IMG/VR virus record: IMGVR_UViG_3300045988_161245
Location: 128,001 to 192,000 of that record
Direction: 5' to 3' (one strand)
DNA from: a virus
DNA: 64,000 nt
The notes beneath the pieces are model-generated. The model saw nothing but the letters and a program-made list of their open reading frames with translations. It searched no databases and was not told the DNA's origin. Made by a program: the position numbers and the translations under genes. This document shows, in pieces, positions 1 through 64,000 of the stretch (positions are counted from its first letter, which is position 1; each line of letters opens with the position of its first letter).

Positions 1-3000
1 GAAACAGATAGCTATGAATATTTAGCACCTGGAAATGTAGAAGAAACAGATGAAGGTGTTAAGATTGCGAAGAAGAGCATTACCTTGTATGATAAAAATA
101 ATCCTAATTTATCATTACTTGATATAGCTCTTAGTAAAGTATCTGGATGGAAAATCGGAATAGTAGATCAGACTGTTGCGATTACAACAATCGAAGAGCC
201 TACAGTTAATGAAGATGGATCGGTTACTACAAAAACAGTAACTTCTGCATCAAAAAGAACATTTGATATAGACAGTAAAAGTGTATATGCTTTTTTGACT
301 CAAGATGTATCGAAGAAATTTGAGTGTATATTTGAGTTTGATATTATAAAAAGAGAAATCAATGTTCGTGATGTAGATACTTATGGGAAAGATTCTAATG
401 TATTCATATCTTATAGAAATCTAATTCAAGAATTGAACTACTCTCCTGCGCAAGAAAATAATATCCTTACAAGGTTTGATGTTCGTGGAGCTGATGATCT
501 TACAATTGATGCAGTAAATTTTGGAACATCTACTATTGAAGATTTATCTTATTATCTTAATACAAAACACCATGTAAGTGACGATTTAGTTGACCATTAT
601 AATAAATGGCTAAAAGCAATTGAGGAAGCACGTAAGAAATATATGTACTACAATCGTCAGTACAATATATTGATGGAAAAACGTGATGAAGTAAATAACC
701 GTGTTCCAAATGATGGGTTAAATAATAATTGGAAGCAGTTTACTGTTGAGGAATTGGAAACTATCAAGAAAAAATACACTGGTTACATGAGTGCTTTAAA
801 AGATAAGGATCTTGGATATTGGGACGCAACAAATAAAAAGTGGCTTAATAAAGGTGCCGAGCAGGATTATATTGCTTATCAAGGTATTCTTGAAATTATT
901 GACCAGACAATTAAATATAAGCAAGCAAGTGTTACGGAAACAGAGAAAGAAGAAAATAACCTTGATGATTTATTAGAGGAATGGAATACAAACTGGGATT
1001 TATTTGGACTTGCAGAGTTAAAAACAAAAGAGAAAACTTATAAGCAAAACATTGAGGCTCTTGCTGCTTATGCAAAGGCATGGGAAGATCTCGGTGAAGA
1101 TGAACAAGGTCATCTTACTAAGGCGAACTATGATATATCTCACAACCAATATGTAAAATATGTTGGCTATGAAAGCGGTTGTTCTAAAGCAATTGACGAA
1201 CGCCAGAAAGAATATGATGGATATCAATCTCAAATGACTGCTATATCAAAAAATATGGCAGATGTTGCAAAAGTCAATGATAAGAAGTCATATGGGTTTT
1301 CTGATGCTGAACTAAATACACTTAATAAGCTTTACAATGATACCGATTACACGAATGACAATATTTTAACCACATCTATTGATACAGCAGAAAAAATAAT
1401 CAATACTCAGTATGATTTATTTAATGATGCAACCACAGAGTTATCTAAAGTATGTCGTCCACAATTATCTTTTACTCTTACCATGGATAATATATTTGCT
1501 ATTCCTGGGTTTAAAGAATGGCAAGGAAATTTTGATATTGGGAATTTCATTCACCTTTCTTTTGATGAAAATGAACAGTATTTCTTAAAACTTCGTATCT
1601 CATCTCTTACTTTTAATCCATGTATTATCGAAAACGATTTCCAGATTGAGTTTACAGATATGATTGATTATAACGGTGGACGAAATGACTTTGCAGCTCT
1701 TTTAGATGAAAGTGTGAGCACAGCAAAAAATCAGATTACAGGAAGTGTAAAAAGTAAACTTGATACTTCTGGAATCGAAGTGTCTGACTCATTGATTAAA
1801 GCATTGGTGAAATCTAGTGTTTTTACCGGTGCTGTTTCAAATGGAGTCTTTGATACTGTTAGTGCAAATGTCGGATCATTTGGACAGGTTTTAGCACAAA
1901 CCATTAATGCTAAAGAGCTAATGGCAAACAGTGGTCTTTTTGAAACAATAGATGCCGGTGACGGTAATATTCGAAGCGTTCTTGCAGTAGAAGTAAATGC
2001 AAGTCGGATAAGCGTTGGTACTCTGGCTGTTGACAGACTTATTTTACGTGGTGAAAATTCTGTCATGTATGAACTCAATAAGTTTGGGGATATTACAGAA
2101 ACCAAAATACCAGATGGAGAATTAGATAAATATTATCTTAATGGGAAGCATTTACAGGTTAATACTCTTGCTGCAGATAGAATTATTTCTCACACAATAA
2201 ATTCAGAACAAATTACAACTGATAATATTCGTGGAGCAAGTGGATGGATTAATCTTGCCAATGGCACTTTCTTATTCTTTAATGGGATAACTAAAGGCAC
2301 GAGTAATCAAACAGATACGGATATGGCTGCCATTAATGCAGAAGAATGGTTAACTACCTCTTCCGGGATTTCATGGGATGGTAAGAAATTAGCTATAAAA
2401 GGTGATGTTGTTGCAACAAGTCTTACCCTTGGAAATAATGCTTCTGTTAGTGGTATATATACATCCAAAGAAGTTGATGATAAGTTATCCGATTATACGC
2501 CAACAAGTCAATTGGATTACAATAAATTAAACAATCTTCCAGATATGACAAAATATCTAACCGAAGATGATGAAAATGAAAATGGAAGACTTTATTATTA
2601 TATAAAACAAGATGGTGGAATTGGTGACGTAAACTGTACTGATCCTGATGATCCACTTAATCCTGCTGTTGGATATTTTAAGGTTGCAAAAGAAGGATTA
2701 TTAATTTGTAAAAATGCAATTATAGATGGAGTTGTATATGCTCGTGCAGGTAAATTCACCGGTGATATAGAGGCAAGATCATTGATACTTGGTTCCGGTG
2801 TAACAATTCCATATAAGAATCTTTCTGATTCCCCTGATCTTGGTATTTATATTAGCAAAGATGGTGAAATTGGAACTATATCGTCTGACTTAACTGCACC
2901 AGATGGTGCAAAAGGATATTTTAAAGTTAGTACAAATGGGCTGTTAATTGCAGACAATGCCTATATTTCAGGCACAATATATGCTCAAAATGGTACTTTT

Positions 3001-4257
3001 GCTGGTGAACTAAAGGCTGCTACAGGAAGTTTCACAGGAGAACTAAAGGCTGCAACAGGTACTTTTGCTGGAAAGCTTAGTGCTGCTACAGGAAGTTTCA
3101 CAGGAGAAATTACAGCAGATAAACTTATTGCAAATACAGCCGGAAATATTGCCGGTTGGACTATTACTTCTGATGCATTGTCTAAGAATCAAGGATACAA
3201 CACATCTGGAGGTGCATACTTTGGTATTTCTGGATTAAGCATATCAGACAAATTTGTTGTCTCTTCTGATGGAGTTTTAAATGCAACTGGTGCAACGATA
3301 TCAGGAGATATTACTGCATCCTCTGGTAAAATTGGTGGTTATAAAATTGAAAACGGACGATTATACAATCATATGTATGGTACCGCTGGAAGCAGTTCGC
3401 TGGGATACAGTTGTGGCTTTTCAGTTAATGGTGGAACTGATCACACATTATGGGCAGGAAATGAGAACTTCTATGTAAATATGGATGGATCTATGCATTG
3501 CTCTAATGCTGATATTACCGGAAGTATTACTGCCAGTGGAGATAATTCAAGTATTTCAACAATAAATGGAAATACACGAGTCACATTAAATAATGGACGT
3601 TTAGTTATTTCAAATGGAGATCCGAGTAATGCAAAGACATATAGAGCTTTAATTGGATTGGATAACGAAGGTAACAATGCATGGGTTTGTATGTATGGAA
3701 CTGATGGATATGTATCAGATCCACCTGTAATGCTGTCTTCTAGTGGTGTAAAAGGTTGGATAACTAATTCAGAATCTTCAAATTATCGTCCTGCCATTTG
3801 TACTTCAACAGCAAAAGAAAACAGTTACGTTTCTATTATTTGTACAAATGGAACTAATCAAGTTTTGATTAGAGGTCTATATAATACGGATTCATATAAA
3901 GATTACACTATAAAAGTAACAACATCGGATGCACGTTTAAAAAATAATATTGCTTCAACAAAAGTTACTAATGCATTGCAACAATTACTTAAAATAAATC
4001 ATCGTGAGTTTAATTGGAAAAGCTCTGGTGAATATACAGATATTGGTTATATTGCACAGGAACTTGAGACTATAAACCCAAGATTAGTTATGAAACCGGT
4101 AAGTAAGGATGGATATTATGAAATTGATACTTTTTATATGACAAGTCTTATTACAAAATCCATTCAGGAAATGTATGCTGAACTTAAGGAAGAAAATTAC
4201 AAATTGAAAAATGAGTTGGATTCTTTAAAAAAACTATACAAAGTAAATAATAATTAA
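1..4257 (+). CDS. tail-associated minor structural protein / tail fibre (5' end lies outside the window) with C-terminal S74 intramolecular-chaperone domain
   Basis: The frame is open from nt 1; the ORF-track start at 85 is a TTG inside the open frame. The N-terminal part resembles the phage minor structural protein (Tal-like) N-terminal region. There are four tandem 11-aa G(T/S)F(A/T)GELKAAT units. The C-terminus TSDARLKNNI...IGYIAQELETINPRLV plus a terminal coiled coil matches the peptidase S74 auto-cleaving chaperone signature. Confidence 0.8.
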   Translation, partial: ETDSYEYLAPGNVEETDEGVKIAKKSITLYDKNNPNLSLLDIALSKVSGWKIGIVDQTVAITTIEEPTVNEDGSVTTKTVTSASKRTFDIDSKSVYAFLTQDVSKKFECIFEFDIIKREINVRDVDTYGKDSNVFISYRNLIQELNYSPAQENNILTRFDVRGADDLTIDAVNFGTSTIEDLSYYLNTKHHVSDDLVDHYNKWLKAIEEARKKYMYYNRQYNILMEKRDEVNNRVPNDGLNNNWKQFTVEELETIKKKYTGYMSALKDKDLGYWDATNKKWLNKGAEQDYIAYQGILEIIDQTIKYKQASVTETEKEENNLDDLLEEWNTNWDLFGLAELKTKEKTYKQNIEALAAYAKAWEDLGEDEQGHLTKANYDISHNQYVKYVGYESGCSKAIDERQKEYDGYQSQMTAISKNMADVAKVNDKKSYGFSDAELNTLNKLYNDTDYTNDNILTTSIDTAEKIINTQYDLFNDATTELSKVCRPQLSFTLTMDNIFAIPGFKEWQGNFDIGNFIHLSFDENEQYFLKLRISSLTFNPCIIENDFQIEFTDMIDYNGGRNDFAALLDESVSTAKNQITGSVKSKLDTSGIEVSDSLIKALVKSSVFTGAVSNGVFDTVSANVGSFGQVLAQTINAKELMANSGLFETIDAGDGNIRSVLAVEVNASRISVGTLAVDRLILRGENSVMYELNKFGDITETKIPDGELDKYYLNGKHLQVNTLAADRIISHTINSEQITTDNIRGASGWINLANGTFLFFNGITKGTSNQTDTDMAAINAEEWLTTSSGISWDGKKLAIKGDVVATSLTLGNNASVSGIYTSKEVDDKLSDYTPTSQLDYNKLNNLPDMTKYLTEDDENENGRLYYYIKQDGGIGDVNCTDPDDPLNPAVGYFKVAKEGLLICKNAIIDGVVYARAGKFTGDIEARSLILGSGVTIPYKNLSDSPDLGIYISKDGEIGTISSDLTAPDGAKGYFKVSTNGLLIADNAYISGTIYAQNGTFAGELKAATGSFTGELKAATGTFAGKLSAATGSFTGEITADKLIANTAGNIAGWTITSDALSKNQGYNTSGGAYFGISGLSISDKFVVSSDGVLNATGATISGDITASSGKIGGYKIENGRLYNHMYGTAGSSSLGYSCGFSVNGGTDHTLWAGNENFYVNMDGSMHCSNADITGSITASGDNSSISTINGNTRVTLNNGRLVISNGDPSNAKTYRALIGLDNEGNNAWVCMYGTDGYVSDPPVMLSSSGVKGWITNSESSNYRPAICTSTAKENSYVSIICTNGTNQVLIRGLYNTDSYKDYTIKVTTSDARLKNNIASTKVTNALQQLLKINHREFNWKSSGEYTDIGYIAQELETINPRLVMKPVSKDGYYEIDTFYMTSLITKSIQEMYAELKEENYKLKNELDSLKKLYKVNNN
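2992..3123 (+). repeat. 4 x 33-bp in-frame tandem repeat inside the tail protein gene
   Basis: Units at 2992-3024, 3025-3057, 3058-3090 and 3091-3123 alternate ggtacttttgctgg... and ggaagtttcacaggag..., encoding GTFAGELKAAT / GSFTGELKAAT / GTFAGKLSAAT / GSFTGEITADK. Confidence 0.85.
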
Positions 4258-4273
4258 TTGTATATTTTTATTA

Positions 4274-4302
4274 TTGCAATACCTTTATAAATATCATATG
4301 AT
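4274..4302 (+). promoter_or_regulatory. sigma-A-type promoter for the LRR gene
   Basis: TTGCAA (4274-4279), a 17-nt spacer, then TATGAT (4297-4302). It sits in the 74-nt gap after the tail gene stop, about 30 nt upstream of the GGAGG RBS and the ATG at 4332. Confidence 0.55.
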
Positions 4303-4331
4303 ATTGATAAAATATTTTATGGAGGTATTGT

Positions 4332-5510
4332 ATGAAAAAGAATTTGTTATTTGTTTTTCTTATGCTTTTTCTTATTTTTCAATTGCCGGTCAATACATAT
4401 GCTATTGATGCATCGTCAGTTATTGGAAAAAGAGTCCAAGTTGGTGATAATTGTTATGCATATGTAGAAGATTTAGGAAATCGAAAATACACACTGCATC
4501 TCGATGGATATGGAAATTTATATGAAAAATCCACATTATCAGAAGAAGCAAAAATGATTATTAATTTTGGATCATCTAAGGTCATAATTTCGAATGGGAT
4601 ATCTAAAATACCAGATAGATTTTTTAGTGCACTTGGACTTAATATTATAGAAAATCATTCATCAACATTACAAATTGGAAGTTTTAACTTTATATTTGGA
4701 AGTTCTCCACAAGTTGAATATTATTCATTACCTCAAGATTTTAATCTTGCAGACAACGTGTATCAAGTGACCAATTGTCCAGAAAGCTTTACTACATTTG
4801 TAGACATTAGAGAAAAGAAACAAATAAATTTTGAATATACAATGTACTTTTCTGATGTTGCAAAAAGTGTAATTGTTCGTGATGGAAATAAGGCAATTAC
4901 CAACTATATGTTTACAAGATGCCCTAATCTTTCTGAATGTACAATACCTGCATCTGTAACATATATAGATCCTAAAGCATTTGCAGACAAAAATAAAATT
5001 ACTATTCGTGGATATTCTGGATCATATGCAGAAAAATATGCAAAGAAAAATAAAATTAAATTTGTATCTATAGGAACAACTATTAACCAGAATAAAGTAT
5101 ATAAGGTTGGTGCTTACAATTATAAATTTAATTTAAGCAATAATACAGCAACACTTGTATCTTCTGCGTCTAAAAATATTAAAAAAGTTACTGTTCCAAA
5201 TAAAGTAACTTATGCTGGAAAAACATTTACAGTCACAAATATTGCAAAAAATGCATTTAAAAATTGTACTAAGCTAACAAAAGCTACCATTGGAAGTAAC
5301 GTTACTCAAATTGGAGCATCTGCATTTTATAAATGTAAAAAGCTTCAAACAATAAAAATAGGAACCACTAAATTAACAAAAATTGGATCAAAAGCATTTA
5401 ATACACAATCTTCTAAACTTACACTGAAGATTCCAAAATCAAAATCAACATATAAAAAATTGATTACAAAATCAAAAATATCAAAAACAGTAAAATTCAA
5501 ACTGTTTTAA
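4332..5510 (+). CDS. secreted BspA-type leucine-rich-repeat (LRR_5-like) protein
   Basis: The N-terminal Sec signal is MKKNLLFVFLMLFLIFQLPVNTYA followed by IDAS. The C-terminal half has repeats such as IAKNAFKNCTKLTKATIGSNVTQIGASAFYKCKKLQTIKIG, typical of BspA-like cell-surface LRRs. GGAGG RBS is present. Confidence 0.7.
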   Translation: MKKNLLFVFLMLFLIFQLPVNTYAIDASSVIGKRVQVGDNCYAYVEDLGNRKYTLHLDGYGNLYEKSTLSEEAKMIINFGSSKVIISNGISKIPDRFFSALGLNIIENHSSTLQIGSFNFIFGSSPQVEYYSLPQDFNLADNVYQVTNCPESFTTFVDIREKKQINFEYTMYFSDVAKSVIVRDGNKAITNYMFTRCPNLSECTIPASVTYIDPKAFADKNKITIRGYSGSYAEKYAKKNKIKFVSIGTTINQNKVYKVGAYNYKFNLSNNTATLVSSASKNIKKVTVPNKVTYAGKTFTVTNIAKNAFKNCTKLTKATIGSNVTQIGASAFYKCKKLQTIKIGTTKLTKIGSKAFNTQSSKLTLKIPKSKSTYKKLITKSKISKTVKFKLF

Positions 5511-5524
5511 ATAAAAATCATCTA

Positions 5525-5556
5525 AGAGCATTCCTGTTATAGGAATGCTCTTTTTA
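5525..5556 (+). terminator. rho-independent terminator after the LRR gene
   Basis: An 11-bp perfect stem agagcattcct / aggaatgctct with loop gttat, followed by TTTTT. Confidence 0.8.
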
Positions 5557-5591
5557 TATTAAAAATTACGACAAAAAGGAGATTTTATACT

Positions 5592-6038
5592 ATGAAATTA
5601 ACAAACGCAACAATTTATGACATTATCGGAGCAGTTAACAAATTTAACAATGCGAAAGGTAAAACAGCTTTTATCCTCTTCCGTACTCTTCGCAAGCTTA
5701 ATGAAGAAATCAAAGATTGTGATGAACAGAAAAACAAGTTAATTCAGAAATATGGAAAAGAGGTTGAAGGAGGCGGTATCGCTATTCCTCGTGATGATGC
5801 AGAAGCAACTAAGAATTTTATGGAAGAGTTCACTCCTATCTTACTCTGTCCAATTGATGTTGATATTCCACAGCTCACCGAAGAGGAATTTAATGATTTG
5901 GAAAATGTTGATGCTCCTAATGCAGGACTAACAGACTTCGATATTATCTATACATTTCTTGTTAAAAAGCCAGAGTCAAAGAAAGAAGAAACAGAGAAAG
6001 TTGATGCAGAAGTTGTTGATGATAAAGCTGCAGAATAA
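5592..6038 (+). CDS. hypothetical protein (acidic, late module)
   Basis: AAAGGAG RBS 8 nt upstream, coding-like composition, no recognisable motif. Confidence 0.6.
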   Translation: MKLTNATIYDIIGAVNKFNNAKGKTAFILFRTLRKLNEEIKDCDEQKNKLIQKYGKEVEGGGIAIPRDDAEATKNFMEEFTPILLCPIDVDIPQLTEEEFNDLENVDAPNAGLTDFDIIYTFLVKKPESKKEETEKVDAEVVDDKAAE

Positions 6039-6052
6039 ATAAGGAGGTCCTT

Positions 6053-6667
6053 ATGGGCAACGTAATTGATATTGCTTGTTATGGATCTGATGGTATTACT
6101 AGAATAAATCATCTTACACAATGGGATAAAGGACAGACCATATGTTTTGAAACATTTGGTCTGACTTCTCCACCTGTGGTCCACTGGTGCAATAGAATGA
6201 GTGAAGAAGCACTTCAGGTTAAATCATCTTTGAAAAATAATAAATTTTATGTAGATGTCCCAAACTCATTGCTTCAAGAGCCATACCCTCTTATTGGATA
6301 TATTTATATATCTGAATCAAATAGCACTTCTGAAACAGTCGCACAGATTCGTATTCCACTAAAGCAAAGACAAAAGCCATCAGATTATTATTATATAAAT
6401 AATGTAGATTTTGTAGTCAGTTATCAGGTTGGTTCTTTTGAATTTACAACTGGATCTACAGCTGGCGCAAAAACTTATACTTTAACATTCCCAAATAAAT
6501 TCAAATCTATTCCAGTCGTATTTGCGACAACTAATCAAACAGATCCCCAAAACTATGCCGTTTCAATAACAAATAAAAGTCAAACTGGTGCCACTATTTG
6601 TATTTATAACAATGAAAATGGGGTTGATAAAAAACTGACAGTTAGTTGGATGGCTATTATTTCGTAA
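6053..6667 (+). CDS. hypothetical structural-module protein
   Basis: AAGGAGG RBS. The C-terminal half (FKSIPVVFATTNQTDPQNYAVSITNKSQTGATICIY) loosely resembles a beta-sandwich or H-type-lectin-like fold. Function not established. Confidence 0.55.
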   Translation: MGNVIDIACYGSDGITRINHLTQWDKGQTICFETFGLTSPPVVHWCNRMSEEALQVKSSLKNNKFYVDVPNSLLQEPYPLIGYIYISESNSTSETVAQIRIPLKQRQKPSDYYYINNVDFVVSYQVGSFEFTTGSTAGAKTYTLTFPNKFKSIPVVFATTNQTDPQNYAVSITNKSQTGATICIYNNENGVDKKLTVSWMAIIS

Positions 6668-6706
6668 ATTATATATTTGTTATTATTGTTAGAAAGGTGG
6701 TGTAAA

Positions 6707-7420
6707 ATGTACACTCTTAGAATTACAGATGACAATAATGTTATTACTACAGTAAAAGAAAGTCTGATGGAGAAAAGTAATTGCGTGAACTCTATCCAGA
6801 TTATTATTAATAAACTTTATAAAGAACAAATTGATATGACAGATACTACTGCTTATATGAAATATGTTCTTCCGGTTACAAAGAAAATTAAGATGACTCA
6901 GCTCATTGCAGATACAACAACTGATGAGAGTCATATTTTATATACTATCCCTGTGACAGCCAATATCTCTGCAGAACCAGGTGATATCGAGGTATCATTT
7001 ACTTTCTTAAAACTTGTTCATGATGAAGAATCTGATACTACCACTTCTTATGTTCGAAAAACTGAATCTGGACTTATCCACATTACAAAATTAGCACAGT
7101 TTGATAGTTATGAACCAAGTGAAATGTTAACTGAACTTGACCAGAGAATTCTTGCACTTATGGCAACTGCTGAAGATATTAAGAAACTTGGTCAGGCAAC
7201 TTATGACAATATGCCAATTGATATGAAACTTGATTCAGAAGCAAAGAAACTGACTCTTGTAAACGCTAATGGAAATACAGGTGATGGTGTTGGGATTGCA
7301 GACCTTTCAGACTCTATTGCAAAAGAACTTACAGGTACAGATCCAGATGGCACTCAAGATGGTATTACACATATTGACAAAGTTACAGGCGTACAGAGCC
7401 TTGATGAATTATTAAAATAA
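6707..7420 (+). CDS. hypothetical structural protein, possibly with a BppU-N-like fold
   Basis: I prefer the ATG at 6707 (MYTLRI...), which is preceded by AAAGGTGGTG, over the TTG at 6677. The motif PGDIEVSFTFLKL resembles the GDVRFEI motif at the N-terminus of the next giant protein. Confidence 0.55.
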   Translation: MYTLRITDDNNVITTVKESLMEKSNCVNSIQIIINKLYKEQIDMTDTTAYMKYVLPVTKKIKMTQLIADTTTDESHILYTIPVTANISAEPGDIEVSFTFLKLVHDEESDTTTSYVRKTESGLIHITKLAQFDSYEPSEMLTELDQRILALMATAEDIKKLGQATYDNMPIDMKLDSEAKKLTLVNANGNTGDGVGIADLSDSIAKELTGTDPDGTQDGITHIDKVTGVQSLDELLK

Positions 7421-7436
7421 AAGATGGAGGGAGAAC

Positions 7437-10400
7437 ATGTCATTTAAAGATTCAAAAGCACAAATATTGGCTAATTCAGCTTCCGATGATAGTGATATCT
7501 CTACCATAAAGGCTGATTTAGCCACTACTGCTGTTGTTGACGATGGATATGTATTATGCACAGATGGACGATATGTTATCTATGATGAATACTATGATAA
7601 TTCATATTCAACAGTGGATAAATTAAAAAATGTAACAGTAGACTCTTCACAGATCAATATTGTTCAAGAAACAAATAGTCAGTATATTCCATTCCGTATT
7701 CCGAGGTATTGGGATGGTATTGACCTGATGAAGATGCTGATTCAAATCAGATACGAAAATGTATCTACTAAAAAAGGACAAGTATCTACAGCTGTAAATG
7801 TTGCATCAAGTACAACAAATATTACGTTTGGTTGGTTAGTTGATCAGAATGTTACTGCTATCGCCGGTGATGTCAGATTTGAAATTATGGCAACCGGAAC
7901 AAATGAAAAAGGCAATACATATGTTTGGAGAACAAGACCAAATGGTAGACTTACTGTTCTTGAAGGGTTAAATTATGACGGTATTATTGAACCGTCTAAG
8001 GATTGGTACACAGGATTTGTAGCAACCATAATGGGACATGTTGATGAAGCTAAGAAATATGCTGATCAGGCAAAAGCCTCTGCAGAATCCGTAGATGTTA
8101 ATACTATTAAGGCGGACGTAAAAAAATCTGTAACAGTAGATGTGAACGCAAATCTTGCAGAAAATTATTATAACAAAACAGAGATTGATACTAAGGTTAA
8201 AACACTCAATGATGCAATCAGTAATATTGATAGCTTAAAAAATCTTAAGGTCGAATATGATAACACAACTGGAAGACTTGTATTTAAAGATGGTACTGTT
8301 ATTCTGACAACTATCACAATTAACAGTTTATCAAACTTAAATGTTACTTATGCCGTTGAAGGCGGTAAGGGTAAGCTTACTTTTAAAAATGGCGAAACAG
8401 AAATTCAGTCTGTGGAACTTAGCTCTATTGAACCGTCTGCACAGTGGACAGCTGCTCTAAAAGAGGAAATTAATACAGGAGTTGATACAAAAATCAGTCC
8501 TGTATCAGAAAAGGTAAACGCTGTGGAATCTTCAGTAACTGACCTTTCTAAAAAGGTTGAAACAAATACTTCTGATATTACAGCGTTAAAAACAAAGACA
8601 ACAGAACTTGAAAAAGCCGATGAAGTAATTCGTTCTACTGCTTCTGAGGCAAAAAATACAGCGGATATTTTAAAGCAGAATATTGCCGACTATGATTCGC
8701 AGTTTAACACGATCAACGGTGACATTACCAATATTCAGTCTGATATTGATGAAATTAAAAAGAATCCAGCTGCATCTGAGTATGATGTAGATTATGTTGG
8801 TAGTACATTTAGTTGGATGAAAAATGGAGAAGTTCTTAAAACATTTACAATCCAAAGCGGAGGTGGTGGCGGATCTGATACTTCAACTATCACGATTGAA
8901 CGTGTAACCCCTGCAGATGCAATCTTCTTACTTGGAGATAAAGCAGAAATCGAATACACATTTAGCTCTGTTGATAATACTGGCGATACAACTGGTGATG
9001 GTACAGCAATTTGGAAAGTTGGAAATACAATTGTATCAACAACCACTGCTTCTCAGGGAACAAATAAGGTTGATTTAACAGAGTATTTATCAGTAGGCTC
9101 TAATCAGATTAGAGTTAGTATCACGGATAGCTTTGGAACAATGTCATATAAAACTTGGACTGTTACTATTGTAGAATTTAAGCTTGAAAGTACATTTGAT
9201 GATACACTGATTTACACTGATACAGACGTAGTATTTAGATATACACCTTATGGTAATGTAAATAAGACCATTCATTTTATCTTGGATGGACAGGAATTAG
9301 AATCCGTAACAACACAGGCTTCCGGTCGTATTATATCATACAATATTCCAAAACAGGAACATGGTGCTCATTTCCTTAAAGTATATATGACAGCAACAGT
9401 AAATAATAAAGATATTACTTCTTCTACTATTTACAAGGATATTGTGTGTGTTGATCCGGCAAACAGAACTCCTATTATCGGATGCTCACAGCAAGAATTT
9501 ACTGCAAAACAATATCAGGCTACAAGTATTAAATATGTTGTTTATGACCCAGCTCATAATCCTGCTACCGTTAAGTTGTCTATTGATGGAAAAACAGTTT
9601 CTACATTAACTGTAGATAGAACCGCACAAATTTGGAGTTTCAAGTCTTCTGAAATTGGTCAGAAAAATCTTACTATCTCATGTCAGAAAATCACAAAAAT
9701 TCTTACCGCACATATTGAAAAACTTGATATAGATGTAAATCCAATTACTGCAAATCTTGCGTTCGACTTTAATCCAGTTGGTTTATCTAATGGTGATGAA
9801 AATAGACTTTGGAGTGATAAAAATCATCCAGAAGTTGCTTTAACTGTATCAGATAATTTTGACTGGACGAATGGTGGTTATCAGATTGACGATGAAGGAA
9901 ATCAGTATTTCTGCGTAAAAGCAAGTACTACTGCTTCTATTAGTTATAATCTGTTTGCCAAAGACCCAAAACAAACTGGTGCTGAATTTAAGATTATTTT
10001 CAAAACTAAAAATGTAAGAAATGCTTCTGCCACTTTCTTGTCATGTCTCGATGGATTGGCAGATTCTAACATTGGACTTGAAATGAAAGTACATGAGGCA
10101 AACATTTATACTTCTACAGACGATCTTTATTTCCCATATTCCGAAGAAGATATTATTGAGTATGAATATAATATTAACTCAATTGATACCAAGAATACAA
10201 CAGCAACATCTATTATCATGACGTATGAAGATGGTGTTGGTGGAAGACCTATTATTTATGATAATTCACATAGATTACATCAGTACACTCCTGCTCCAAT
10301 TTCTATTGGATCTCCAGATTGTGATGTATTAATTTATAGGATGAAAGCCTATAGTGCAGCATTAACTGATTCTGATGTTTTATCTAACTTTATTGCAGAC

Positions 10401-13400
10401 GCTAGAGATTCTGATGATATGATTGATAGATATAATCGAAATCAGATTTATAACGAAAACAATGCTCTTACACCGGATTCGGTTGCAAAAGCATGTCCAG
10501 ACTTAAGAGTTATTAAGATTGAAGCACCACATTTTACAAATGATAAGAAGGATTTTGTGCTAAATACTTCCATGGAATGTGTTTATGTAAATGGCGATCC
10601 AAAATTTGATAACTGGAAATTTACTAACGCCTGTCACGCTGGACAGGGCACTACCTCTAATGAATATGGTTTTGCAGCAAGAAACATTGATGTTATTTGC
10701 TGTTTTGATGGAATTCATAAGGTAAATAGTAAAATTGATCTTGATCCAAATTATAAAACAAAACTTGTTCTTGGCGATGGAACCGAATATACAGAGGGTG
10801 ATGGTAAGATATCTCTTACTCGAAACTCCGTTCCTAATAACTGGCTGAATTTTAAAGTAAATGTGGCTTCTTCTGAAATGGCAAATAACGCACTTCTTCA
10901 GAAAAGATATAATGATTATCTGCCATATTCTACTCCTGCATCTCGTAGGGATAAAAAGATTAAAAACTCAATGGAGTTTGTAAACTGTATTATTTTTGTA
11001 AAAGAGAGTGATCCGGATATTTCTACTCATAGAGAGTTTAATGATACAGAATGGCACTTCTACTCTCTTGCCAATATGGGTGATTCAAAAAAAACTGATG
11101 TAACAAGAGCTTATGATCCAGATGATATGAACGAATGCTGTATTGAAATTAGCGATAATACACTTCCAAACTCTGTATTCCAAACCGGTGTAACAAATTC
11201 AGATGGTTCAATGAAATATCCTATTTCTAAAGATGAATGGAAAGCTGGTAATACAGCATACGACAATCTTTATAATAACTGGGATGGATCATTTGAATTT
11301 AGATATGACTGTTGTGGAGATTCAAAGGATGGTTCTGCGATTTCTAGTGATGAAGCAAAAGAAAAGATTCGTAAACAAAATAAACAAAATTGGAGAGACT
11401 TCTATGAATTTGTAATTACATCTTCTAATGAAGATTTTGTAGCTCATTTAGGCGATTGGTGCATTGTCAATTCGGTGTTGTATTTATACCTCTTCACACT
11501 TAGATATACAATGATTGACAATCGTTCAAAAAATGTATTCCCACATTGGGCAAAACATTATATTAGCAATGAAGAAGCTTCTACCCTTGGTGATAAAGCT
11601 AAGTATTACACTATAGATGATACGGCAGCTGCCATCCACAATGGATATAGATATGACTTGTGGGATTACGACAACGACACAGGACTTGGAATTAATAACA
11701 GCGGTGAGCTTACTATGTCTTACGGTAAAGAAGATACCGATTACAAAACAGATGGTGATCCAAGCTCTGGATACATCTTTAACGCTGCAGAATCTGTATT
11801 ATGGTGTAGAATTCGTGATTTAATGCCGAAGCAACTTGCATCCTTATATCAGTCTGTAGATTCAAACTGTTGGAGTGATACTCATCTCATTAATGAGTTC
11901 GATGCTTGGCAGAATCAATTTCCAGAGGAATTATGGAGACTTCATTACGAAAGATTATATATTCGTACATATCAAGGTGTTATCTTTCCAGGAAAAACTG
12001 AAGTAACAAAGTCAGACAGATTCCTTAAAGAAATGATGAACGGACGTAAAAAATATCAGCGTAGACAGTGGGAACGTGATCAACATGCGTATATGGGAAC
12101 AAAATTCCTTCACACTGATATTAAGTCTGACCAGATTATGTTCCGTTGTAATACTCCTAAAACAGCTGTTGTAAAACCAGATTATACATTAAGAATTGTT
12201 CCATACTCAGACATGTATATTTCTGTACTTTACGGTAATTCACCGGAAACAACTCAGATTCGTGCAAAAGCTGGACAGGAATATGAAATTACAACTAACT
12301 TAATTAATATGGATGATACTGCTATCCTTATTTATTGTGCGTCAAGGATTCAGGCATTGAATGATTTATCTGCTTGTTATATCCACGATAATGACTTCTC
12401 TAAGGCATCAAAGCTTAAAACTCTTATCATTGGCAACGAAACAAGTGGCTATCAGAATACGTTCTTAACCACTCTTAATATGGGTAACAATACACTTCTT
12501 GAAACTCTTAATATTAAGAATTGTCCAAACTTAACAGGATCTGTAAATCTTTCTGCATGTGAGAATCTTATTAATCTTTACGCACAGAATACTGCTATTA
12601 CTTCTTTCCTGCTTGCTAATCACGGTAAGATTAAGAATGCATATTTACCTGCAACAATTAATACTCTTACGTTTAAAAATCTGAAAGACCTTACAAATCT
12701 TAATGTAGCATCTTATGATAATCTGCAGACATTTGTTTGCCAGAATTCTATTGTGGATGCACTTGAAATTATAAAAACTGCTATTTCAACACTTAAGACC
12801 GTAAGTATCACAGGTATTGACTGGAATCTTGAGAACACCGATCTCTTAAAGAAATTAGCTAAACTTGGTGGTATTGACGAAAATGGTATTACCATTGACC
12901 AGTCTGTATTAACAGGAACTATTCACATTCCAGTTATGCGTCAACAGGAGTATAAAGACTTTGTTGGAACTGATGACGAGCCAGGTATCTGGACAAATCT
13001 TACAATCACATACGATTCTATGATTGCACAGTTTAAAGTTTCATTCTTAAATGACGATTCAAACAAAACTGTGTTAGATATTCAGTATGTTGACAAAGGC
13101 TCATGCGCTGTAGATCCTACAACTCGTCAGGATGATCCTATAGCTATACCTATAAAACAAAGTACCATTGAAAATGATTTTACATTTAAGGGTTGGGACA
13201 CTATTCTCTCAGATAAAATCTTTGCGGATAGAGTTATCAATGCAGTTTATACAAGTACAATCAGAAATTATACCGTAAAGTATAACTCTAAAGGTTTAAC
13301 CTTACAGGAAACTGTAGCCCCATATGGAACTTATGTTAAATACGAGGGTGATACTCCTGTATACACAGCCGAGGAAGCTGCCTATAAATACAATTTATTT

Positions 13401-14708
13401 AAAGGATGGGACCAGTCCGGATATGTAAACGGTGATAAAACTGTAAACGCAGTGTTTGACACCTGTGAATATGTAGACGGATACTTCAATGATAAAGATC
13501 TCAAAGACCTGTCTCAGGTTGAGTTATATGCAATGATGAAAATGGGACTTGAGCAGAAAGTTCTGTCACTGAAAGACTCATTTGATTTTACACTTGGAGT
13601 TGACTTCCATTACAACGATATTGAGGAAGAAGAATTAATCTCTTCCACAACAGTATTTGACGGAACAAACCATATTGATACTGGAATCTCTATTATGGAT
13701 AAGGATAAGGATTTCACATTTGCGATTGACTTTGAATTTGATAACGAGAACGCAACAGGTGCTACTCTGGCACAATGCTTCCAGGGAGATGGTTCTAACG
13801 GATTCCGCTTATGGTATAGCCAGAGTTACAAATTATCATGGGGAACTGATAGTGCGAATGCATCAAGCTCCGGTGGACGTGAAATTATTGTAATTCGTCA
13901 TAAGGCAGGAAGTCAAAAGCTCTATGTATACAATTCTAATATGTCTGGAAATGCAATCTCTACTGCTACTCTTCAGGCAATCCGTATTCCCGAAATCACA
14001 TCAACTCTTGTTTTTGGATGCTCAAAGGCAGATGATGGTGCTTATGAAAACTATGCAAAAGGCAAGATCCACTGGTGCAAACTGTGGTATTCAGACCTTG
14101 GTGAAGAACAATGTTCTGACATTGCAGCATGGATTCATGAAACAATTCCAATGGAAGTAGCTAAATTTAAAGCATACTACTTATCAGATGTCGCTTCTAA
14201 GAGAGCAAATGTAACATTTATTGCTTCAAATCTTCTTGGTTCTAAGAAAGCTTATAGTAACAAGTCTACAAATACCGGTGGATGGGCAGAATCTACGCTT
14301 AATACGTGGATGAACACTCGTATAACGAAAGCTATACCACCACTCTGGAAAGCACTGATTAAGCCTGTTAAAGTTAGTTCTTCTACTGGAAATAAATCGA
14401 ATACAATATCAACATCTAATTGTCGTTTTTATGTACCAGCACTATATGACATTGATGCTTCTGCAGGAAGTGATCCGTATAGTTCTGAAACAAATGCAAC
14501 AATTCAATATTATGTTGATAACGATTCAAGAAAGAAGGCAAGAACTTCAAGTCCAGATGTTTATGAGTCTTACTGGACTAGATCACCAAATGCTCAGGTA
14601 TCTAACTGGGTTTACTCTGTAAGTGAGCAGGGTGATACATATGGATATTCTTATCCTGGACAGGAAAATGGAGTTCTTCTTATGTTTAGCATAACTTGTG
14701 AGGGGTAG
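7437..14708 (+). CDS. giant (2423 aa) multi-domain tail / host-recognition protein
   Basis: GGAGGGAG RBS. The N-terminal region is BppU/DUF2479-like (GDVRFEIMATG). It is followed by a coiled coil (about aa 200-450) and Ig-like repeats. Two LamG/ConA-like segments end in DVLIYRMKAYSAALTDSDV and GKIHWCKLWY. A CotH-like signature is present (DNRSKNVF ... YRYDLWDYDNDTGLG). An LRR block lies at about nt 12350-12900 (LETLNIKNCPNLTGSVNLSACENLINLYAQNTAITSF). Two Listeria-Bacteroides (InlB B-repeat) units are present (FTFKGWDT, NLFKGWDQSG). The C-terminal region contains YWTRSP (DUF6273-like). Confidence 0.75.
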   Translation: MSFKDSKAQILANSASDDSDISTIKADLATTAVVDDGYVLCTDGRYVIYDEYYDNSYSTVDKLKNVTVDSSQINIVQETNSQYIPFRIPRYWDGIDLMKMLIQIRYENVSTKKGQVSTAVNVASSTTNITFGWLVDQNVTAIAGDVRFEIMATGTNEKGNTYVWRTRPNGRLTVLEGLNYDGIIEPSKDWYTGFVATIMGHVDEAKKYADQAKASAESVDVNTIKADVKKSVTVDVNANLAENYYNKTEIDTKVKTLNDAISNIDSLKNLKVEYDNTTGRLVFKDGTVILTTITINSLSNLNVTYAVEGGKGKLTFKNGETEIQSVELSSIEPSAQWTAALKEEINTGVDTKISPVSEKVNAVESSVTDLSKKVETNTSDITALKTKTTELEKADEVIRSTASEAKNTADILKQNIADYDSQFNTINGDITNIQSDIDEIKKNPAASEYDVDYVGSTFSWMKNGEVLKTFTIQSGGGGGSDTSTITIERVTPADAIFLLGDKAEIEYTFSSVDNTGDTTGDGTAIWKVGNTIVSTTTASQGTNKVDLTEYLSVGSNQIRVSITDSFGTMSYKTWTVTIVEFKLESTFDDTLIYTDTDVVFRYTPYGNVNKTIHFILDGQELESVTTQASGRIISYNIPKQEHGAHFLKVYMTATVNNKDITSSTIYKDIVCVDPANRTPIIGCSQQEFTAKQYQATSIKYVVYDPAHNPATVKLSIDGKTVSTLTVDRTAQIWSFKSSEIGQKNLTISCQKITKILTAHIEKLDIDVNPITANLAFDFNPVGLSNGDENRLWSDKNHPEVALTVSDNFDWTNGGYQIDDEGNQYFCVKASTTASISYNLFAKDPKQTGAEFKIIFKTKNVRNASATFLSCLDGLADSNIGLEMKVHEANIYTSTDDLYFPYSEEDIIEYEYNINSIDTKNTTATSIIMTYEDGVGGRPIIYDNSHRLHQYTPAPISIGSPDCDVLIYRMKAYSAALTDSDVLSNFIADARDSDDMIDRYNRNQIYNENNALTPDSVAKACPDLRVIKIEAPHFTNDKKDFVLNTSMECVYVNGDPKFDNWKFTNACHAGQGTTSNEYGFAARNIDVICCFDGIHKVNSKIDLDPNYKTKLVLGDGTEYTEGDGKISLTRNSVPNNWLNFKVNVASSEMANNALLQKRYNDYLPYSTPASRRDKKIKNSMEFVNCIIFVKESDPDISTHREFNDTEWHFYSLANMGDSKKTDVTRAYDPDDMNECCIEISDNTLPNSVFQTGVTNSDGSMKYPISKDEWKAGNTAYDNLYNNWDGSFEFRYDCCGDSKDGSAISSDEAKEKIRKQNKQNWRDFYEFVITSSNEDFVAHLGDWCIVNSVLYLYLFTLRYTMIDNRSKNVFPHWAKHYISNEEASTLGDKAKYYTIDDTAAAIHNGYRYDLWDYDNDTGLGINNSGELTMSYGKEDTDYKTDGDPSSGYIFNAAESVLWCRIRDLMPKQLASLYQSVDSNCWSDTHLINEFDAWQNQFPEELWRLHYERLYIRTYQGVIFPGKTEVTKSDRFLKEMMNGRKKYQRRQWERDQHAYMGTKFLHTDIKSDQIMFRCNTPKTAVVKPDYTLRIVPYSDMYISVLYGNSPETTQIRAKAGQEYEITTNLINMDDTAILIYCASRIQALNDLSACYIHDNDFSKASKLKTLIIGNETSGYQNTFLTTLNMGNNTLLETLNIKNCPNLTGSVNLSACENLINLYAQNTAITSFLLANHGKIKNAYLPATINTLTFKNLKDLTNLNVASYDNLQTFVCQNSIVDALEIIKTAISTLKTVSITGIDWNLENTDLLKKLAKLGGIDENGITIDQSVLTGTIHIPVMRQQEYKDFVGTDDEPGIWTNLTITYDSMIAQFKVSFLNDDSNKTVLDIQYVDKGSCAVDPTTRQDDPIAIPIKQSTIENDFTFKGWDTILSDKIFADRVINAVYTSTIRNYTVKYNSKGLTLQETVAPYGTYVKYEGDTPVYTAEEAAYKYNLFKGWDQSGYVNGDKTVNAVFDTCEYVDGYFNDKDLKDLSQVELYAMMKMGLEQKVLSLKDSFDFTLGVDFHYNDIEEEELISSTTVFDGTNHIDTGISIMDKDKDFTFAIDFEFDNENATGATLAQCFQGDGSNGFRLWYSQSYKLSWGTDSANASSSGGREIIVIRHKAGSQKLYVYNSNMSGNAISTATLQAIRIPEITSTLVFGCSKADDGAYENYAKGKIHWCKLWYSDLGEEQCSDIAAWIHETIPMEVAKFKAYYLSDVASKRANVTFIASNLLGSKKAYSNKSTNTGGWAESTLNTWMNTRITKAIPPLWKALIKPVKVSSSTGNKSNTISTSNCRFYVPALYDIDASAGSDPYSSETNATIQYYVDNDSRKKARTSSPDVYESYWTRSPNAQVSNWVYSVSEQGDTYGYSYPGQENGVLLMFSITCEG

Positions 14709-14748
14709 GACAATCTACCTCTCTTTTTAACGAAGGGAGCCAACTCAC

Positions 14749-15015
14749 ATGTATTACAAAGTAACTAATTCAATGACACAAGATATTGTGGATGTCATTA
14801 AGAAAATTCACTATATACAGTACCAAGAGAAACATAAAATACTGATTTTATGTGACATCAAAATTGCACAGGCTATATTGTCTTCTGACGGTAAAAAAGG
14901 CTGGCATATTGAAGGGCTGTATAATTTCCCACTTGATAACACAATATACGAAATTGATCCTATTTCACGATTAGAATACGAAGAAATAGACGCAAAATTA
15001 CACGAGGTAGATTAA
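14749..15015 (+). CDS. hypothetical protein
   Basis: GAAGGGAG RBS, compact spacing with neighbouring genes. Confidence 0.55.
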   Translation: MYYKVTNSMTQDIVDVIKKIHYIQYQEKHKILILCDIKIAQAILSSDGKKGWHIEGLYNFPLDNTIYEIDPISRLEYEEIDAKLHEVD

Positions 15016-15016
15016 C

Positions 15017-15871
15017 ATGGCAAAATTACCAGTATTTTTTACTGCCTCAACAAAAGCGATTGCTGAAAAAGCAATTCAGCGAGGTATCTTAAAATATCCA
15101 GGGCTTTGCTATATAGAAGACGGAAATGTAATTGCATGGATGACTGAAGATAATGAGATCAGATATACAAAAGGTGATAAACAAATTACTGACGTAAGAT
15201 TTTCTGGATCAAATCTTCAGTTTTTTAATGAAAAGAAATTACTCTTCTCTTATGATCTATCCATGACAGACGAGGACAAGGACCATATTGTTGATGAAGT
15301 AAAACGACAAATCGGGCTTGATAGTTATATAAAATCCTCAGAGCTATCTACTATATTAGATAATATTATTGGAAATCTCGAAGATAAGCAAACTGTTGTA
15401 GATTATATTAACAGTCTGTCTTATAGAAAGCTCACAGATAAACCAATTGAATATTTGATCGGATCTCTTACAGTACCGGTCACAATTTCGACTCTTGATG
15501 ATGGAATTTATAAAATCAAGGGTCAATTTATTATTGGTGGTAATAGCACCACCGTTCACTCTTCTGCAGATGAAGTGTTCTTTTTAGTTTCACATGATGA
15601 AGATACTCACGGCACATCTATTACTCAATTCCAAGGCAATTCTATACTTCTCTACTTTATCCAACAAGATGGTGATTACGTAACGGACAAATATGTAACT
15701 GAAAAATGGGTAAATGATCAGAATTTTATGTCTGCGGATTCTGCAAAACAATTCATTCAGGAACAGCTTGAGCTGACTGTGTCAGAGCTTGTGGATAAAA
15801 AGATAGATGAAGCTTTAGATAAAAAAATCGGTGGGCTTGAATCCACTGATATTGCAAACATATTTAACTAA
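15017..15871 (+). CDS. hypothetical structural-module protein
   Basis: The start lies 2 nt after the preceding stop. Composition is coding-like. No motif recognised. Confidence 0.6.
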   Translation: MAKLPVFFTASTKAIAEKAIQRGILKYPGLCYIEDGNVIAWMTEDNEIRYTKGDKQITDVRFSGSNLQFFNEKKLLFSYDLSMTDEDKDHIVDEVKRQIGLDSYIKSSELSTILDNIIGNLEDKQTVVDYINSLSYRKLTDKPIEYLIGSLTVPVTISTLDDGIYKIKGQFIIGGNSTTVHSSADEVFFLVSHDEDTHGTSITQFQGNSILLYFIQQDGDYVTDKYVTEKWVNDQNFMSADSAKQFIQEQLELTVSELVDKKIDEALDKKIGGLESTDIANIFN

Positions 15872-15894
15872 ATTTCCAAGGAGGAACAAATATA

Positions 15895-16971
15895 ATGGCT
15901 AAATTACAATTTACGACTATTGACAATCTTCGTGAGTTTTTAACTCTTCATAATGTACAGATTGACAAAAAAATTTCCGATGCTGTAGTAAACTCCATTA
16001 AAACTGTATCCCAGTCTGAGGATGGATACACAATTTACTTTTATACTAAAACTGCACCAGTAACAATCGAAGATGCCGTATTTACACTGAGTCTTCCACA
16101 GCCACTGACAAAAATAGATAAAGTTAAGAACGCAGTAGAGGGTAATATTCCAAGTCTTAGCAAAGATGGTAATTTGGTAGATTCCGGAAAATCTGTTACA
16201 GACTTTGATGCTGCTGGTGCTGCAGATACTGCAAAAGCAGAGGTGTTAGGTGTAGTTGGTACTATTCCAGCCGATGCAACAGCTAAGAACGTAGTTGACT
16301 ACATTAAAGAAGTTGTTACTGCCGGTGCTTACGATGACAAGCAGATTAAAGCAGACATCGCAGCAAACAAAGGAGCTATTGATACCCTGAACGGAACAGG
16401 CGATGGTTCTGTAAAGAAAGCCGTTTCCGATGCTGTAGCTAAAATCGTAGCAGAGGCTCCAGAAGCTTATGATACTCTGAAAGAAATTTCTGATTGGATC
16501 ACAAATCATACATCAGATGCTGCTACAATGAACAGCCAGATTAATACAAACAAAACAGATATTGCTAATCTGAAAACTTTGATTGGTACCTTACCTGACA
16601 CAGCAACCTCTAAAGATATTGTAAGCTACATTGCTGAGTACGTATCTAAAGCTCTTGCTGATTCTGATCTCTCTCAGTATGCAACAGCTGAGGCTCTGAA
16701 AGCTTGCGTAGGTAGAGTAGATGCTATTGAGAAGAAAATTCCTACTCTTGAAGCAGCCGACACAGCTAATACAGAAGCCATTAATGGTGTTAAGACTAGA
16801 GTTGAAACCGTAGAAGGCAAAGTCAAAGCTATTGAAGATGATCTTGCAGTTGAGAAACCAAAGATTGCAAAAAATGCAACTGATATTGCAGCCTTACAAG
16901 GACTTGTTGGTGATGGTTATGAAGCTATTCCATCTGAAAAGATTCAGGCTCTTTTTAAAGTAACTGAGTAA
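15895..16971 (+). CDS. Ala/Lys/Asp-rich coiled-coil structural protein with an internal duplication
   Basis: AAGGAGG RBS. Internal repeat TIPADATAKNVVDYIKEVV / TLPDTATSKDIVSYIAEYV. Followed by a strong terminator. Confidence 0.65.
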   Translation: MAKLQFTTIDNLREFLTLHNVQIDKKISDAVVNSIKTVSQSEDGYTIYFYTKTAPVTIEDAVFTLSLPQPLTKIDKVKNAVEGNIPSLSKDGNLVDSGKSVTDFDAAGAADTAKAEVLGVVGTIPADATAKNVVDYIKEVVTAGAYDDKQIKADIAANKGAIDTLNGTGDGSVKKAVSDAVAKIVAEAPEAYDTLKEISDWITNHTSDAATMNSQINTNKTDIANLKTLIGTLPDTATSKDIVSYIAEYVSKALADSDLSQYATAEALKACVGRVDAIEKKIPTLEAADTANTEAINGVKTRVETVEGKVKAIEDDLAVEKPKIAKNATDIAALQGLVGDGYEAIPSEKIQALFKVTE

Positions 16972-16981
16972 TTATTATAAA

Positions 16982-17006
16982 GGAGGGGAATTTCCCCTCC
17001 GTTTTT
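16982..17006 (+). terminator. rho-independent terminator
   Basis: GGAGGGGAA / TTCCCCTCC perfect stem followed by GTTTTT. Confidence 0.85.
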
Positions 17007-17017
17007 GAAAGGGCATA

Positions 17018-17313
17018 ATGGACATGAAAACACAATTTCTTGATTATAGCGGATTAGGGGAGGCCGTAAATTTAATAAAAAATGTATTGCCGACCATAAA
17101 GAAATTCTTCCTTATGCTTCTTTAGGATCGTTCCCCTCACAAGGTATTATAGACGGAATCTATATAGATACAGCTACAAATTCAATTGACCGTGGTATGC
17201 CTGTTGAAGAAATAAAGGAAATATTAGGTCACGTAAAATTAGACACTACTCTCATTTATGCAAAAGTAAGTAAGGAAAATATTAAACACGATCACAGAAA
17301 ATATATAATATAA
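17018..17313 (+). pseudogene. chimeric remnant: frameshifted N-terminus of a tail-fibre paralogue fused to the C-terminal about 45 aa of a tyrosine recombinase
   Basis: MDMKTQFLDYSGLGEAVNLIKN, then a 1-nt frameshift in an A-run, then CIADHKEILPYASLGSFPSQGIIDGIYIDTATNSI. This aligns at about 50% identity with MKEQFLNLSGLTELVTYIKLCIAQHKMIIPRASFSLFPKTGDENNIYIDTSTNSI of the downstream fibre. From nt about 17186 the same frame continues as DRGMPVEEIKEILGHVKLDTTLIYAKVSKENIKHDHRKYII*, which is the LGHxxxxTTxxY box II / catalytic Tyr region of integrases. Confidence 0.75.
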
Positions 17314-17348
17314 AAACATAAACACTTATGAAAGGGGTGATTAAAAAT

Positions 17349-20300
17349 ATGAAAGAGCAATTTCTTAATTTATCTGGATTGACAGAGCTTGTAACATATA
17401 TAAAATTATGTATTGCACAACACAAGATGATAATCCCAAGAGCCTCTTTCAGCTTGTTTCCTAAAACTGGGGACGAAAATAATATTTACATTGATACATC
17501 AACTAATTCAATCTATAGGTGGAATGATTCCGATAAATCGTTTGTTTTATTAGCCAAACCACCACGGAATATAAGCATATCTGAGGGTAAAAATAATGGT
17601 CAAATTACATTAAAAGTGGATGAAATTGAATCAAATGCTACTGTGCATGGTTTGAAGAGTGCAGCCTTTTCTAATGCTTCTTCTTTTGCCACATCTGCGC
17701 AGGGAGCTAAGGCAGATTCAGCAATTCAATCTATTACAATCGCCCCTGGTACAAATAATGGTACGGTAAAAATAACCGTAAATGGTGTGACAACGGATAA
17801 TATTAAAGTCGCAGGTCTTGGATCTGCGGCTTTTTCAGATATAGCGGTATTTGCACCGGCAAAGCATACTCACAGTAAAAGTGATGTTGGACTTGGAAAC
17901 GTAGATAATACCGCAGATATAGATAAAAGTGTTAAGTACGCAGGATCTTCTGGAAGTTCTAATACTGTTGTTTATACTGCTCTTACCAACACAGATTTGA
18001 ATACATTACAGACTGAAGGTAAATGGTATTATGCAGGTGGAGGTAACACTTGTACAAACGTTCCTGTTGAATCTGCTGCGTTTGAATTATATGTAGGTCG
18101 TAATGCAAGTGTATGGCGTTATCAACAATTTACTGTGACGAGTGGAGAAATTTATATTCGTGTATTTGATTCTAGTAATTGGGGTAATTGGAGAAAACTT
18201 GCATTTACAAGCGATACTGTTACTGCTGCATCATCTGTTCCTTGGAGCGGTATCACAGGAAAACCAAGTACATATACACCAAGCAGTCATACACATACTG
18301 TATCACAAATAAGTGATTTTAGTACACATGTTTATGATGCTACAATTTCACGTACTGCAAATACAGTATTAGCGGCTCCAAATGGGAAAGCTGGTTCTGC
18401 TTCTTTTCGAGCATTAGTTGCTGCTGATATTCCTAGTATTACCAAAAGTAAGATCACCGACTTCCCATCCAGTCTTCCAGCATCAGACGTTTATGCATGG
18501 GCTAAAGCTTCATCCAAGCCAAGTTATTCATGGGGAGAAATTACAGGTAAACCGAGCACATATACACCATCATCCCATAATCATACAGTAATTCAAGGTA
18601 CTAGTAGCACATCTGCAGTACCAGGGAAAGCAAATGATGGATTTTGTGAATTCTATTATAATGTAAATAATGGATTGGCAAATAATATGCCATCTAGTAA
18701 TAATGCTAATGCTATAATTAGTATTAGTAGACATGCCGGTGATTATACATCTCAGTTAGGATTTAGTTCTAATGGAAATCTATATTATCGTGAAGGTGTT
18801 GGAGCAACAGCTTGGAAAACTATACTTACCTCTAGCAACTACACTTCCTACACGGTTACCAAAACTGGTGGCGGAGCTTCTGGAACCTGGGGTATTAATA
18901 TTACAGGATCTGCAGGTTCTTGTACTGGTAACGCAGCTACTGCATCCAATGCATCTAAAGTTAATGGTCATACTGTAAATTCCGATGTTCCATCTGGTGC
19001 TAAATTTACAGATACTAACACATGGAGACCACTCGGTACAACAGCAGATACAGCTTGTGCAGGTAATGATAATAGATTGTCTAATGCTCGTCCTGCTTCA
19101 GATGTTTACAGTTGGGCTAAAGCAAGCTCAAAACCTTCATATAGTTGGAGTGAAATAACCAGTAAACCCTCTACTTTCACACCGGCTTCACATACACACG
19201 CATATATACCTTTATCTGGAGGCACAATTACAGGTAGTATAATACGTAGTAGTGGAGGAAGTTGGATATCAGCTAGAAATAATGTAGCAGTTCGTGGTAC
19301 TGCAACTACTAAAGATTCATGGAATCCTGTGGTTGGTCAAGCTACACCAAATGGATATTGGACAATTGGCAACTTAGTATCAAATGATAATTTAGCATTT
19401 AGCTATACTTCTAACACAAATTATAATGCCGGAAACAATTCGGCTACAACAGTGTATTTACCAGTGCAAGAAGGAACTATCATTACTTCTGCAACAATTG
19501 GATCTCAATCTGTAAAATATGCTACAAGCGCTGGTTCTGCCGGTTCCGTAGCATGGGGAAACGTAAGTGGTAAACCATCTAGTTATACTCCATCGTCACA
19601 TACACATGATGATCGTTACTATACAGAAACAGAAATAAATACGAAGTTAGGAGCAAAACTTGGTGCAGTATCAGCAAACGGTTACTATGGTATGGCAAGA
19701 CCAGATGGTAATACATCAGACTGGATACGTACTACAACAACTGGTATTATACCATATCAGTCTGGCGGAGCCGGTGGAGGTCATTGCGGACTTGGTACAA
19801 GTTTATGGTATTTTAGTAATGCATATATTGATACGGTTAACTGCGTTAATGCTTCGGTTAGTGGTCATATAGATGCAGCCGGATATATTCAAAGTAGTAA
19901 TTTAATAAATACTTATTTTGAATATCAATCTAATAGAGGAACTATAGATTGGCGATTTGGATCTGCAACAGCAACAGGCGATGAAAATTTCTTTGGTTTT
20001 TATGATGCAAAAACTGGGAAAATTCCATTAGCACTTGATGGTAATTTTGGAAATATTTATGTTGGTTTTAATGTAGGTGGACTAAATCAAAAAACTTCTG
20101 TAGGAGTTTATCTGGGCGCACAAGTATCTGGAAACAGAGCTTTTATTTACCACGGAGATTCATACGCTGGGTCAATTTGGATTCAAACCAGACTTGATGG
20201 TTCATGGAAATGGTTTAGTCTCGGAAGAGCATGTAGTACAGCTCTTTCTGATATTCGACTAAAAGGTAATATAAGAGACACCGAAGTAGAAGATGCCACA

Positions 20301-20573
20301 AAAGTTATAGAATCAATGAAAATTCGTTCTTTTGAAAGAAAAGATTCTCATAAGAAATACAAGATTGGCTTTATAGCAGACGAACTCGAACAGCTCGACC
20401 CTAATCTTGTTGATGGAGGTGGAGAGGTTGATGGACACCCATATTATAAATCTGTCAATAATTTACAGATGCTTGCTTATGTTGTGAAAGGAATGCAAGA
20501 ATTAAATTCTAAAGTAACTATACTCGAAAAAGAAAACAAACGACTCAAACAAAAACTAAATATGTGCAACTAA
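17349..20573 (+). CDS. tail fibre with HxH-containing collagen-unlike repeats and a C-terminal S74 intramolecular-chaperone domain
   Basis: I prefer the ATG at 17349 (MKEQFL...) because AAAGGGGTG lies 9 nt upstream; the ATG at 17328 has no RBS. The motif GKPS(T/S)YTPSSH(T/N)H(T/D) recurs four times. The longer duplication ASDVY(A/S)WAKASSKPSYSW(G/S)EIT(G/S)KPST(Y/F)TP(S/A)SH occurs twice. The C-terminus SDIRLKGNIRD...IGFIADELEQLDPNLV plus coiled coil is S74-like. Confidence 0.85.
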   Translation: MKEQFLNLSGLTELVTYIKLCIAQHKMIIPRASFSLFPKTGDENNIYIDTSTNSIYRWNDSDKSFVLLAKPPRNISISEGKNNGQITLKVDEIESNATVHGLKSAAFSNASSFATSAQGAKADSAIQSITIAPGTNNGTVKITVNGVTTDNIKVAGLGSAAFSDIAVFAPAKHTHSKSDVGLGNVDNTADIDKSVKYAGSSGSSNTVVYTALTNTDLNTLQTEGKWYYAGGGNTCTNVPVESAAFELYVGRNASVWRYQQFTVTSGEIYIRVFDSSNWGNWRKLAFTSDTVTAASSVPWSGITGKPSTYTPSSHTHTVSQISDFSTHVYDATISRTANTVLAAPNGKAGSASFRALVAADIPSITKSKITDFPSSLPASDVYAWAKASSKPSYSWGEITGKPSTYTPSSHNHTVIQGTSSTSAVPGKANDGFCEFYYNVNNGLANNMPSSNNANAIISISRHAGDYTSQLGFSSNGNLYYREGVGATAWKTILTSSNYTSYTVTKTGGGASGTWGINITGSAGSCTGNAATASNASKVNGHTVNSDVPSGAKFTDTNTWRPLGTTADTACAGNDNRLSNARPASDVYSWAKASSKPSYSWSEITSKPSTFTPASHTHAYIPLSGGTITGSIIRSSGGSWISARNNVAVRGTATTKDSWNPVVGQATPNGYWTIGNLVSNDNLAFSYTSNTNYNAGNNSATTVYLPVQEGTIITSATIGSQSVKYATSAGSAGSVAWGNVSGKPSSYTPSSHTHDDRYYTETEINTKLGAKLGAVSANGYYGMARPDGNTSDWIRTTTTGIIPYQSGGAGGGHCGLGTSLWYFSNAYIDTVNCVNASVSGHIDAAGYIQSSNLINTYFEYQSNRGTIDWRFGSATATGDENFFGFYDAKTGKIPLALDGNFGNIYVGFNVGGLNQKTSVGVYLGAQVSGNRAFIYHGDSYAGSIWIQTRLDGSWKWFSLGRACSTALSDIRLKGNIRDTEVEDATKVIESMKIRSFERKDSHKKYKIGFIADELEQLDPNLVDGGGEVDGHPYYKSVNNLQMLAYVVKGMQELNSKVTILEKENKRLKQKLNMCN

Positions 20574-20574
20574 G

Positions 20575-20607
20575 GTCGCTCTTAATTGAGTGACATTTTA
20601 TTTTTTT
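20575..20607 (+). terminator. rho-independent terminator
   Basis: Stem gtcgctc / gagtgac (one G-U pair), loop ttaatt, then ATTTTATTTTTTT. Confidence 0.65.
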
Positions 20608-20635
20608 ACTCAAAATTTGAAAGGAGCAATATATT

Positions 20636-21538
20636 ATGATTATTTTAGGCAAAATTAAAGTTGATGACCAGGTACTTAAGTATTGTGAAATTTCCTATGA
20701 TCCATTTTATGTAACAGTCATGTCTGAGGACGAAAAAGCAATTGTAGATCTCTTTAATAATGCAAAATCTATTATTGTTATGGATCAGTATGGACTGGTA
20801 ATCAAGTCCGTATCCAATTATTGTGGCGTTGAATCTTCTACTATAAAATATAACTTTTATCTGGATGAAGAGAACAACATGAAACCTGTAATTACCGTTC
20901 GTCTCAAGGCTGTTGATCTCAATGAAAAAATCAAATCTATTGAAGCTGCTATGGGTGAAGATACTGTTGACGAATCAAGTATGTCTCTTGAAGAGTACAG
21001 AGCATACAAAATTAAACAGTATGGTGTAGAATGCCAGGACAAAATTTATGCAGGTACTGATGTAGAGACAAGTTATGGAACAGAGCACTTTTCTGCCACA
21101 GGTGATGATCAGGCAAATATTAAAACTTTATCTGATGTTGCCATGGCAACAAAGGTATCTCTTCCATATCATGCAGATGGCTCACAGTGCAAAGTATATA
21201 CCTATCAGGATATTATTAAAATTTACTGTGAGATTCAGAAACTCATTCTTGCAGAGACATCTTATTGTAATGCTTTGAATACATATGTAAGAGGACTTAA
21301 TACCAAAGAACAGATTGCAGCTGTTAAATATGGTCAGGAAATTACAGATCAGGCAATTAAGACTAATATGGATACCGTAATTGCACAGGGAAATGCTGTA
21401 ATGGAAGGTATTGTAAAGCAGTATCTTGAAACTGCAGTACCAGAAACTAAGACAGATGTTAAGGACACAGAAAATACTACAGATGGTACAGATAATATAG
21501 AAGATGCAGCTACAGAAAAATCATCTAAAAAGGCGTGA
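20636..21538 (+). CDS. hypothetical protein, possibly a fibre-associated / DUF4376-like accessory protein
   Basis: AAAGGAG RBS. The central region YKIKQYGVECQDKIYAGTDVETSYGTEHFSATGDDQANIKTL resembles DUF4376-type phage proteins. This is an inference only. Confidence 0.5.
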   Translation: MIILGKIKVDDQVLKYCEISYDPFYVTVMSEDEKAIVDLFNNAKSIIVMDQYGLVIKSVSNYCGVESSTIKYNFYLDEENNMKPVITVRLKAVDLNEKIKSIEAAMGEDTVDESSMSLEEYRAYKIKQYGVECQDKIYAGTDVETSYGTEHFSATGDDQANIKTLSDVAMATKVSLPYHADGSQCKVYTYQDIIKIYCEIQKLILAETSYCNALNTYVRGLNTKEQIAAVKYGQEITDQAIKTNMDTVIAQGNAVMEGIVKQYLETAVPETKTDVKDTENTTDGTDNIEDAATEKSSKKA

Positions 21539-21543
21539 TATAA

Positions 21544-21975
21544 ATGAATAAATTAAAGCCATGGGCTAAATATTTATTTTTGTTTTACATGGGTGGTTCT
21601 ATCTATTACTACATAGAAGTCCTGTTCAGAGGATATAGCTATTTAAGTATGTTTATTCTTGGTGGAATATGTTTCATTTATTGTGGGTTGCAAAATGAAA
21701 AAACTTCATGGGATTATCCGTTTTGGAAGCAATTAGCAAAATCTGAAGCATTTGTACTAATAGCAGAATTTTTGACAGGATGTGTTTTAAACTTATGGCT
21801 CGGTCTTGGAATTTGGGATTATAGTAATCTTCCTGGAAATATTCTCGGACAGACTTCTTGGCAGTTTGCATTACTCTTTTTGCCGGTATGTGCATTTGGA
21901 ATTATCTTGGACGATTATCTAAGGTACTGGTTCTTTAATGAAGATGAACCACATTACAATTTTAAGCTTAAATAA
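21544..21975 (+). CDS. polytopic membrane protein (PF06541-like), holin candidate
   Basis: About four hydrophobic helices. The motif GGSIYYYIEVLFRGYSY resembles the CmpB-type putative membrane protein family. It lies just upstream of the lysis region. Confidence 0.5.
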   Translation: MNKLKPWAKYLFLFYMGGSIYYYIEVLFRGYSYLSMFILGGICFIYCGLQNEKTSWDYPFWKQLAKSEAFVLIAEFLTGCVLNLWLGLGIWDYSNLPGNILGQTSWQFALLFLPVCAFGIILDDYLRYWFFNEDEPHYNFKLK

Positions 21976-21981
21976 TCAATA

Positions 21982-22010
21982 GGGGTGGTATTATACCACC
22001 CTTTATTTTT
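21982..22010. terminator. bidirectional terminator between convergent genes
   Basis: GGGGTGGTA tta TACCACCC, flanked by an A-run upstream and a T-run downstream. Confidence 0.75.
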
Positions 22011-22188
22011 ATTCTTTTTTGTAATCAAGCATGTATGTAATTATTTCACCTATTGACATTTTATCAACTTGATCAGAAGTAATAAGATCATGTCCGGATT
22101 CAATTAACCCACGGATGTAATCGAATGCATGTAAATGTTGTATATATTCTCTCGCCTGAGAAATCGTAGTCATTCTCATATTTTTCAT
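22009..22188 (-). CDS. small hypothetical protein (59 aa, below the ORF-track cutoff)
   Basis: My own translation gives MKNMRMTTISQAREYIQHLHAFDYIRGLIESGHDLITSDQVDKMSIGEIITYMLDYKKE. It fills an otherwise empty gap and is antisense to the late module. Confidence 0.4.
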   Translation of the reverse strand: MKNMRMTTISQAREYIQHLHAFDYIRGLIESGHDLITSDQVDKMSIGEIITYMLDYKKE

Positions 22189-22215
22189 CTCAAATATTAA
22201 AATCTTAACTCCCTC

Positions 22216-22368
22216 TTAATTTTTATGTTTAAGTATAAAATTATTAATATCTGAGATACAGTCTGTATTCACTTCATCTTCTATAAAACTTTCATAATGA
22301 TCAAGTCTTAGGCAAATCAATTTAACATAATTCTTGATTTCAAATTTTTCTTTCATATCAGTTGCCAT
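22216..22368 (-). CDS. small hypothetical protein (50 aa, below the ORF-track cutoff)
   Basis: My own translation gives MATDMKEKFEIKNYVKLICLRLDHYESFIEDEVNTDCISDINNFILKHKN. An AAGGA RBS-like sequence lies upstream. Confidence 0.4.
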   Translation of the reverse strand: MATDMKEKFEIKNYVKLICLRLDHYESFIEDEVNTDCISDINNFILKHKN

Positions 22369-22502
22369 TTTTTTATTACCATCCTTTTCTATTTTTTTTA
22401 AATTATACCAATTTTAATTAAATATTTCACTGGAAATATATGGTAATTGATCACTTCTAAAAGTTAACTCTAAATTCAATTCTAAGAAAGGAGTCACATC
22501 TT

Positions 22503-23522
22503 ATGACAAAGACAGAAAAAGCTACTCAGTGGATGGAAGCAACAGCTCGAAACGATGCACATGGATATGATCAGACTTTTCGTTGGAACGAAAAAGGCGA
22601 TTATGACTGCTCTTCTGCTGTTTACACTGCATGGGTCAATGCAGGTATTCCTGTAAAAGATTATTCATTTAAAACTTATGGCTGTGCTTATACTGGTGTT
22701 ATGAAAGCAGTATTTACACATTTTAAATTTAAGGATGTAACCTCTAAAGTAAATCTTGCAACAGGAGCAGGTTTACAGCGTGGAGATATTTTACTTAATG
22801 AAAAACGTCATGTTGCAATGTATTGTGGTAATGGACTTGAAGTTGAAGCATCTATCAATGAAAATGGTAGAGCTACTGGAGGTAAACCTGGGGACCAGAC
22901 TGGACGTGAATTCTTAATTCGCTCTTATAGAAATTATCCATGGAATGTTGTTCTCAGATATACTGAAGCAGCTGATGGTAATCCGCCTGTAACTACAAAA
23001 AATTATCTTGCTATGGGTGATAAAGGTGATGCAGTAAAAACAATGCAGACAATGCTTATTAAACTTGGTTATTCATGTGGAAAATATGGTGCTGATGGAG
23101 ATTTTGGATCAGGATCATTAGCATCTGTAAAAGCGTTTCAGCGTGATAATGGACTTGTTGCAGACGGTCTTTATGGTGAGGCTACAAAAGCTAAACTTAC
23201 AACCTTATATAATGCTAAAATTAAAGCAGAATCGGCTCCAAAACCAAGTTCAAAGCCATCTATTGCATCATCTTCTAAAGTTGCTTCTGCACAGTCCTTT
23301 AATAAATCAATTGCTGGTACTTACAAGGTTAAAGCATCTAATGGTCTTAATCTTCGTTATAAACCAGGAGATACATCCAATTCAAATCTTATCATTACAA
23401 TCCCTAATGGAAAATCTGTTGCAAATTATGGATACTACACTACCGTCAATGGAGTCAAGTGGTATCTTGTTACATACAAAGATACACCTGGATTTGTTTC
23501 CAGTAGGTATCTTGTTAAATGA
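22503..23522 (+). CDS. modular endolysin: Amidase_5/NlpC-P60-like Cys-His hydrolase + PG_binding_1 + SH3
   Basis: AAAGGAG RBS. The N-terminus ATQWMEATARNDAHGYDQTFRWNEKGDYDCSSAVYTAW...RHVAMYCG parallels the Dp-1 Pal-type catalytic domain. GDKGDAVKTMQTMLIKLGYSCGKYGADGDFGSGSLASVKAFQRDNGLVADGLYG matches PG_binding_1. The C-terminal YKVKASNGLNLRYKPG...VKWYLVTYKDTPGFVSSRYL is SH3-like. Confidence 0.85.
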   Translation: MTKTEKATQWMEATARNDAHGYDQTFRWNEKGDYDCSSAVYTAWVNAGIPVKDYSFKTYGCAYTGVMKAVFTHFKFKDVTSKVNLATGAGLQRGDILLNEKRHVAMYCGNGLEVEASINENGRATGGKPGDQTGREFLIRSYRNYPWNVVLRYTEAADGNPPVTTKNYLAMGDKGDAVKTMQTMLIKLGYSCGKYGADGDFGSGSLASVKAFQRDNGLVADGLYGEATKAKLTTLYNAKIKAESAPKPSSKPSIASSSKVASAQSFNKSIAGTYKVKASNGLNLRYKPGDTSNSNLIITIPNGKSVANYGYYTTVNGVKWYLVTYKDTPGFVSSRYLVK

Positions 23523-23569
23523 TAGTACAGCACACAATGAATAAAGGGAGTGAGGATAAGGTGATTTAA

Positions 23570-24148
23570 ATGGATAAGTTTGGTGGGATTAAAGAGAATG
23601 TAGAAGTTGTACGCAGTTTTGATTGGTGGACCGTTGTAATTGGAGTTTTGATTGCAATAGGTATTGTAATGCTATGCGTAAAAATTAAAGACTTCGTTGT
23701 TTCTACATTTGGAATTACTACAAAATCTGCTTTAGCTAAACAGGCACAAGAGGAACGTATCAAAGACTTGAATAATCAAATTATAGATTTACAGAAAGAA
23801 ATTCAACAGTTTAAGGATAATAGAACCCATGATAGAGAGCAGTCATTTGATATACAGAAACAATTAACTGACAGTCAGACTTTGCTACAAAATTCTGTCG
23901 AGAATTTAAGAAAAATGTTAGTTAACAAAGAGATTAATGACATGCGTTGGGAAATTCTTGACTTTTCAAATGCCGTTATGAACGGTAGAGTATATAATAA
24001 AGAGATATATGATCATATTTTTGACACATACACAGAATATGAACGAGTATTGGAAGAAAACGGTCTTGAAAATGGTAAGGTTGATTCTTCAATGCAATTT
24101 GTTCGTAATAAATATCTTGAGCTAATGGAAAAAGGCTTTAAGCAGTAA
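23570..24148 (+). CDS. membrane-anchored coiled-coil protein (lysis-associated?)
   Basis: A single N-terminal TM (WWTVVIGVLIAIGIVMLCV) followed by coiled coil. Function unknown. Confidence 0.5.
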   Translation: MDKFGGIKENVEVVRSFDWWTVVIGVLIAIGIVMLCVKIKDFVVSTFGITTKSALAKQAQEERIKDLNNQIIDLQKEIQQFKDNRTHDREQSFDIQKQLTDSQTLLQNSVENLRKMLVNKEINDMRWEILDFSNAVMNGRVYNKEIYDHIFDTYTEYERVLEENGLENGKVDSSMQFVRNKYLELMEKGFKQ

Positions 24149-24158
24149 TTATACATAT

Positions 24159-24201
24159 GGGGTAATAAGTTGTTATTATACAGCTTACTACCCCATTTTT
24201 T
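24159..24201. terminator. bidirectional terminator closing the late module
   Basis: GGGGTAATAAG ... CTTACTACCCC stem followed by ATTTTTT. The convergent minus-strand gene stops at 24209. Confidence 0.7.
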
Positions 24202-24208
24202 CGCGTTT

Positions 24209-24427
24209 TTATTTACATGATATATTATATATTGGAACAAATACCTGATCATTGATTTCGAGCCGTTTTGGATAATTATTGATGAGTGCATCATATATTT
24301 GAATTGCCATTTTTTCTGTTATCACAGTATCTTTTTTGATTGGAATTTTCTGGATAAGATTTTTCATAATTATTCTGGCATTTTCATTTTCATATATATA
24401 TTCGTCTGCAGGTATTGGATTAATCAT
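24209..24427 (-). CDS. hypothetical 72-aa protein driven by an SOS-box-like promoter
   Basis: Strong AGGAGG RBS 8 nt upstream of the ATG. No recognisable motif. Confidence 0.6.
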   Translation of the reverse strand: MINPIPADEYIYENENARIIMKNLIQKIPIKKDTVITEKMAIQIYDALINNYPKRLEINDQVFVPIYNISCK

Positions 24428-24453
24428 AATATCGACCTCCTATTGTAAATAAT

Positions 24454-24505
24454 CGAACAATTGTTTGTTAAATGTTATTGTATAGAATATACGTTCGATT
24501 GTCAA
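24454..24505 (-). promoter_or_regulatory. sigma-A promoter with two Cheo-box (Firmicute LexA)-like sites
   Basis: On the minus strand: TTGACA (24505-24500), a 17-nt spacer, TACAAT (24482-24477). The spacer contains CGAACGTATATTCT (24484-24497). Downstream of the -10 lies the palindrome CAAACAATTGTTCG (24454-24467). The consensus is CGAACNNNNGTTCG. Confidence 0.55.
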
Positions 24506-24609
24506 GGCTTTATGTCGAATTGTTGCAATTTATTTACCATGATTTTTCTATACTTCTGCTGCTATGTATGGTATTATCATATTTGTAACTAACATTTCAA
24601 TTTTAATAA

Positions 24610-24648
24610 GACTCCAGCACGATTTAAATTGGCCTGCGTGCTGGAGTC
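24610..24648. other. isolated GC-rich 12-bp perfect hairpin
   Basis: gactccagcacg - 15-nt loop - cgtgctggagtc in an otherwise AT-rich, ORF-free stretch, with only weak U-tracts on either side. Confidence 0.6.
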
Positions 24649-24843
24649 TTGTATATGTAAAATTTACTCATTCCGCAACTTGAATAGTCCTTATAATAAT
24701 CAGAACTTAAAAGTACAAATTCCATACTTTTCTCCTAATAAAGTAAAAACCTCTGATATTTGCAAAGAAGAAGATTTTTTCAAACCTAATATTGCAAAAA
24801 TGCGTGATTATCTATATAATAAATATAGAAATCCAAAAACTTC

Positions 24844-24872
24844 TTGACAAACAAGATAAAAAGTTATATACT
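24844..24872 (+). promoter_or_regulatory. orphan sigma-A-type promoter
   Basis: TTGACA (24844-24849), a 17-nt spacer, TATACT (24867-24872). No credible CDS lies downstream. Confidence 0.5.
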
Positions 24873-24878
24873 ACAATA

Positions 24879-24996
24879 TATAAAAAATTAGAGAAAACTA
24901 AATAAAGTGCTTTTTGGATATAGGAGCAAATGAGCCAGCCTATATTTGGAAAGAACACTTTCAAAAAGGACACCTCGTAGGATGTCCTTTTTGTAT
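24879..24996 (+). ncRNA. candidate small RNA (about 115 nt) bounded by a promoter and a terminator
   Basis: The predicted TSS is about 7 nt after the -10. It ends at the hairpin AAAGGACAcctcgtaggaTGTCCTTT plus TTGTATTGTTTTT (24965-25002). The only ORF is 16 aa, with an RBS just 3 nt from the ATG. Confidence 0.3.
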
Positions 24997-25020
24997 TGTT
25001 TTTATATTAAACTATATAAC

Positions 25021-25055
25021 AAAGCCCAGCGATCCACACGGACAACTGGGCTTTT
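25021..25055. terminator. hairpin terminator (usable on both strands)
   Basis: AAAGCCCAG - 16-nt loop - CTGGGCTTT followed by TATTG. It lies 3' of the minus-strand 85-aa gene. Confidence 0.6.
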
Positions 25056-25098
25056 ATTGTTACTATTCCTCATCATATTCCAGACTCATATTTTCCTC

Positions 25099-25356
25099 TT
25101 ATTCTTTTATAAATGTTGTCATAATAGATGCTGTATACCCTGATTCATCACCGTTACATTCCTGAATAATATATGTACCAAGCTTATATTTGTCTGAGAG
25201 AGCTTGTATTGCTTCATTTACTGTTTTAAATGCTCCAAGAATTTTCTTATTTTTCAGTGCTATAAAGGATTTTCCATATTTATTATATAGATCCTGGTAT
25301 ATACTTACAAAATATTTGAAATCATTTAATCTGTCTTGTTCTGTATATGTGTCCAT
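25099..25356 (-). CDS. hypothetical 85-aa protein (possible transposon cargo)
   Basis: GGAGGG RBS. The sequence KYGKSFIALKNKKILGAFKTVNEAIQALSDKYKLGTYIIQEC loosely resembles DUF5678-type small proteins. Confidence 0.55.
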   Translation of the reverse strand: MDTYTEQDRLNDFKYFVSIYQDLYNKYGKSFIALKNKKILGAFKTVNEAIQALSDKYKLGTYIIQECNGDESGYTASIMTTFIKE

Positions 25357-25440
25357 ATTGTCAACCCTCCAATCTGTTCTTTTCTACTAATATATTACTA
25401 TATTTTGCTGTATATTTCTATGTACAATGTGGTCTAATGA

Positions 25441-25474
25441 CCATAATAAAAGCCCAGGCATTCACCCAGGCTTT
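25441..25474 (-). terminator. rho-independent terminator after the 90-aa gene
   Basis: Minus strand: AAAGCCTGGG tgaatg CCTGGGCTTT (two G-U pairs), then TTATTATGG. Confidence 0.6.
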
Positions 25475-25485
25475 ATAGTGTGTTA

Positions 25486-25758
25486 TTATTCTACCGTTGG
25501 CTTCGGCATTGACATAAGCTCCTTCAGTTCTTCAATTGTGTAACCGTTGGAATCCATGAGATCCGCAAGAGCTGTAAGCTGCGCTGCACGTTCGGCTTTA
25601 GATTTCTGGGCTTTTAAAATAGTAAGTTCTTTATCAATAGTCTTTTTCTGTTCTGATAATGCATTAATCTTCTCAGTTAATTTTTTAATTTCTTCATCAA
25701 TTTTTGTAAGTTTTGAATTAAGCACTTCTTCTTTTGTTCGTCTTGTTCTTGCTGCCAT
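25486..25758 (-). CDS. small coiled-coil protein (DUF4315-like), immediately downstream of tniQ
   Basis: I prefer the ATG at 25758 (MAARTRRTKEEV...), which has a TAGGAGG RBS. The coiled coil is followed by LADLMDSNGYTIEELKELM, an architecture seen in small proteins of Firmicute mobile elements. Confidence 0.6.
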   Translation of the reverse strand: MAARTRRTKEEVLNSKLTKIDEEIKKLTEKINALSEQKKTIDKELTILKAQKSKAERAAQLTALADLMDSNGYTIEELKELMSMPKPTVE

Positions 25759-25834
25759 AATAAAATTCCTCCTATTGGATAATTTTATAATTATACTACT
25801 CCATAACAACTAAAGTTTCAAGATAATTTTGAAA

Positions 25835-26647
25835 TTAATGGCATATTTTTAAATAATAATATATGGCACTCATTGTATAAAAATTTTTTCTATTGTCATA
25901 TACCATTGAGTCTATTTCTCTACCGCAAAAATTTATTCCATGTTTTTTATAAAAACTAATTATGTTACTTCTTAATCCCCAATTTTCTTTTCTAATCGAC
26001 AAATAATCAATACCAATATCTTTTATGTCTTGTTTATAATATCTGTCAATTGCGTATTCAACTATTTTATCAAGCATTTCATTTGTGTTATATTCTACAT
26101 CAGAGTTAAGATTCATCATTTCTAGTGGAGATAATTTTTCTCTTACTCTTCCATAACCAATATAACGTATTTCACTATTATGCAATTTGCACTTGTGTAT
26201 AGGACATATCGGTAACATTCGTATTTGATGTATATTATGCCAATATGCTTCTCCATATTTTTTACGATCCTCAATAATACACATTGGACAATATTTCAAT
26301 TGTCTATTTTCGCTACGTGGTCTTCTTATATTAAGCTCTGTTTTATAGCAGTCCGTTTTTAAATTATAAAGGAATTCATTAGTATAGTCATTTGAACAAT
26401 ATCCTGTATAAACATAAAACATTGTATGATGTTTTAACAGATTTTCTATTGATATAACTTTCTCAATATTATTTTCGGTATCTTTATTAATATTTCCAAT
26501 AAATAATTTACTAATAACATTTGTACTGTTTACAAATAGTTCTTTTGCAATCTCATGCTCTCTCCATATACCGCTATTTACAAGATATCTACAGAACCAG
26601 CTGTAAACTGTTTCGTCATCATAGATGCTAGGAAGTCTGTTTGTCAT
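25835..26647 (-). CDS. tniQ: TniQ-family transposition target-selection protein (short, 270 aa)
   Basis: The N-terminus LPSIYDDETVYSWFCRY and the zinc motif CPMCIIEDRKKYGEAYWHNIHQIRMLPICPIHKCKL are typical of TniQ/TnsD N-terminal domains. There is an ATGA start/stop overlap with tnsC. Confidence 0.75.
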   Translation of the reverse strand: MTNRLPSIYDDETVYSWFCRYLVNSGIWREHEIAKELFVNSTNVISKLFIGNINKDTENNIEKVISIENLLKHHTMFYVYTGYCSNDYTNEFLYNLKTDCYKTELNIRRPRSENRQLKYCPMCIIEDRKKYGEAYWHNIHQIRMLPICPIHKCKLHNSEIRYIGYGRVREKLSPLEMMNLNSDVEYNTNEMLDKIVEYAIDRYYKQDIKDIGIDYLSIRKENWGLRSNIISFYKKHGINFCGREIDSMVYDNRKNFYTMSAIYYYLKICH

Positions 26648-27879
26648 ATTTTTATTTCCTCCACTATAATTGATTGTTTAAGCAGTTTTATAAAATCAAT
26701 ATTTTTTTCCTTAGATATTTTCAATATCGCTTCAATGTTATTAAACTCTTTTATTACGCAATCTTGTGTGATATTATTTGTTCTATTAGATACTATGTGT
26801 TTATTTTTCTTTTTATCGACTTTGTTAATGCTTGGTTGTATAAATTTGTGATACATTTCAATCCTATTTTGGTATGCTTCATTCAATATATTAATATTAA
26901 TCTTGCTAACTCCTGACATTATAGCAATTTCCTGAGCATCGTGTAATAATGATATTACAATTGAAATGTTACCGCAGGAATGGTCATATATCCATTTATA
27001 AAACTCTTCATTTATTGTTGCATTTTTTATAGTATATCGATATCTAAATAATATATTGCATATGTTTTTAAAGTACTCATCATAAGAAAGTGCTGTATAT
27101 TTAAGCCCCATAGTTCTTCTTGCAAGATGTTCGGCACCCTCGAAAAACAATACACTTTCCGGAGTACCAACCATACAAATACTTATTCCGCTATTGTTGA
27201 TAAGCTGTGTAAGAAATCCTATTATATTTTTACCGTTTTTTGAGTTTGCAACATTTTGTATCTCATCAATGATAAGAACACCTATATTATTTATTGCTAT
27301 TGTACTTATTTGGCTTATGAGGGCATCTGTAGTACATTTATCAATAATTTTCCCATTTAAATATTGTGTTTTAAGCATACTGTTTATCTTCATCAAAATT
27401 TCGATCGCAAGACCTTTTACAGATGAATCAAATGGACATTGTACAGTTACAAATGGAATTATATCTGAGAATAAATTGCAATCAAATTTACAATTTTCAA
27501 CAATAACATCTACTGCCCTGTTAACGGCTGTACTTTTACCAATACCTGAACTCCCTATTATTGTAAATGAATCAGATCCGCCAATTATACTATTAGAGTT
27601 TCCTGTTAAAAATCTTTTGTAATTTTCGTATCTTTGCTGTGATGCCAATTTTGAACTCTTCTTTTTTAGTGAGTGATATAAAGACAAATATAATTTGTTA
27701 TAAATCTCTATGGACATTTTAGATGGAATATAAATATCATATAGATTTGATAAAGCAATCAGTTTCTCTCCAATGTCCATATTTTTACTATTTTCATCAT
27801 ATTTTGGAACAACAGACAATGCTTTTACAAGTCCATCTCCTGATAACATTTTTGGTAATATTTTTGTATAATCATCCAT
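26644..27879 (-). CDS. tnsC: TnsC/TniB-like AAA+ transposition ATPase
   Basis: Walker A IIGSSGIGKSTAV, Walker B VLIIDEIQNV. It sits between tnsB and tniQ with overlapping stops and starts. Confidence 0.8.
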   Translation of the reverse strand: MDDYTKILPKMLSGDGLVKALSVVPKYDENSKNMDIGEKLIALSNLYDIYIPSKMSIEIYNKLYLSLYHSLKKKSSKLASQQRYENYKRFLTGNSNSIIGGSDSFTIIGSSGIGKSTAVNRAVDVIVENCKFDCNLFSDIIPFVTVQCPFDSSVKGLAIEILMKINSMLKTQYLNGKIIDKCTTDALISQISTIAINNIGVLIIDEIQNVANSKNGKNIIGFLTQLINNSGISICMVGTPESVLFFEGAEHLARRTMGLKYTALSYDEYFKNICNILFRYRYTIKNATINEEFYKWIYDHSCGNISIVISLLHDAQEIAIMSGVSKININILNEAYQNRIEMYHKFIQPSINKVDKKKNKHIVSNRTNNITQDCVIKEFNNIEAILKISKEKNIDFIKLLKQSIIVEEIKI

Positions 27880-29695
27880 TTAAGATATCCTCCGTGAAAT
27901 CAATATGATATTTTCTTTTAGCTCTATTTTTAACAGATGTAGTATATTTTGTATTTAATTTTTGAGGATATTGTACATTAGCTACTATCTCTTCCAAAGA
28001 ATTTGCCAAGTCAATTTGCGCCTGAGTGTTGCTATTACAATGACTATTTACGAGTTTTCGATGCTCTTTTTCGATCAATTCTACATCAGTTAACTCTTTT
28101 CCATTATACCTACTTTCAATCAATTTAAACTGTATATAACACCCATTTTCTATAAGCCATACATAGCTTACATTATCTGGATTATAAGCAACTGTTACTT
28201 CTCCACCAACCAAATATTTTTCAATATAATTCTCATTTTTGTACCTCATTTTATTTACTTTAAGCCCAAATCTACTAAATACACCGATGGTTCTTGGAAG
28301 TAATGTGAGCATAATTTGTTTTAATGTTACCGGTATTAAGTTAGCTCCTGGAAGTAATTTGTTATATTCAAAAATTCTATTCGCATATGGCTCAATATTG
28401 TTTTTTATCATATCTTCTGTATAAGGAAAATTCTTTAATATACGCTGCGAATTATAATATACAATGCACTTTACTATGATTTTTTCAAAAACTTCCATTG
28501 TCAAACAAGCATCTTTTCTATAATCATGTACGCCTCTTTCAAGAAAATCAGGTTCAACTATACCTTTATTTTTTAAATAAGGTTTGTATGTTTCTTGAAT
28601 TATATTAAAAAATTTTTCTACAACGCCTTTTAATTCAGGACGATATGGTGGCAAATTTTTTAGTGCAACTCCAAGCTCAGTTATTTGTTCGAAATTTTCA
28701 GATACATATTCTTTTCCCATGTCAGTAACAAATGTCCCTGGGATTTCAGATATGTTCCACTGATCATCGTTTATGAATATACCGAGTTCTTCACAATGTT
28801 TCTTTTTATTAGATACCATATTTTGCATGAGCACTTTTAAACTATAAATGCCACCTTCCCAAGTTAATGCATAGCCGTAACAAAAACTGCTATATGCGTC
28901 AATACAAACTGTTAATATAGGTCTTCCAACTAAGCTGTTTGTCTCATCTATGAGATATATGTCACACACCGTAGAGTCAAGTAATCCGGTACCAACTGCC
29001 GGTGCAAATTCCTGTACTCCATCGCCTAACAATGGTCTTTTATTTCTTTGGTAATTACTTAAACCACCTCTTGAAATGTAAAAAGCTTGCATATTTTTTG
29101 TCTTACGATAAAAGTATCTGAACTGATAAAAAGATGGTATATTAGGTTGTAACCTTCCATCTATATCGCAATATTTTTCTTTTAACATAAGCAAATAAGA
29201 AGACTTTAAACTATATCTGTTTGTGCTATAAAAATATTTATTTAAAGCCCATCTCATATTCTTTTCATCTTTAGTAAGTGACTTTTCTGTAATACTACTT
29301 TTTGGTACAAGTACACAAATATTTTGGAAAATAAGATACTTGTAAAAGTAGTTTCTAAGAGACTGTTTACTTATATTTCTTTCTTCACATATTTGATTTA
29401 CCAATGAGGTACGCTTGTGTTTATCATCCATAAAGGAAAGTAATGGAGCAATCATATTGTACCGATCGTATGCTATCTTTTTATTATGCTCTGAAGCTTC
29501 TGATATGTCGAATACAGGCTCCTTTGTCTCTTGTATAAGTAAATCCTCATCACACAAAATAGCGTCCTTAAAATCAATTTTATGCGCTGTATACGGCATT
29601 TTGGGATTTAAACAATCAATGATAAAAACTGATTGATCTGATTCTTTTAAAACTCTTGCTATTGTACCATTAAACTTATACAATTCATTCTTCAT
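27872..29695 (-). CDS. tnsB: TnsB-like DDE (rve/Mu-type) transposase
   Basis: The DDE core is DSTVCDIYLIDE ... FVTDMGKEYVSENF ... YRPELKGVVEKFF. I prefer the ATG at 29695 (MKNELYKF), which has GGGGGA upstream and an ATGAAGAATGA overlap with the tnsA stop. Confidence 0.85.
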   Translation of the reverse strand: MKNELYKFNGTIARVLKESDQSVFIIDCLNPKMPYTAHKIDFKDAILCDEDLLIQETKEPVFDISEASEHNKKIAYDRYNMIAPLLSFMDDKHKRTSLVNQICEERNISKQSLRNYFYKYLIFQNICVLVPKSSITEKSLTKDEKNMRWALNKYFYSTNRYSLKSSYLLMLKEKYCDIDGRLQPNIPSFYQFRYFYRKTKNMQAFYISRGGLSNYQRNKRPLLGDGVQEFAPAVGTGLLDSTVCDIYLIDETNSLVGRPILTVCIDAYSSFCYGYALTWEGGIYSLKVLMQNMVSNKKKHCEELGIFINDDQWNISEIPGTFVTDMGKEYVSENFEQITELGVALKNLPPYRPELKGVVEKFFNIIQETYKPYLKNKGIVEPDFLERGVHDYRKDACLTMEVFEKIIVKCIVYYNSQRILKNFPYTEDMIKNNIEPYANRIFEYNKLLPGANLIPVTLKQIMLTLLPRTIGVFSRFGLKVNKMRYKNENYIEKYLVGGEVTVAYNPDNVSYVWLIENGCYIQFKLIESRYNGKELTDVELIEKEHRKLVNSHCNSNTQAQIDLANSLEEIVANVQYPQKLNTKYTTSVKNRAKRKYHIDFTEDILNG

Positions 29696-30044
29696 TAATA
29701 ACAATCCCCCAATCTGATATACCATGCGTTTTCCAGTACTCTCTGGATGCGTCTAGTAATCTAATAGTCATCGGTTTTTGTAATAGTTTTCTTTCTATAC
29801 ATTCACGGACCATTAGGTCACCTGTATCTTTTACGCATACAAAGTCTGATGTGTAAGTTCTTTCTGGATACTTACTATCCTTATATCCATCAAGATCTAC
29901 ATTTACTCGTATACTGATTATGCTTTGATCTTTTTCTAGTTTCATTGCATAAGCATATTGAATCTTGCTGTAGGTTATGCATACGCCATCACATTTGCAT
30001 AAATATAATTTTGTTGCAGCTACTTTTGAATTTTTATTCCGCAT
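29685..30044 (-). CDS. tnsA: TnsA-like PD-(D/E)xK endonuclease (nuclease core only, 119 aa)
   Basis: TSDFVCVKDTGDLMVRECIERK fits the D...ExK restriction-endonuclease-like motif of the TnsA N-terminal domain. It is the first gene next to the repeat-rich end. AGGAGG RBS. Confidence 0.6.
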   Translation of the reverse strand: MRNKNSKVAATKLYLCKCDGVCITYSKIQYAYAMKLEKDQSIISIRVNVDLDGYKDSKYPERTYTSDFVCVKDTGDLMVRECIERKLLQKPMTIRLLDASREYWKTHGISDWGIVINEE

Positions 30045-30071
30045 TATTTTACCTCCTATTTTTGAAATGAT

Positions 30072-30241
30072 TTTTCCTAAAAACGGCTATTTTCTTGCTA
30101 AAAACGATTGATTTTTTCCTAAAAACGCATTTTTAGGGTTATTTTCGTTTTTAGCATTTCATTTTTAGGAAAAACAAAATACTCGCAAGCCCAGTAAAAT
30201 CAATGGTTTGCGGATTTTCCTAAAAACGTTTCCTAAAAACG
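30072..30241. repeat. array of 8 putative TnsB-binding sites, motif (C/G)CTAAAAACG
   Basis: Direct copies: 30076-30085, 30097-30106, 30118-30127, 30219-30228, 30232-30241. Inverted copies: 30128-30137, 30146-30155, 30160-30169. Copies 3 and 4 together form the palindrome CCTAAAAACGCATTTTTAGG. Confidence 0.7.
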
Positions 30242-30256
30242 AGGTTAAAAATACTA

Positions 30257-30663
30257 TGTTGAGAGGCAATTACTTTTAGTCTTTTTTGGGGCAAAAATTT
30301 TATTCTTTTATTCCGGTCAAAATTTGCTTTGAATTTGCTCTGACGCAAGATTTTCCTCTTTTGTGCATGTTAATTTGACTACAATAAAATCACAATTTTA
30401 TCGGAAAAATGACCCCCTTTAATCCCTTATTTTTATTGACTTTTCGAAAGCCGATTTTTGGAAAAATCGCGATTTTTAGCTATTTTGGGCTGTTTTTTGA
30501 ACTTTTCGTCAAATTGCACAAAAAAATGACCTTGGATAAAAATATCAAAGGTCATTTTCTATGTTCTTATTCTTATAAGTTTCTTGTAAGCAAACTATTT
30601 TATTTGATGTCTCAGGCTAAAAAAATTGCCCCATTTTACGCTAAAGTTTATTGCCCTCGAACA
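30257..30663. mobile_element. 407-bp non-coding mini-element with TGT...ACA termini and about 50-bp imperfect terminal inverted repeats
   Basis: The left end is TGTTGAGAGGCAATTACTTTTAGTCTTTTTTGGGGCAAAAATTTT. The right end, reverse-complemented, is TGTTCGAGGGCAATAAACTTTAGCGTAAAATGGGGCAATTTTTT. Internal inverted copies of GTCAAATTGCACAAAA lie at 30360-30380 and 30508-30523. An internal hairpin lies at 30527-30562. There are degenerate TTTTTAG(C/G) / GCTAAAAA motifs in end-appropriate orientation. Confidence 0.55.
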
Positions 30664-30771
30664 TAGTATTTCTGACCTTGAAGTCATTATACGAGATTTA
30701 TATATTTCTTGCAATAGTTCGAGTTCCAATTTCGCAATATTTTACTTATTTTGCTTAATATATTACGGATA

Positions 30772-30906
30772 TTAATCAATATCATCATCATCATCTTTAT
30801 TTCTTCCGGCAGTAAGACAAGCTGTAAGAATAAGTCCAACTACTCCACCAACCACAAATGTGCAGCCTACAATACAAATAAATGTACCAATACCAAGTGT
30901 AATCAT
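30772..30906 (-). CDS. 44-aa small membrane protein with an acidic tail (below the ORF-track cutoff)
   Basis: My own translation gives MITLGIGTFICIVGCTFVVGGVVGLILTACLTAGRNKDDDDDID. Its ATG overlaps the DHFR-fusion stop (ATGA), suggesting translational coupling. Confidence 0.5.
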   Translation of the reverse strand: MITLGIGTFICIVGCTFVVGGVVGLILTACLTAGRNKDDDDDID

Positions 30907-31871
30907 GCAGTCTCATCCTCCATTCTGTGAATTTCTGAATCAAGTAATGCTAATGATATTTTTAAATTGACCTCAACATTATCCGCACACCATGTTGAGA
31001 TACATCTGATAATTTCACCACGGTTATAATTAAGTTCCTGATCTTCAATAAAATCATTAACATCAATCTTAAATTTTTGATCTTCAACATCCACTGTATT
31101 ATCTTCTGTAAGTCTTCTTTCAAGGTACCACTTAGCTTTATTTAGGTCTTGTAATTCTTTCTGTGAATCTCCAGGATATTTTTTTCCTGCCCTACAGATA
31201 TATTTAGCAACATTTCCAAGGCAGTAACCAAGCCCCCTATCTTCAATGAAACTAATTACTTCATATTTTTTTCCTATATAATGTGATGGATTTTTAACTG
31301 CATCGTGACCAAAAACAGGATCAGAATAGGCATTGGATACAGTCTTACAATTCTCTTTTCTGATAAATGTTTTAAAGCTATATGATAAATTACCGTATGT
31401 CTTATCTATAGATTCAATCTCATCAAAATTGTTTAAAAGGTATTCGATTGGGAAAAATACATCCGCAGTTGAGATACATCTATTAACGATTGTTGCATAA
31501 ACTTTCTCGCAATGAGGTAAGAACATTTTGTAGATACTTTCTCCACCAATTGCAAAATACTTAGTCGGCATTTCAACTATAAATTTTATTTCTTCTTTTG
31601 TCATTTTTTTTAATATATTAACATCTGTAGCATATCCATTATCTTCATTGATTGGCTCTGCTGCATAATTAAGTGTCGTAGAAAGGACAATATTGTTCCT
31701 ACTTTTAAGAGGCTTGTTACCAATACTGTTCCATGTCTTTCTTCCCATGATAACAGAATGTCCCATTGTAATCTCTTTAAATCTTTTTAAGTCATCTGGA
31801 ATCTTATAAAGTAAGTCACCATTCTTACCGATTCCACCAAAATTATCCATACAAACGATTGCTGATAACAT
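30903..31871 (-). CDS. dihydrofolate reductase fused to a DUF3310 (SaV-like) domain
   Basis: The N-terminal about 165 aa are MLSAIVCMDNFGGIGKNGDLLYKIPDDLKRFKEITMGHSVIMGRKTWNSIG...NIVLS (DHFR). The C-terminal NPSHYIGKKYEVISFIEDRGLGYCLGNVAKYICRAGKKYPGDSQKELQDLNKAKWYLERRL matches the phage DUF3310 pattern. Confidence 0.75.
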   Translation of the reverse strand: MLSAIVCMDNFGGIGKNGDLLYKIPDDLKRFKEITMGHSVIMGRKTWNSIGNKPLKSRNNIVLSTTLNYAAEPINEDNGYATDVNILKKMTKEEIKFIVEMPTKYFAIGGESIYKMFLPHCEKVYATIVNRCISTADVFFPIEYLLNNFDEIESIDKTYGNLSYSFKTFIRKENCKTVSNAYSDPVFGHDAVKNPSHYIGKKYEVISFIEDRGLGYCLGNVAKYICRAGKKYPGDSQKELQDLNKAKWYLERRLTEDNTVDVEDQKFKIDVNDFIEDQELNYNRGEIIRCISTWCADNVEVNLKISLALLDSEIHRMEDETA

Positions 31872-31884
31872 AAATTTTCTCTCC

Positions 31885-32787
31885 TTAAATACCCAACGGT
31901 AGCGTCAATTGTGGCTTCATTGGCTTGTAATTTTCCATAGAAAAGTCGTCAATTGTCATGTCATAAAAGTTATTTTTTTCTGGATTTAATACCAATTTTG
32001 GCATCAAATTTTTATCAATTTCATCATTTTTTAATGCTTCAAAAGTGGCTAAATGTCTCTCATTTGCACGATGAATTAGCTCTTTTGCTTGGTCAATCTG
32101 GCGCGTATAAATTTGTTCATTCACTACGAAATGAGTAAATTTTCCAGGCTTATATCCGGTGTGTTTTGCGACCATCATAAGTAATGCAGCGTACTGTACT
32201 TCATTTGTTGATCCTGGACCACTTGCAGGTAATAAATCACCAGATCTTTGGTTTAAAAACATATCTAAATACTCTTCACGTACTGTCCAAATAGTCTCAT
32301 ATGCACATGGTTTTAATCCGTTTGGTTCATCTTTAAATTCTTCTTCCTGCCACAAATTGCAGATATGATAACGTCCATATGGATTGTTCTTGATATCATC
32401 TAAAACACGCTTTTTAAACAAGTCATAACGGTGTACTGTATGACCATATCTATATCCATTTGTACCGTCTCCAATATCCCATAAATCCCAAAAATGTACG
32501 CCCATTTCGTTCAGAATTTTGAGGTCATTTGACTCTTTCTGGAAGATCCAAAACATCTCTTTAATTGCACTTTTCCATGCAATTGGACGTAAAGTACAAA
32601 TTGGAAAATCACCTTTTGAGAGGTCATATTGACGCATTTGATGTGTCACAAAATAGGTGTGAGCAGGTGTTCCGTCCTCGTATTTTGGTCTAGGATTTTC
32701 ATCTTTAATACCATTTTGAAGGATATTATAGATAGATTCTACGAGATATTTATCGGCTTTTGTCATTAATCCGTATTCGTATTCCAT
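31885..32787 (-). CDS. thyA: thymidylate synthase (B. subtilis ThyA / phage type)
   Basis: DGTPAHTYFVTHQMR, the catalytic LKPCAYETIWTV (compare TPCVYETQWYV in B. subtilis ThyA), QRSGD...NEVQYAALL, and YTRQIDQ. Confidence 0.85.
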   Translation of the reverse strand: MEYEYGLMTKADKYLVESIYNILQNGIKDENPRPKYEDGTPAHTYFVTHQMRQYDLSKGDFPICTLRPIAWKSAIKEMFWIFQKESNDLKILNEMGVHFWDLWDIGDGTNGYRYGHTVHRYDLFKKRVLDDIKNNPYGRYHICNLWQEEEFKDEPNGLKPCAYETIWTVREEYLDMFLNQRSGDLLPASGPGSTNEVQYAALLMMVAKHTGYKPGKFTHFVVNEQIYTRQIDQAKELIHRANERHLATFEALKNDEIDKNLMPKLVLNPEKNNFYDMTIDDFSMENYKPMKPQLTLPLGI

Positions 32788-32790
32788 GTA

Positions 32791-33033
32791 TTATTCCTCA
32801 ACTTTCCACTTAAAAATATCTTCTTCAAATTTAGAAATTACATCTTTATTATTAGTGTGGATTACAATAAAAATTTCTTTTGGAATTCCAAGAGACAATA
32901 ATCCCATAATAGATTTTGCATCAATAACATATCTGCCACATACTGCGTCAATATCATAATTGTATTTATCAATAGATTTCACGAGACTATTAGCATCATT
33001 CAGTGTATTCAGTTTGATTCTCATTATTTTCAT
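32791..33033 (-). CDS. HPr-fold-like small protein lacking the phospho-His motif
   Basis: VIDAKSIMGLLSLGIPKEIFIVIHTNN resembles the HPr core (naKSImgvmsLgv). The LHARPA His15 region is replaced by LNDANS. Confidence 0.35.
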   Translation of the reverse strand: MKIMRIKLNTLNDANSLVKSIDKYNYDIDAVCGRYVIDAKSIMGLLSLGIPKEIFIVIHTNNKDVISKFEEDIFKWKVEE

Positions 33034-33235
33034 CTTCTTTCACTTCTTTATTTACTATATCTTCATCTTCTAAAAACAATTTATATCCATATTTATCATT
33101 ACAAATGTTATATAATTTTGCATTTGCATCTTCGGAAGCAGGTACACCCTTTTTGTGAGTGTACCTTTTGCAAGTGTTCTGTTTTGGACATGTTTTAGAA
33201 TTTTCATCTAATGCGCAATAATAAAATGTGTCCAT
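32996..33235 (-). CDS. hypothetical Cys-containing acidic protein
   Basis: Compact operon position. No motif recognised. Confidence 0.45.
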   Translation of the reverse strand: MDTFYYCALDENSKTCPKQNTCKRYTHKKGVPASEDANAKLYNICNDKYGYKLFLEDEDIVNKEVKEDENNENQTEYTE

Positions 33236-33238
33236 TCA

Positions 33239-33775
33239 TTACTCCTTTTTGTTGTCAGTTGATCCGAAACCACCGTTACGTGTTGCTTCTACATGATCGT
33301 CTTCTGTAATTCCATATTCTAAGAAAATTCCCTGGGCGATAGCTGCATTGCTTGTTACTGAAAACTCTTTATCTCCACGATTTACAAGTTTAATAAAAAT
33401 GTGACCTTCGTTGTCAGAGTTAATAAAATCGCAGTCTATAATTCCTGTTCCATTTACTAGATTGCACTGATATTTAAATCCAAGTCCACTTCTTGGGTAA
33501 ATCATAAGAACATAATCTGTATTCATACGACATTTAATACCTGTTGGAATTTTAATTACTTCTCCTGGCTTTAGTGTAAATGAAAATGGAGTTCTAATAT
33601 CAAATCCTGCGCTAAACTTTGTAGCTCTTGTAGGTAACTCTAATCCATAATACATACTTTCAATTTCTTGTCTGAGTCTCTTAGATGTATCATCACCTGC
33701 AAGTCCAAATGTATCTAAATAATCTTTTTCAAACTGCTTATAGCTTACTTTCTCAAATTTTGCTACCCTCTTCAT
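33239..33775 (-). CDS. dut: trimeric dUTP diphosphatase
   Basis: The motifs SAGFDI, YPRSGLGFK, GTGIIDCDF and RNGGFGSTD are present. Confidence 0.85.
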   Translation of the reverse strand: MKRVAKFEKVSYKQFEKDYLDTFGLAGDDTSKRLRQEIESMYYGLELPTRATKFSAGFDIRTPFSFTLKPGEVIKIPTGIKCRMNTDYVLMIYPRSGLGFKYQCNLVNGTGIIDCDFINSDNEGHIFIKLVNRGDKEFSVTSNAAIAQGIFLEYGITEDDHVEATRNGGFGSTDNKKE

Positions 33776-34401
33776 TAATCTTCATCCTCCTCGTCCCATG
33801 GATCATATTCATCGCAACATTCACAATCACCGTTGCAATGCAATTCTTTATTTGGATTAACTCTAAACATATATTTAAGAATTCTGTCTTCACCAATAGT
33901 TTCAATTGCATCGTAAGCTATATCTCCATTAGAGAACAGTACAGTACCTACCGGTGGAAGAAATGAATCGTTCTCAACAGTAATTGACATGTCGTCTTCA
34001 TCAAGTACAAGCCAGAATGCGTACGATGGATGGGCGATTTCTCCATTGTGTTCATCTGCATAATTCTGAAGTTCTGTCATTATTTTTCTACGCTCCATCT
34101 CAAATTCAGCTTCTTCTTTTGTCTTGTAAATATTTCTAGCGTTATAATATTTGTTATCAAAAACATCGTTTTCCCATTTGAGAGAAGTTATATTATCAAA
34201 AGGATCAATATGAAAATAATCTTCACCAAAATTTGGTTTCCAACGTTTATTCGCATCTTTCTTTTTATTCTCTTCTTTATTTGTATCTGCAACTTTCTGT
34301 AAATCCTCTTTTACTCTTGAAAGTGTTTGTGTAATAGCTTTAATAACCTCTGGACTACATCCAGATACATCAACGTTATATCCAATACAATTTGTATCCA
34401 T
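33775..34401 (-). CDS. hypothetical protein with a Cys-rich acidic C-terminus
   Basis: Ends in CNGDCECCDEYDPWDEEDED. The start overlaps the upstream stop. Confidence 0.5.
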   Translation of the reverse strand: MDTNCIGYNVDVSGCSPEVIKAITQTLSRVKEDLQKVADTNKEENKKKDANKRWKPNFGEDYFHIDPFDNITSLKWENDVFDNKYYNARNIYKTKEEAEFEMERRKIMTELQNYADEHNGEIAHPSYAFWLVLDEDDMSITVENDSFLPPVGTVLFSNGDIAYDAIETIGEDRILKYMFRVNPNKELHCNGDCECCDEYDPWDEEDED

Positions 34402-34404
34402 ATT

Positions 34405-35082
34405 TTATTTCTCCTTCTCTTTGTATAAGTCTTTAATTTTTTCTTCTAAATATTTCAAATATTCATCCCACATATTTTTTGTGTAGATATATTCTTTAGT
34501 CTGACGTGCCATCATTAACTTTTTCATATCAGTTTTATAATCAAATGGCTTATTTCTACGACCTAGCTTTTTTGCAAGAACATCAGATAAAAATGACTGT
34601 GTAAATCTTGAGAAAGTCAATAAGTCCTCTTTCTGGATATCAGCGATTATTTTCTTATATTCATCCATTTTATCCGTTGGTATTGAAACATCTGCTTTGG
34701 GGAAATTTTTTAGACTATAAGGTGTGATATCTGCACCAAATGATGATGCTTTTAATAGATTTGCAACTGCGTCCATATCTGCAGTCTTGAATTTAAATTC
34801 TACTTCGCTATCATAGATATGTGGATCTGAATATGGAATATTTGTTTCATCAAGTTTCTTTAAAATATTTTTCCCACGAATAATGCTTGGGATGTAAGCT
34901 ACAAAAGTACCTCGACCATAATAATAAATTTTATTACCGAATTGACATTTAATATATAAGTCATCGTAACTTTTATCAACGGTCCCATCTTCTTCTCTTG
35001 GTACATCGTGACTTTCTAGTGAGAGTTCCGGTACAATTCTGTACTTACCTTTAAAATGCTGTGTTAAATAACTCATAGGCAT
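34405..35082 (-). CDS. hypothetical protein
   Basis: Coding-like composition, tightly packed in the operon. Confidence 0.5.
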   Translation of the reverse strand: MPMSYLTQHFKGKYRIVPELSLESHDVPREEDGTVDKSYDDLYIKCQFGNKIYYYGRGTFVAYIPSIIRGKNILKKLDETNIPYSDPHIYDSEVEFKFKTADMDAVANLLKASSFGADITPYSLKNFPKADVSIPTDKMDEYKKIIADIQKEDLLTFSRFTQSFLSDVLAKKLGRRNKPFDYKTDMKKLMMARQTKEYIYTKNMWDEYLKYLEEKIKDLYKEKEK

Positions 35083-35087
35083 TCACC

Positions 35088-35360
35088 TCAATATTCTTCG
35101 TAGTAAGTTTCATCACTTACTTCTACTTTATTTTTCTCTGCAGCATGGATTTTATCTAATGCCTCTTTACGAGTTTGAAATACATAATCTCCAAGAGCAT
35201 TGTATCCAAATAGATAAACGTGTCTGTCCTTTTTATCCATACCGCAAAAATAATCTTCTCCAACTGTTCGAACTTTTAATTCGCACAGATCATAAGTACC
35301 ATTCTTTTTCTGAATCCTGGCATAATAAACCATGTCACCTTTATTTATTGTGCTGTACAT
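35088..35360 (-). CDS. hypothetical protein
   Basis: Compact operon position. Confidence 0.45.
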   Translation of the reverse strand: MYSTINKGDMVYYARIQKKNGTYDLCELKVRTVGEDYFCGMDKKDRHVYLFGYNALGDYVFQTRKEALDKIHAAEKNKVEVSDETYYEEY

Positions 35361-35718
35361 GTTTTTTCTTCCTTTTCTTTTCTATATTCCATAGGATTTT
35401 TTGAGTGCAGAGGGAATCAAGTGTAGCAATGACATTCTCGATAACCTCTTCAAGTTCATAATTTTTACCACAATCCCAATTGTAAATAGGAAAATATATC
35501 TCATCATGGTCCATATCTGTAACTGTGAGTGTATATGTATTATCTGACAAATCAATGTCAACTGTTAACCTATCAATGTCTTTATATACAAATTTGTTAA
35601 AATATGCGTGGTCACCATAAATTTTAAAGCCATTATTTCGCAGCTTATTAAAATCCATTTTATTGTGAATAATATATTTGTCGTGAATGTCATTAATATT
35701 CATCTTGATTTCCTCCAT
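35341..35718 (-). CDS. hypothetical protein
   Basis: Compact operon position. Confidence 0.45.
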   Translation of the reverse strand: MEEIKMNINDIHDKYIIHNKMDFNKLRNNGFKIYGDHAYFNKFVYKDIDRLTVDIDLSDNTYTLTVTDMDHDEIYFPIYNWDCGKNYELEEVIENVIATLDSLCTQKILWNIEKKRKKKHVQHNK

Positions 35719-35754
35719 ATAAGGGAGTCGGTTAAGACTCCCATAATTATTTAC

Positions 35755-37212
35755 TTAATCACACTTACTCCAACCACAATCTTTACATGTATTGCAACCA
35801 CCTTCAAAAACTAAATTTCCACCGCATTGAGGACATTTTGCTGTTTTTGATTTATCAACAATGATTTTCTTTTTGGGCTGTTTTGGTGTATCAATTATCT
35901 CTTCTGAATCATCAGAAATTTCATCCTGCATTTCTTTGTACATGTCAATAAGAGCATTTCCGATAGCAACAGGACAACAAGATCCTTTTGATGTATCGTG
36001 CTTTGTTGCTGTTCTTACCGCATATGACGGACATGTTCCGCTTGACTTAAGCTGGTCGATGATTGAATAAATATCAATTCCACCTCTTGCTGCAAGAGAA
36101 ATCATTCTGGAAAGCCCGATCATGAATTGGTTACATCCGCCTGAACTTCCTTTACTTAAATATGTCTCAAGGAGTTCTCCTGTATCTGGATCAAAGAATG
36201 CTTCACAATGTAATGTTCCACACCCAGTCTGTAATGTACGTTTCTTACCAACACAGTTATCATCAGCTTTAATGATCATTCCTCTGCCAAGAGTTGTTTT
36301 AGGCTTTTCAGATGTTTCATCATCTTTTTTACTATCTGATGTTGTAAGAATTCCTGCACGTTTACATCCATCACGGAAAATTGTGACACCTTTAAGTCCT
36401 GCTTCCCAGGCTGTCATATATAATCCTTCAACTTGCTCTACTGTAAAGTCGTTTGGAACATTAACCGTAGAACTAATTGATGCATCAATATGTGTCTGCC
36501 AAATACTCTGCATATAGATACGATTCTTATAATCAAGTGTCTGTGCAGTTACAAAATAATCTGGTAATTCAGAATCGTCTTTTAGATTATTTTTTTCCAT
36601 ATAATCTTTTACGATTGGTGTATACACTTTGTAATACTCATCATGTCCTTTAAGAGACTCTGTTTTTCTTGTATAGTAGTTTGCGAAAATTGGTTCGATT
36701 CCACCAGATACTCTAAGCATTGTAGAAAGTGTTCCGGTTGGAGCAATTGTAAGAAGTTGAGAATTTCTAAGACCATACTCTTTTACAAGCTGTTTTGTTT
36801 CACCAAGAGCATTTTTTGAATAATAAGCAGATTGCTCAACTGCTTCCGGATTATATTTTGGATATGGACCATACTCTTTTGCTAATAAAGCAGATGTTTT
36901 AAGTGCTTCATCAGCCATTGCATGACCGATCATATCACATAAATCAATAGCTTCAGGACTTCCATATTTAATACCCATCTTAATAAGTAAATCTGCAAGA
37001 CCAAAAATTCCAAGTCCAATCTGTCTCCAATCTCTTACAGAATCTCTCTGTTCCTGTAATGGATGTAATGGTAATCCCTCGTCAAGGACTTCGTTTAATC
37101 CGATTGTTGCAATATGTACTGTTTTTCTAAAATCATCAAAATTAAATCCATGTGGAGTTGTAAACTCAGCTAAATTAATACTTCCGAGAAGGCAGCTTCC
37201 ACCGGCTGGTAA
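35755..37212 (-). CDS. nrdJ: class II (B12-dependent) ribonucleotide reductase, exon 3
   Basis: Begins LPAGGSCLLGSINL, continuing ...NPCAEEP from exon 2 (canonical NPCGEQPL...GSCNLGSINL). The C-terminal zinc ribbon is CPQCGGNLVFEGGCNTCKDCGWSKC. Confidence 0.85.
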   Translation of the reverse strand, partial: LPAGGSCLLGSINLAEFTTPHGFNFDDFRKTVHIATIGLNEVLDEGLPLHPLQEQRDSVRDWRQIGLGIFGLADLLIKMGIKYGSPEAIDLCDMIGHAMADEALKTSALLAKEYGPYPKYNPEAVEQSAYYSKNALGETKQLVKEYGLRNSQLLTIAPTGTLSTMLRVSGGIEPIFANYYTRKTESLKGHDEYYKVYTPIVKDYMEKNNLKDDSELPDYFVTAQTLDYKNRIYMQSIWQTHIDASISSTVNVPNDFTVEQVEGLYMTAWEAGLKGVTIFRDGCKRAGILTTSDSKKDDETSEKPKTTLGRGMIIKADDNCVGKKRTLQTGCGTLHCEAFFDPDTGELLETYLSKGSSGGCNQFMIGLSRMISLAARGGIDIYSIIDQLKSSGTCPSYAVRTATKHDTSKGSCCPVAIGNALIDMYKEMQDEISDDSEEIIDTPKQPKKKIIVDKSKTAKCPQCGGNLVFEGGCNTCKDCGWSKCD

Positions 37213-38383
37213 CATTATGTTCCATAAGGTTCACAACGCCTTATGCGTTCTTCAAGAACAGCTATATGTTTCCATATAGTTCAGACTATATCTTCACTGT
37301 ATAATACAGGGTTAGCACTTCCATTGTCATAAGTTTACAATGTACTCTCTTTCGAGATAGTCGTTGAGGTTGGTCAATTTAACTTGGTCAGAGTTAAATT
37401 ATGATATCCTTTCTAATTTAATCCAATCTTTATGTTTTGATCCATTAGCAGCGTCCATTATTTTTATAGACTCATCTGGTAATTTCCATTTATATTTAGG
37501 TTTAGGTTTTCTAAGTGCTTGTTTATGAGCTTCAGACTTAGGTTTTCCTTTTAGGCTTTGACTTACATGCTTATTCCACTCAGCTGTATGTATTACTTTT
37601 TTACCAGATTCTGAAATTTTTTTATTCATTTCTTCACTATTATGATAACCAGTTCTACTTTTATTACCAATTCCATATTTGTTATTTAAATTTATTTCTC
37701 TTAAGATTTTTTTCGTTTTTTCTGATTGAGGATGAACAGGTTTCCCAGTTAAAGATTTTGAGATATTATTTTTCCATTCTTCTGTTTTTATAATTTTTGA
37801 TATCTTTTCTTTTATTTCAGGTCGTTGCATTGCTTCTTTTGTTTTTTGAGATATTTTATTTTTCCATTCTTGTTTTTCTATCTCAGTATATCCTTTTATT
37901 AAATTTCCTCCGTCACCGCCTTCTGCAATATTATATCCATTTGGACGAATTGTATTATATTTATTTATATAAAATTTTTCTAATTTACATAATTCTTCTT
38001 TATTATTACAAGTTGCAATAATGTCTTTTTTATAATAATGATATTTTATATTTTGCTCATATACCCATTTATGATCTGAACGTCTCTTACTATCTAATTT
38101 ATCATTGCCAAATCTTTTTCTATATGAGTTCCACAATAATATTCCACTTCCCATATAATATTTATTATTGTCATTTTCATTCTTACCAATATAACTTAAA
38201 TTCGTTATTAAATTTGTTATTTTATAAATTTGCATATTCTATGTTTATTGACCAACCTGCTGATTGACTCTATTTGATAAATTATTAGGGTAAGTGACCA
38301 ATCTTACATTAATTTCCTATTATCAACTTAACGAGTTGTTCCAGCATTTCACTAACTTTATAGAGCCCCTACCGGTTTTATTA
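37213..38383 (-). mobile_element. group I-type intron 2 in nrdJ (1171 nt) carrying a GIY-YIG homing endonuclease
   Basis: Exon 2 ends ...GAGCCT (U at -1). The intron ends ...ATAATG (terminal G). Joining the exons restores EEP/LPAGG in frame. An in-frame stop follows immediately after the 5' splice site. Confidence 0.75.
37399..38235 (-). CDS. GIY-YIG homing endonuclease (I-TevI-like, NUMOD3 repeats)
   Basis: MQIYKITNLITNLSYIGK...YMGSG, followed by repeated (E/A)EWKNxISxSLxGKP modules. Confidence 0.85.
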   Translation of the reverse strand: MQIYKITNLITNLSYIGKNENDNNKYYMGSGILLWNSYRKRFGNDKLDSKRRSDHKWVYEQNIKYHYYKKDIIATCNNKEELCKLEKFYINKYNTIRPNGYNIAEGGDGGNLIKGYTEIEKQEWKNKISQKTKEAMQRPEIKEKISKIIKTEEWKNNISKSLTGKPVHPQSEKTKKILREINLNNKYGIGNKSRTGYHNSEEMNKKISESGKKVIHTAEWNKHVSQSLKGKPKSEAHKQALRKPKPKYKWKLPDESIKIMDAANGSKHKDWIKLERIS

Positions 38384-38737
38384 AGGCTCTTCTGCACAAG
38401 GATTAGTTCCGGCATAATGAAAATTATTGTCACAACTAAGTAAATTCCAGTTTTCGATTCTATCCCAGAAAAGCATTCCAGGCTCTGCATAATCCCAGTT
38501 CATTTCACATAATTTGTGGAACATTTCATATGCATCAATTGTTTTAGTAATAGTTTCACCTGTCTCAGCTCTAGTAAAGCTAAGTGTAAATGGCTGTTTA
38601 TTTTTTACTGCAGCCATAAATTTGTCTGTAATACGAACAGAGATATTAGCTTTTGTTACTTTATCAAGATCTGATTTAATTCCAATAAATTCCTCAAGAT
38701 CTGGATGTTCGCAGGACAAGCTAATCATTAATGCCCC
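38384..38737 (-). CDS. nrdJ: class II ribonucleotide reductase, exon 2
   Basis: GALMISLSCEHPDLEEFI...GTNPCAEEP. It continues ...GQAGRR from exon 1. Confidence 0.8.
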
Positions 38738-39710
38738 CATTTGTGGACTATCTCTTAATTAATTTAAAATTAATCTTGGATACTATTGCGGTAATTAAGA
38801 AAATTTGCATTTTCTCCGCTAGTCTCTACACCTTCCTACTCTGTAGGCTCGGCACGGTATCATTAAGCAACACGCTTACCTTCACCGTTTTCTTCCAATT
38901 CAAGACGCAGGGCTTTATATTTTAAATACTTTCGTTTTAATATAATAAATGAATCATTTGGATAAATATGTTTTAGAAATTTTAATACATCAATTCGATT
39001 TGCAAATTCAATAACGTAACATTTTTCATTACTTTTAGGTCGAAGTATTGTAGAAATATCAAGTTTTTTTATTAAATACTGTTGAACACCTTCTAATATT
39101 TTTAATTGTGAAGTAAAACTAATTTTTTGCCATATTCTGTTTTTATCTTTTCTTCTGCCAAAAGTTAAACACCCATCAGCATCGAATAGCCCTTGTATTA
39201 AATATCGTTCTAAATCTTCTCGAATTCTTGGATAGTGTCTATCTACTTTTAATCTTCCTCCAGTAAATTTTAATATATCAGGAATTCTTTTTTGAATTCT
39301 TGCTCTTGGAAATCTTCTTGTTTTTTTATTTATAGTATGATTGTAATTAACATTACATTGTAAAATATGAGAAATATATTCTACAACTTGCTTATCATTT
39401 AGTGATATTGAAATTTCCACACTATTTTTTTCATCAATAGAGGCATCAGCTAATAAAAATCCTAATATATATGCTTTTTCTTTTGTATCTATTTTTTCAA
39501 ATCTGAAATTATCATATTTCCTATATTTTGATTTTTCGTTTAGTCCAAACTTTGAAATCCAATATGATACTGTACTATGATTCAAGCCACAATCTTTTTC
39601 AATTTGTCTTGTGGACATTTCTTTTTCTAAACATTCTTCCAAATATTTTTTATCCATATATTTTACTCCTTCTACTTTTACACATTTCGATGGATAGCAT
39701 TTAACTATTT
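38738..39710 (-). mobile_element. group I-type intron 1 in nrdJ (973 nt) carrying a LAGLIDADG homing endonuclease
   Basis: Exon 1 ends ...AGACGT (U at -1). The intron ends ...CAAATG (terminal G). Joining the exons restores GRR/GALM in frame. Confidence 0.75.
38863..39657 (-). CDS. LAGLIDADG homing endonuclease (double-motif)
   Basis: The two motifs are YILGFLLADASI and LIQGLFDADGCL. An N-terminal HTH is present (STRQIEKDCGLNHSTVSYWI). Confidence 0.85.
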   Translation of the reverse strand: MDKKYLEECLEKEMSTRQIEKDCGLNHSTVSYWISKFGLNEKSKYRKYDNFRFEKIDTKEKAYILGFLLADASIDEKNSVEISISLNDKQVVEYISHILQCNVNYNHTINKKTRRFPRARIQKRIPDILKFTGGRLKVDRHYPRIREDLERYLIQGLFDADGCLTFGRRKDKNRIWQKISFTSQLKILEGVQQYLIKKLDISTILRPKSNEKCYVIEFANRIDVLKFLKHIYPNDSFIILKRKYLKYKALRLELEENGEGKRVA

Positions 39711-40160
39711 ACGTCTCCCAGCCTGTCCGATCAAACCAGTTACCATGGAATACAAATCCATAAATGATATAGACCCGGTTGTTTCTTTTGCTGCATTATT
39801 TACTTTTGCACCTCTTGGTGATAATTTACTGATATCAACACCACATCCACCACCATAAGAATAAGTACGTGCAAGTTTCTTTGCACAATCAAAAATAGAT
39901 TCAATGTTATCTTCTGGAGGTTCAATTACATAGCAATTACTTAAACTAACCTTACGTCCTTTGCTTTCAAGTCCTCTGTTAGCAAGGATTCTTCCACCAA
40001 AGAGAAATTTCTTACCCTTAATTAACTGTTTTACTTCTTCATTTCCACCAGAGACTCTATCAAGCCACTGATCAAATGTTTCTCCATTAAACTGGTACTT
40101 TCTCTCGTAAATGTCCTGTCCCAGCTTATTTTCTTCTCCTAACCATTCTTGTACAGTCAT
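39711..40160 (-). CDS. nrdJ: class II ribonucleotide reductase, exon 1
   Basis: FLFGGRILANRG, SNCYV and YGGGCGVDISKLSPRGAKV...GSISFMDLYSMVTGLIGQAGRR are present. Confidence 0.8.
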
Positions 40161-40172
40161 TTTGTCACTCCT

Positions 40173-40595
40173 TTACTCTAAATAAAAATCATTGATATAA
40201 TCAATCGCTTCATTAATACCTTTGAAAATCACATCACAATCTTCTGGCAACCATTCATAACTGTCATAATCATTAAATCCAATAATGGGAATATGGTTGT
40301 CTACTGCGAATTGCAGTTCTTGAGCTGTTCCAATAGAAGTGTTTGTATGTTCCAGATTTACAAGGATTAAATCACATTTTCGAATACGTGATAAATAGAA
40401 TTGTTTTACTTGTTTATTAGTGATTGCATTACCACCATCACGATCAAAATAACGTGTTGGATTGATTACTTTAATAGTTACATCTTTAGCTTCTGAAATA
40501 TTTTTAAAAATATTCTCAGCTTTTAATCTCCATTCTTTTCCACCGTCATGCATTCCTCTACATGCACCAGCGAGATATACTGTTAGTTTTTCCAT
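40173..40595 (-). CDS. nucleoside 2-deoxyribosyltransferase-fold protein
   Basis: VYLAGACRG at the N-terminus and ...NLEHTNTSIGTAQELQFAVDNHIPIIGF fit the NDT/Rcl-like fold pattern. Confidence 0.55.
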   Translation of the reverse strand: MEKLTVYLAGACRGMHDGGKEWRLKAENIFKNISEAKDVTIKVINPTRYFDRDGGNAITNKQVKQFYLSRIRKCDLILVNLEHTNTSIGTAQELQFAVDNHIPIIGFNDYDSYEWLPEDCDVIFKGINEAIDYINDFYLE

Positions 40596-40606
40596 GTTAC
40601 TACCTC

Positions 40607-41917
40607 TTAAATAAGTCCAGCTTCATCATCTGCTAATACCTTATCATAATCTTCTCTGAAGCAAATAAATCCTGCAAACTGTAAACTTGGAAGTCCAGTA
40701 TTTTTATCTTTTGTTTCTTCCTTATATTTAATATCAATGAGTTTGCCAATAAGCTCATCTCGTTTTTCCCAGAGATCTTTTCTCATTTGATCTGAATATC
40801 CATATCCAACACCAGATTTTCCATCTTTATATTTAACGATTAACGATCCAAGTGCTCCTTTGTTCTTGCCAGACCCTTCTTCGTATCCAATAACTCTTAA
40901 GGTCGCATCATAGAACTGTTTTACTTTAATAAGACTTTTGGTTCGTTTGCATTCATATGGCTTGTCAAGATTAATGCAACATCCTTCCCAGTCATTATCT
41001 TCTGCGTACTGAAGCCATTCCCAAATTTTACTGTGGTCGTAACCATGATATACTCTCGGAACAACTTCAATATTGTCTGTTGGATGGAATTTAAGTTTTT
41101 CTTCTAATTCATCTAAATCTTTGCTTCTAATGGAGTATGGTTCTTTAGATTTTCCAGACCAAAATTCTTTAAGGGGGAACATATCGAATATAACGAATTT
41201 TAATTGAGATTTGTCACCAGATTTGCTATTTGCGATTCCTGTACCTTTTTGGAATGCTTCAGAATCGGATAATCTTTCTTTATTTTTATAGAGAAGTTCA
41301 CCGTCTACAAACATATTGTCATAGCCCATTGCTTGTAGATCTTTAATAATATGATCGACACCATTAATTTTCTTATTCTGTCTAGTTCTGCACTCAGTTC
41401 CAATATATGCACATCTGAGTCCATTTAGTTTGCGGCTAATATAAATCAGCTCATTACCTTTCAGCTTAATCTTCTCAATTGAAGTACCAAGCTGCACATT
41501 AAATTCTTCAATCAGTCCTGGAATAGCTTTATTAACAAGTTTTGCATCTGCACCTAATCTAAACTTCTTTGTTACCATTTCTTCATAAAACTGACATTCA
41601 GTTTCAGATTTAGAATTATTACAAATAAATTTTCTTATAGTGGCAACATCTACATCAGTACCAGTATTATGAGTTTTTAGATAGTCAATAACATCAGAAA
41701 AGTTTTTCGGTTCAAATGTTGCATAATTTTCAGCCTTTGAAATGGTCATTTTATCGATCTTTTTTGTGCTGATTCCTGTTACAGTATTACCGTCCAGTAA
41801 GAACACCAGACACTTTTTAAGAAGCTCATTATCCTTGTTTTCTCTAAGGATACGCTGCTTTTCATTCAGACTCGATGTGTTCTGAATGAGTTTTAGAATT
41901 TCAATTACTTCTTCCAA
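40607..41917 (-). CDS. ATP-dependent DNA ligase
   Basis: Motif I is SRKLNGLRC (KxNG variant of KxDG), motif III FVDGELLY, motif IV EGCCINL, motif V SLIKVKQ. Confidence 0.75.
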   Translation of the reverse strand: MEEVIEILKLIQNTSSLNEKQRILRENKDNELLKKCLVFLLDGNTVTGISTKKIDKMTISKAENYATFEPKNFSDVIDYLKTHNTGTDVDVATIRKFICNNSKSETECQFYEEMVTKKFRLGADAKLVNKAIPGLIEEFNVQLGTSIEKIKLKGNELIYISRKLNGLRCAYIGTECRTRQNKKINGVDHIIKDLQAMGYDNMFVDGELLYKNKERLSDSEAFQKGTGIANSKSGDKSQLKFVIFDMFPLKEFWSGKSKEPYSIRSKDLDELEEKLKFHPTDNIEVVPRVYHGYDHSKIWEWLQYAEDNDWEGCCINLDKPYECKRTKSLIKVKQFYDATLRVIGYEEGSGKNKGALGSLIVKYKDGKSGVGYGYSDQMRKDLWEKRDELIGKLIDIKYKEETKDKNTGLPSLQFAGFICFREDYDKVLADDEAGLI

Positions 41918-41921
41918 TAAA

Positions 41922-42149
41922 TTAATCCTCCAATCTTCCGATTACTTTTATATGTTCAGTGAACAGTAATGTTAACTGTCCACTGCTATTTACTTCTTCA
42001 ACCGAAATACAGTTATTACAAAAACCGATATCTGCAATACATCCTATAATATTGCTTTTATAGTTATCATCCATAATAAAAACGCAACAGTCACCGATTC
42101 TATGTACAACATTATCATCATCTACAAGGGTACTATCTTTGATATACAT
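41922..42149 (-). CDS. hypothetical protein
   Basis: Compact operon position. Confidence 0.45.
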   Translation of the reverse strand: MYIKDSTLVDDDNVVHRIGDCCVFIMDDNYKSNIIGCIADIGFCNNCISVEEVNSSGQLTLLFTEHIKVIGRLED

Positions 42150-42153
42150 TTAA

Positions 42154-42516
42154 TTAATCACCACCCTCTTGTAAGTCGATTGATGTATAAAGAAGCTCGT
42201 TAATCGCTTTAGAGTTTTCATTAAGATATTTCATAACTTCAATAACAGGTTCAATGTCTTCAAAAAATAAACCAATATATTCATATTCATTTTTCTTTAT
42301 AAACTTTTTAATTTTATTTAATTGCTTAAGATCGATGTAACAATTTTCAATCAGTCCATCATAAACAATTTTTATATACTCTCCTTTTAATGGATATAAT
42401 CCTAAAAGTTCTGAAATAGGGATATAAACCTTAACAGTTATTGGATTAATTTTAATTTTATATTCTCTACCATACTTTTTCATAATCTGAGAAATATCAT
42501 TAATAAGTTCTACCAT
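42154..42516 (-). CDS. hypothetical protein
   Basis: Compact operon position. Confidence 0.45.
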   Translation of the reverse strand: MVELINDISQIMKKYGREYKIKINPITVKVYIPISELLGLYPLKGEYIKIVYDGLIENCYIDLKQLNKIKKFIKKNEYEYIGLFFEDIEPVIEVMKYLNENSKAINELLYTSIDLQEGGD

Positions 42517-42517
42517 A

Positions 42518-44860
42518 TTATTTCCCCTTTCTTTTAATTGTGCTTAACCATGTACTTCTTGCATTGTTACTTGTGTTCAGGCATTTGTAGAATGCCTGTG
42601 GTTCAGCACACAATAAACATCTTTTCTTTGCTCTTGTAAGCATTGTATATAACATACAGTTGTCTAATAATTTATAATGGGTATTATCAATTACACAAAT
42701 AACTGTTTTCCTGGAAGATCCTTGCATTTTATGAGTTGTTAAAGCATAAGCCATATCTAAATCTGCAAGTTCACTTCCTTCGTATCTAATTACTTTATCT
42801 TGCTTCTCATAAACTATATTGTTATCTTCATCAAAAACTAACCCAACGTCTTTTTCTACTTTAGGACCAAATGACTGATATGTAACTTCACAATAAGTTA
42901 CTGGCTTTTTACCACTCATATCTTCTCCAATAAATGTGATATATCCGATTTCACCATTAAATACGTTTCGATCATAATCATTTACTGTCTGGACAACTTT
43001 ACACCCAAGCTTAAATTCTTTTTCACCAAATGAGATTGACTTCCTTTCATCTTTAAGAAGAACATCTACAATATCTTTATTTAACTCGTAAGCACTGTTT
43101 AAACATCCTTCTCTACGAGGTACTGCTATACCAACATTATCAACACCATCTGTTTCAACAGCTGAGAAGAACATTTTTAATGCAAGTTGATGAAGTGAAT
43201 CTCTAGTATCTCTGAACATGTAATACATGTCCTGTAACTCGCCATGAACTAATTTTTTTGATGTAATAACTTCCGTAATGGGGTTTTTATTATCTCGAAT
43301 GAGATTTGCATCGGTAAGAATTCCAGATTTTTCTGCTTGACGCATAACTTTTGTAAGTTCATTGATATTTTCTTTGGGTAAACAATGAATCAGATCAGAG
43401 AATATATTTCCAAAACCAATAGGTGGCAACTGTTTATAGTCTCCACAGATGATGATCTTTGTATTATCACCTATAGCTTCTAACCATGCTAAGAAGATTT
43501 GTACATTTACCATAGAAGCTTCATCCATTAATACTACAGGAGATATAAGTTTGCAATTCTTATTGTAATCAAACTTATTTGGACCATGACATCCTAGCGT
43601 CCTATGAATTGTCATTGCAGGATAGTCTGTAGCTTCTGTGATACGCTGTGCTGCCATTGCTGATAATGCACAGGCAGAAATATTGTGATTTGCCAGAGAA
43701 TACGCACGAATAATTCCACGTAAAATTGAACTTTTACCAGTTCCGGCTTTTCCTGTAACGAAGCTTATACTCTGCGTTAGTATAGAGCGTATAATCGCCT
43801 TTTGCTCATCAGTATAGGAAAATCCTTGCTCATGTTCCGCTTTAGCGATTCCTGCCTCTATTTTATCGTTTTCTATAGGCACTGGTGACTGTTTGTTCAA
43901 TCTTTCTTGAATGATAGATAAAATTTTCATCTCAAGGTTGTAATATAGCTTGAGTCCGATCCTGTTTTCATACTGGTGTAAGAACGAATTATTTTCAAGG
44001 ACTCCATCAAACACATCTATACACTCTGGAGCTGAATCTTCAACTGCAGCTTTTAAAATATCTACACTACACCAAGTATGTCCATCATTCTCACCAATCT
44101 CAGCAAGGTAATAAGAAATGAAAGCAATACATCTCTCTCTGGATTCAAGAAGTTCAGGTTTTAATTTAAGTGCCAATTTATCAACTTTCTTGAATCCAAA
44201 CCCTTTCATGGAACATAAATAGTATGGATTTGTTTCAATCTTCTGTTTTAATAGTCCAGGGTTTGGCTCATTACTAAGAAGGTTTTTAATCATTGTGAAT
44301 GTAACACCTAACGGTTTTAGTAATGTGATAATATCTGAAATAAGGTAATTATCAATTATCTTGTCTTTTATTTTCTTCCATGTTTTTTCACGAACACCTT
44401 TAACTTTTGAAAAATCAATTGTATCTAATTTACCGTCAGCTACATCATTTACAACATTTGGATATGCAGCAAGTAATGAATCTGCAACACTCTCAGGGAT
44501 AAGTGATTTAAGAAAAACTTTAGAATCTTCCACAGTCTGCGGAGCCAATGCATAAACTGTGATTGGTACATATTGTGCCCCATATTTTTTATCATCTTTA
44601 TATGTTGCAGTAATCTTATATTCTGAACCAACACACAGTTGCTGCATTCGTCCGGCTAAAGTTCCGACAAAAGTATCACCATGCTCATCTCCGAACAAAT
44701 CTTTGTGAACAGTTATCTTCTGACAATTAGGAAGTTGATCAGTTGTATTGAATGAATAAACTCCCCAAGACGTATTTTCACTGTAGAAGCGCTCATATGA
44801 AATTCTGGCTGTAAATTCAAACTGCTGATCATCATTACTAAATTGTTCTGAATAACTCAT
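42518..44860 (-). CDS. RecD/RecD2-like SF1 helicase
   Basis: Walker A VTGKAGTGKSS, DEASMV, CGDYKQLPPIG, and the C-terminal ALTTHKMQGSS...YTMLTRAKK. Confidence 0.8.
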   Translation of the reverse strand: MSYSEQFSNDDQQFEFTARISYERFYSENTSWGVYSFNTTDQLPNCQKITVHKDLFGDEHGDTFVGTLAGRMQQLCVGSEYKITATYKDDKKYGAQYVPITVYALAPQTVEDSKVFLKSLIPESVADSLLAAYPNVVNDVADGKLDTIDFSKVKGVREKTWKKIKDKIIDNYLISDIITLLKPLGVTFTMIKNLLSNEPNPGLLKQKIETNPYYLCSMKGFGFKKVDKLALKLKPELLESRERCIAFISYYLAEIGENDGHTWCSVDILKAAVEDSAPECIDVFDGVLENNSFLHQYENRIGLKLYYNLEMKILSIIQERLNKQSPVPIENDKIEAGIAKAEHEQGFSYTDEQKAIIRSILTQSISFVTGKAGTGKSSILRGIIRAYSLANHNISACALSAMAAQRITEATDYPAMTIHRTLGCHGPNKFDYNKNCKLISPVVLMDEASMVNVQIFLAWLEAIGDNTKIIICGDYKQLPPIGFGNIFSDLIHCLPKENINELTKVMRQAEKSGILTDANLIRDNKNPITEVITSKKLVHGELQDMYYMFRDTRDSLHQLALKMFFSAVETDGVDNVGIAVPRREGCLNSAYELNKDIVDVLLKDERKSISFGEKEFKLGCKVVQTVNDYDRNVFNGEIGYITFIGEDMSGKKPVTYCEVTYQSFGPKVEKDVGLVFDEDNNIVYEKQDKVIRYEGSELADLDMAYALTTHKMQGSSRKTVICVIDNTHYKLLDNCMLYTMLTRAKKRCLLCAEPQAFYKCLNTSNNARSTWLSTIKRKGK

Positions 44861-47800
44861 TATACTTTTGCCCCTTTCTTACGCATTTGCTCAAGCCACA
44901 TATTATATGTTTTTATTTTTTCAACAAAAAAATGTTCTTCTCTTTTTCTTCCTAATATTGCAAGACAGCTTCCTTTTTTTATATAGTCAGAATACTCTTT
45001 TAGCTGACTAGACCATATTGTCGCTTCAATAATTCCATATGGAGTATATAAATCAAGATATGCAAACTGATTTCCATTTTTATCTTTTTTCCTTTTGACA
45101 TCAACAATCACACAGAACAAAACTGTTTTGTCGCCATCCATTACAAGGTCCCAATCAATTTTAGTATATTTATAAGCATCTTTTAACGGATCATTAGTTA
45201 AGAACATTGATAAAGTATCAAATTCCCATAGATATTCATCTTTAGCGTATTTTTCTTGAAAATCTTCCATATGCTTTTTATATTTTATGTTTTGTTCTTC
45301 TAAAAACTTTTTCTCTTTTACTTTATTATAGTCATTCAAAAGTTTTTCTTTGTTTACTTTTTTGCCATCTCTATAATCTTCTACGTTTAATCCAAATGGA
45401 ATTAATTTAGAATATGGAGATGGAGTTGTTGTAACAGGTTTGTATTCTTTTCTAACAAACGTGGAACCTGCATATTTTTTCAATGTTGACATCTTATTTT
45501 TAGTTGGAATACCGCCAGCTTTAATAAGGGTGATAATCGCTGTTTTGTCCTGCACTTTTTCGATGAAATCATTTAAATTCTTGTAAGGTCTAAAATCTAT
45601 AATTTTGTCAACAATACTGTCACCAAGACCTTTTACTGCCAATAATCCAAACAAAATTTCATTGTTCTCTGCAATTGCAGTAAATGATTTGTTCGATTTA
45701 TTTACATTTGGTGGAGAAACTTTTATTCCAAGACGTTTGCAATCATTTATTACAATACTAATTTTTTCTACTTTGTCTGATTTTGACGTAAGAAGTGCAG
45801 CCATAAAATAAACTGTGTAGTGAACCTTTAGATATGCCGTAAGATAAGATAACAAACCATATGCCACAGCATGACCACGATTAAAACAATACTCTGATTG
45901 TTTTAGCATTAGCTGCCATATTTCAGATAACTCATTTTCTGTCCAATTTTTCTTTTTCAATCCAGATCTAAAGTCTTTTTCGAGACCAGCCATTTTATCT
46001 TTTAATTTTTTGCTTATTGCGCGCCTCGCATTGTCTATGTCTTCTTCTGGAAATCCTGCATATCTAAACAGTTGAAGAGCTTCTTCTTGGTAAAGTAAAA
46101 CTCCTTGAGTTGTTATAAATAGCGTTTTTAAATCTTCATGTATTGTTTGTGCACTTTCCGGATGCAATTTATTTTGACAGTATATAGGAAAGCTATCTTT
46201 TGTACCAGGTCTATTAGCAGCGTTTACTACGATAATATCCTCTACATTGTCTGCTTTAGCTTCAATACACATTCTCCTTGCTTCTGCAGATTCCATCTGG
46301 AATATGCCAACAGTGTGACCTGGTTTATAAACTTGATCGTAAACATTTTTGTCTGAAAGATTCAAATGGTTGATATCTACATCTTCCCATGTAATTCCTG
46401 CCATATTTAACGTATCGTCAATAATATCAAGTGTTTCAAGTCCAAGGTAATCCATTTTAATCAATCCAAGATCATCCATCGCATTATGCATCTCGAACTC
46501 AATCATAATGTTTCGTTCTTTATCATAACAAAGTGGCGCATAATCTGTTACAGGAGTTGGCGTAATTAAAGTACCAGCAGCGTGTCTTCCCATTGATTTC
46601 GGAAGACCTTCTACATCCATTACATATTTAAACCACAATGGGAATTTGTTATATACATCATCAAGCTTTGGATTTTTACTTAGAATATCTTTTAAAAGAA
46701 CATCTTTTTCCTCTTCCTCTCCAAGATCATTAAGTGTTTTGATTGTTGGAATCATTTTTGCAACATCATCTCTCAATTTATAAGGAATCTGCTTATAGTA
46801 TGGAGAATCTTCTTTTTCATCAAGTACTTTACCAATATCTCTAATTGCAACTTTTGTACTCAAAGAATTGAATGTACAAATTGGAGCAACATTTTCTTTA
46901 CCAAAAAGTTCTTCTGATATTTCAACCATTTCTTTACGTCTACGCTTTGAAATATCCCAATCAAAATCTGCCATAGACTTTCTTCCAAGGTTTGCAAATC
47001 GTGAAAAATCAAGCCCCCATCTTACACTGTCAATCTGTGTGACGTTAAGCATAAATAAACACAAACAATTTGCACCAGACCCACGAGAATATCCTATAGG
47101 AATTTTTCGTCTTCTTGCTTCTTTTGCAAGCATATACAGCATAATAAAATAGTCTGTATAATCAACTGCATATAAAACTGGCAGCTCTGTTTCAAGACGT
47201 TTTTTTCGTTCATCTTGATCCTCTTTTGACATATGACCAAATTTTTCTTTGAATGTTTTAAAAACTAAATATCGTAGATATTCTTCGTGATTTTTATATG
47301 GACCATCAATTTTGACCTTCGGCATAATATTGCCTTTATTTAGCCCAATATCAATATCTTCAATAATAGAAGAAATATTATTACTTTCTTGCAAACCTTT
47401 ATCAATTACAGCTTTTGGGAACTGATAAGATAATTTCTGATATATTTCTAATTCTTTCTGAAGGTAACAATCAATATAACTTTCTCCAACTTCACGTCCT
47501 TCACCAATTTCTACAAACATTGCATGAGAGTCAATTAGAGAATCACTTAACATATGCGCATCTGTTGTAATAGTATATGGAAGATTATGTTCATTGGCGA
47601 AATCAAAGATAAGTTTATTTGCTTCTGCCTGTGCTTCTGTAGTATGTGACTGTAATTCACAAACAACGTAATCAAAAATATCCTTAATGTCCTGGATAAA
47701 TTGTTCTGCCTCTTTATATCTTCCATCAGTCAGATATCTGCTAAGTCTACCGGCTTGGCAAGCAGTTAAGCAAATAATGCCTTTACCAAGATTATTATCT

Positions 47801-48177
47801 TTGATATATTTCATATCAATTCTTGGTTTTTTATATAATCCTTCTGTTCTCGATACCGATGTTATCTTTAGTAAATTCTTATAGCCTTGCTGTGTTCTGG
47901 CAAGAAGTACCATATGGTAACGTGGCTGCTTATAATCTTTTGTATCAGCTTTCCATGTCATATCATCTACTTCGTATATTTCGTTTCCGATTATTGGCTT
48001 TATTCCTTGCTTTTTGCACTCTTTTACAAAGTTTACAATGTTTGACATTGAACCATGATCTGTTATAGCCATCGCTTTCATTCCATTATCTTTTGCAAAT
48101 TTTACTGCTTCTGGTACTTTTAAAATGGAATCAAGTAATGATCCTTGCGCAGTGTGCATATGTAACGAACTGTACAT
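44860..48177 (-). CDS. dnaE: DNA polymerase III alpha subunit (DnaE-type) with PHP domain
   Basis: N-terminal PHP LHMHTAQGSLLDS...AITDHGSM. The central region has GRHAAG, DFD... and LGLIKMDYLGLETL. Confidence 0.85.
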   Translation of the reverse strand: MYSSLHMHTAQGSLLDSILKVPEAVKFAKDNGMKAMAITDHGSMSNIVNFVKECKKQGIKPIIGNEIYEVDDMTWKADTKDYKQPRYHMVLLARTQQGYKNLLKITSVSRTEGLYKKPRIDMKYIKDNNLGKGIICLTACQAGRLSRYLTDGRYKEAEQFIQDIKDIFDYVVCELQSHTTEAQAEANKLIFDFANEHNLPYTITTDAHMLSDSLIDSHAMFVEIGEGREVGESYIDCYLQKELEIYQKLSYQFPKAVIDKGLQESNNISSIIEDIDIGLNKGNIMPKVKIDGPYKNHEEYLRYLVFKTFKEKFGHMSKEDQDERKKRLETELPVLYAVDYTDYFIMLYMLAKEARRRKIPIGYSRGSGANCLCLFMLNVTQIDSVRWGLDFSRFANLGRKSMADFDWDISKRRRKEMVEISEELFGKENVAPICTFNSLSTKVAIRDIGKVLDEKEDSPYYKQIPYKLRDDVAKMIPTIKTLNDLGEEEEKDVLLKDILSKNPKLDDVYNKFPLWFKYVMDVEGLPKSMGRHAAGTLITPTPVTDYAPLCYDKERNIMIEFEMHNAMDDLGLIKMDYLGLETLDIIDDTLNMAGITWEDVDINHLNLSDKNVYDQVYKPGHTVGIFQMESAEARRMCIEAKADNVEDIIVVNAANRPGTKDSFPIYCQNKLHPESAQTIHEDLKTLFITTQGVLLYQEEALQLFRYAGFPEEDIDNARRAISKKLKDKMAGLEKDFRSGLKKKNWTENELSEIWQLMLKQSEYCFNRGHAVAYGLLSYLTAYLKVHYTVYFMAALLTSKSDKVEKISIVINDCKRLGIKVSPPNVNKSNKSFTAIAENNEILFGLLAVKGLGDSIVDKIIDFRPYKNLNDFIEKVQDKTAIITLIKAGGIPTKNKMSTLKKYAGSTFVRKEYKPVTTTPSPYSKLIPFGLNVEDYRDGKKVNKEKLLNDYNKVKEKKFLEEQNIKYKKHMEDFQEKYAKDEYLWEFDTLSMFLTNDPLKDAYKYTKIDWDLVMDGDKTVLFCVIVDVKRKKDKNGNQFAYLDLYTPYGIIEATIWSSQLKEYSDYIKKGSCLAILGRKREEHFFVEKIKTYNMWLEQMRKKGAKV

Positions 48178-48181
48178 CTAG

Positions 48182-50014
48182 TCACCAACTTTCATCTTCG
48201 TATTCATCGTTATCTTCTATATCTTCGAAAGAAGTACTTAAAACATCTACGTCATCAATAACAAACTGTAATGTTTTAATTCCTTGATACTCACTAATGC
48301 ATGGATTTCCAACAATATTGATTTTTGCAACATTATCAAATGAATTTTTGAGCCAATCCATAACAGAATTATCATCTTTACATTTAAACTGTACAAACTT
48401 AATCTCACCAATTTTAAAGCAATAAGAATCTTCATTCTTGCCCTGAATGGTAATATCGTCTCTATTTACTTCAATATCTGTAATAGCAATCATTGGTTCT
48501 TCAATGCCTTGTCCAATCAAGTCTGTAAATTTTGTCATCTCATAAATGATGCTTTCATTTACATCGTACTCTGGAATGATAAAATCACATAAATAGACTT
48601 TAGTGAAATCTTCATCTTTTAATTTATCATTGAATATTTCTTTTGCTTTTTCTACGTTATCAACTGGGATTTCAATACCGAATGCAGATTTGTGCCCCTG
48701 GGCAAAATTGAATTGATTGTTAGACTCTACAAGATCTCTGAAACTTTCAATAGGACTATGGTTTATATTTCGTCCACTACCACCAAATACAATGGTATTT
48801 GTTTTATAATCATAATGTTTCTTTAATAATAAACACGGTCTGTTGTACTTCTCAGCTACTTTGATTGCACATACTCCTGTCATTCCACCATCAAGAAGTT
48901 CTGATACATCACACATGATTACTTTATCATTAGGATTTTCTCCAATCTGATCAAATATCATCTGTACACTTTTTTCACGGCTCTTATCCTGTCTTGCTTT
49001 TGCATTCTTTGCAAGTCGTGCAGCTCTATCATAAATACTTTCCTGGATAACCTCTGCAGGTTTATCTTTTGTTGCACGTTTCTTATACTCGAACCAAGCA
49101 TCTTGTTCGATAAATGCTTTAAACATAAGTTCTTTTTCTTCCGGTGAACCGAACCTCGTACAGCCGTTCAAAATTGGTGTCACGTAAAATTGGACATTAT
49201 GTATATTCACCACTCCACCCATACTATATTCCTGAGCATTTATAAGTGCTTGAAAGAATTTGTTACTGATGTTGTGCAATCCAACCTCTACGAGATATTT
49301 TGTTTCAGGTGAACGCATGTCCATTACATCTGAAATATTTGCTAAAGCAACCAAATCTAAAAAGTCATCTGCATATTCACACCATAAAAAATCATCTAAT
49401 GCTTTTAAGAATTTATATACAATCCCAGCTCCACATAAGCTTTTATTTGTATAAAACTCACTCATCTGATTATTTACGATTAATGCATATGGATTGTCTA
49501 TTAAGTTTCCTTCTTTATCTTTTGCTTGTTCGTGATGATCTAAAATAAGAACATCAACTCCACGATCTTTCAATATTTTGCATGCTTCTACATCATTTGT
49601 TCCTGCATCCGGAACAATCAGCAATTTTGTATCTTTATCAACAATTACATCATCATCTAATCCCTCAAGACCATGTGTTTTTGTTCTCTTGTGAAGGATA
49701 TATCCAACAGGATAATCCTTATTTAATCTTTTAATATACGAATACTTCATTGCTGCACAACAATTTCCATCTACATCTTCGTCTATAAGAATCTGTATTT
49801 TATCGTTATTATCAAAATGGCTTAAAAATAATTCAACAGCTTCACCGATATTATCAAGTAATCCATAATCAAGCTCTGCAGAGTGATCTAATGATAAATA
49901 CTCTTTTGGATTCTCAATATCTCTATTTTTCAGAAAATCAATCTGAATATTCTTTAAGTCATTATATTTATTTTCCGAATTTTTATATAACTTAAACTTC
50001 AACTTTCCAATCAC
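48182..50014 (-). CDS. DHH-family phosphoesterase, RecJ-like exonuclease
   Basis: The motifs IDEDVDGNC, VPDAGTND, LILDHHE and GGSGRN...GHKSAFG are present. Confidence 0.7.
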   Translation of the reverse strand: MIGKLKFKLYKNSENKYNDLKNIQIDFLKNRDIENPKEYLSLDHSAELDYGLLDNIGEAVELFLSHFDNNDKIQILIDEDVDGNCCAAMKYSYIKRLNKDYPVGYILHKRTKTHGLEGLDDDVIVDKDTKLLIVPDAGTNDVEACKILKDRGVDVLILDHHEQAKDKEGNLIDNPYALIVNNQMSEFYTNKSLCGAGIVYKFLKALDDFLWCEYADDFLDLVALANISDVMDMRSPETKYLVEVGLHNISNKFFQALINAQEYSMGGVVNIHNVQFYVTPILNGCTRFGSPEEKELMFKAFIEQDAWFEYKKRATKDKPAEVIQESIYDRAARLAKNAKARQDKSREKSVQMIFDQIGENPNDKVIMCDVSELLDGGMTGVCAIKVAEKYNRPCLLLKKHYDYKTNTIVFGGSGRNINHSPIESFRDLVESNNQFNFAQGHKSAFGIEIPVDNVEKAKEIFNDKLKDEDFTKVYLCDFIIPEYDVNESIIYEMTKFTDLIGQGIEEPMIAITDIEVNRDDITIQGKNEDSYCFKIGEIKFVQFKCKDDNSVMDWLKNSFDNVAKINIVGNPCISEYQGIKTLQFVIDDVDVLSTSFEDIEDNDEYEDESW

Positions 50015-51048
50015 ATCCTATCTGTTAACGGATATACATTATTTTCCAATAAGTATTCCCATCTATCTTTATTATCCGATGGAGATTCTTTCTCACCTGT
50101 TAGCTGATTGTCTTTATCGAACATATAATACGCTGGAATACCATCTGGTAATCTATCCGAAATTCTCAGTATATCATCCAAAACAACATCTTTATCAAAA
50201 CAAAATACAATCTTAACGCCAAGTCTAATCAGCATATCTAACTGATGTCTTGAAATATTCTTTCCTCCTGTAGATACTGCATTTTTATATCCATAGGACC
50301 ATAGCTGCATTACACCTTTTTCTGATTCAACAACATATACGACTCCTAACCTTTTTATATATGGAAGCGTTTTATTCAATCCGAATAGAATTTTTGATTT
50401 TGCACATTTCTCTAAATACAAATATTTACATTCAGATTCATCAACCTCTTTTTGAAATAATCGACCCTTCACTCCGACTAAATCGCCAATTTCTGAATAT
50501 ATTGGTATTGTTATTCTATTTGTTTCGGTATCATAGCCAATCTGAAATTCTTTCTGGGTTGAATAACTAATCCCATCTTCATAAAATAAGTCATTCACGT
50601 AAGGTTTATAGTAGTCAAGTATTTCAACAGGTATTGGTTTTAATGGAACTTCTTTCTCATCAGTTTGCTCTGTAGACATTTCATTAACTAATTTCAATAT
50701 CTTTAAACTCTCAGGTATATCTGATTCAAAGTCATGATAATAAGAAATTCCAACCTCTTGACATATAAATTTCAGTCCTTCAGGAAATGATAGTTTTTCA
50801 CAAAAGCAAACTAAATCAATAATATCAGTAGCTCTGTCAGTTTCAACCATTTGTCTCGTATAGTTTGTACATGATAAATTTTCCGTATTATATATTACGA
50901 TTGCACCGGTATTATCACCGTCTGGATTTCCGCAGGTCCAATAATCTCCATGAAATTTAATATGATGGCAGTGAATCGCATCAAGAATCTGTTCCACATA
51001 ATTATTTTCTAATATATATTCTTTTAATTCTCTAGCATCCACTGCCAA
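50011..51048 (-). CDS. dnaG: DNA primase (zinc-binding N-terminus + TOPRIM)
   Basis: The TOPRIM motifs are VVESEKGVMQLWSYG and IVFCFDKD. The N-terminus is Cys/His-rich (HCHHIKFHGDYWTCGNPDGD). Confidence 0.7.
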   Translation of the reverse strand: MAVDARELKEYILENNYVEQILDAIHCHHIKFHGDYWTCGNPDGDNTGAIVIYNTENLSCTNYTRQMVETDRATDIIDLVCFCEKLSFPEGLKFICQEVGISYYHDFESDIPESLKILKLVNEMSTEQTDEKEVPLKPIPVEILDYYKPYVNDLFYEDGISYSTQKEFQIGYDTETNRITIPIYSEIGDLVGVKGRLFQKEVDESECKYLYLEKCAKSKILFGLNKTLPYIKRLGVVYVVESEKGVMQLWSYGYKNAVSTGGKNISRHQLDMLIRLGVKIVFCFDKDVVLDDILRISDRLPDGIPAYYMFDKDNQLTGEKESPSDNKDRWEYLLENNVYPLTDRM

Positions 51049-51060
51049 TCACCTCACTAA

Positions 51061-52596
51061 TTATTTTTGTCTTTGTATTAACTGCCCAATATTTATCCAA
51101 GTATTGTAATCAAGATTAATTTCGAATAACATAATCTTGTCCTTACTTCCAGCTCTGTTTTTATCAATTTTAATTGCAAAATATTGCTTACCTAAATCCA
51201 GGTCAGATATTGTAGGATCACCCCATCCAGGAGTATCACATATCATCTGATATTTGTGGTATTCACTCTTTTCAATCATCTTTCCAAGAGTAAGAGTGTC
51301 AGTAACATGTTTAATACCTTTACTAGATGCAATATTCATTGAGCTTAATTGGAACACATCTGTAAACTTACTATCATCAGATAACTGGAACACTGCAAAG
51401 CCAAACATTTTAAGTTCTTTGGTAATCTCCTTAAGCTTAGTTGCAATCTGCTTTAACTGTGCCCAGTCTTCTACTTGATAGTTCTTCAATGTATCATAAC
51501 CATAATAGGTTACTTCATTTACAAGCTTCGCCTTACGTAATTCAAATTCAATACGTTCCATAGAGTAATCGTCCTGGACATCTTTGTACAAAAGCTTACC
51601 TTTTGTATTCTCATCAATCCATTCTCCTACTTGAACGATTTTATGATACTCATCTGAATCACGTTCAACCCTTTCTATATACTCTTCTTCTGATTCTGTA
51701 TAGATACCATTCTCATCTATATGCCTACGAATTATCTCACCGTTTCTATCTCTGTACGCGCCCAAAACAATCTCACGTTCTGGCTTCTTAATCTTAATAC
51801 CATGCAGTTCTTGATACTCTTTATTATTGATTACAGTAACAATCATACAGTTTTTAAGGTCATCTTCATCCATCTCGTTGGACATAAGAAGAAAGTTTTT
51901 ATGCTGTACCAAAGTTACATAAGCTGCTAATGCAATAAGCTTTCGAGATTTACCACCATTTGAGATAAAGCCCTCAAAGTGCGTTTTACCCTCTCGCATC
52001 CCAAGAAAGAATTCATTGTACATTGGCCAGGGATATGGAAGACCAAAGTTTGGTTTCTTCAGATATCTTTTAATCTGATCAGCATTACCTTTTGTAAGCT
52101 CTACAGCTTCCTCTCCTGCATTAATTACAGTATGAATTTTATCTGCTTTTGCTCTGATAACCCTGTAAATATCGTTAGCTGTCATCTTATCAAAATTCTT
52201 ATGAGCAAGAATTTTATCGACAGGATAACCGTTTCTTCCGTATTCCCTAACAAGCGAGTATTTCTTTACTGTATCAAAATAATTCTTAATGTCATTCGTA
52301 TCTGCCAAGCGCATAAATTCACTAATTGTCTTCCAACCGTGATATTTCTTATAATTACTCATTCGCTCGGCATCCTGTGACATAAATACATTTAGTTTTG
52401 TTTCATCAACTGTTTGGGAAAATTTAAGATAGTAAGTTTCAAGACATTTATAAAAGAAATAGACTACTTCATCAGAAAAGTCATATTGGGGTCGCATAAA
52501 ATTGCCATATGTAACATACAAGTCCGGAGATTTGTATAATGATCCAACAAACATGATTTCAGATTGTACATTACATACATTATTAATTTCTTCCAT
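51061..52596 (-). CDS. dnaB: DnaB-like replicative helicase
   Basis: I prefer the ATG at 52596 (MEEINNV), which has AAGGAATGG upstream. The N-terminus NVQSEIMFVGSLYKSPDL is DnaB-N-like. The RecA-like core has NGGKSRKLIALAAY and LLMSNEMDEDDL. Confidence 0.65.
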   Translation of the reverse strand: MEEINNVCNVQSEIMFVGSLYKSPDLYVTYGNFMRPQYDFSDEVVYFFYKCLETYYLKFSQTVDETKLNVFMSQDAERMSNYKKYHGWKTISEFMRLADTNDIKNYFDTVKKYSLVREYGRNGYPVDKILAHKNFDKMTANDIYRVIRAKADKIHTVINAGEEAVELTKGNADQIKRYLKKPNFGLPYPWPMYNEFFLGMREGKTHFEGFISNGGKSRKLIALAAYVTLVQHKNFLLMSNEMDEDDLKNCMIVTVINNKEYQELHGIKIKKPEREIVLGAYRDRNGEIIRRHIDENGIYTESEEEYIERVERDSDEYHKIVQVGEWIDENTKGKLLYKDVQDDYSMERIEFELRKAKLVNEVTYYGYDTLKNYQVEDWAQLKQIATKLKEITKELKMFGFAVFQLSDDSKFTDVFQLSSMNIASSKGIKHVTDTLTLGKMIEKSEYHKYQMICDTPGWGDPTISDLDLGKQYFAIKIDKNRAGSKDKIMLFEINLDYNTWINIGQLIQRQK

Positions 52597-52606
52597 CTGC
52601 CATTCC

Positions 52607-53449
52607 TTATCCAAAAATATCAATTAGTAAATCGTCCAAGGAGTCATCACTATTATTATTTGTTTCAACTGTTTTTGGCTGTGGAGCAGTTGTTAATATT
52701 AATTTTTCATCAGTTTTATCTGATTGAGCTTCTGCCTCTAAGATTTTTTGTTTTTCAAGGAATTTTAAGTAAGAATCATATTTGTTATATAAGACTTTTA
52801 AATCATATTTAACTCTTAATACGCCTATTATCTCTTTACCTTTAGCAATATTCTGTGCATTGATTTTATCCAGATAAGATTGTTTACGCACAAACATGTC
52901 ATATAAATGCTTTGGTGGGATTTTAACACCATATCTACCATCATATAGTGCTGCTATAGAATCCCATGGGACTGTCTGAATATCATACTGTTTTCGGATA
53001 TAATCATTAACAAGCTTTTCATCAAAGATTCTATCTACCTCTTTGACAGCTGCTATCTCATATTCATTTAACTTTGTAATATCCTTTTTTCTTCCATTAA
53101 AAACACCTACAATCTTTACATACGCATCCTCTTTGTACTCTGGAATATTTTCCACAAATATTGGTTTGTCTGAATATTTCTTTTTAAAACAATCTTCATG
53201 CCAATACTTATTTTTAAATACAAGAATACCTTCCTGATCTGCATCCTCGATGATAATATCTTTTGAGCAGCCACCACATTTTCTGTGGAATCCTGCAGAT
53301 TCTTTAAAACACTTTTCGTGATAGAAAAGTCCATCAAAGAATACTACATTTTCCACAGATTTATTTCTTTCAAAATGGATGTGGCGTTGGCAACAATGGC
53401 AAACTCTATCAAATTCATTAACTAAATTATCATTCTTTGCTCGTGCCAT
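52607..53449 (-). CDS. double zinc-finger (LIM-like CxxC...HxxC x2) protein
   Basis: CHCC-x23-HEKCF and CGGC-x22-HEDCF, each ending in the (Y/W)HxxCF hallmark. Confidence 0.5.
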   Translation of the reverse strand: MARAKNDNLVNEFDRVCHCCQRHIHFERNKSVENVVFFDGLFYHEKCFKESAGFHRKCGGCSKDIIIEDADQEGILVFKNKYWHEDCFKKKYSDKPIFVENIPEYKEDAYVKIVGVFNGRKKDITKLNEYEIAAVKEVDRIFDEKLVNDYIRKQYDIQTVPWDSIAALYDGRYGVKIPPKHLYDMFVRKQSYLDKINAQNIAKGKEIIGVLRVKYDLKVLYNKYDSYLKFLEKQKILEAEAQSDKTDEKLILTTAPQPKTVETNNNSDDSLDDLLIDIFG

Positions 53450-53460
53450 AATTTATCCAA

Positions 53461-54633
53461 TCAGTTTTTCATCGTCTCAATAACTTCCTGTAATACAGAA
53501 ATATCATTTACATTCTTGTATGCAGTTGGTAAACCTTTTGCTTCAAGTTTTTCTTTAAGGGATTTCTTCTCGACTGGAGAAAGAGAATTTTTAATAGATA
53601 CGATTTCTTTTCGAAGATCGTCTGGCGTTGGAGATGTTGAAGTGGATGCATCGGATGATGTTGTATCCTCTGTAACAGGATCGCCAACCTTACCAAGCAC
53701 CTCTTTAGCATACAGGTCCTGCTCAACTTCGACTGCTTTAGTTAAGTCGTTCTTGAGAATAAAATCTTCTTTACCTTTATTTTTATCAAGTGCTGCTTGC
53801 CAATCAAGTAATGATGGGTCTTCTACAATTTCACCAGATCCATGCACTCCTGTACGGTCTTTCTGAATCTCAGCACAAATCTGTCCGGTTTCTTTGTCAA
53901 AGAAAGTGCGGATTACTGTGTTAGCATTGTACTCAAGACCTTTAAATCCATCAATAATTTTCTTACCTGTTGCTACAGACTGGAACTGTCCATCATCTGT
54001 TTTGATGTTTTTTGTTTCGTCTTTTTCTCTGGCTGTTGTAATACAGTGAACTCCAGATGACATAAGATCGAGAATAAGGTCTTGTCCTTTAAACTTTATT
54101 ACATTAAAATCTTTTATTTCAAGTCCGGCACCTTCAATCTTAACAAGTCGCTCATCTCCAAGCAATCCAGCTTTATCGGCCTTTACTTTATTGCGCTTCT
54201 TAGAAAACTCAACTAATCCAGACTGTGTTGTTAAATTAAGAATTGTTGTGCCATCTACTACAATTGCATCAGCTCTAAATGGTTTTCCATCTGCATCTGT
54301 AACAATATCATCTGTTTCATTTCCTTCATCATCAAGTTCATAAAGATCTTCGTTATTTTTCACTTTTGCAATATACTGTCTGACTTCTGTAAGTGACTGA
54401 GTGTAAAGAATATAAATGTTATCAAGATTAACACCAGCCGCTTCCATTCTGTCTAAGTAACTATCAAGTCCACCTGACTCAGCGTCAATGTATAAAACTC
54501 TAAATGGAGTGCCATCTTCTCTTTTGAAAAATGCAATCTGTGATGCTAATGTTGTCTTACCTGTGAAAGTATCTCCGTAAATAATCATGTTAAGTTTTGT
54601 TTTTGCCTGTTTTGCTTTTCTTCCTTTTGCCAT
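53461..54633 (-). CDS. RecA-fold ATPase (AAA_24 / Sak4-like recombination or replication accessory protein)
   Basis: Walker A MIIYGDTFTGKTTLA. Lies in the phage replication-module context. Has a Ser/Thr-rich C-terminal extension. Confidence 0.6.
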   Translation of the reverse strand: MAKGRKAKQAKTKLNMIIYGDTFTGKTTLASQIAFFKREDGTPFRVLYIDAESGGLDSYLDRMEAAGVNLDNIYILYTQSLTEVRQYIAKVKNNEDLYELDDEGNETDDIVTDADGKPFRADAIVVDGTTILNLTTQSGLVEFSKKRNKVKADKAGLLGDERLVKIEGAGLEIKDFNVIKFKGQDLILDLMSSGVHCITTAREKDETKNIKTDDGQFQSVATGKKIIDGFKGLEYNANTVIRTFFDKETGQICAEIQKDRTGVHGSGEIVEDPSLLDWQAALDKNKGKEDFILKNDLTKAVEVEQDLYAKEVLGKVGDPVTEDTTSSDASTSTSPTPDDLRKEIVSIKNSLSPVEKKSLKEKLEAKGLPTAYKNVNDISVLQEVIETMKN

Positions 54634-54714
54634 TTAATTATGCTCCTTATATATAAATTGATTTGTTATATTTCTCAAATGTTGGGAGGAAATTTAATTC
54701 CTCCCAGTGGTCAA

Positions 54715-55812
54715 TTACCACTCTTCATCCTCTTCGTCAGCTTCTCCGAGACTACTATCTCCCCATCCACTATCGTCAGAATCGCTACCATAGCTTTCCT
54801 CGGCTTTATTAGCGTTTCTAATCTTCTGCATTGCTTCTTCGATAGCTTCCTTAGAGTACAGGTCTTTTTCAATGGTAGTCGGGTCAGCACCAGTCACAAT
54901 GTACTCACGTTTAACAGGGGTAGAAACTTTCTCCATTTCGTCCTCTTCTCCCCATCCATCATCTACAGCAACTTCTTCTACCTGAACGGAAGCCTGTACA
55001 TGACCGGATACTTTAAGTGCCCAATATGGTTTCACTTTCTTCCTAAACGTCATTGCAAGTTTTTTCTGCTTCTCATCAACAGGGTCAAGAATAAACTCAA
55101 CGTCCTCAATATTGGAATAAGTTACAACCTTTCCGGAGATAACATATCTTCCTGTTTCTTTATCGTCTTCAACTTCTTTCTCAATTCCCATAAAGACAAT
55201 TACCTGGTTGAAGTTGTTTTGAGCTTTAAATTTTTCATTATCAAATTCACATGGGGCACAAAGAGAAATCTGAGATGGTTCCATAGATTTGTATCGTTTG
55301 ATGTTACCTTTATCATCACGATTGCTGCGGTAAGAAATGCTACCTTTTACAAAAACGCTTTCTCCGTCTTTAAGATTATTACGAATCTCGGCACAAGCAT
55401 CATAATCGGTAAGTACTTTTTTATCATTTACCTGTTCACCTTTTTCATTGGTTACTTTAGTAAGTCCAAGATTTTTACCAATAAGTCTAAATCCTTCATT
55501 CTTCGGATCTTCCGCAAATTTAAATCTGTTTGCCCAGGATACCGGCTGTGATGTTCCTTTTTTACCTTTTTCTTCTGGCTTTTTATAGAAGTAAACTTTC
55601 TCCTGCTCAATTCCAGTAAATCCGATATATAAATCTCGACCTTCATCATATTCAAGACCGAAGTTTACGATTCGCATTTCCTTACCAGTTCGTGTCTGCT
55701 TTTCAGTGTAGAAATTATCTTTCTTAGTTCCCTTAACTACACCTTTGATCATAAAATTACCTTTTGTTTCTGGGAGATTAAATAATCTCTGTTTTTTAGT
55801 ATTGTTCTCCAA
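54715..55812 (-). CDS. putative single-stranded DNA-binding protein
   Basis: Lies in the replication-module context. The extremely acidic C-terminal tail ends in an aromatic residue (...GEADEEDEEW), as in T7 gp2.5 and bacterial SSB tails. OB-fold not verified. Confidence 0.4.
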   Translation of the reverse strand: MENNTKKQRLFNLPETKGNFMIKGVVKGTKKDNFYTEKQTRTGKEMRIVNFGLEYDEGRDLYIGFTGIEQEKVYFYKKPEEKGKKGTSQPVSWANRFKFAEDPKNEGFRLIGKNLGLTKVTNEKGEQVNDKKVLTDYDACAEIRNNLKDGESVFVKGSISYRSNRDDKGNIKRYKSMEPSQISLCAPCEFDNEKFKAQNNFNQVIVFMGIEKEVEDDKETGRYVISGKVVTYSNIEDVEFILDPVDEKQKKLAMTFRKKVKPYWALKVSGHVQASVQVEEVAVDDGWGEEDEMEKVSTPVKREYIVTGADPTTIEKDLYSKEAIEEAMQKIRNANKAEESYGSDSDDSGWGDSSLGEADEEDEEW

Positions 55813-55995
55813 TTTAAGAACCTCCTTTGAAATATATATAAATTTTTTAATTGTAACCTGTATCTAAACCTAGTAAGTCACTAGGATAATAAAAGGGAAA
55901 TTTATAAGATAAACAGCCCAGTGGCTGAAAATCGAACCATATAAAATTGAATTTTTATTTTGGAAATGTTGGTGAAGAAAATCACCAGTTAGAAA

Positions 55996-56511
55996 TTAAT
56001 TATCAAAATGATCATAATACCGATAAAGGCTTACTACATCGTCAAGATTATCTTCTGATCCGTCATAGAAAACATACGAACCTTGCAGATAGCCACCAAG
56101 TACTTCTTCAATATATGTCCTTACTATTCTCAAAGTTTTACCAGAATAATAGCTGTCATCTACGAAAATAAATGGCTGATTCTTATAAGAATCCAATTTC
56201 CAATTAGAATATTGAATTGGTTTACCCTTTCTTAAACTGCCATTAATATACTCAATACTGCAGTCGCTTAAAAACCATTTATATTTCAATCTCAATGCTG
56301 CAATCTTTTCTCCAATTTCACCTGATATGATGATATTTTTTACACTTGATTGTGAGATATGTGTTAGATATGATATTAGAAAATCTTCATCGTTTTTGAT
56401 TAAATCATCTAGTTCATTGAAATATTCTTCTCCACCGCCGTGAAGATCAATACACTTTTTTGTAATTTGACTCATTCGGTGCTTCAGTTCATTTAGTGTT
56501 AACCGTTTCAT
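55996..56511 (-). CDS. type I phosphoribosyltransferase-domain protein
   Basis: The PRPP-binding signature is PFIFVDDSYYSGKTL. The N-terminal helical region has no recognised function. Confidence 0.55.
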   Translation of the reverse strand: MKRLTLNELKHRMSQITKKCIDLHGGGEEYFNELDDLIKNDEDFLISYLTHISQSSVKNIIISGEIGEKIAALRLKYKWFLSDCSIEYINGSLRKGKPIQYSNWKLDSYKNQPFIFVDDSYYSGKTLRIVRTYIEEVLGGYLQGSYVFYDGSEDNLDDVVSLYRYYDHFDN

Positions 56512-56560
56512 AACTTATACTTCCTCGTTTTTGTTTAGTTTTTACTTATTTCTAAGCAAG

Positions 56561-56618
56561 TACACAGGATAGGATTCGAACCTACATTCTAATGTCCTGC
56601 CATTTAGACGACCTGTGC
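56561..56618 (-). ncRNA. 58-nt truncated tRNA-like element (no anticodon arm)
   Basis: GCACAGG / CCTGTGT acceptor, D-arm-like GTCTAAATGGCAGGAC, T-arm GTAGGTTCGAATCCTAT. Only 8 nt occupy the place of the anticodon arm. Confidence 0.4.
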
Positions 56619-56742
56619 TACCGATTATATAAAATGAAAGAAATTTTAATTGAGACACTGTAATTTTTATTAATACCCTATAGGTGATTCGATATAATTA
56701 ATGCTCCAAGAGCGCAATACATATAAATCACAGTACCTCAAA

Positions 56743-56825
56743 TACGGATGATGGGACTCGAACCCACAAGGTTGTTAACCGCTGGAACCTAAATCCAGTC
56801 TGTTTTCCTATTTCAGCACATCCGC
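56743..56825 (-). tRNA. tRNA-Leu (anticodon TAG), type II with a long variable arm
   Basis: Hand fold: GCGGATG...CATCCGT acceptor, anticodon arm CTGGA TTTAGGT TCCAG, variable arm CGGTTAACAACCTT, T-arm GTGGGTTCGAGTCCCAT. It aligns well with Bacillus tRNA-Leu. Confidence 0.85.
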
Positions 56826-57210
56826 TTATTTTGGCAAGAACCTGTATAACTTGCCAGTAACTCTTATACTCTCACTTATACAAACAAGGTGACGTGAGCG
56901 AATTACTTTTTAGAAAAAGATCCTTGTTATATTCTTCTTCTCAGATTTTTATGTAGGCGACCATCGCAGAAACCTACTGCCTTATCTCTGCTACTCAACA
57001 GATCTCGTATATCTCTTACGCTGAATCTGGCTTCCGCAGATTACGGACTATCGTAGAATCCACACAGGACTCATATGAGATATTTTTGGCGACGGTTTTT
57101 CGTGCTTTATTTAATTGTATTTTGTATTTTTACGCGCTTTGCTTAATAAATCTTTTGAGTTCACATTCACCGGTATCCTGATTTTTACTACAAAATTTTT
57201 ATTAAGCAAG

Positions 57211-57284
57211 TGGACCATCTGTGATTCGAACACAGAAATCTTTCGCTTATGAGGCGACTGCCTTAACCGTTTGGCTAATGGTCC
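57211..57284 (-). tRNA. tRNA-Met/Ile2 (anticodon CAT)
   Basis: GGACCAT/ATGGTCC acceptor, D-arm GCCAAACGGTTAAGGC, loop CTCATAA, T-arm CTGTGTTCGAATCACAG. Confidence 0.8.
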
Positions 57285-57511
57285 TTAACTTGATAGAGCA
57301 AACCCTGAAATCTCTATCTCTCATTTATTTTAAGACTAATGAGTTTATCCCACATATCAAACGCTTAATGCGGCTACATCAAGCTGTGGCCGACCATTTG
57401 TACATCGAAATGCTAACCATAGCGCATTCGATCATAAGGATTGAAAGTCTGTGTTTTTCTACTCGGTTTATTAAGGTCGTATGAAAATACATCTAAAAAC
57501 AGTGGACCTAG

Positions 57512-57584
57512 CTGGGCTGGCAGGATTCGAACCTGCGAAATGGTAGAGTCAAATTCTACTGCCTTTCCACTTGGCTACAACCCA
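57512..57584 (-). tRNA. tRNA-Gln (anticodon TTG)
   Basis: TGGGTTG/CAGCCCA acceptor, D-arm GCCAAGTGGAAAGGC, anticodon arm GTAGA ATTTGAC TCTAC, T-arm GCAGGTTCGAATCCTGC. It parallels E. coli tRNA-Gln. Confidence 0.85.
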
Positions 57585-57652
57585 ATAATGAGATAGTATA
57601 TCGTTCCATTCTTCTACTATCTCGTTCCGCAATGTAAAATGGAAACGGAACA

Positions 57653-57724
57653 TGGAACTAAATGGAATCGAACCATTGTTTACCTGTTATACCAACAGGT
57701 GTGCTGCCACTTCATCACAACCCA
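57653..57724 (-). ncRNA. tRNA-like element with an unpaired acceptor and an aberrant anticodon loop
   Basis: The 5' TGGGTTGTGATGAAGTGGCAGCA is nearly identical to the tRNA-Gln 5' end. The stem CCTGT/ACAGG has loop TGGTATA (GTA, G at position 33). The T-arm is AATGGTTCGATTCCATT. The 3' TAGTTCC cannot pair with the 5' end. Confidence 0.4.
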
Positions 57725-58258
57725 AAAACAATTTCATATCTTCAGTATCTACTCATCTTACTTTACGCTTAGACTTTCTTCGAGAGATCTGCGTAGCCAT
57801 CTTCACATCCACACCTCAGATGATATGTATCTACAATAGTTACTTCCAATATGAAATTATTTCTCTTTCAAATTCCTTCTATTAAGTCTATATGGTAACA
57901 ACATAGTGTAATCTACATTAGAAGTTCATCAAAAGAATTTTATTATATCCATATACATAAAATATATAATGCTCCTTAATTACAATTCCCACATTTAACG
58001 TATGTGTAGAGCTATAACGCCATTTGAATATCTGATAAGTATCAGCACTTTGGAGGGATATATCGTTTCACCACATCCACAGGTTAACCACGCCTTATTC
58101 AAAATGGATAGCATAAGAGTCCATCAGCCATAGGAGCAGACTCCACGGAGTTCCATAACGATGACTTTTGGATTTATTATGTCAATGATTGTTTTGCACC
58201 GCCTATATTCGTAACTATGCTATTCAATTTATATTCTAATAGGAAGAAACTCTTCCAG

Positions 58259-58332
58259 AAGAACATATGGGATTTGCACCCATGACGGTCACAACCTATG
58301 TGGTTGCCGCTCTCCTCCTGAGCTAATGTTCT
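58259..58332 (-). tRNA. tRNA-like gene, CAT anticodon with A at position 33
   Basis: Perfect acceptor AGAACAT/ATGTTCT, D-arm GCTCAGGAGGAGAGC, anticodon arm GCAAC CACATAG GTTGT, 7-nt variable region, T-arm ATGGGTGCAAATCCCAT. Confidence 0.5.
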
Positions 58333-58637
58333 TTCCAAAAACAAAGATTTAATAAATATTACAAACATTTTTGAGATCTCAATCTTCTTATAAGGCTTAC
58401 GCCGATCCCACTCGACCCTGGAACTTCTGAAGATTTTTATGAACTCTGCTTCATTCATAAAAGTTTAGCCATTGAAGAATACCTCTAGCAGTTTCGGTTT
58501 CTTACGCATAGCTTCAAGATTTCAGAACTACTGCGCTCTGTAGGTGGTGGATCATACACGATATTGTGTAGTCAAACGGTACGGCAACTCGATGTTGAGA
58601 AGCGTTTTCTGTGACACCACATATCTGAAATCTCTAA

Positions 58638-58704
58638 CAGGACATCTGGGAGTCGAACCCAGTACAGACTGCTCAAAGTCTCTTCACCATCGAAGTCATG
58701 TCAC
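58638..58704 (-). ncRNA. 67-nt tRNA-like element with a 6- or 8-nt anticodon loop
   Basis: Acceptor GTGACAT/ATGTCCT (one mismatch), D-arm CTTCGATGGTGAAG, AGACT TTGAGC AGTCT (or AGAC TTTGAGCA GTCT), T-arm CTGGGTTCGACTCCCAG. Confidence 0.4.
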
Positions 58705-58761
58705 ACCTCAACACTTTAGGAGGTATAAGAAATAAGAAATCTATTTGGGTAGCTAACCCAA

Positions 58762-58830
58762 ATCCTGGATGCGGATTCGAACCGGCAAATACATGAGTTT
58801 CATGTGTTATAACCATTTAACTATCCAGGA
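58762..58830 (-). ncRNA. 69-nt tRNA-like element with a 5-nt anticodon loop and a bulged T-stem
   Basis: Acceptor TCCTGGA/TCCAGGA, D-arm GTTAAATGGTTATAAC, ACATG AAACT CATGT, T region TGCCGGTTCGAATCCGCA. Confidence 0.4.
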
Positions 58831-58958
58831 CGTTCCAACTGCGGCTTTGTTAGAACTAAGAAACAAGGTTTTAATAACCGCATTGATTTATTTATAAGAT
58901 GAACTTCACCACTTATCAGCCTTGTACAAACCACAGAGCCGATATAATCATGCTACAA

Positions 58959-59077
58959 AACTTTTTCAAGGTTTTTATCAAACTTTGGAACTTATCAACT
59001 TTACTACGTGAACTTTATATCAAAAATAAGCTTTGAATTTTGAGCTTTAAGGTTTGAACTTTCTATCTTTAAACTTT
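58959..59077. repeat. iteron-like array: 8-9 copies of (A/G)(A/G)CTTT at about 14-16-bp spacing
   Basis: AACTTT or AGCTTT starts at 58959, 58981, 58997, 59011, 59029, 59043, 59057 and 59072, plus AACTTA at 58989, all on the same strand in an ORF-free region. Confidence 0.6.
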
Positions 59078-59360
59078 ACAGTCATCCAAAATAAGTATTA
59101 TATAATCTACCAATTATAGAATTTTGTAATGTTCAGATTATCATTCTGACCTTTTTTACATTAATTTTTGAGGCCAGCTTGTTTAATTTTTTACTTTACT
59201 CTATGCTGGCTGAAAGACTAAAGGATTATAGTTCAGTGGTTTTCGATAAGCAATGAAGGAAATCTTTTATACAACTATTCGTATAACAATGGCTATTTAG
59301 CTATTATATGGATCAAAAATCGCTTGTATAATTTTTAACTAATAATTCACTGACCATTTA

Positions 59361-60011
59361 TTAATACTCAATTGTAACTGTTGTTAATGCATTACTTGTG
59401 CTTAAAACGGAGTCTACTTCAGCTTCAAATGAGGAAATTTCGTCAGATAAAACACGGATTTTATTTTGTACATTAATCGGATCAACTAACGCCCATGTGT
59501 TAAGATCAACGTACTGCTGTTTAGCTTTTGTAACTTCATCGGTAGAAGTTTTACCCTCTTTCTGTCCAAAAAGACCAGTTACATAATTTTCTGATTTACT
59601 TTCAAGAGTTTCATTCTCTTTATTTGTTTTTGCCTGTGCCTGAGAAAGCTGTTGCTGCATTCTGTCAAGCATCTGTCTCTTAAACATCATACTGTTATTT
59701 TTCATGTTGATTGCTTCTGCTACAGTACGTTCTTCTTCGTTTTCTCCAATTTTAATCTTAACTTTTGTTACTGCATTTGAAAGCATTACTGCTCTCTGCA
59801 GAGCTTCAAGTCTACTCATAAGATCTACATCTTTGTCGTAACATCCTGTAACAATCTTCTCATATTCATCAACATCCATTCCAGAAATTTTTGACTGAGA
59901 ATTTTTCTTGCAAGATACAAAAATTGAATTGTAAATCTCACTCTGGATTCTGTCTTTAAGGATTTTGATTTCTGCTAATGCTTTATGTACTGTCATAGTT
60001 TCTTTCGTCAT
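59361..60011 (-). CDS. coiled-coil protein, possibly DIP1984-family-like
   Basis: AAGGAG RBS. It shares architecture with the 173-aa ORF at 60707-61228: an N-terminal LxKLxxRI-type helix and a C-terminal ...VDxxNxxxKIxxLSDEISxFExxVDxxLxxSN... The family assignment is tentative. Confidence 0.5.
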   Translation of the reverse strand: MTKETMTVHKALAEIKILKDRIQSEIYNSIFVSCKKNSQSKISGMDVDEYEKIVTGCYDKDVDLMSRLEALQRAVMLSNAVTKVKIKIGENEEERTVAEAINMKNNSMMFKRQMLDRMQQQLSQAQAKTNKENETLESKSENYVTGLFGQKEGKTSTDEVTKAKQQYVDLNTWALVDPINVQNKIRVLSDEISSFEAEVDSVLSTSNALTTVTIEY

Positions 60012-60082
60012 AATGTTCTTCTCCTTTAAATTGAATTTTATTCTTTAAATTTTTAACTTTGAAATACTCATTTCTGAGTTAA

Positions 60083-60154
60083 CTGCACCTGTTGGAATCG
60101 AACCAACATCTGATGATCCAAGGTCATCCGTGATAACCATTACACTAAGATGCT
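60083..60154 (-). tRNA. tRNA-like gene, TTG (Gln) anticodon with C at position 33 and an A1-A72 mismatch
   Basis: AGCATCT/AGGTGCA acceptor, D-arm GTGTAATGGTTATCAC, anticodon arm GATGA CCTTGGA TCATC, T-arm GTTGGTTCGATTCCAAC. Confidence 0.5.
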
Positions 60155-60706
60155 TTATATTGACGGTTGTTACACCGTCATATATGTCTTCGTCAGACAA
60201 ATTTTTATTCACTCAGATTCGCTACTTTCTAATCCGTTCTCTTATGAACTGCTGCTTCAGTCACCTGGCAGATTCGCCCTTGTTCCATACCAATCACTTG
60301 TATGTACTCTCTATTTTCCAAGTTAGGCTTCGCCTCATTTATATGAGGGTCGTAAGTTAAGTTTATCGTCATTCTTATCTGGACTCTCTATTATTTACTT
60401 CTCAATTGTTTTTTCATCTATTCTTAAAAAGTATCTCTAACCGAACTTGATACCGAAAAGTTTTTAATTACAGTTACTAATTAATTTGAGCCTTTATAAT
60501 CTGGATCTAAGAATTAAATATGCAGACCTATCAATTAACCTTGCTGCATTACTATTGAATAAATACCTTACTGAGCTTTAATTCTATCAATAAACTCAAT
60601 CAATAACTTACTATACTTGTATTAAATGTATATTTGCTTTTATATAAATAATCTATATGTAAAAGTAACTGTAATACGGAAGATTGATTACATTAATTAC
60701 TTCCCA

Positions 60707-61228
60707 TTAGAGATCAATATCAATCTCAAATTTGTACTCTACTGAACTGTTTACGATATTAAGCTCTTCCTGAATTTCTGAAATTTCGGTATACACACTG
60801 TCATATTTTTTCTTTGCGTCCTCAAGATCATAATTCAGATAAGTGTATTCAATATCTTTATTTAATGAAGTATTTCGTTTTTTCTTCTGTCTGGTTGCAA
60901 GACCACTATAGATGCCTTTTTCTCTTTCGAGTATAGCTAATCTAATAATGTTGTCACCGACAGTCAATCCATTCTTCATAACTACTGAGTTATTAAACAG
61001 AGACTTTGCATGTCTGATTGTAATTATCTTCCTATCAATCTCATCAATCTGAGCAATCACTTCATTTAAATTGAATTCTGCTTCCTGCTCTGCTTTAATT
61101 TGATCGTAATTCTCGGTTACTGCTACAACAAATGTTGACATTTTAGAAATCTTATCGGTAAAAATACCTTTTTCTTGCTCTAACTTCTTAATCAGCTTAT
61201 TAGCTGCATCAGATGTAACTTTTATCAT
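60707..61228 (-). CDS. coiled-coil protein, possibly DIP1984-family-like (paralogue of 59361-60011)
   Basis: GGAGG RBS. LTVGDNIIRLAILEREKG...RNTSLNKDIEYTYLNYDLEDAKKKYDSVYTEISEIQEELNIVNSS fits the general pattern of that family. Confidence 0.5.
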   Translation of the reverse strand: MIKVTSDAANKLIKKLEQEKGIFTDKISKMSTFVVAVTENYDQIKAEQEAEFNLNEVIAQIDEIDRKIITIRHAKSLFNNSVVMKNGLTVGDNIIRLAILEREKGIYSGLATRQKKKRNTSLNKDIEYTYLNYDLEDAKKKYDSVYTEISEIQEELNIVNSSVEYKFEIDIDL

Positions 61229-61270
61229 GTTTACTACCTCCTGTTATACTCTTCTTATTCGTTTTTCATT

Positions 61271-61912
61271 TTATTCTGAAAAATCACAAACTTTAATTTT
61301 TGTAATTACTCTTCTACCCATTCTGTCAAGCATTTCGACAGCAGGTCTGCATACAAGTCCTTCCATATTAGCTGTTCCAATATGAGATTTTGGTTTGGTC
61401 TTTACAAAATCAATTGCTTCTTGAAGTGTACCGGTAAGAACAATATCAACTATATCAATTCCAAAACTCTTTGCAATATCTTCTACAGCATCACGTTTTA
61501 GCCATAAGTTTTGATCTGGAAGATACACATCAAAAAGAATGAATGATACGTCATCTCTATAAAGTCCACCACCCTTTTGAATTTTAGGACCATATCCTTC
61601 ACCAAACAGGATTACATTCATTTCACCAAACTTCTGCTCAAACATTTCTTCATTAATAATACCGCCAAATAGTTCATTTAGTTTGTTTACCAATGGAACA
61701 GGAATTTGTGCTCTTTCTGTACGTCCCTGGAACGAAACTTTATGTCCATCCCAAACAACACCAATGTTTGTGCCATCAATTTTTTCTGAACAAAGCCATT
61801 TATTATCTTTTAAATATTCAACAGTTTCATTTCTGAACTTACAATCAATAAGCTTCTTTGTGCCATCGTTATCTCTTTCAAACGGTGTATCAATTTTTAT
61901 ATAAGGAATCAT
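61271..61912 (-). CDS. ATP-dependent RNA ligase (Rnl2 / DRB0094-like nucleotidyltransferase)
   Basis: Motif I is SEKIDGTNIGV, motif III LFGEGYGPKIQ, motif IV MEGLVCRP, motif V ITKIKV. Confidence 0.7.
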   Translation of the reverse strand: MIPYIKIDTPFERDNDGTKKLIDCKFRNETVEYLKDNKWLCSEKIDGTNIGVVWDGHKVSFQGRTERAQIPVPLVNKLNELFGGIINEEMFEQKFGEMNVILFGEGYGPKIQKGGGLYRDDVSFILFDVYLPDQNLWLKRDAVEDIAKSFGIDIVDIVLTGTLQEAIDFVKTKPKSHIGTANMEGLVCRPAVEMLDRMGRRVITKIKVCDFSE

Positions 61913-61926
61913 TTATTATTACCTCT

Positions 61927-62856
61927 CTATTTATTACTTCCAATTCTTTGAGCTTTTTGTTTTAGTTTTTCATTAATCTCTTTCATCTGCATTGTAATGA
62001 TTTTGTTCTGCAAGCAAGCTGGATTAATTGGAAACTGTTCATCTCTAAGAATTACTTTCGAATCTGCTTCAAATTTATTACACATTTTTACTGCTTCATC
62101 GTAATCAAAATTTTTCATTTCAATCTTAATATCAAATCGTCCATCTCTAATAAGAGCAGGATCTAGTCTATCAATATAATTTGTTGTTGCTAAGAAAATT
62201 GTTCTCTTACATGAATTAATTCCATCTAAGAGCTGTAGCAATGCTTGAAAATTTTCTCTATCTGCAGAGGTAACACTATTATCACGTTTACTTACCAGAA
62301 CATCGATATCTTCTAACACTACAACAGAATCTTCCAATTCATCCCAGAATTCATTTTTTGTAATTAATTTTGATAAATCAGATAATTTTAATTTAATAAG
62401 ATCTAAATTATATTTCGTGGCTAAAACTTTGGCAAAAGTTGTTTTCCCAGTACCTGGATCACCGTATAATAAAATTCCAAGTTTGTGATTAATACCATGA
62501 TCAACAAAATAATTTTCTGAATCAATCCATGTCTTAACATAGTCAAATATTTCTCGTTTCTCTGGAAAAATAATTGCAGATTCATCAATACCATCAATTG
62601 AGTCTTTTTCGATAGAAAAATCATTTTTATCCAATATAATAAGATTACGTGTTTCTATAAATTTGCTTCTATATTTCTCTATAAACCTTTTGAAAAACTC
62701 TGCATGTTTTTTTCTGTGTTTCCCATAAAAGAAAATATTGGAACTTGTCATCTTTACGAAACTACCAGTATTTTTTATATAAACAATTATCGTTCCGTCT
62801 TTACAAATAAACCTAATTTTTTTTATTTTCTGGTAAGAGTTTATGTAATTCTCCAT
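61927..62856 (-). CDS. AAA+ ATPase (classical AAA, BCS1/FtsH-like module)
   Basis: Walker A GILLYGDPGTGKTTFAKVLA, Walker B VVVLEDID, second region of homology ATTNYIDRLDPALIRDGRFD. Confidence 0.8.
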   Translation of the reverse strand: MENYINSYQKIKKIRFICKDGTIIVYIKNTGSFVKMTSSNIFFYGKHRKKHAEFFKRFIEKYRSKFIETRNLIILDKNDFSIEKDSIDGIDESAIIFPEKREIFDYVKTWIDSENYFVDHGINHKLGILLYGDPGTGKTTFAKVLATKYNLDLIKLKLSDLSKLITKNEFWDELEDSVVVLEDIDVLVSKRDNSVTSADRENFQALLQLLDGINSCKRTIFLATTNYIDRLDPALIRDGRFDIKIEMKNFDYDEAVKMCNKFEADSKVILRDEQFPINPACLQNKIITMQMKEINEKLKQKAQRIGSNK

Positions 62857-63160
62857 TTATACTATAGTAATTAGTTGGATTACACTCATTTACATACTTT
62901 TCATACAGTAATGGATTAAGACGTTCAAGATAATAACAAAAATTATTAATCTCTTCTAAATTTACTGCACAAAATCCAATGCATAATTTTTCCTGCAGTT
63001 TGTCAATTTTACTTATTATTATTTCTTCACATTTGTTAAAAATAATATTATTGATGTTTATTTGCATCGCATTTTTTACACCAATTTCTTTTGTTAGTCC
63101 AATTGTATCTCTAAAATTATAAAATAATGTTTTGGTATAGATTGGTTTTGTATATTCCAT
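62813..63160 (-). CDS. hypothetical protein
   Basis: I prefer the ATG at 63160 (MEYTKPIYTK), which has a GAGG RBS 19 nt after the upstream stop. The longer ORF would overlap the upstream gene by 70 nt. Confidence 0.45.
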   Translation of the reverse strand: MEYTKPIYTKTLFYNFRDTIGLTKEIGVKNAMQININNIIFNKCEEIIISKIDKLQEKLCIGFCAVNLEEINNFCYYLERLNPLLYEKYVNECNPTNYYSINGELHKLLPENKKN

Positions 63161-63179
63161 TTTTAACCTCGATTTTATT

Positions 63180-63962
63180 TTATTTACTAAACACCCTCTT
63201 GAATACCATGTAGTTCGTACCGCCAGGAATCGCAAATATAATATTCTCAAAAGTATCGGTATAATATTCTTCTAATTCTTTTTTGAAACTATTCGCAACA
63301 AATTCTGCATCATTACCAAATACACCACATCCCCATGCGCCAAGAATTAATGTATTAACTTCCTCTTCTTGTGCAATATCAAGCATAAAATGTATACGAT
63401 CAACCATTACAGAATTACAATCGAAATCAGATTTGCCACAATATTTTTGAGCTGCAGTTTTGTTTGGTGCTGCACAAGTAATAACATCTACACAAATTTC
63501 TTCATCGCCTCTTATGAATAAAACATCAGGACTATATAATGCACGATTTGTATATAATGCGAAGTTCTTTGTTAATCTATTGAATTCATAATAATCTTCA
63601 TTAAATTCAGATAATACATTATATAAGAAAGAACTGTGGCAAAGCATTTCTTCCTGCGCAGACGAACCATCTAAGAATTTGCCACCTGGATTTTTATAGC
63701 TTGCAAAATTAAGAACTACTGTTTTACCTGTATTTTCATAAGAAAATATTGCCTGTACACTATCCATATCTTCTACAGTGATTTTCTGATGAAAATCCGG
63801 TTTACTATCGCATTCTTTCTTACAATAGAATCCTTGGTCATATATCTTTGTATTGTGTACACATTCTGTAATTTCCAAGCTATATAGCTCTTCCATTTTA
63901 TTTGTGTGAGCATTCGCCTTTTTCTTTAACTCGTTTTTTCTATTCCAATATCCCATTACCAA
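63180..63962 (-). CDS. TIGR02452/DUF2263 macrodomain protein (bacterial-type PARG-like ADP-ribosyl hydrolase)
   Basis: VLNFASYKNPGGKFLDGSSAQEEMLCHSSFLY matches the GG...QEE PARG signature loop. The C-terminal LILGAWGCGVFGND is typical of this family. Confidence 0.7.
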   Translation of the reverse strand: MVMGYWNRKNELKKKANAHTNKMEELYSLEITECVHNTKIYDQGFYCKKECDSKPDFHQKITVEDMDSVQAIFSYENTGKTVVLNFASYKNPGGKFLDGSSAQEEMLCHSSFLYNVLSEFNEDYYEFNRLTKNFALYTNRALYSPDVLFIRGDEEICVDVITCAAPNKTAAQKYCGKSDFDCNSVMVDRIHFMLDIAQEEEVNTLILGAWGCGVFGNDAEFVANSFKKELEEYYTDTFENIIFAIPGGTNYMVFKRVFSK

Positions 63963-64000
63963 ATCCTCACAATCTGGTGATATAATAAAATTTCTTTGTC

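Follow-up and report, generated by a model that had tools for sequence, protein, structure and literature searches.

Why should a phage carry a complete Tn7-like transposition module, and does this module travel on the virus, decay in it or work for it? The stretch of DNA analysed here (the window, 64 kb) had been assigned to a virus, and the tail fibres, endolysin, DNA polymerase, helicase, ligase, ribonucleotide reductase and tRNAs that it encodes bear this out: the carrier is a phage. We consider it very probable that this phage inserts its whole genome at one host site by a Tn7-like transposition that duplicates a short mini-transposon (mini), without an integrase. With the same high confidence, which applies to the explanation as a whole, the window would be the free (unintegrated) form of a temperate gut jumbo phage of ~216 kb infecting Blautia-like Clostridia. 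All the evidence comes from assemblies, and the prophage structure was pieced together from different contigs sharing host locus and lineage. We found no report of a Tn7-like system in a virus in the searchable literature. The analysis covered 64 kb of the ~216 kb, and a second integration system may exist elsewhere in the phage genome.

The original prediction of a complete TnsA, TnsB, TnsC and TniQ module within a phage was correct. The four minus-strand open reading frames, with stops overlapping starts, were confirmed (Table 1), and profile searches support TnsB, TnsC and TniQ. TnsB matches Mu-transpos_C (26.1 bits, cutoff 21.7), weakly rve, and the phrog_310 transposase family (3e-31); PF27135 (HTH_TnsB) is precomputed on its close homologues, and D250, D335 and E370, with a D-E spacing of 35 residues, are invariant in relatives of 49-94% identity. 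TnsC matches TniB (PF05621, 48.8 bits, cutoff 22.4), AAA_22 (48 bits) and phrog_296 (DNA transposition protein), and its translation shows Walker A (GSSGIGKST) and Walker B (LIIDEIQ) motifs. TniQ scores 62 bits against PF06527 (cutoff 27) and is indeed short and devoid of the TnsD-type C-terminal region, with 270 aa as opposed to 430-540 aa in the long-TniQ relatives. It is intact in close relatives (92-99% identical), and short forms (263-274 aa) are still found where identity has fallen to 50%; the short TniQ is a stable subfamily. The TnsB protein is 91-97% identical where the DNA is ~92-96% identical, and with the TniQ values this suggests that the four proteins are constrained.

TnsA scored 19 bits by sequence, below the Pfam cutoff of 26.5, and its identity was confirmed by the predicted fold. 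The AlphaFold model, built from a 37-sequence alignment, has a pLDDT of 93.8, and its top Foldseek matches were the Tn7 TnsA structures 1T0F and 1F1Z (probability 1.00, query TM-score 0.81), the next match having an E value of 0.03. It had been described as reduced to its nuclease core, and the N-terminal nuclease domain alone is what is found. D67 and E81 are invariant in the 37 homologues, while position E81+2, the place of the canonical Lys, is occupied by Ile in the window and by Val in the six relatives aligned in full. Within the first helix, at the place where the equivalent of Tn7 E63 would presumably be expected, there is Q29.

Table 1. Positions in the window of the tns genes, the mini-transposon and the adjoining sequences
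Feature	Position	Strand	Remarks
tniQ, short form, 270 aa	25835..26647	-	TniQ N-terminal domain, zinc-finger cysteines, without TnsD-like C-terminal region
tnsC, TniB-type AAA+ ATPase, 411 aa	26644..27879	-	Pfam, phrog_296, Walker motifs
tnsB, DDE transposase, 617 aa	27872..29725	-	Mu-transpos_C, phrog_310, DDE residues
tnsA, minimal, 119 aa	29685..30044	-	N-terminal PD-(D/E)xK nuclease domain only (AlphaFold, Foldseek)
Class-B repeat array, TTCCTAAAAACG (TTTTTGGG in relatives)	30071..30241	both orientations	Between tnsA and mini-transposon
Donor flank, tnsA side, AGGTTAAAAATACTA	30242..30256		Always joined to P tip, in free and integrated forms
Mini-transposon, 407 bp	30257..30663		TGT (30257-30259), ACA (30661-30663), inverted arms; tips are the prophage-host junctions
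P arm, 5'-TGTTGAGAGGCAATTACTTTTAG...	30257..30311	+	Two direct GGCAA-N-TTTTAG-type repeats, putative TnsB sites
Predicted intrinsic terminator hairpin in mini loop	30527..30554	-	RNA fold
Q arm, 5'-TGTTCGAGGGCAATAAACTTTAGCGTAAAATGGGGCAA...	30610..30663	- (read on minus strand)	Two repeats
Donor flank, DHFR side, TAGTATTTCTGACCT	30664..30678		Always joined to Q tip, in free and galK-side forms

The repeat-studded region upstream of tnsA had been taken for a transposon end, an interpretation that we do not retain. Copies of the class-B motif lie on the plus strand at 30074, 30095, 30116, 30217 and 30230 and on the minus strand at 30146 and 30160, with a 21-bp period (TRF), and none was found elsewhere in the 64-kb window. 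Across ~90 related loci, clusters of the motif occur only on the upstream side of tnsA, and a second, inverted cluster of CCTAAAAACG repeats was never seen. The reported lack of inverted copies on the tniQ side was borne out, none being found left of tniQ; nor does anything resembling an end come after tniQ, whether in the window or in the distant phage group. The class-B array is probably a regulatory array, or operator, of the tns operon.

The left end, suspected to be divergent, lost or far away, is none of these: both ends adjoin at 30257-30663, starting one base past the interval that had been annotated, and the left one was missed because the tns genes lie beside the mini and not inside it. 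Between the ends there are no more than 145-407 bp, devoid of genes, both in the free phage and in every relative inspected, and tnsABCQ adjoin the mini from outside. The arms are conserved throughout the family. The P arm pairs with the Q arm; its block is kept in 14 family members, all of which have ACAT at the tip. The donor flanks form a 13/15 inverted repeat. The mini loop also holds a hairpin followed by U7 (minus-strand fold of 30510-30570, -19.9 kcal/mol, z -6.3), with equivalents in the loops of L111, L077, L094 and L010; it is predicted to end the early (DHFR-side) transcript ahead of the tns operon.

In ~18 free-form contigs the order is DHFR, mini, tnsA, with the ends internal and adjacent. 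Contigs stop within the mini at 53-55 or 76-79 nt from one tip or the other, distances that correspond to typical assembler k values, and therefore the mini behaves as a repeat with different flanks. The integrated form, assembled from different contigs, reads galK, mini, DHFR, the whole phage, tnsA, mini, araC. Three junctions represent the araC side (L159, L221 and L223, the last a contig of 218,327 bp), where the host is followed by the Q tip, mini, P tip and then the class-B repeats and tnsA. Six represent the galK side (L032, L226, L227, L228, L230 and L231, the longest contig having 222,533 bp), where DHFR is followed by the Q tip, mini, P tip and host. A complete mini is thus present at both types of prophage junction, seen on separate phage contigs, and only after integration are the tns genes enclosed, between the two copies.

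All nine junctions, which come from three host lineages, fall at one galK-araC intergenic site, in the same orientation and with a conserved block ~20 nt away; the Q tip occupies the same aligned column in the three, beside this block, and the tnsA-proximal copy of the mini adjoins it. Empty sites, with galK and araC as divergent neighbours, were found in at least 12 contexts. One of these (L222) reads ACATGT-AAAAT-AGAATT, with AAAAT once, while the junctions read ...ACATGTAAAAT/TGT in L223 and ACA/AAAATAGAATT in L226 and L231. The comparison of empty site and junctions yielded an exact 5-bp target-site duplication, AAAAT, flanking the prophage. The duplicated bases differ between host lineages (ATTGT and ATTTT). 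Taken together, the junctions, the empty sites and the duplication point to lysogeny by Tn7-like site-specific transposition. Target choice, previously left unexplained, is directed to the host galK-araC intergenic region, and we infer that TniQ is the reader of the conserved block. Among the options first raised for the module, its use by the phage for its own integration is the one supported by both the junctions and the genomic slot described below.

How this product arises can be proposed in some detail. TniQ and TnsC would mark the target, and TnsB would nick and transfer both 3' ends of the one mini that the circular phage genome contains. The 5' strands would stay uncut, and therefore replication across the mini would give a cointegrate, which would be the prophage; recombination between the two 407-bp copies could later release the circle. 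Catalytically dead Tn7 TnsA and the TnsA-less type V-K CASTs give cointegrates. The absence of a C-terminal domain in TnsA and the Ile or Val at its Lys position were counted in favour of this replicative route, which in our analysis is the most likely one.

The same product could be reached by cut-and-paste, which we regard as the less probable course but one to be taken seriously. In a replicating concatemer or dimer the minis recur in direct orientation at intervals of one genome; TnsA and TnsB would cut one mini at its Q tip and the following mini at its P tip, so that mini, phage and mini travel together like a giant composite transposon. In the two copies the outer tips are correctly oriented (TGT...ACA), and concatemers are plausible because the phage encodes its own replication machinery. 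Moreover, the fold of TnsA is confident, and with D67 and E81 retained it may be an active nuclease; if so, this would favour cut-and-paste over replicative transposition. Excision by this path would leave no solo-mini scar, which matches the clean empty sites. However, ends 216 kb apart would have to be brought into synapsis, and replication would have to precede the lysogeny decision; cut-and-paste also requires an intact catalytic centre in TnsA, and the Ile or Val at the canonical Lys position and the missing C-terminal domain of TnsA speak against it.

The empty sites also bear on a two-step path, in which the mini would hop alone into the galK-araC site and the phage would then enter by homologous recombination between minis. 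The mini has everything that a non-autonomous mini-Tn7 needs, tandem minis do exist in L094, and the final structure and duplication would be the same. Nevertheless, we consider this path improbable: the mini could leave only by breaking the genome of its phage donor, two rare events are called for, and a solo mini was found at 0 of the at least 12 unoccupied sites. The lack of solo minis also counts against the replicative route, as excision by recombination between the copies should leave such a scar, though these sites may simply never have been lysogenised; the lack of a resolvase in the cassette is a further point against it.

The position of the module is informative as well. It had been considered an insertion at a natural convergence point; it fills instead the tyrosine integrase slot of sister phages. 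In L036, L029 and L028 a 397-aa tyrosine integrase (PF00589, 63.5 bits) lies between DHFR and the coiled-coil gene, and the cassette of the window (~25800-30770) replaces it; in L029 host genes follow this slot. The tns module is kept at the same slot in three phage lineages, with neighbouring genes that show as much divergence as the module itself. Of the small genes proposed as cargo, the 90-aa coiled-coil gene is also kept by L036, a relative of the integrase type, and is not cargo; the 85-aa and 72-aa genes lie in a variable island, where other isolates carry Abi_2, NYN or protease genes. No recombinase domain or resolvase was found in the open reading frames between 24209 and 30044, the cassette consisting of the four tns genes only.

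These observations make it very unlikely that the module is a hitch-hiking, cargo-poor Tn7-like transposon, immobilised or decaying, with the Q tip as its right end, oddly provided with an internal inverted arm, and with a lost or diverged left end. In its gene order, and in lying close to one end, the module does resemble the right end of Tn7; TniQ is shorter than in the bacterial relatives, and some variants are degraded (tnsB is truncated in L167). But the junctions contradict this reading: the Q and P tips are each joined to one host site with a 5-bp duplication and with the phage still attached, the module holds its slot across lineages while diverging like its neighbours, and its proteins look constrained, the short TniQ among them as a stable subfamily. 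If the prophage reading is correct, the mini would thus take over the function of attP, and TnsABC-TniQ that of Int. Slot and role are shared with a lambda-type Int/attP system, the tyrosine integrase of L036 and L029 being located exactly there; in contrast, the chemistry is unrelated, phage and host have no common core, and a 5-bp duplication and a 407-bp segment are found at both junctions.

TnsB and TnsC are homologues of MuA and MuB, and the phrog_310 and phrog_296 families to which they match are phage transposition-protein families. Lysogenic integration by a DDE transposase with an AAA+ partner and a 5-bp duplication is common to both systems. A full Mu-like logic, in which the genome would replicate by repeated transposition with TnsB and TnsC acting as MuA and MuB, is however the reading to which we give least credence. 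For its replication the phage can draw on genes of its own, coding for a DNA polymerase, a DnaB-type helicase, a ligase, RecJ, an exonuclease and a ribonucleotide reductase; nine of the nine insertions observed are at a single host site, and the tips are together inside the free-form genome and not at termini on random host DNA. Mu ends are genome termini, used on near-random targets and for replication by transposition, whereas here the ends are internal and adjacent and the target is specific; ends at termini and transposition into many sites were not found, and TnsA and TniQ are present.

With Tn7 the system shares TnsA, TnsB, TnsC and a TniQ-family selector, TGT...ACA tips with repeated sites in each arm and a 5-bp duplication; as with Tn7 at attTn7, insertion keeps a constant distance and a single orientation relative to a conserved host sequence, with the tnsA-proximal end beside it. 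The presence of TnsA is what sets Tn7 proper apart from Tn5053 and type V-K elements. It differs in that the tns genes are outside ends only 407 bp apart, and integration duplicates that unit and brings in ~216 kb; TnsA has 119 aa (the nuclease domain only) and TniQ 270 aa, and the target is an intergenic promoter region and not the 3' end of a gene. Genes and cargo do not lie between the ends in the free phage. No CRISPR-like array was detected within the 64-kb window, in agreement with the original prediction.

The closest product structures are those of Tn5053/Tn402 (TniABQ and TniR), type V-K CASTs and Tn7 with TnsA D114A, which form cointegrates with the element duplicated at both junctions. 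As in a composite transposon or cointegrate, the phage has its cargo between two direct copies of a smaller unit, on the evidence of separate contigs. In those systems, however, the genes are inside the ends and the cointegrate is resolved (TniR/res) or a by-product, whereas here it appears to be a functional prophage and the cassette has no resolvase; TniR and res within the element, as in Tn5053/Tn402, were not found. Prophages bounded by transposon copies have been described in gut Clostridia including Blautia: in the IScream phages, which lack an integrase, a co-opted DDE transposase of IS30 integrates the genome, and the prophage lies between transposon copies in a composite-transposon-like arrangement (Wirbel et al., bioRxiv 10.1101/2025.05.09.652943). 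That paper makes no mention of Tn7 or TnsB. IS30 is a single protein with its genes at both prophage ends, as opposed to the four-protein Tn7-type machine, gene-less mini, TniQ and one fixed site found here; the phage module contains no IS30, its transposase being of the TnsB type and its terminal repeats gene-less.

The arrangement is also found beyond phages. A mini lies beside tnsABCQ in roughly two dozen related bacterial loci inspected, and the TnsB relatives form a family of more than 150 members in genomes of Clostridia and Negativicutes. We tentatively suggest, at somewhat less than even chance, an unrecognised Tn7-like class in which a gene-less mini beside tnsABCQ mobilises its circular replicon by TniQ-directed site-specific cointegrates. 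If so, the class would span at least three jumbo-phage lineages and much of the >150-member TnsB family, and would offer a natural transposase-based substitute for Int/attP that inserts >200 kb at a defined site. The bacterial relatives with a long TniQ lie at the 3' ends of guaA or ppdK. On one Lachnospiraceae contig, sister minis bracket a 26.7-kb bacterial element, with a flank match of 4 bp (TGGT) and not 5 bp; the L088 mini, beside tnsA, and the L094 mini1, 26.7 kb downstream, have two differences, and the mini of a neighbouring element on the same contig has ~12.

Judged from the 64 kb of a ~216-kb genome that the window covers, its Tn7-like genes apparently serve for lysogeny in a jumbo phage that is widespread in the human gut. 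That the carrier is a phage, as had been supposed, is borne out by window genes for tail fibres, DNA polymerase, helicase, ligase, RecJ and ribonucleotide reductase. The four minus-strand ORFs were found where the original prediction had them, and profile searches placed TniQ (270 aa), TnsC and TnsB above the curated Pfam cutoffs. The TnsA assignment did not stand by profile and was upheld by predicted fold. A single-sequence structure model was uninformative (pLDDT 35); an alignment of 37 homologues gave an AlphaFold model with pLDDT 93.8 whose best structural match was Tn7 TnsA (1T0F/1F1Z; probability 1.00, query TM-score 0.81), with a far weaker runner-up (E = 0.03). This model corresponds to the N-terminal nuclease domain alone, in agreement with the proposed reduction of TnsA to its nuclease core: the C-terminal domain is absent, D67 and E81 are invariant, and the canonical Lys position holds Ile or Val. 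A TnsA profile run against the sequences of solved structures found no TnsA, and no Pfam domain was present on TnsA homologues among the 120 matches listed of 818. The TnsA, TnsB, TnsC and TniQ proteins are conserved.

Features of the window, with coordinates and assignments
Feature	Coordinates	Strand	Description
tniQ	25835-26647	minus	Pfam TniQ, 62 bits, above curated cutoff
tnsC	26644-27879	minus	Pfam TniB, 48.8 bits, above curated cutoff; PHROGs: transposition protein
tnsB	27872-29725	minus	Pfam Mu-transpos_C, 26.1 bits, above curated cutoff; PHROGs: transposition protein
tnsA	29685-30044	minus	Pfam 19 bits, below cutoff; assigned by fold
Class-B repeats	30071-30241		motif array between tnsA and mini-transposon
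61-nt inverted repeat	30242-30302, 30618-30678		directly beyond the originally predicted module (25099-30256)
Mini-transposon	30257-30663		407 bp, no genes; 5'-TGT at 30257 (P tip, tnsA side), ACA-3' at 30663 (Q tip, DHFR side)
15-nt flanks of mini-transposon	30242-30256, 30664-30678		13/15 inverted repeat, AGGTTAAAAATACTA and TAGTATTTCTGACCT
Variable island	24209-25480		between coiled-coil gene and lysis genes
DHFR gene	30903-31871		322-aa dihydrofolate reductase-DUF3310 fusion; last early gene ahead of mini-transposon
Ribonucleotide reductase large-subunit gene	35755-40160		apparently split (151-aa and 486-aa ORFs), 264-aa ORF between
tRNA cluster	56743-60154	minus	five genes (Leu-TAG, 2 Met-CAT, 2 Gln-TTG)
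Tandem repeat	3007-3108		33 bp, 3.1 copies, in frame, within 1390-aa tail-fibre/minor-tail gene

The left end, which had been thought divergent, lost or far away, is neither lost nor distant: both ends belong to a 407-bp mini-transposon (hereafter mini) lying within the inverted repeat just outside the predicted interval. Each arm of the mini has two direct repeats, and in its loop lies a strong terminator hairpin (-19.9 kcal/mol, z -6.3), which a simple terminator scan missed and RNA folding supports; Rfam gave no match over 24100-31000. In every inspected family member, phage and bacterial, the arrangement of the mini and the tns genes is kept, and ACAT at the inner tip is invariant. The 15-nt flanks lie beyond the TGT/ACA tips and are donor DNA; of the two, bacterial relatives conserve the tnsA-side one alone, as T(G/A)GT(G/A)nTnTT.

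The mini occurs in three contexts. The arrangement of the window, with the mini between DHFR and tnsA, is the free form and was found in ~18 contigs. In three contigs (handles L159, L221 and L223, the last, ERZ27267874 k141_34524, of 218,327 bp) host DNA meets the Q tip, and the mini is followed by the class-B repeats, tnsABCQ and late genes; the host genes are an AraC-family regulator and then microcompartment genes. Six others (L032, L226, L227, L228, L230 and L231), the longest of them 222,533 bp (ERZ28634605 scaffold_60), run from early genes and DHFR through the mini, Q tip first, and from its P tip into a host region with galK, a Y-family polymerase, GntR, an ABC transporter and SASP. 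In no fewer than 12 uninfected contexts galK and araC are adjacent and divergent, so both classes of junction belong to a single locus, one to each side of it. The prophage, joined here from separate metagenomic assembly contigs, would then read galK, mini, DHFR, the rest of the ~216 kb, tniQ-tnsC-tnsB-tnsA, mini and araC, with the minis co-oriented.

Target choice, previously held to be unexplained, falls on this galK-araC intergenic site. In one host lineage the empty site reads ACATGT-AAAAT-AGAATT, and the matching junctions are ACATGTAAAAT directly followed by TGT on the araC side and ACA directly followed by AAAATAGAATT on the galK side, which gives an exact 5-bp target-site duplication. 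Two further insertion events are shifted by 1 and 2 nt and are therefore independent. Alignment of three host lineages puts the Q tip at a single shared column, ~20 nt from a conserved host block (ATTACCTTAAATAACTTGCG...GTAATATATTGCG), and the duplicated bases differ among them. The junctions show insertion that is specific in site and orientation. Tn7 with TnsD inserts at a fixed distance and in one orientation beside a conserved sequence, and the phage system resembles it in all of these respects. Scanning viral contigs with a 15-mer from the Q arm returned largely chance matches and no new contexts; no junctions came from the TnsA variants P0047 and P0049, and no record was found for the exact DHFR protein.

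Many contigs stop 53-55 or 76-79 nt into the mini, counted from a tip, as is expected of de Bruijn assemblers when a repeat has differing flanks between its copies. One viral record, IMGVR_UViG_2936984999_000001 (L003, L025, L062, L185; 122,814 bp), has both its ends within the mini, 55 nt from the P tip and 54 nt from the Q tip, and close to each end it runs colinear with the window. It is ~94 kb short of the ~216-kb genomes, a misfit in size, and an IMG identifier of 10 digits points to a genome bin, not a metagenome, as its source; it may be a prophage deleted between the minis.

Another reading would make the entire phage a canonical transposon whose two ends, the class-B side and the P tip, abut in the circle. 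This was rejected: there is no CA-3' at 30254-30256, the tnsA-side sequence is joined to the P arm in all 14 contigs picked for that sequence, and a complete mini is retained at the araC-side junction. The TTCCTAAAAACG motif of the class-B repeats is restricted to 30074-30241, and it is not the transposon end that it was taken for. Its TTTTTGGG repeats occur solely upstream of tnsA and a second cluster is never present; as sites for TnsB they were discarded on the absence of such a cluster within 10 kb downstream in ~90 loci. The class-B repeats are probably an operator array.

How one mini becomes two can be explained in more than one way. The route that we favour is that the single mini of the circular phage genome would transpose replicatively, so that the cointegrate would itself be the prophage, formed in one step. 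One donor molecule suffices for this, the product is exactly that seen, and TnsA is without its C-terminal domain and has Ile or Val at the canonical Lys position. Cut-and-paste transposition of a mini-phage-mini unit out of concatemers is a live alternative, for which the invariant D67 and E81 would argue by suggesting an active nuclease, and with which the clean empty sites are consistent. It is also a live explanation that the mini hops first and homologous recombination follows. On the replicative route, excision would proceed through recombination between the two mini copies; the solo-mini scar that this predicts was not seen among at least 12 empty sites.

Comparison with sister phages bears on the role of the module. 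In three of them (L036, L029 and L028) the place of the cassette is occupied by a tyrosine integrase of 397 aa (PF00589, 63.5 bits), and L029 runs on into bacterial genes; the tns cassette sits in the integrase slot. Homology of L036 to the window resumes at 25798, immediately past the tniQ stop, and this, and not the promoter-like sequence after tniQ (TTGAAA-20 nt-TATAAT, alternatively 17 nt to TAGTAT), set the left boundary of the cassette. The coiled-coil gene, formerly listed as cargo, is thus a phage gene, and no space is left for a left end. The variable island beyond it has 85-aa and 72-aa ORFs in the window and in L229, and elsewhere Abi_2 (L225, L233), an NYN nuclease (L159, L160) or, in L232, an aspartic protease; the island resembles a moron or defence hotspot beside the integration module.

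TnsB relatives were found on 24 viral contigs, and endolysin and tail-fibre domains are present in relatives of the window phage. The module is a feature of the phage lineage: seven close relatives are colinear in DNA with the window throughout it. A distant group (TnsB ~54% identical, TniQ of 430-540 aa) carries the module in the same position, between early genes and converging late and lysis genes, and there the neighbouring phage proteins show a divergence similar to that of the module itself; this layout is shared by a third lineage, whose TniQ has 274 aa. The TniQ cluster comprises 396 sequences and the exact dUTPase protein occurs in 578 collection blocks. Searches of GenBank phages gave no match to the window DNA and, for the TnsB protein, nothing but distant TniA genes from Acinetobacter records.

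In Clostridia and Negativicutes genomes the TnsB family counts more than 150 relatives. The outer tip lies 7 nt past the guaA stop codon in Sporomusa, and after pyruvate phosphate dikinase in a Lachnospiraceae MAG (L088) and the unclassified Clostridia isolate 1XD42-1 (L077). On one Lachnospiraceae contig the L088 mini, by tnsA, and mini1 of L094, 26.7 kb downstream, differ at 2 positions, as against ~12 differences for the mini of the adjacent element, and TGGT stands at both outer flanks; independently of the phage contigs, two sister minis here enclose an element. When a far left end was sought in the bacterial relatives with the tip motif, the third copies were chance occurrences inside an hsdM gene (L077, L134). 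The bacterial family members L111 (Sporomusa ovata CP146301), L088, L077 and L134 directly follow guaA or pyruvate phosphate dikinase; in L111 the cargo includes a TetR regulator and a molybdopterin oxidoreductase, and the cargo gene of L077 and L134 resembles a type I restriction-modification methyltransferase (HsdM) when its sequence is read by eye. In L167 (Logan SRR27390174, 17,126 bp) the place of tnsB after tnsA is taken by a 192-aa ORF, beyond which come unrelated genes; this looks like a degraded module copy.

Benler et al. (2021; PMC8649781) reported no Tn7-like transposase homologues in any virus, and the survey of target selectors by Faure et al. (2023; PMC10293859) mentions phage only with regard to Mu and no virus-borne Tn7-like system; our literature search for a phage-borne Tn7 system found none. 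The nearest concept is that of the IScream phages, IS30-bounded prophages of gut Clostridia (Wirbel et al., bioRxiv 10.1101/2025.05.09.652943), but their transposase is IS30-based and their architecture differs. Most of the features that define Tn7-like elements are present in the phage system, which departs in one: its genes lie outside the ends. The system shows how a temperate phage could integrate without a site-specific recombinase and, together with the IScream phages, this suggests that integrase-less prophages are systematically under-recognised. Ends beside the genes and duplication of the end cassette also alter how boundaries should be called for this Tn7-like family in bacterial genomes. 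Moreover, a compact four-protein system with a 270-aa selector that takes a ~216-kb replicon to one site is relevant to large-payload genome engineering.

Some features of the phages deserve mention in their own right. The DHFR-DUF3310 protein is unusually variable, with 65-99% identity among otherwise close relatives. The counterpart in relatives of the 264-aa ORF within the ribonucleotide reductase gene carries LAGLIDADG_3, and the DNA ligase of L226 contains an intein with a LAGLIDADG domain (815 aa vs 436 aa). The 38.6-kb record IMGVR_UViG_3300029750_000189 (L031, L057) resembles the window at 30763-37209, 38394-38664 and 51622-53787 and ends with 21135-25356; the tns module is absent from it, as are most early genes, and it could represent a misassembly, a satellite-like element or a derivative with extensive deletions.

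Follow-up and report, generated by a model that had tools for sequence, protein, structure and literature searches.

tRNA punctuation and tRNA-like handles are known from mitochondrial polycistrons, from the mascRNA of MALAT1 and from the tRNA-like/pre-miRNA units of murine gammaherpesvirus 68. In the tRNA maturation of Bacillus subtilis, tRNAs without an encoded CCA are the substrate class of RNase Z. The tRNA cluster of phage T4 also encodes the species 1 and 2 RNAs (rnaC, rnaD), small and stable RNAs of unknown function that are processed by the tRNA maturation machinery.

GOLLD and ROOL, large structured noncoding RNAs whose function is unknown, often lie beside tRNAs and in the DNA of phages or prophages (PMC5737381). 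Phage tRNAs with mutations in the anticodon loop have been proposed to evade host tRNases (PMC10264068), and phage tRNA loci act as counter-defence (PMC10264068, PMC11555353). In gut phages, tRNAs can have theta (HDV-like) ribozymes at the 3' end (PMC10879173).

Here, we analyse a stretch of 64,000 nucleotides (the window) from a large human-gut phage, whose host probably belongs to the Bacillota. The window contains an ORF-poor island, 56520-60706, with one CDS, three canonical tRNAs and six tRNA-like elements, which was compared with about 30 relatives.

The island and its flanks

The island had been proposed in the initial annotation and is real: the interval 56512-60706 has a single ORF of at least 100 aa, 59361-60011. 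All island features described below are on the minus strand, as is the RNA ligase gene at its flank (61271..61912), whose earlier assignment agrees with a match to PF09414 (E = 3e-20). For the gene reported as a PRTase (55996-56511), the PRTase-like motif FIFVDDSYYSGKT is present, but the family assignment finds no match in Pfam or the PDB. None of the elements in the island has an encoded CCA. The island is a mosaic between relatives, as modules present in some are absent in others.

ARAGORN and Rfam agree on the three canonical tRNAs, as annotated before: tRNA-Leu(UAG) at 56743..56825, a tRNA with the anticodon CAU, elongator Met or Ile2, at 57210..57284 (E3), and tRNA-Gln(UUG) at 57511..57584, which score 51.6-60.1 bits. 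Directly 3' of tRNA-Leu is a 92-nt hairpin with a 17-bp closing stem (56650..56741, z-score -2.1), and directly 3' of the CAU tRNA is a 70-nt hairpin (57140..57209, z-score -3.5). The trailer CTTGCTTA, described earlier as common to two elements, is indeed shared by E3 and the odd element E1, and the copy after E3 provides the 5' strand of the 70-nt hairpin. The 7-mer TTGCTTA occurs 20 times in the window against an expectation of 17 and so shows no enrichment.

All six odd elements were found again at the coordinates first given. E9 is called by both ARAGORN and Rfam, E1 and E8 pass Rfam, and E6 is called by ARAGORN only; E5 is below the Rfam gathering score, while E7 is called by neither tool and has a cloverleaf as its minimum-free-energy fold. 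Comparison with the relatives divides them into three kinds: a chimera (E5), a probable tRNA whose loop is kept (E9), and four elements (E1, E6, E7 and E8) that keep the acceptor, D and T arms but have no anticodon region or a loop that varies in sequence or length.

A chimeric pseudo-tRNA and a probable tRNA(UUG)

Judged by its sequence, E5 (57653..57724, Rfam 27.2 bits) is a recombinant chimera: the 5' half is of Gln type, the 3' part of Tyr/suppressor type. Its first 25 nt agree with the Gln type-A gene of four relatives (L003, L005, L008 and L010), and the remainder matches the CUA tRNA of another (L009) but carries GUA. Two of its seven acceptor pairs are broken, and E5 is probably dead. 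The decaying array considered earlier thus describes this clear chimera, but not the other odd elements. In relatives, the E5 scaffold carries CUA or UCA, i.e., amber and opal suppressor versions exist, with a purine at position 33. It is true that the window has no stop-reading anticodon, and the rejection of recoding stands for the window; however, it had missed these suppressors.

E9 (60083..60154, Rfam 54.3 bits) is probably an unusual but genuine tRNA(UUG), since its loop is kept and its acceptor carries a compensatory change. The loop, CCUUGGA, with C33 and G37, is the same in every relative. This holds for L140 too, whose CDS is 82% identical in DNA and in which the acceptor pair A4-U69 is replaced by C4-G69. 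Pi is 0.009 in E9 versus 0.054 at third positions of the CDS. Position 1:72 is an A.A mismatch in the window copy, and across relatives position 72 is A, C or T. Every other Gln tRNA of the relatives has a canonical YUUUGAY or YUUUGGY loop with U33. The strictly conserved C33 loop makes E9 a possible case of a tRNA altered in its anticodon loop, which the initial annotation had listed among its options for the odd elements.

Directly upstream of E9 is a conserved structured element (60165..60385) with a partial group I intron match, mainly in the 3' part. It aligns with the P9/3' region of the group I introns that interrupt a class II RNR gene in L014 and L015 (BLAST, 77% over 71 columns and 83% over 52), and one of its hairpins has compensatory changes. 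Rfam Intron_gpI has no match in the window, even at E<=10.

tRNA-like RNAs without a usable anticodon

The cloverleaves of E1, E6, E7 and E8 all have a D loop with GG and a T-loop. As folded, these elements are unable to decode, because the anticodon region is absent (E1) or is a loop of 5 nt (E6, E8) or 6 nt (E7); the idea of altered anticodon loops fails for them.

E1 (56561..56618) is a 58-nt RNA with an Rfam tRNA score of 39.3 bits (gathering score 29) and has 2 nt in place of the anticodon arm. All six stem substitutions in relatives preserve pairing; the element is absent from four of them (L005, L008, L009 and L139). E6 (58258..58332), which also rests on its fold, has an unusual T-loop, UGCAAAU, and its 'CAT' lies in what is effectively a 5-nt loop, ACAUA in the window versus ACCGGACA (8 nt) in L139. 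The E6 region, odd T-loop included, is 94% identical in L139, compared with about 78% in the surroundings.

In E7 (58638..58704), the T-stem pair G45-C57 becomes U-A in L069, the loop TTGAGC becomes TTAAAT in L008 and L066, and the window copy has a private mismatch, T2. In E8 (58762..58830, Rfam 43.8 bits), G6-C63 becomes G.U and then A-U in relatives, and two substitutions, in single relatives, break pairs. Its loop is AAACT, AAACC or TAACC, with a constant length of 5 nt. Where the window has E8, L139 has another tRNA-like RNA, whose stem is 8 bp long and whose loop is UUUU.

Compared with L140, E7 is 98% and E8 94% identical, whereas the CDS and tRNA-Leu both stand at 82% and tRNA-Gln at 79%. 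Variable columns are more frequent in the loops (5/11) than in the bodies (15/125; Fisher p = 0.011), and indels are lacking in the bodies, while the E6 loop differs in length. This suggests that the tRNA-like bodies are under constraint and that the loops are free to vary. Taken singly, the covariation tests of E7, E8 and E1 are not significant (67, 231 and 367 of 500 shuffles reach the observed value), because few pairs vary. In the closest relatives, the constraint is not attributable to the tRNA-like units alone, as the whole stretch 58510-59056 is conserved there.

Structured RNAs between the units

The spacers are not junk but hold structured RNAs supported by covariation. RNA-A (57978..58223, ~246 nt) has compensatory changes in 17 of 66 predicted pairs and RNA-B (56960..57096, ~137 nt) in 9 of 37, each over 5 sequences. 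RNA-A has no Rfam match at E<=10 and RNA-B no Rfam match; at least these two folded RNAs had not been described before. The covariance model R1 finds RNA-A solely in the window clade and in L139. In its place L140 has an IscB element, and relatives carry IscB/HEARO there. Directly 3' of E7, RNA-C (58515..58635, z-score -2.0) has an 11-bp closing stem and three pairs with compensatory changes among 10 variants. After E8 there is a terminator-like hairpin and then a pyrimidine-rich block, AGATTTCTTATTTCTTATACCTCCTA (58705..58763), which is invariant in the window, L140, L069, L067 and L008.

Each structured RNA is bracketed by tRNAs or tRNA-like units, in the orders E7, RNA-C, E6, RNA-A, E5 and Met, RNA-B, Leu. 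Individual modules are dispensable, since several relatives lack E1 and E6, and L140 has IscB instead of RNA-A.

The 216-aa gene and its downstream region

The sole CDS (59361..60011) encodes a 216-aa protein of the phrog_1491 family (PHROG E = 4.7e-48) with 1850 unannotated homologues and no match in Pfam or the PDB. Its AlphaFold model has a pLDDT of 80.5, and the fold matches uncharacterised phage proteins alone. In relatives, the gene is always within a tRNA array, and tRNAs flank it in about 70 loci. In these loci, a tRNA or tRNA-like unit is usually at most a few hundred nt upstream of the gene, and downstream come a promoter-like block and then a tRNA. Among these units is one with a 5-nt loop, in the group at ~50% identity.

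Close downstream of the stop codon is a RAGATH-27 RNA (RF03100, 59172..59257, 87.5 bits, gathering score 76.1), which Rfam also finds at the corresponding site behind the gene in 9 of 11 more distant loci that were scanned. It is followed by a conserved AT-rich block (58941..59077) with nine (T/C)AAAG repeats and a sigma-70-like promoter at its end: -35 TTGAAA (58969-58964), a spacer of 17 nt and -10 TATATC (58946-58941). In an alignment of 12 sequences both hexamers are conserved, as is the distance between them, and the block retains 68-76% DNA identity in most phages with a neighbouring protein of only ~50% identity. We infer that it acts as a promoter. The region 58831..58940, with the conserved block GTTTGTACAAGGCTGATAAGTGGTG and five pairs with compensatory changes, is a putative leader of the downstream RNA array.

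A possible tRNA-punctuated operon and its alternatives

From the observed anatomy, the conserved bodies with variable loops and the covarying RNAs between them, we tentatively suggest, at slightly under an even chance, that the island is a tRNA-punctuated noncoding-RNA operon whose tRNA-like units are RNase P/RNase Z handles. Among the options listed initially, decoys or processing handles fit best: the bodies of E6, E7 and E8 are 94-98% conserved while the loops vary, and the spacers are covarying RNAs.

Transcription of the minus strand would start at the promoter-like block (~58969-58941) and upstream of E9. The real tRNAs (Leu-UAG, CAU, Gln-UUG and probably E9) alternate with the E1, E6, E7 and E8 modules and with structured RNAs, i.e., RNA-A, RNA-B, RNA-C and the long hairpins. 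The modules retain the features used by RNase P, RNase Z and the CCA-adding enzyme (acceptor stem, T arm and D-loop/T-loop elbow, without encoded CCA) and have lost a usable anticodon loop. Host tRNA-maturation enzymes would then cut at the 5' and 3' ends of the modules, so that the RNAs next to them and the mRNA of the 216-aa gene come free with defined termini; whatever role the freed RNAs may have is likewise inferred. E5 is probably a pseudogene generated by recombination.

It is possible, though rather unlikely, that the tRNA-like RNAs are themselves the products: tRNA mimics, made in abundance, that titrate away or misdirect factors which recognise the acceptor, T arm or elbow, such as host tRNA-targeting defence nucleases and toxins or modification and processing enzymes. 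Conserved bodies with free loops are expected here as for handles, and the RNA ligase gene at the flank and the counter-defence role of phage tRNA loci also count for mimicry. E8 is the first unit after the strongly conserved promoter-like block, and the terminator-like hairpin that follows would make it a stand-alone small RNA, which suits a decoy better than a handle. However, anticodon nucleases read the anticodon loop, so that units in which it is lacking or variable would be poor mimics for them. Further, no defence or anti-defence protein was identified adjoining the units, and mimicry leaves the structured RNAs between them unexplained.

An array of tRNAs in decay, in which deletions and unequal recombination within a hypervariable region have left pseudogenes and the spacers are remnants of mobile elements, is improbable. 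The chimeric E5, the mosaic island, IscB/HEARO at the place of RNA-A, the partial intron match upstream of E9 and the private disruptive changes of the window in E7 (T2) and at position 72 of E9 would all be in line with it. However, decay does not account for E7 and E8 being better conserved than the CDS and two real tRNAs, for the E6 body and odd T-loop standing out from their surroundings, for compensatory changes in E8, E7 and E9, for bodies without indels beside an E6 loop that changes length, or for the strong covariation in the spacers.

That the odd elements are decoding tRNAs with anticodon loops altered to escape host anticodon nucleases, a hypothesis published for other phages (PMC10264068), is very doubtful: E9, with its invariant C33, G37 loop and compensatory acceptor change, and the purine 33 of the suppressor scaffold speak for it, but it is inapplicable to E1 without an anticodon arm, E7 (6-nt loop), E8 (5-nt) and E6 (5- or 8-nt).

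Comparison with known systems

Features in common with theta-ribozyme loci are gut-phage tRNA arrays (Met, Leu, suppressor), an RNA ligase gene in the genome and structured RNA immediately 3' of tRNAs. However, by eye, the trailers of tRNA-Leu and the CAU tRNA lack the initial G required at the cleavage site, and there is no HDV-family match at E<=5. With the tRNase-evading phage tRNAs, E9 (C33) and the suppressor scaffold of the relatives (purine 33) share non-canonical loop positions beside a readable anticodon, whereas decoding is impossible for the majority of the odd elements.

Like the T4 cluster, the island combines a phage tRNA operon with extra noncoding RNAs; no sequence similarity between the two was found, and here the extras include tRNA mimics without a usable anticodon and several larger covarying RNAs. 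As with GOLLD and ROOL, the RNAs are structured, noncoding and located beside tRNAs in phage DNA, but RNA-A (~246 nt) and RNA-B (~137 nt) are much smaller and match no Rfam model.

tRNA-punctuation systems differ from the island, which is in a bacterial DNA phage, has several different handles in one array with real tRNAs mixed in, and would release, by a cleavage that is proposed, large structured RNAs instead of miRNAs or mRNAs. What the island has in common with them is a tRNA-shaped fold beside another RNA, in which the acceptor and T arm are kept and the anticodon function is dispensable, and from which, as we propose, the flanking RNA would be freed by RNase P and RNase Z.

Organisation of the island

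The island (56520-60706, minus strand) lies in a region where, from about 25.8 kb to the end of the window, all genes are carried by the minus strand. The gene for a 216-aa protein (59361-60011) is the sole ORF of at least 100 aa within 56512-60706, in agreement with the description of the region as ORF-poor in the initial annotation, whose element coordinates and descriptions all hold when examined by ARAGORN, Rfam and minimum-free-energy folding. The RNA ligase gene reported nearby is found at 61271-61912, while the flanking gene at 55996-56511 is called a PRTase from a motif only. Two other neighbouring ORFs have distinct features. The 173-aa ORF upstream of the island (60707-61228) is hypervariable in relatives, with 55-75% of its columns variable, and as all three codon positions vary equally this suggests a replaced gene rather than a diverged one. 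The 365-aa ORF at 54715-55812 has no Pfam match, and its C terminus is an acidic tail (…DDSGWGDSSLGEADEEDEEW) of the kind typical for single-stranded-DNA-binding proteins.

The tRNAs and tRNA-like elements are referred to as E1 to E9. ARAGORN predicts five minus-strand tRNAs in the island: Leu-TAG (E2, 56743-56825), Met-CAT (E3, 57210-57284), Gln-TTG (E4, 57511-57584), a 'Met'-CAT (E6, 58258-58332) and a 'Gln'-TTG (E9, 60083-60154). The gathering score of the Rfam tRNA model RF00005, 29 bits, is reached by E2, E3, E4 and E9 (51.6-60.1 bits) and, also on the minus strand, by E8 (58762-58830, 43.8 bits) and E1 (56561-56618, 39.3 bits). E5 (57653-57724, minus strand) falls just under it with 27.2 bits, and E6 and E7 are unlisted even at E<=5. 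E7 (58638-58704, minus strand) has no ARAGORN or Rfam call; by minimum free energy it folds into a cloverleaf whose anticodon loop has 6 nt. A 7-nt anticodon loop that has both U33 and a purine at 37 is present in E2, E3 and E4 only.

On the minus strand, the order is an intron-related element, E9, the gene for the 216-aa protein, a RAGATH-27 motif, a promoter-like block, a leader, E8, a hairpin, E7, RNA-C, E6, RNA-A, E5, the Gln tRNA, the CAU tRNA, a hairpin, RNA-B, the Leu tRNA, a hairpin and E1, where RNA-A, RNA-B and RNA-C are structured RNAs. This is a regular alternation of units.

The phage and its relatives

The window belongs to a large gut phage, probably with a Bacillota host. Its DnaE-type polymerase (44860-48177) is 49% identical to the counterpart in Clostridium phage Amboise, the close island relatives are human-gut viral contigs of 57-222 kb (mostly 180-220 kb), SPbeta-type YorF/YorH domains adjoin the island in relatives, and the MAG labels of homologues are Lachnospiraceae and Clostridia. 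Matches between the window DNA and GenBank phages are tRNA-sized only, with no other shared DNA.

Relatives were collected using the 216-aa protein as an anchor, which gave 10 near-identical and 5 distant loci in IMG/VR and 77 loci in metagenomes, and additionally loci of intermediate protein identity, L139 (71%) and L140/L141 (82%); loci are numbered with the prefix L. Between genomes that are otherwise 90-98% identical, modules are present, absent or swapped, which makes the island a mosaic.

Conserved tRNA-shaped RNAs that cannot decode

E1, E6, E7 and E8 are conserved yet cannot decode. E1 has no anticodon arm. The anticodon loop of E8 has 5 nt (AAACT, AAACC or TAACC across relatives) and that of E7 has 6 nt (TTGAGC or TTAAAT). 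E6 has A33, and its C32-G38 can pair, which gives a stem of 6 bp and a loop of 5 nt; its T-loop, UGCAAAU, is unusual. This T-loop is kept in L139, where the anticodon loop is the 8-nt ACCGGACA instead of ACAUA. The initial annotation had linked conserved odd loops to function and variable ones to decay. Among orthologues, the loop of E9 is conserved, whereas the loops of E6, E7 and E8 differ in sequence or length and their bodies are conserved.

In L140, where the DNA of the 216-aa gene is 82% identical to the window, E7 is 98% and E8 94% identical, compared to 97%, 82% and 79% for the real CAU, Leu and Gln tRNAs. Similarly, the E6 region is 94% identical to L139, while its surroundings are about 78% identical. 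Several substitutions in the stems keep the pairing: the E8 pair G6-C63 becomes G.U and then A-U in relatives, in one lineage two transversions have turned the E7 pair G45-C57 into U-A, and all six stem substitutions in E1 preserve pairing. E8 also has two pair-breaking changes, each in single genomes. Variable columns are found at 5/11 loop positions and 15/125 body positions (Fisher p = 0.011). Shuffle controls of the pair counts in E1, E7 and E8 are not significant on their own, as few pairs vary, and the closest relatives are too alike to tell the tRNA-like elements apart from their flanks.

Units of this type are also found further away. At the position of E8, L139 contains another tRNA-like RNA, whose "anticodon" stem has 8 bp and whose loop is UUUU, and in the group with about 50% identity the 216-aa gene is immediately preceded by a tRNA-like unit whose loop has 5 nt. 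Between E8 and E7, a pyrimidine-rich block, AGATTTCTTATTTCTTATACCTCCTA (58716-58741), is invariant even in relatives with 80-83% identity; within it, ACCUCCU is similar to the anti-Shine-Dalgarno sequence of 16S rRNA.

Structured RNAs in the spacers

The spacer between E6 and E5 contains RNA-A (58223-57978). In an alignment of the window with L139, L063, L009 and L008, 17 of its 66 predicted pairs show compensatory double changes, and invariant single-stranded blocks lie between the helices. Small-ORF coding was considered for the spacers and rejected: there is no minus-strand ORF of at least 40 aa in 57725-58176, and the helix substitutions there are compensatory. RNA-B (57096-56960), between the CAU tRNA and tRNA-Leu, has compensatory changes at 9/37 pairs, and RNA-C (58635-58515), immediately 3' of E7, is closed by an 11-bp stem and has three compensatory pairs. 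Long hairpins follow tRNA-Leu (92 nt), the CAU tRNA (70 nt, in which the CTTGCTTA trailer takes part) and E5. The shared trailer was considered as a promoter -35 element; however, TTGCTTA is not enriched in the window, and after E3 it is part of the hairpin.

At least two RNA motifs of the island appear undescribed in Rfam 15. A 551-nt stretch covering RNA-A has no Rfam match even at E<=10. A covariance model of its 3' two domains matches in the clade of the window and in L139 only, and two pattern scans of IMG/VR found close relatives only. Covariance models of GOLLD, ROOL and HEARO have no match in the window, and among the Rfam models those of HDV type have none at E<=5. HDV-like and theta ribozymes are nested double pseudoknots that begin with a G right behind the tRNA 3' end; by eye, the trailers of tRNA-Leu and the CAU tRNA start with T and C.

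In the 82%-identity relatives, an IscB-like ORF (RRXRR and HNH, 459 aa) with HEARO is found at L140:7941-9485 and L141:5721-7100. This insertion replaces about 58192-57872 of the window, exactly the site of RNA-A, and the HEARO omega-RNA sitting there in L140 scores 119 bits.

The gene and the elements upstream of the array

The 216-aa protein is a member of a large unannotated family. Its confidently predicted fold (pLDDT 80.5) matches uncharacterised phage proteins only, and no match was found among PDB sequences. Compared with its 173-aa neighbour as a potential paralogue, it likewise shows no match, and the PHROG label "tail fiber" is unsupported.

Close downstream of its stop codon lies RAGATH-27 (RF03100, 59172-59257, 87.5 bits, gathering score 76.1). 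Of 11 more distant loci scanned with Rfam, nine have the motif at the equivalent position (76.7-92.1 bits). A RAGATH-27 pattern scan of IMG/VR gave mostly false positives in coding sequences; the real matches are close relatives and L054, where the motif has no tie to tRNAs. About 100-200 nt beyond RAGATH-27, a block is conserved at 68-76% DNA identity in most phages with about 50% identity in the neighbouring protein. It contains nine (T/C)AAAG repeats as well as sigma-70-like hexamers whose spacing is conserved. In relatives it is followed by a conserved leader and then by the downstream array, in which the leading tRNA is Leu, Pro, Ser, Trp or Thr. From these sequence features we infer that the block may be the promoter of the array.

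Some relatives carry further RNAs here. At L077:6795-6850, with equivalents in L074, L075, L076, L078, L080 and L081 and none in the window, a tRNA-like domain in circularly permuted form is found between RAGATH-27 and the promoter-like block. It runs from the T arm through a closed acceptor hairpin, whose stem covaries, to the D arm, an arrangement reminiscent of the tRNA-like module in bacterial Y RNA (YrlA). The tRNA arrays of the ~50%-identity relatives also contain int-alpA RNA motifs (RF02996), some directly 3' of a tRNA (L080:7696-7766 and 8406-8473, L081:10013-10088, L076:9643-9714, L077:9216-9285).

The 220 nt upstream of E9 (60165-60385) are conserved and structured. They align partly with the group I introns that split the ribonucleotide reductase gene of L014/L015, best over the P9/3' part. 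The group I model RF00028 detects no catalytic core (P3-P8, P4-P6, P7 with J8/7) in 60150-60720 at E<=10 (L014 scores 84.6 bits), and the element has no flanking coding exons, sitting between an AT-rich variable spacer and E9; it was rejected as a group I intron. It is treated here as putatively intron-derived. A 32-nt similarity to RNA-A does not extend in the alignment and is possibly chance. In the distant relatives, the class II reductase gene contains at least two tandem group I introns (L014, about 4000-4640; L013:2113-2390), separated by an exon of about 70 nt.

A possible tRNA-punctuated operon

The reading that we favour, tentatively, is that tRNA-like units punctuate a noncoding-RNA operon and would serve as its processing handles, i.e., tRNA-shaped cutting sites for RNase P and RNase Z. 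The acceptor stem, T arm and elbow are the determinants for RNase P, RNase Z and the CCA-adding enzyme. E1, E6, E7 and E8 retain the acceptor stem, T arm and GG/T-loop elbow, without an encoded CCA, and the parts that vary freely are those serving decoding only. The kept parts also abut another RNA directly, a feature of mascRNA/TMER-type handles. As the maturation determinants are conserved, the decoding parts are free and each structured RNA is bracketed by tRNAs or tRNA-like units, the tRNA-like units would be the sites of predicted processing in the operon.

The excised units could instead act as decoys or sponges, i.e., mimics that soak up host factors. This fits the same data as the handle model and is favoured by the place of E8, directly after the promoter-like block and before a terminator-like hairpin; we regard it as rather unlikely. 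Going further, it can be speculated that a gut-phage family has a dedicated noncoding-RNA operon, in which a new class of clade-conserved non-decoding tRNA mimics acts on host machinery that recognises tRNAs and RNA-A and RNA-B are new functional RNAs. Although this is doubtful, the mimics would, if it is true, be for example sponges for tRNA-targeting immunity or for processing or modification enzymes, and RNA-A and RNA-B, of ribozyme or protein-scaffold size, would be delivered alongside them.

E5, E9 and anticodon changes in relatives

Pure decay of the odd elements is distinctly unlikely, except for E5. The first 25 nt of E5 and its upstream flank correspond to a Gln(TTG) gene located here in L003, L005, L008 and L010. 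The rest corresponds to the 3' two-thirds of a tRNA that is intact, with anticodon CUA, in L009, L063 and L068, and the same scaffold bears UCA in L140 and L141. By this comparison, E5 is a chimera produced by recombination. With anticodon GUA, G33, U37 and two of seven acceptor pairs broken in the window, it is probably non-functional. The relatives thus carry amber or opal suppressor tRNAs at the E5 site (L009:8428-8502, L063:8315-8389, L140:9647-9721), all with a purine at position 33, and as their anticodons are CUA or UCA, some of these phages may recode stop codons.

E9, although unusual, is probably a genuine tRNA. The E9 loop, CCUUGGA (C33, G37), is the same in every relative, L140 included, and differs from all the remaining Gln(UUG) tRNAs of related phages, which have U33 at the usual place. 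In L140, the acceptor pair A4-U69 is changed to C4-G69 and further stem changes preserve pairing. Across relatives, position 72 alone varies, giving A.A, A.C or A-U with A1. The nucleotide diversity of E9 is 0.009, compared to 0.054 at third codon positions of the adjacent 216-aa gene. A reading as nuclease-evading decoding tRNAs could apply only to E9 and the suppressor scaffold of the relatives, and is highly improbable.

Other anticodons have also changed. In L010 and L064 (8250-8324 in both), the CAU tRNA is near-identical except for its anticodon, AAU, which results from a single C34-to-A change. In the closely related phages L087, L089 and L099 (5684-5758), a single tRNA scaffold, near-identical in its acceptor, D and T arms, has three entirely different anticodon arms (Phe-GAA, Ile-GAU and Asn-GUU), which appear to be swapped as cassettes.

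Comparison with known systems

The usual view of phage tRNA genes is that they assist codon usage or replace tRNAs that host defences have destroyed, and odd ones are usually dismissed as pseudogenes. Punctuation by tRNAs or tRNA-like handles is known from mitochondrial polycistrons, the MALAT1 mascRNA and herpesvirus tRNA-like/pre-miRNA units. The logic proposed for the island is similar. The T4 tRNA cluster, which includes two extra stable RNAs, resembles the island in joining tRNAs with additional RNAs. GOLLD and ROOL RNAs occur near tRNAs in phage DNA (PMC5737381), a similar context; however, the window has no match to their covariance models. Theta ribozymes are located at the 3' ends of gut-phage tRNAs (PMC10879173).

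The island as a whole belongs to none of the known families compared. Here, several non-decoding tRNA-shaped RNAs exceed both the neighbouring protein gene and some real tRNAs in conservation, and they bracket strongly covarying RNAs of no described family. If they are handles, the island would be a bacterial-virus counterpart of tRNA punctuation, and new phage noncoding RNAs could be searched for between tRNA-like units. A role as decoys would instead amount to a new kind of counter-defence based on RNA. In either case, the island contributes two or more new RNA motifs and gives concrete substrates to assays of RNase P and RNase Z.
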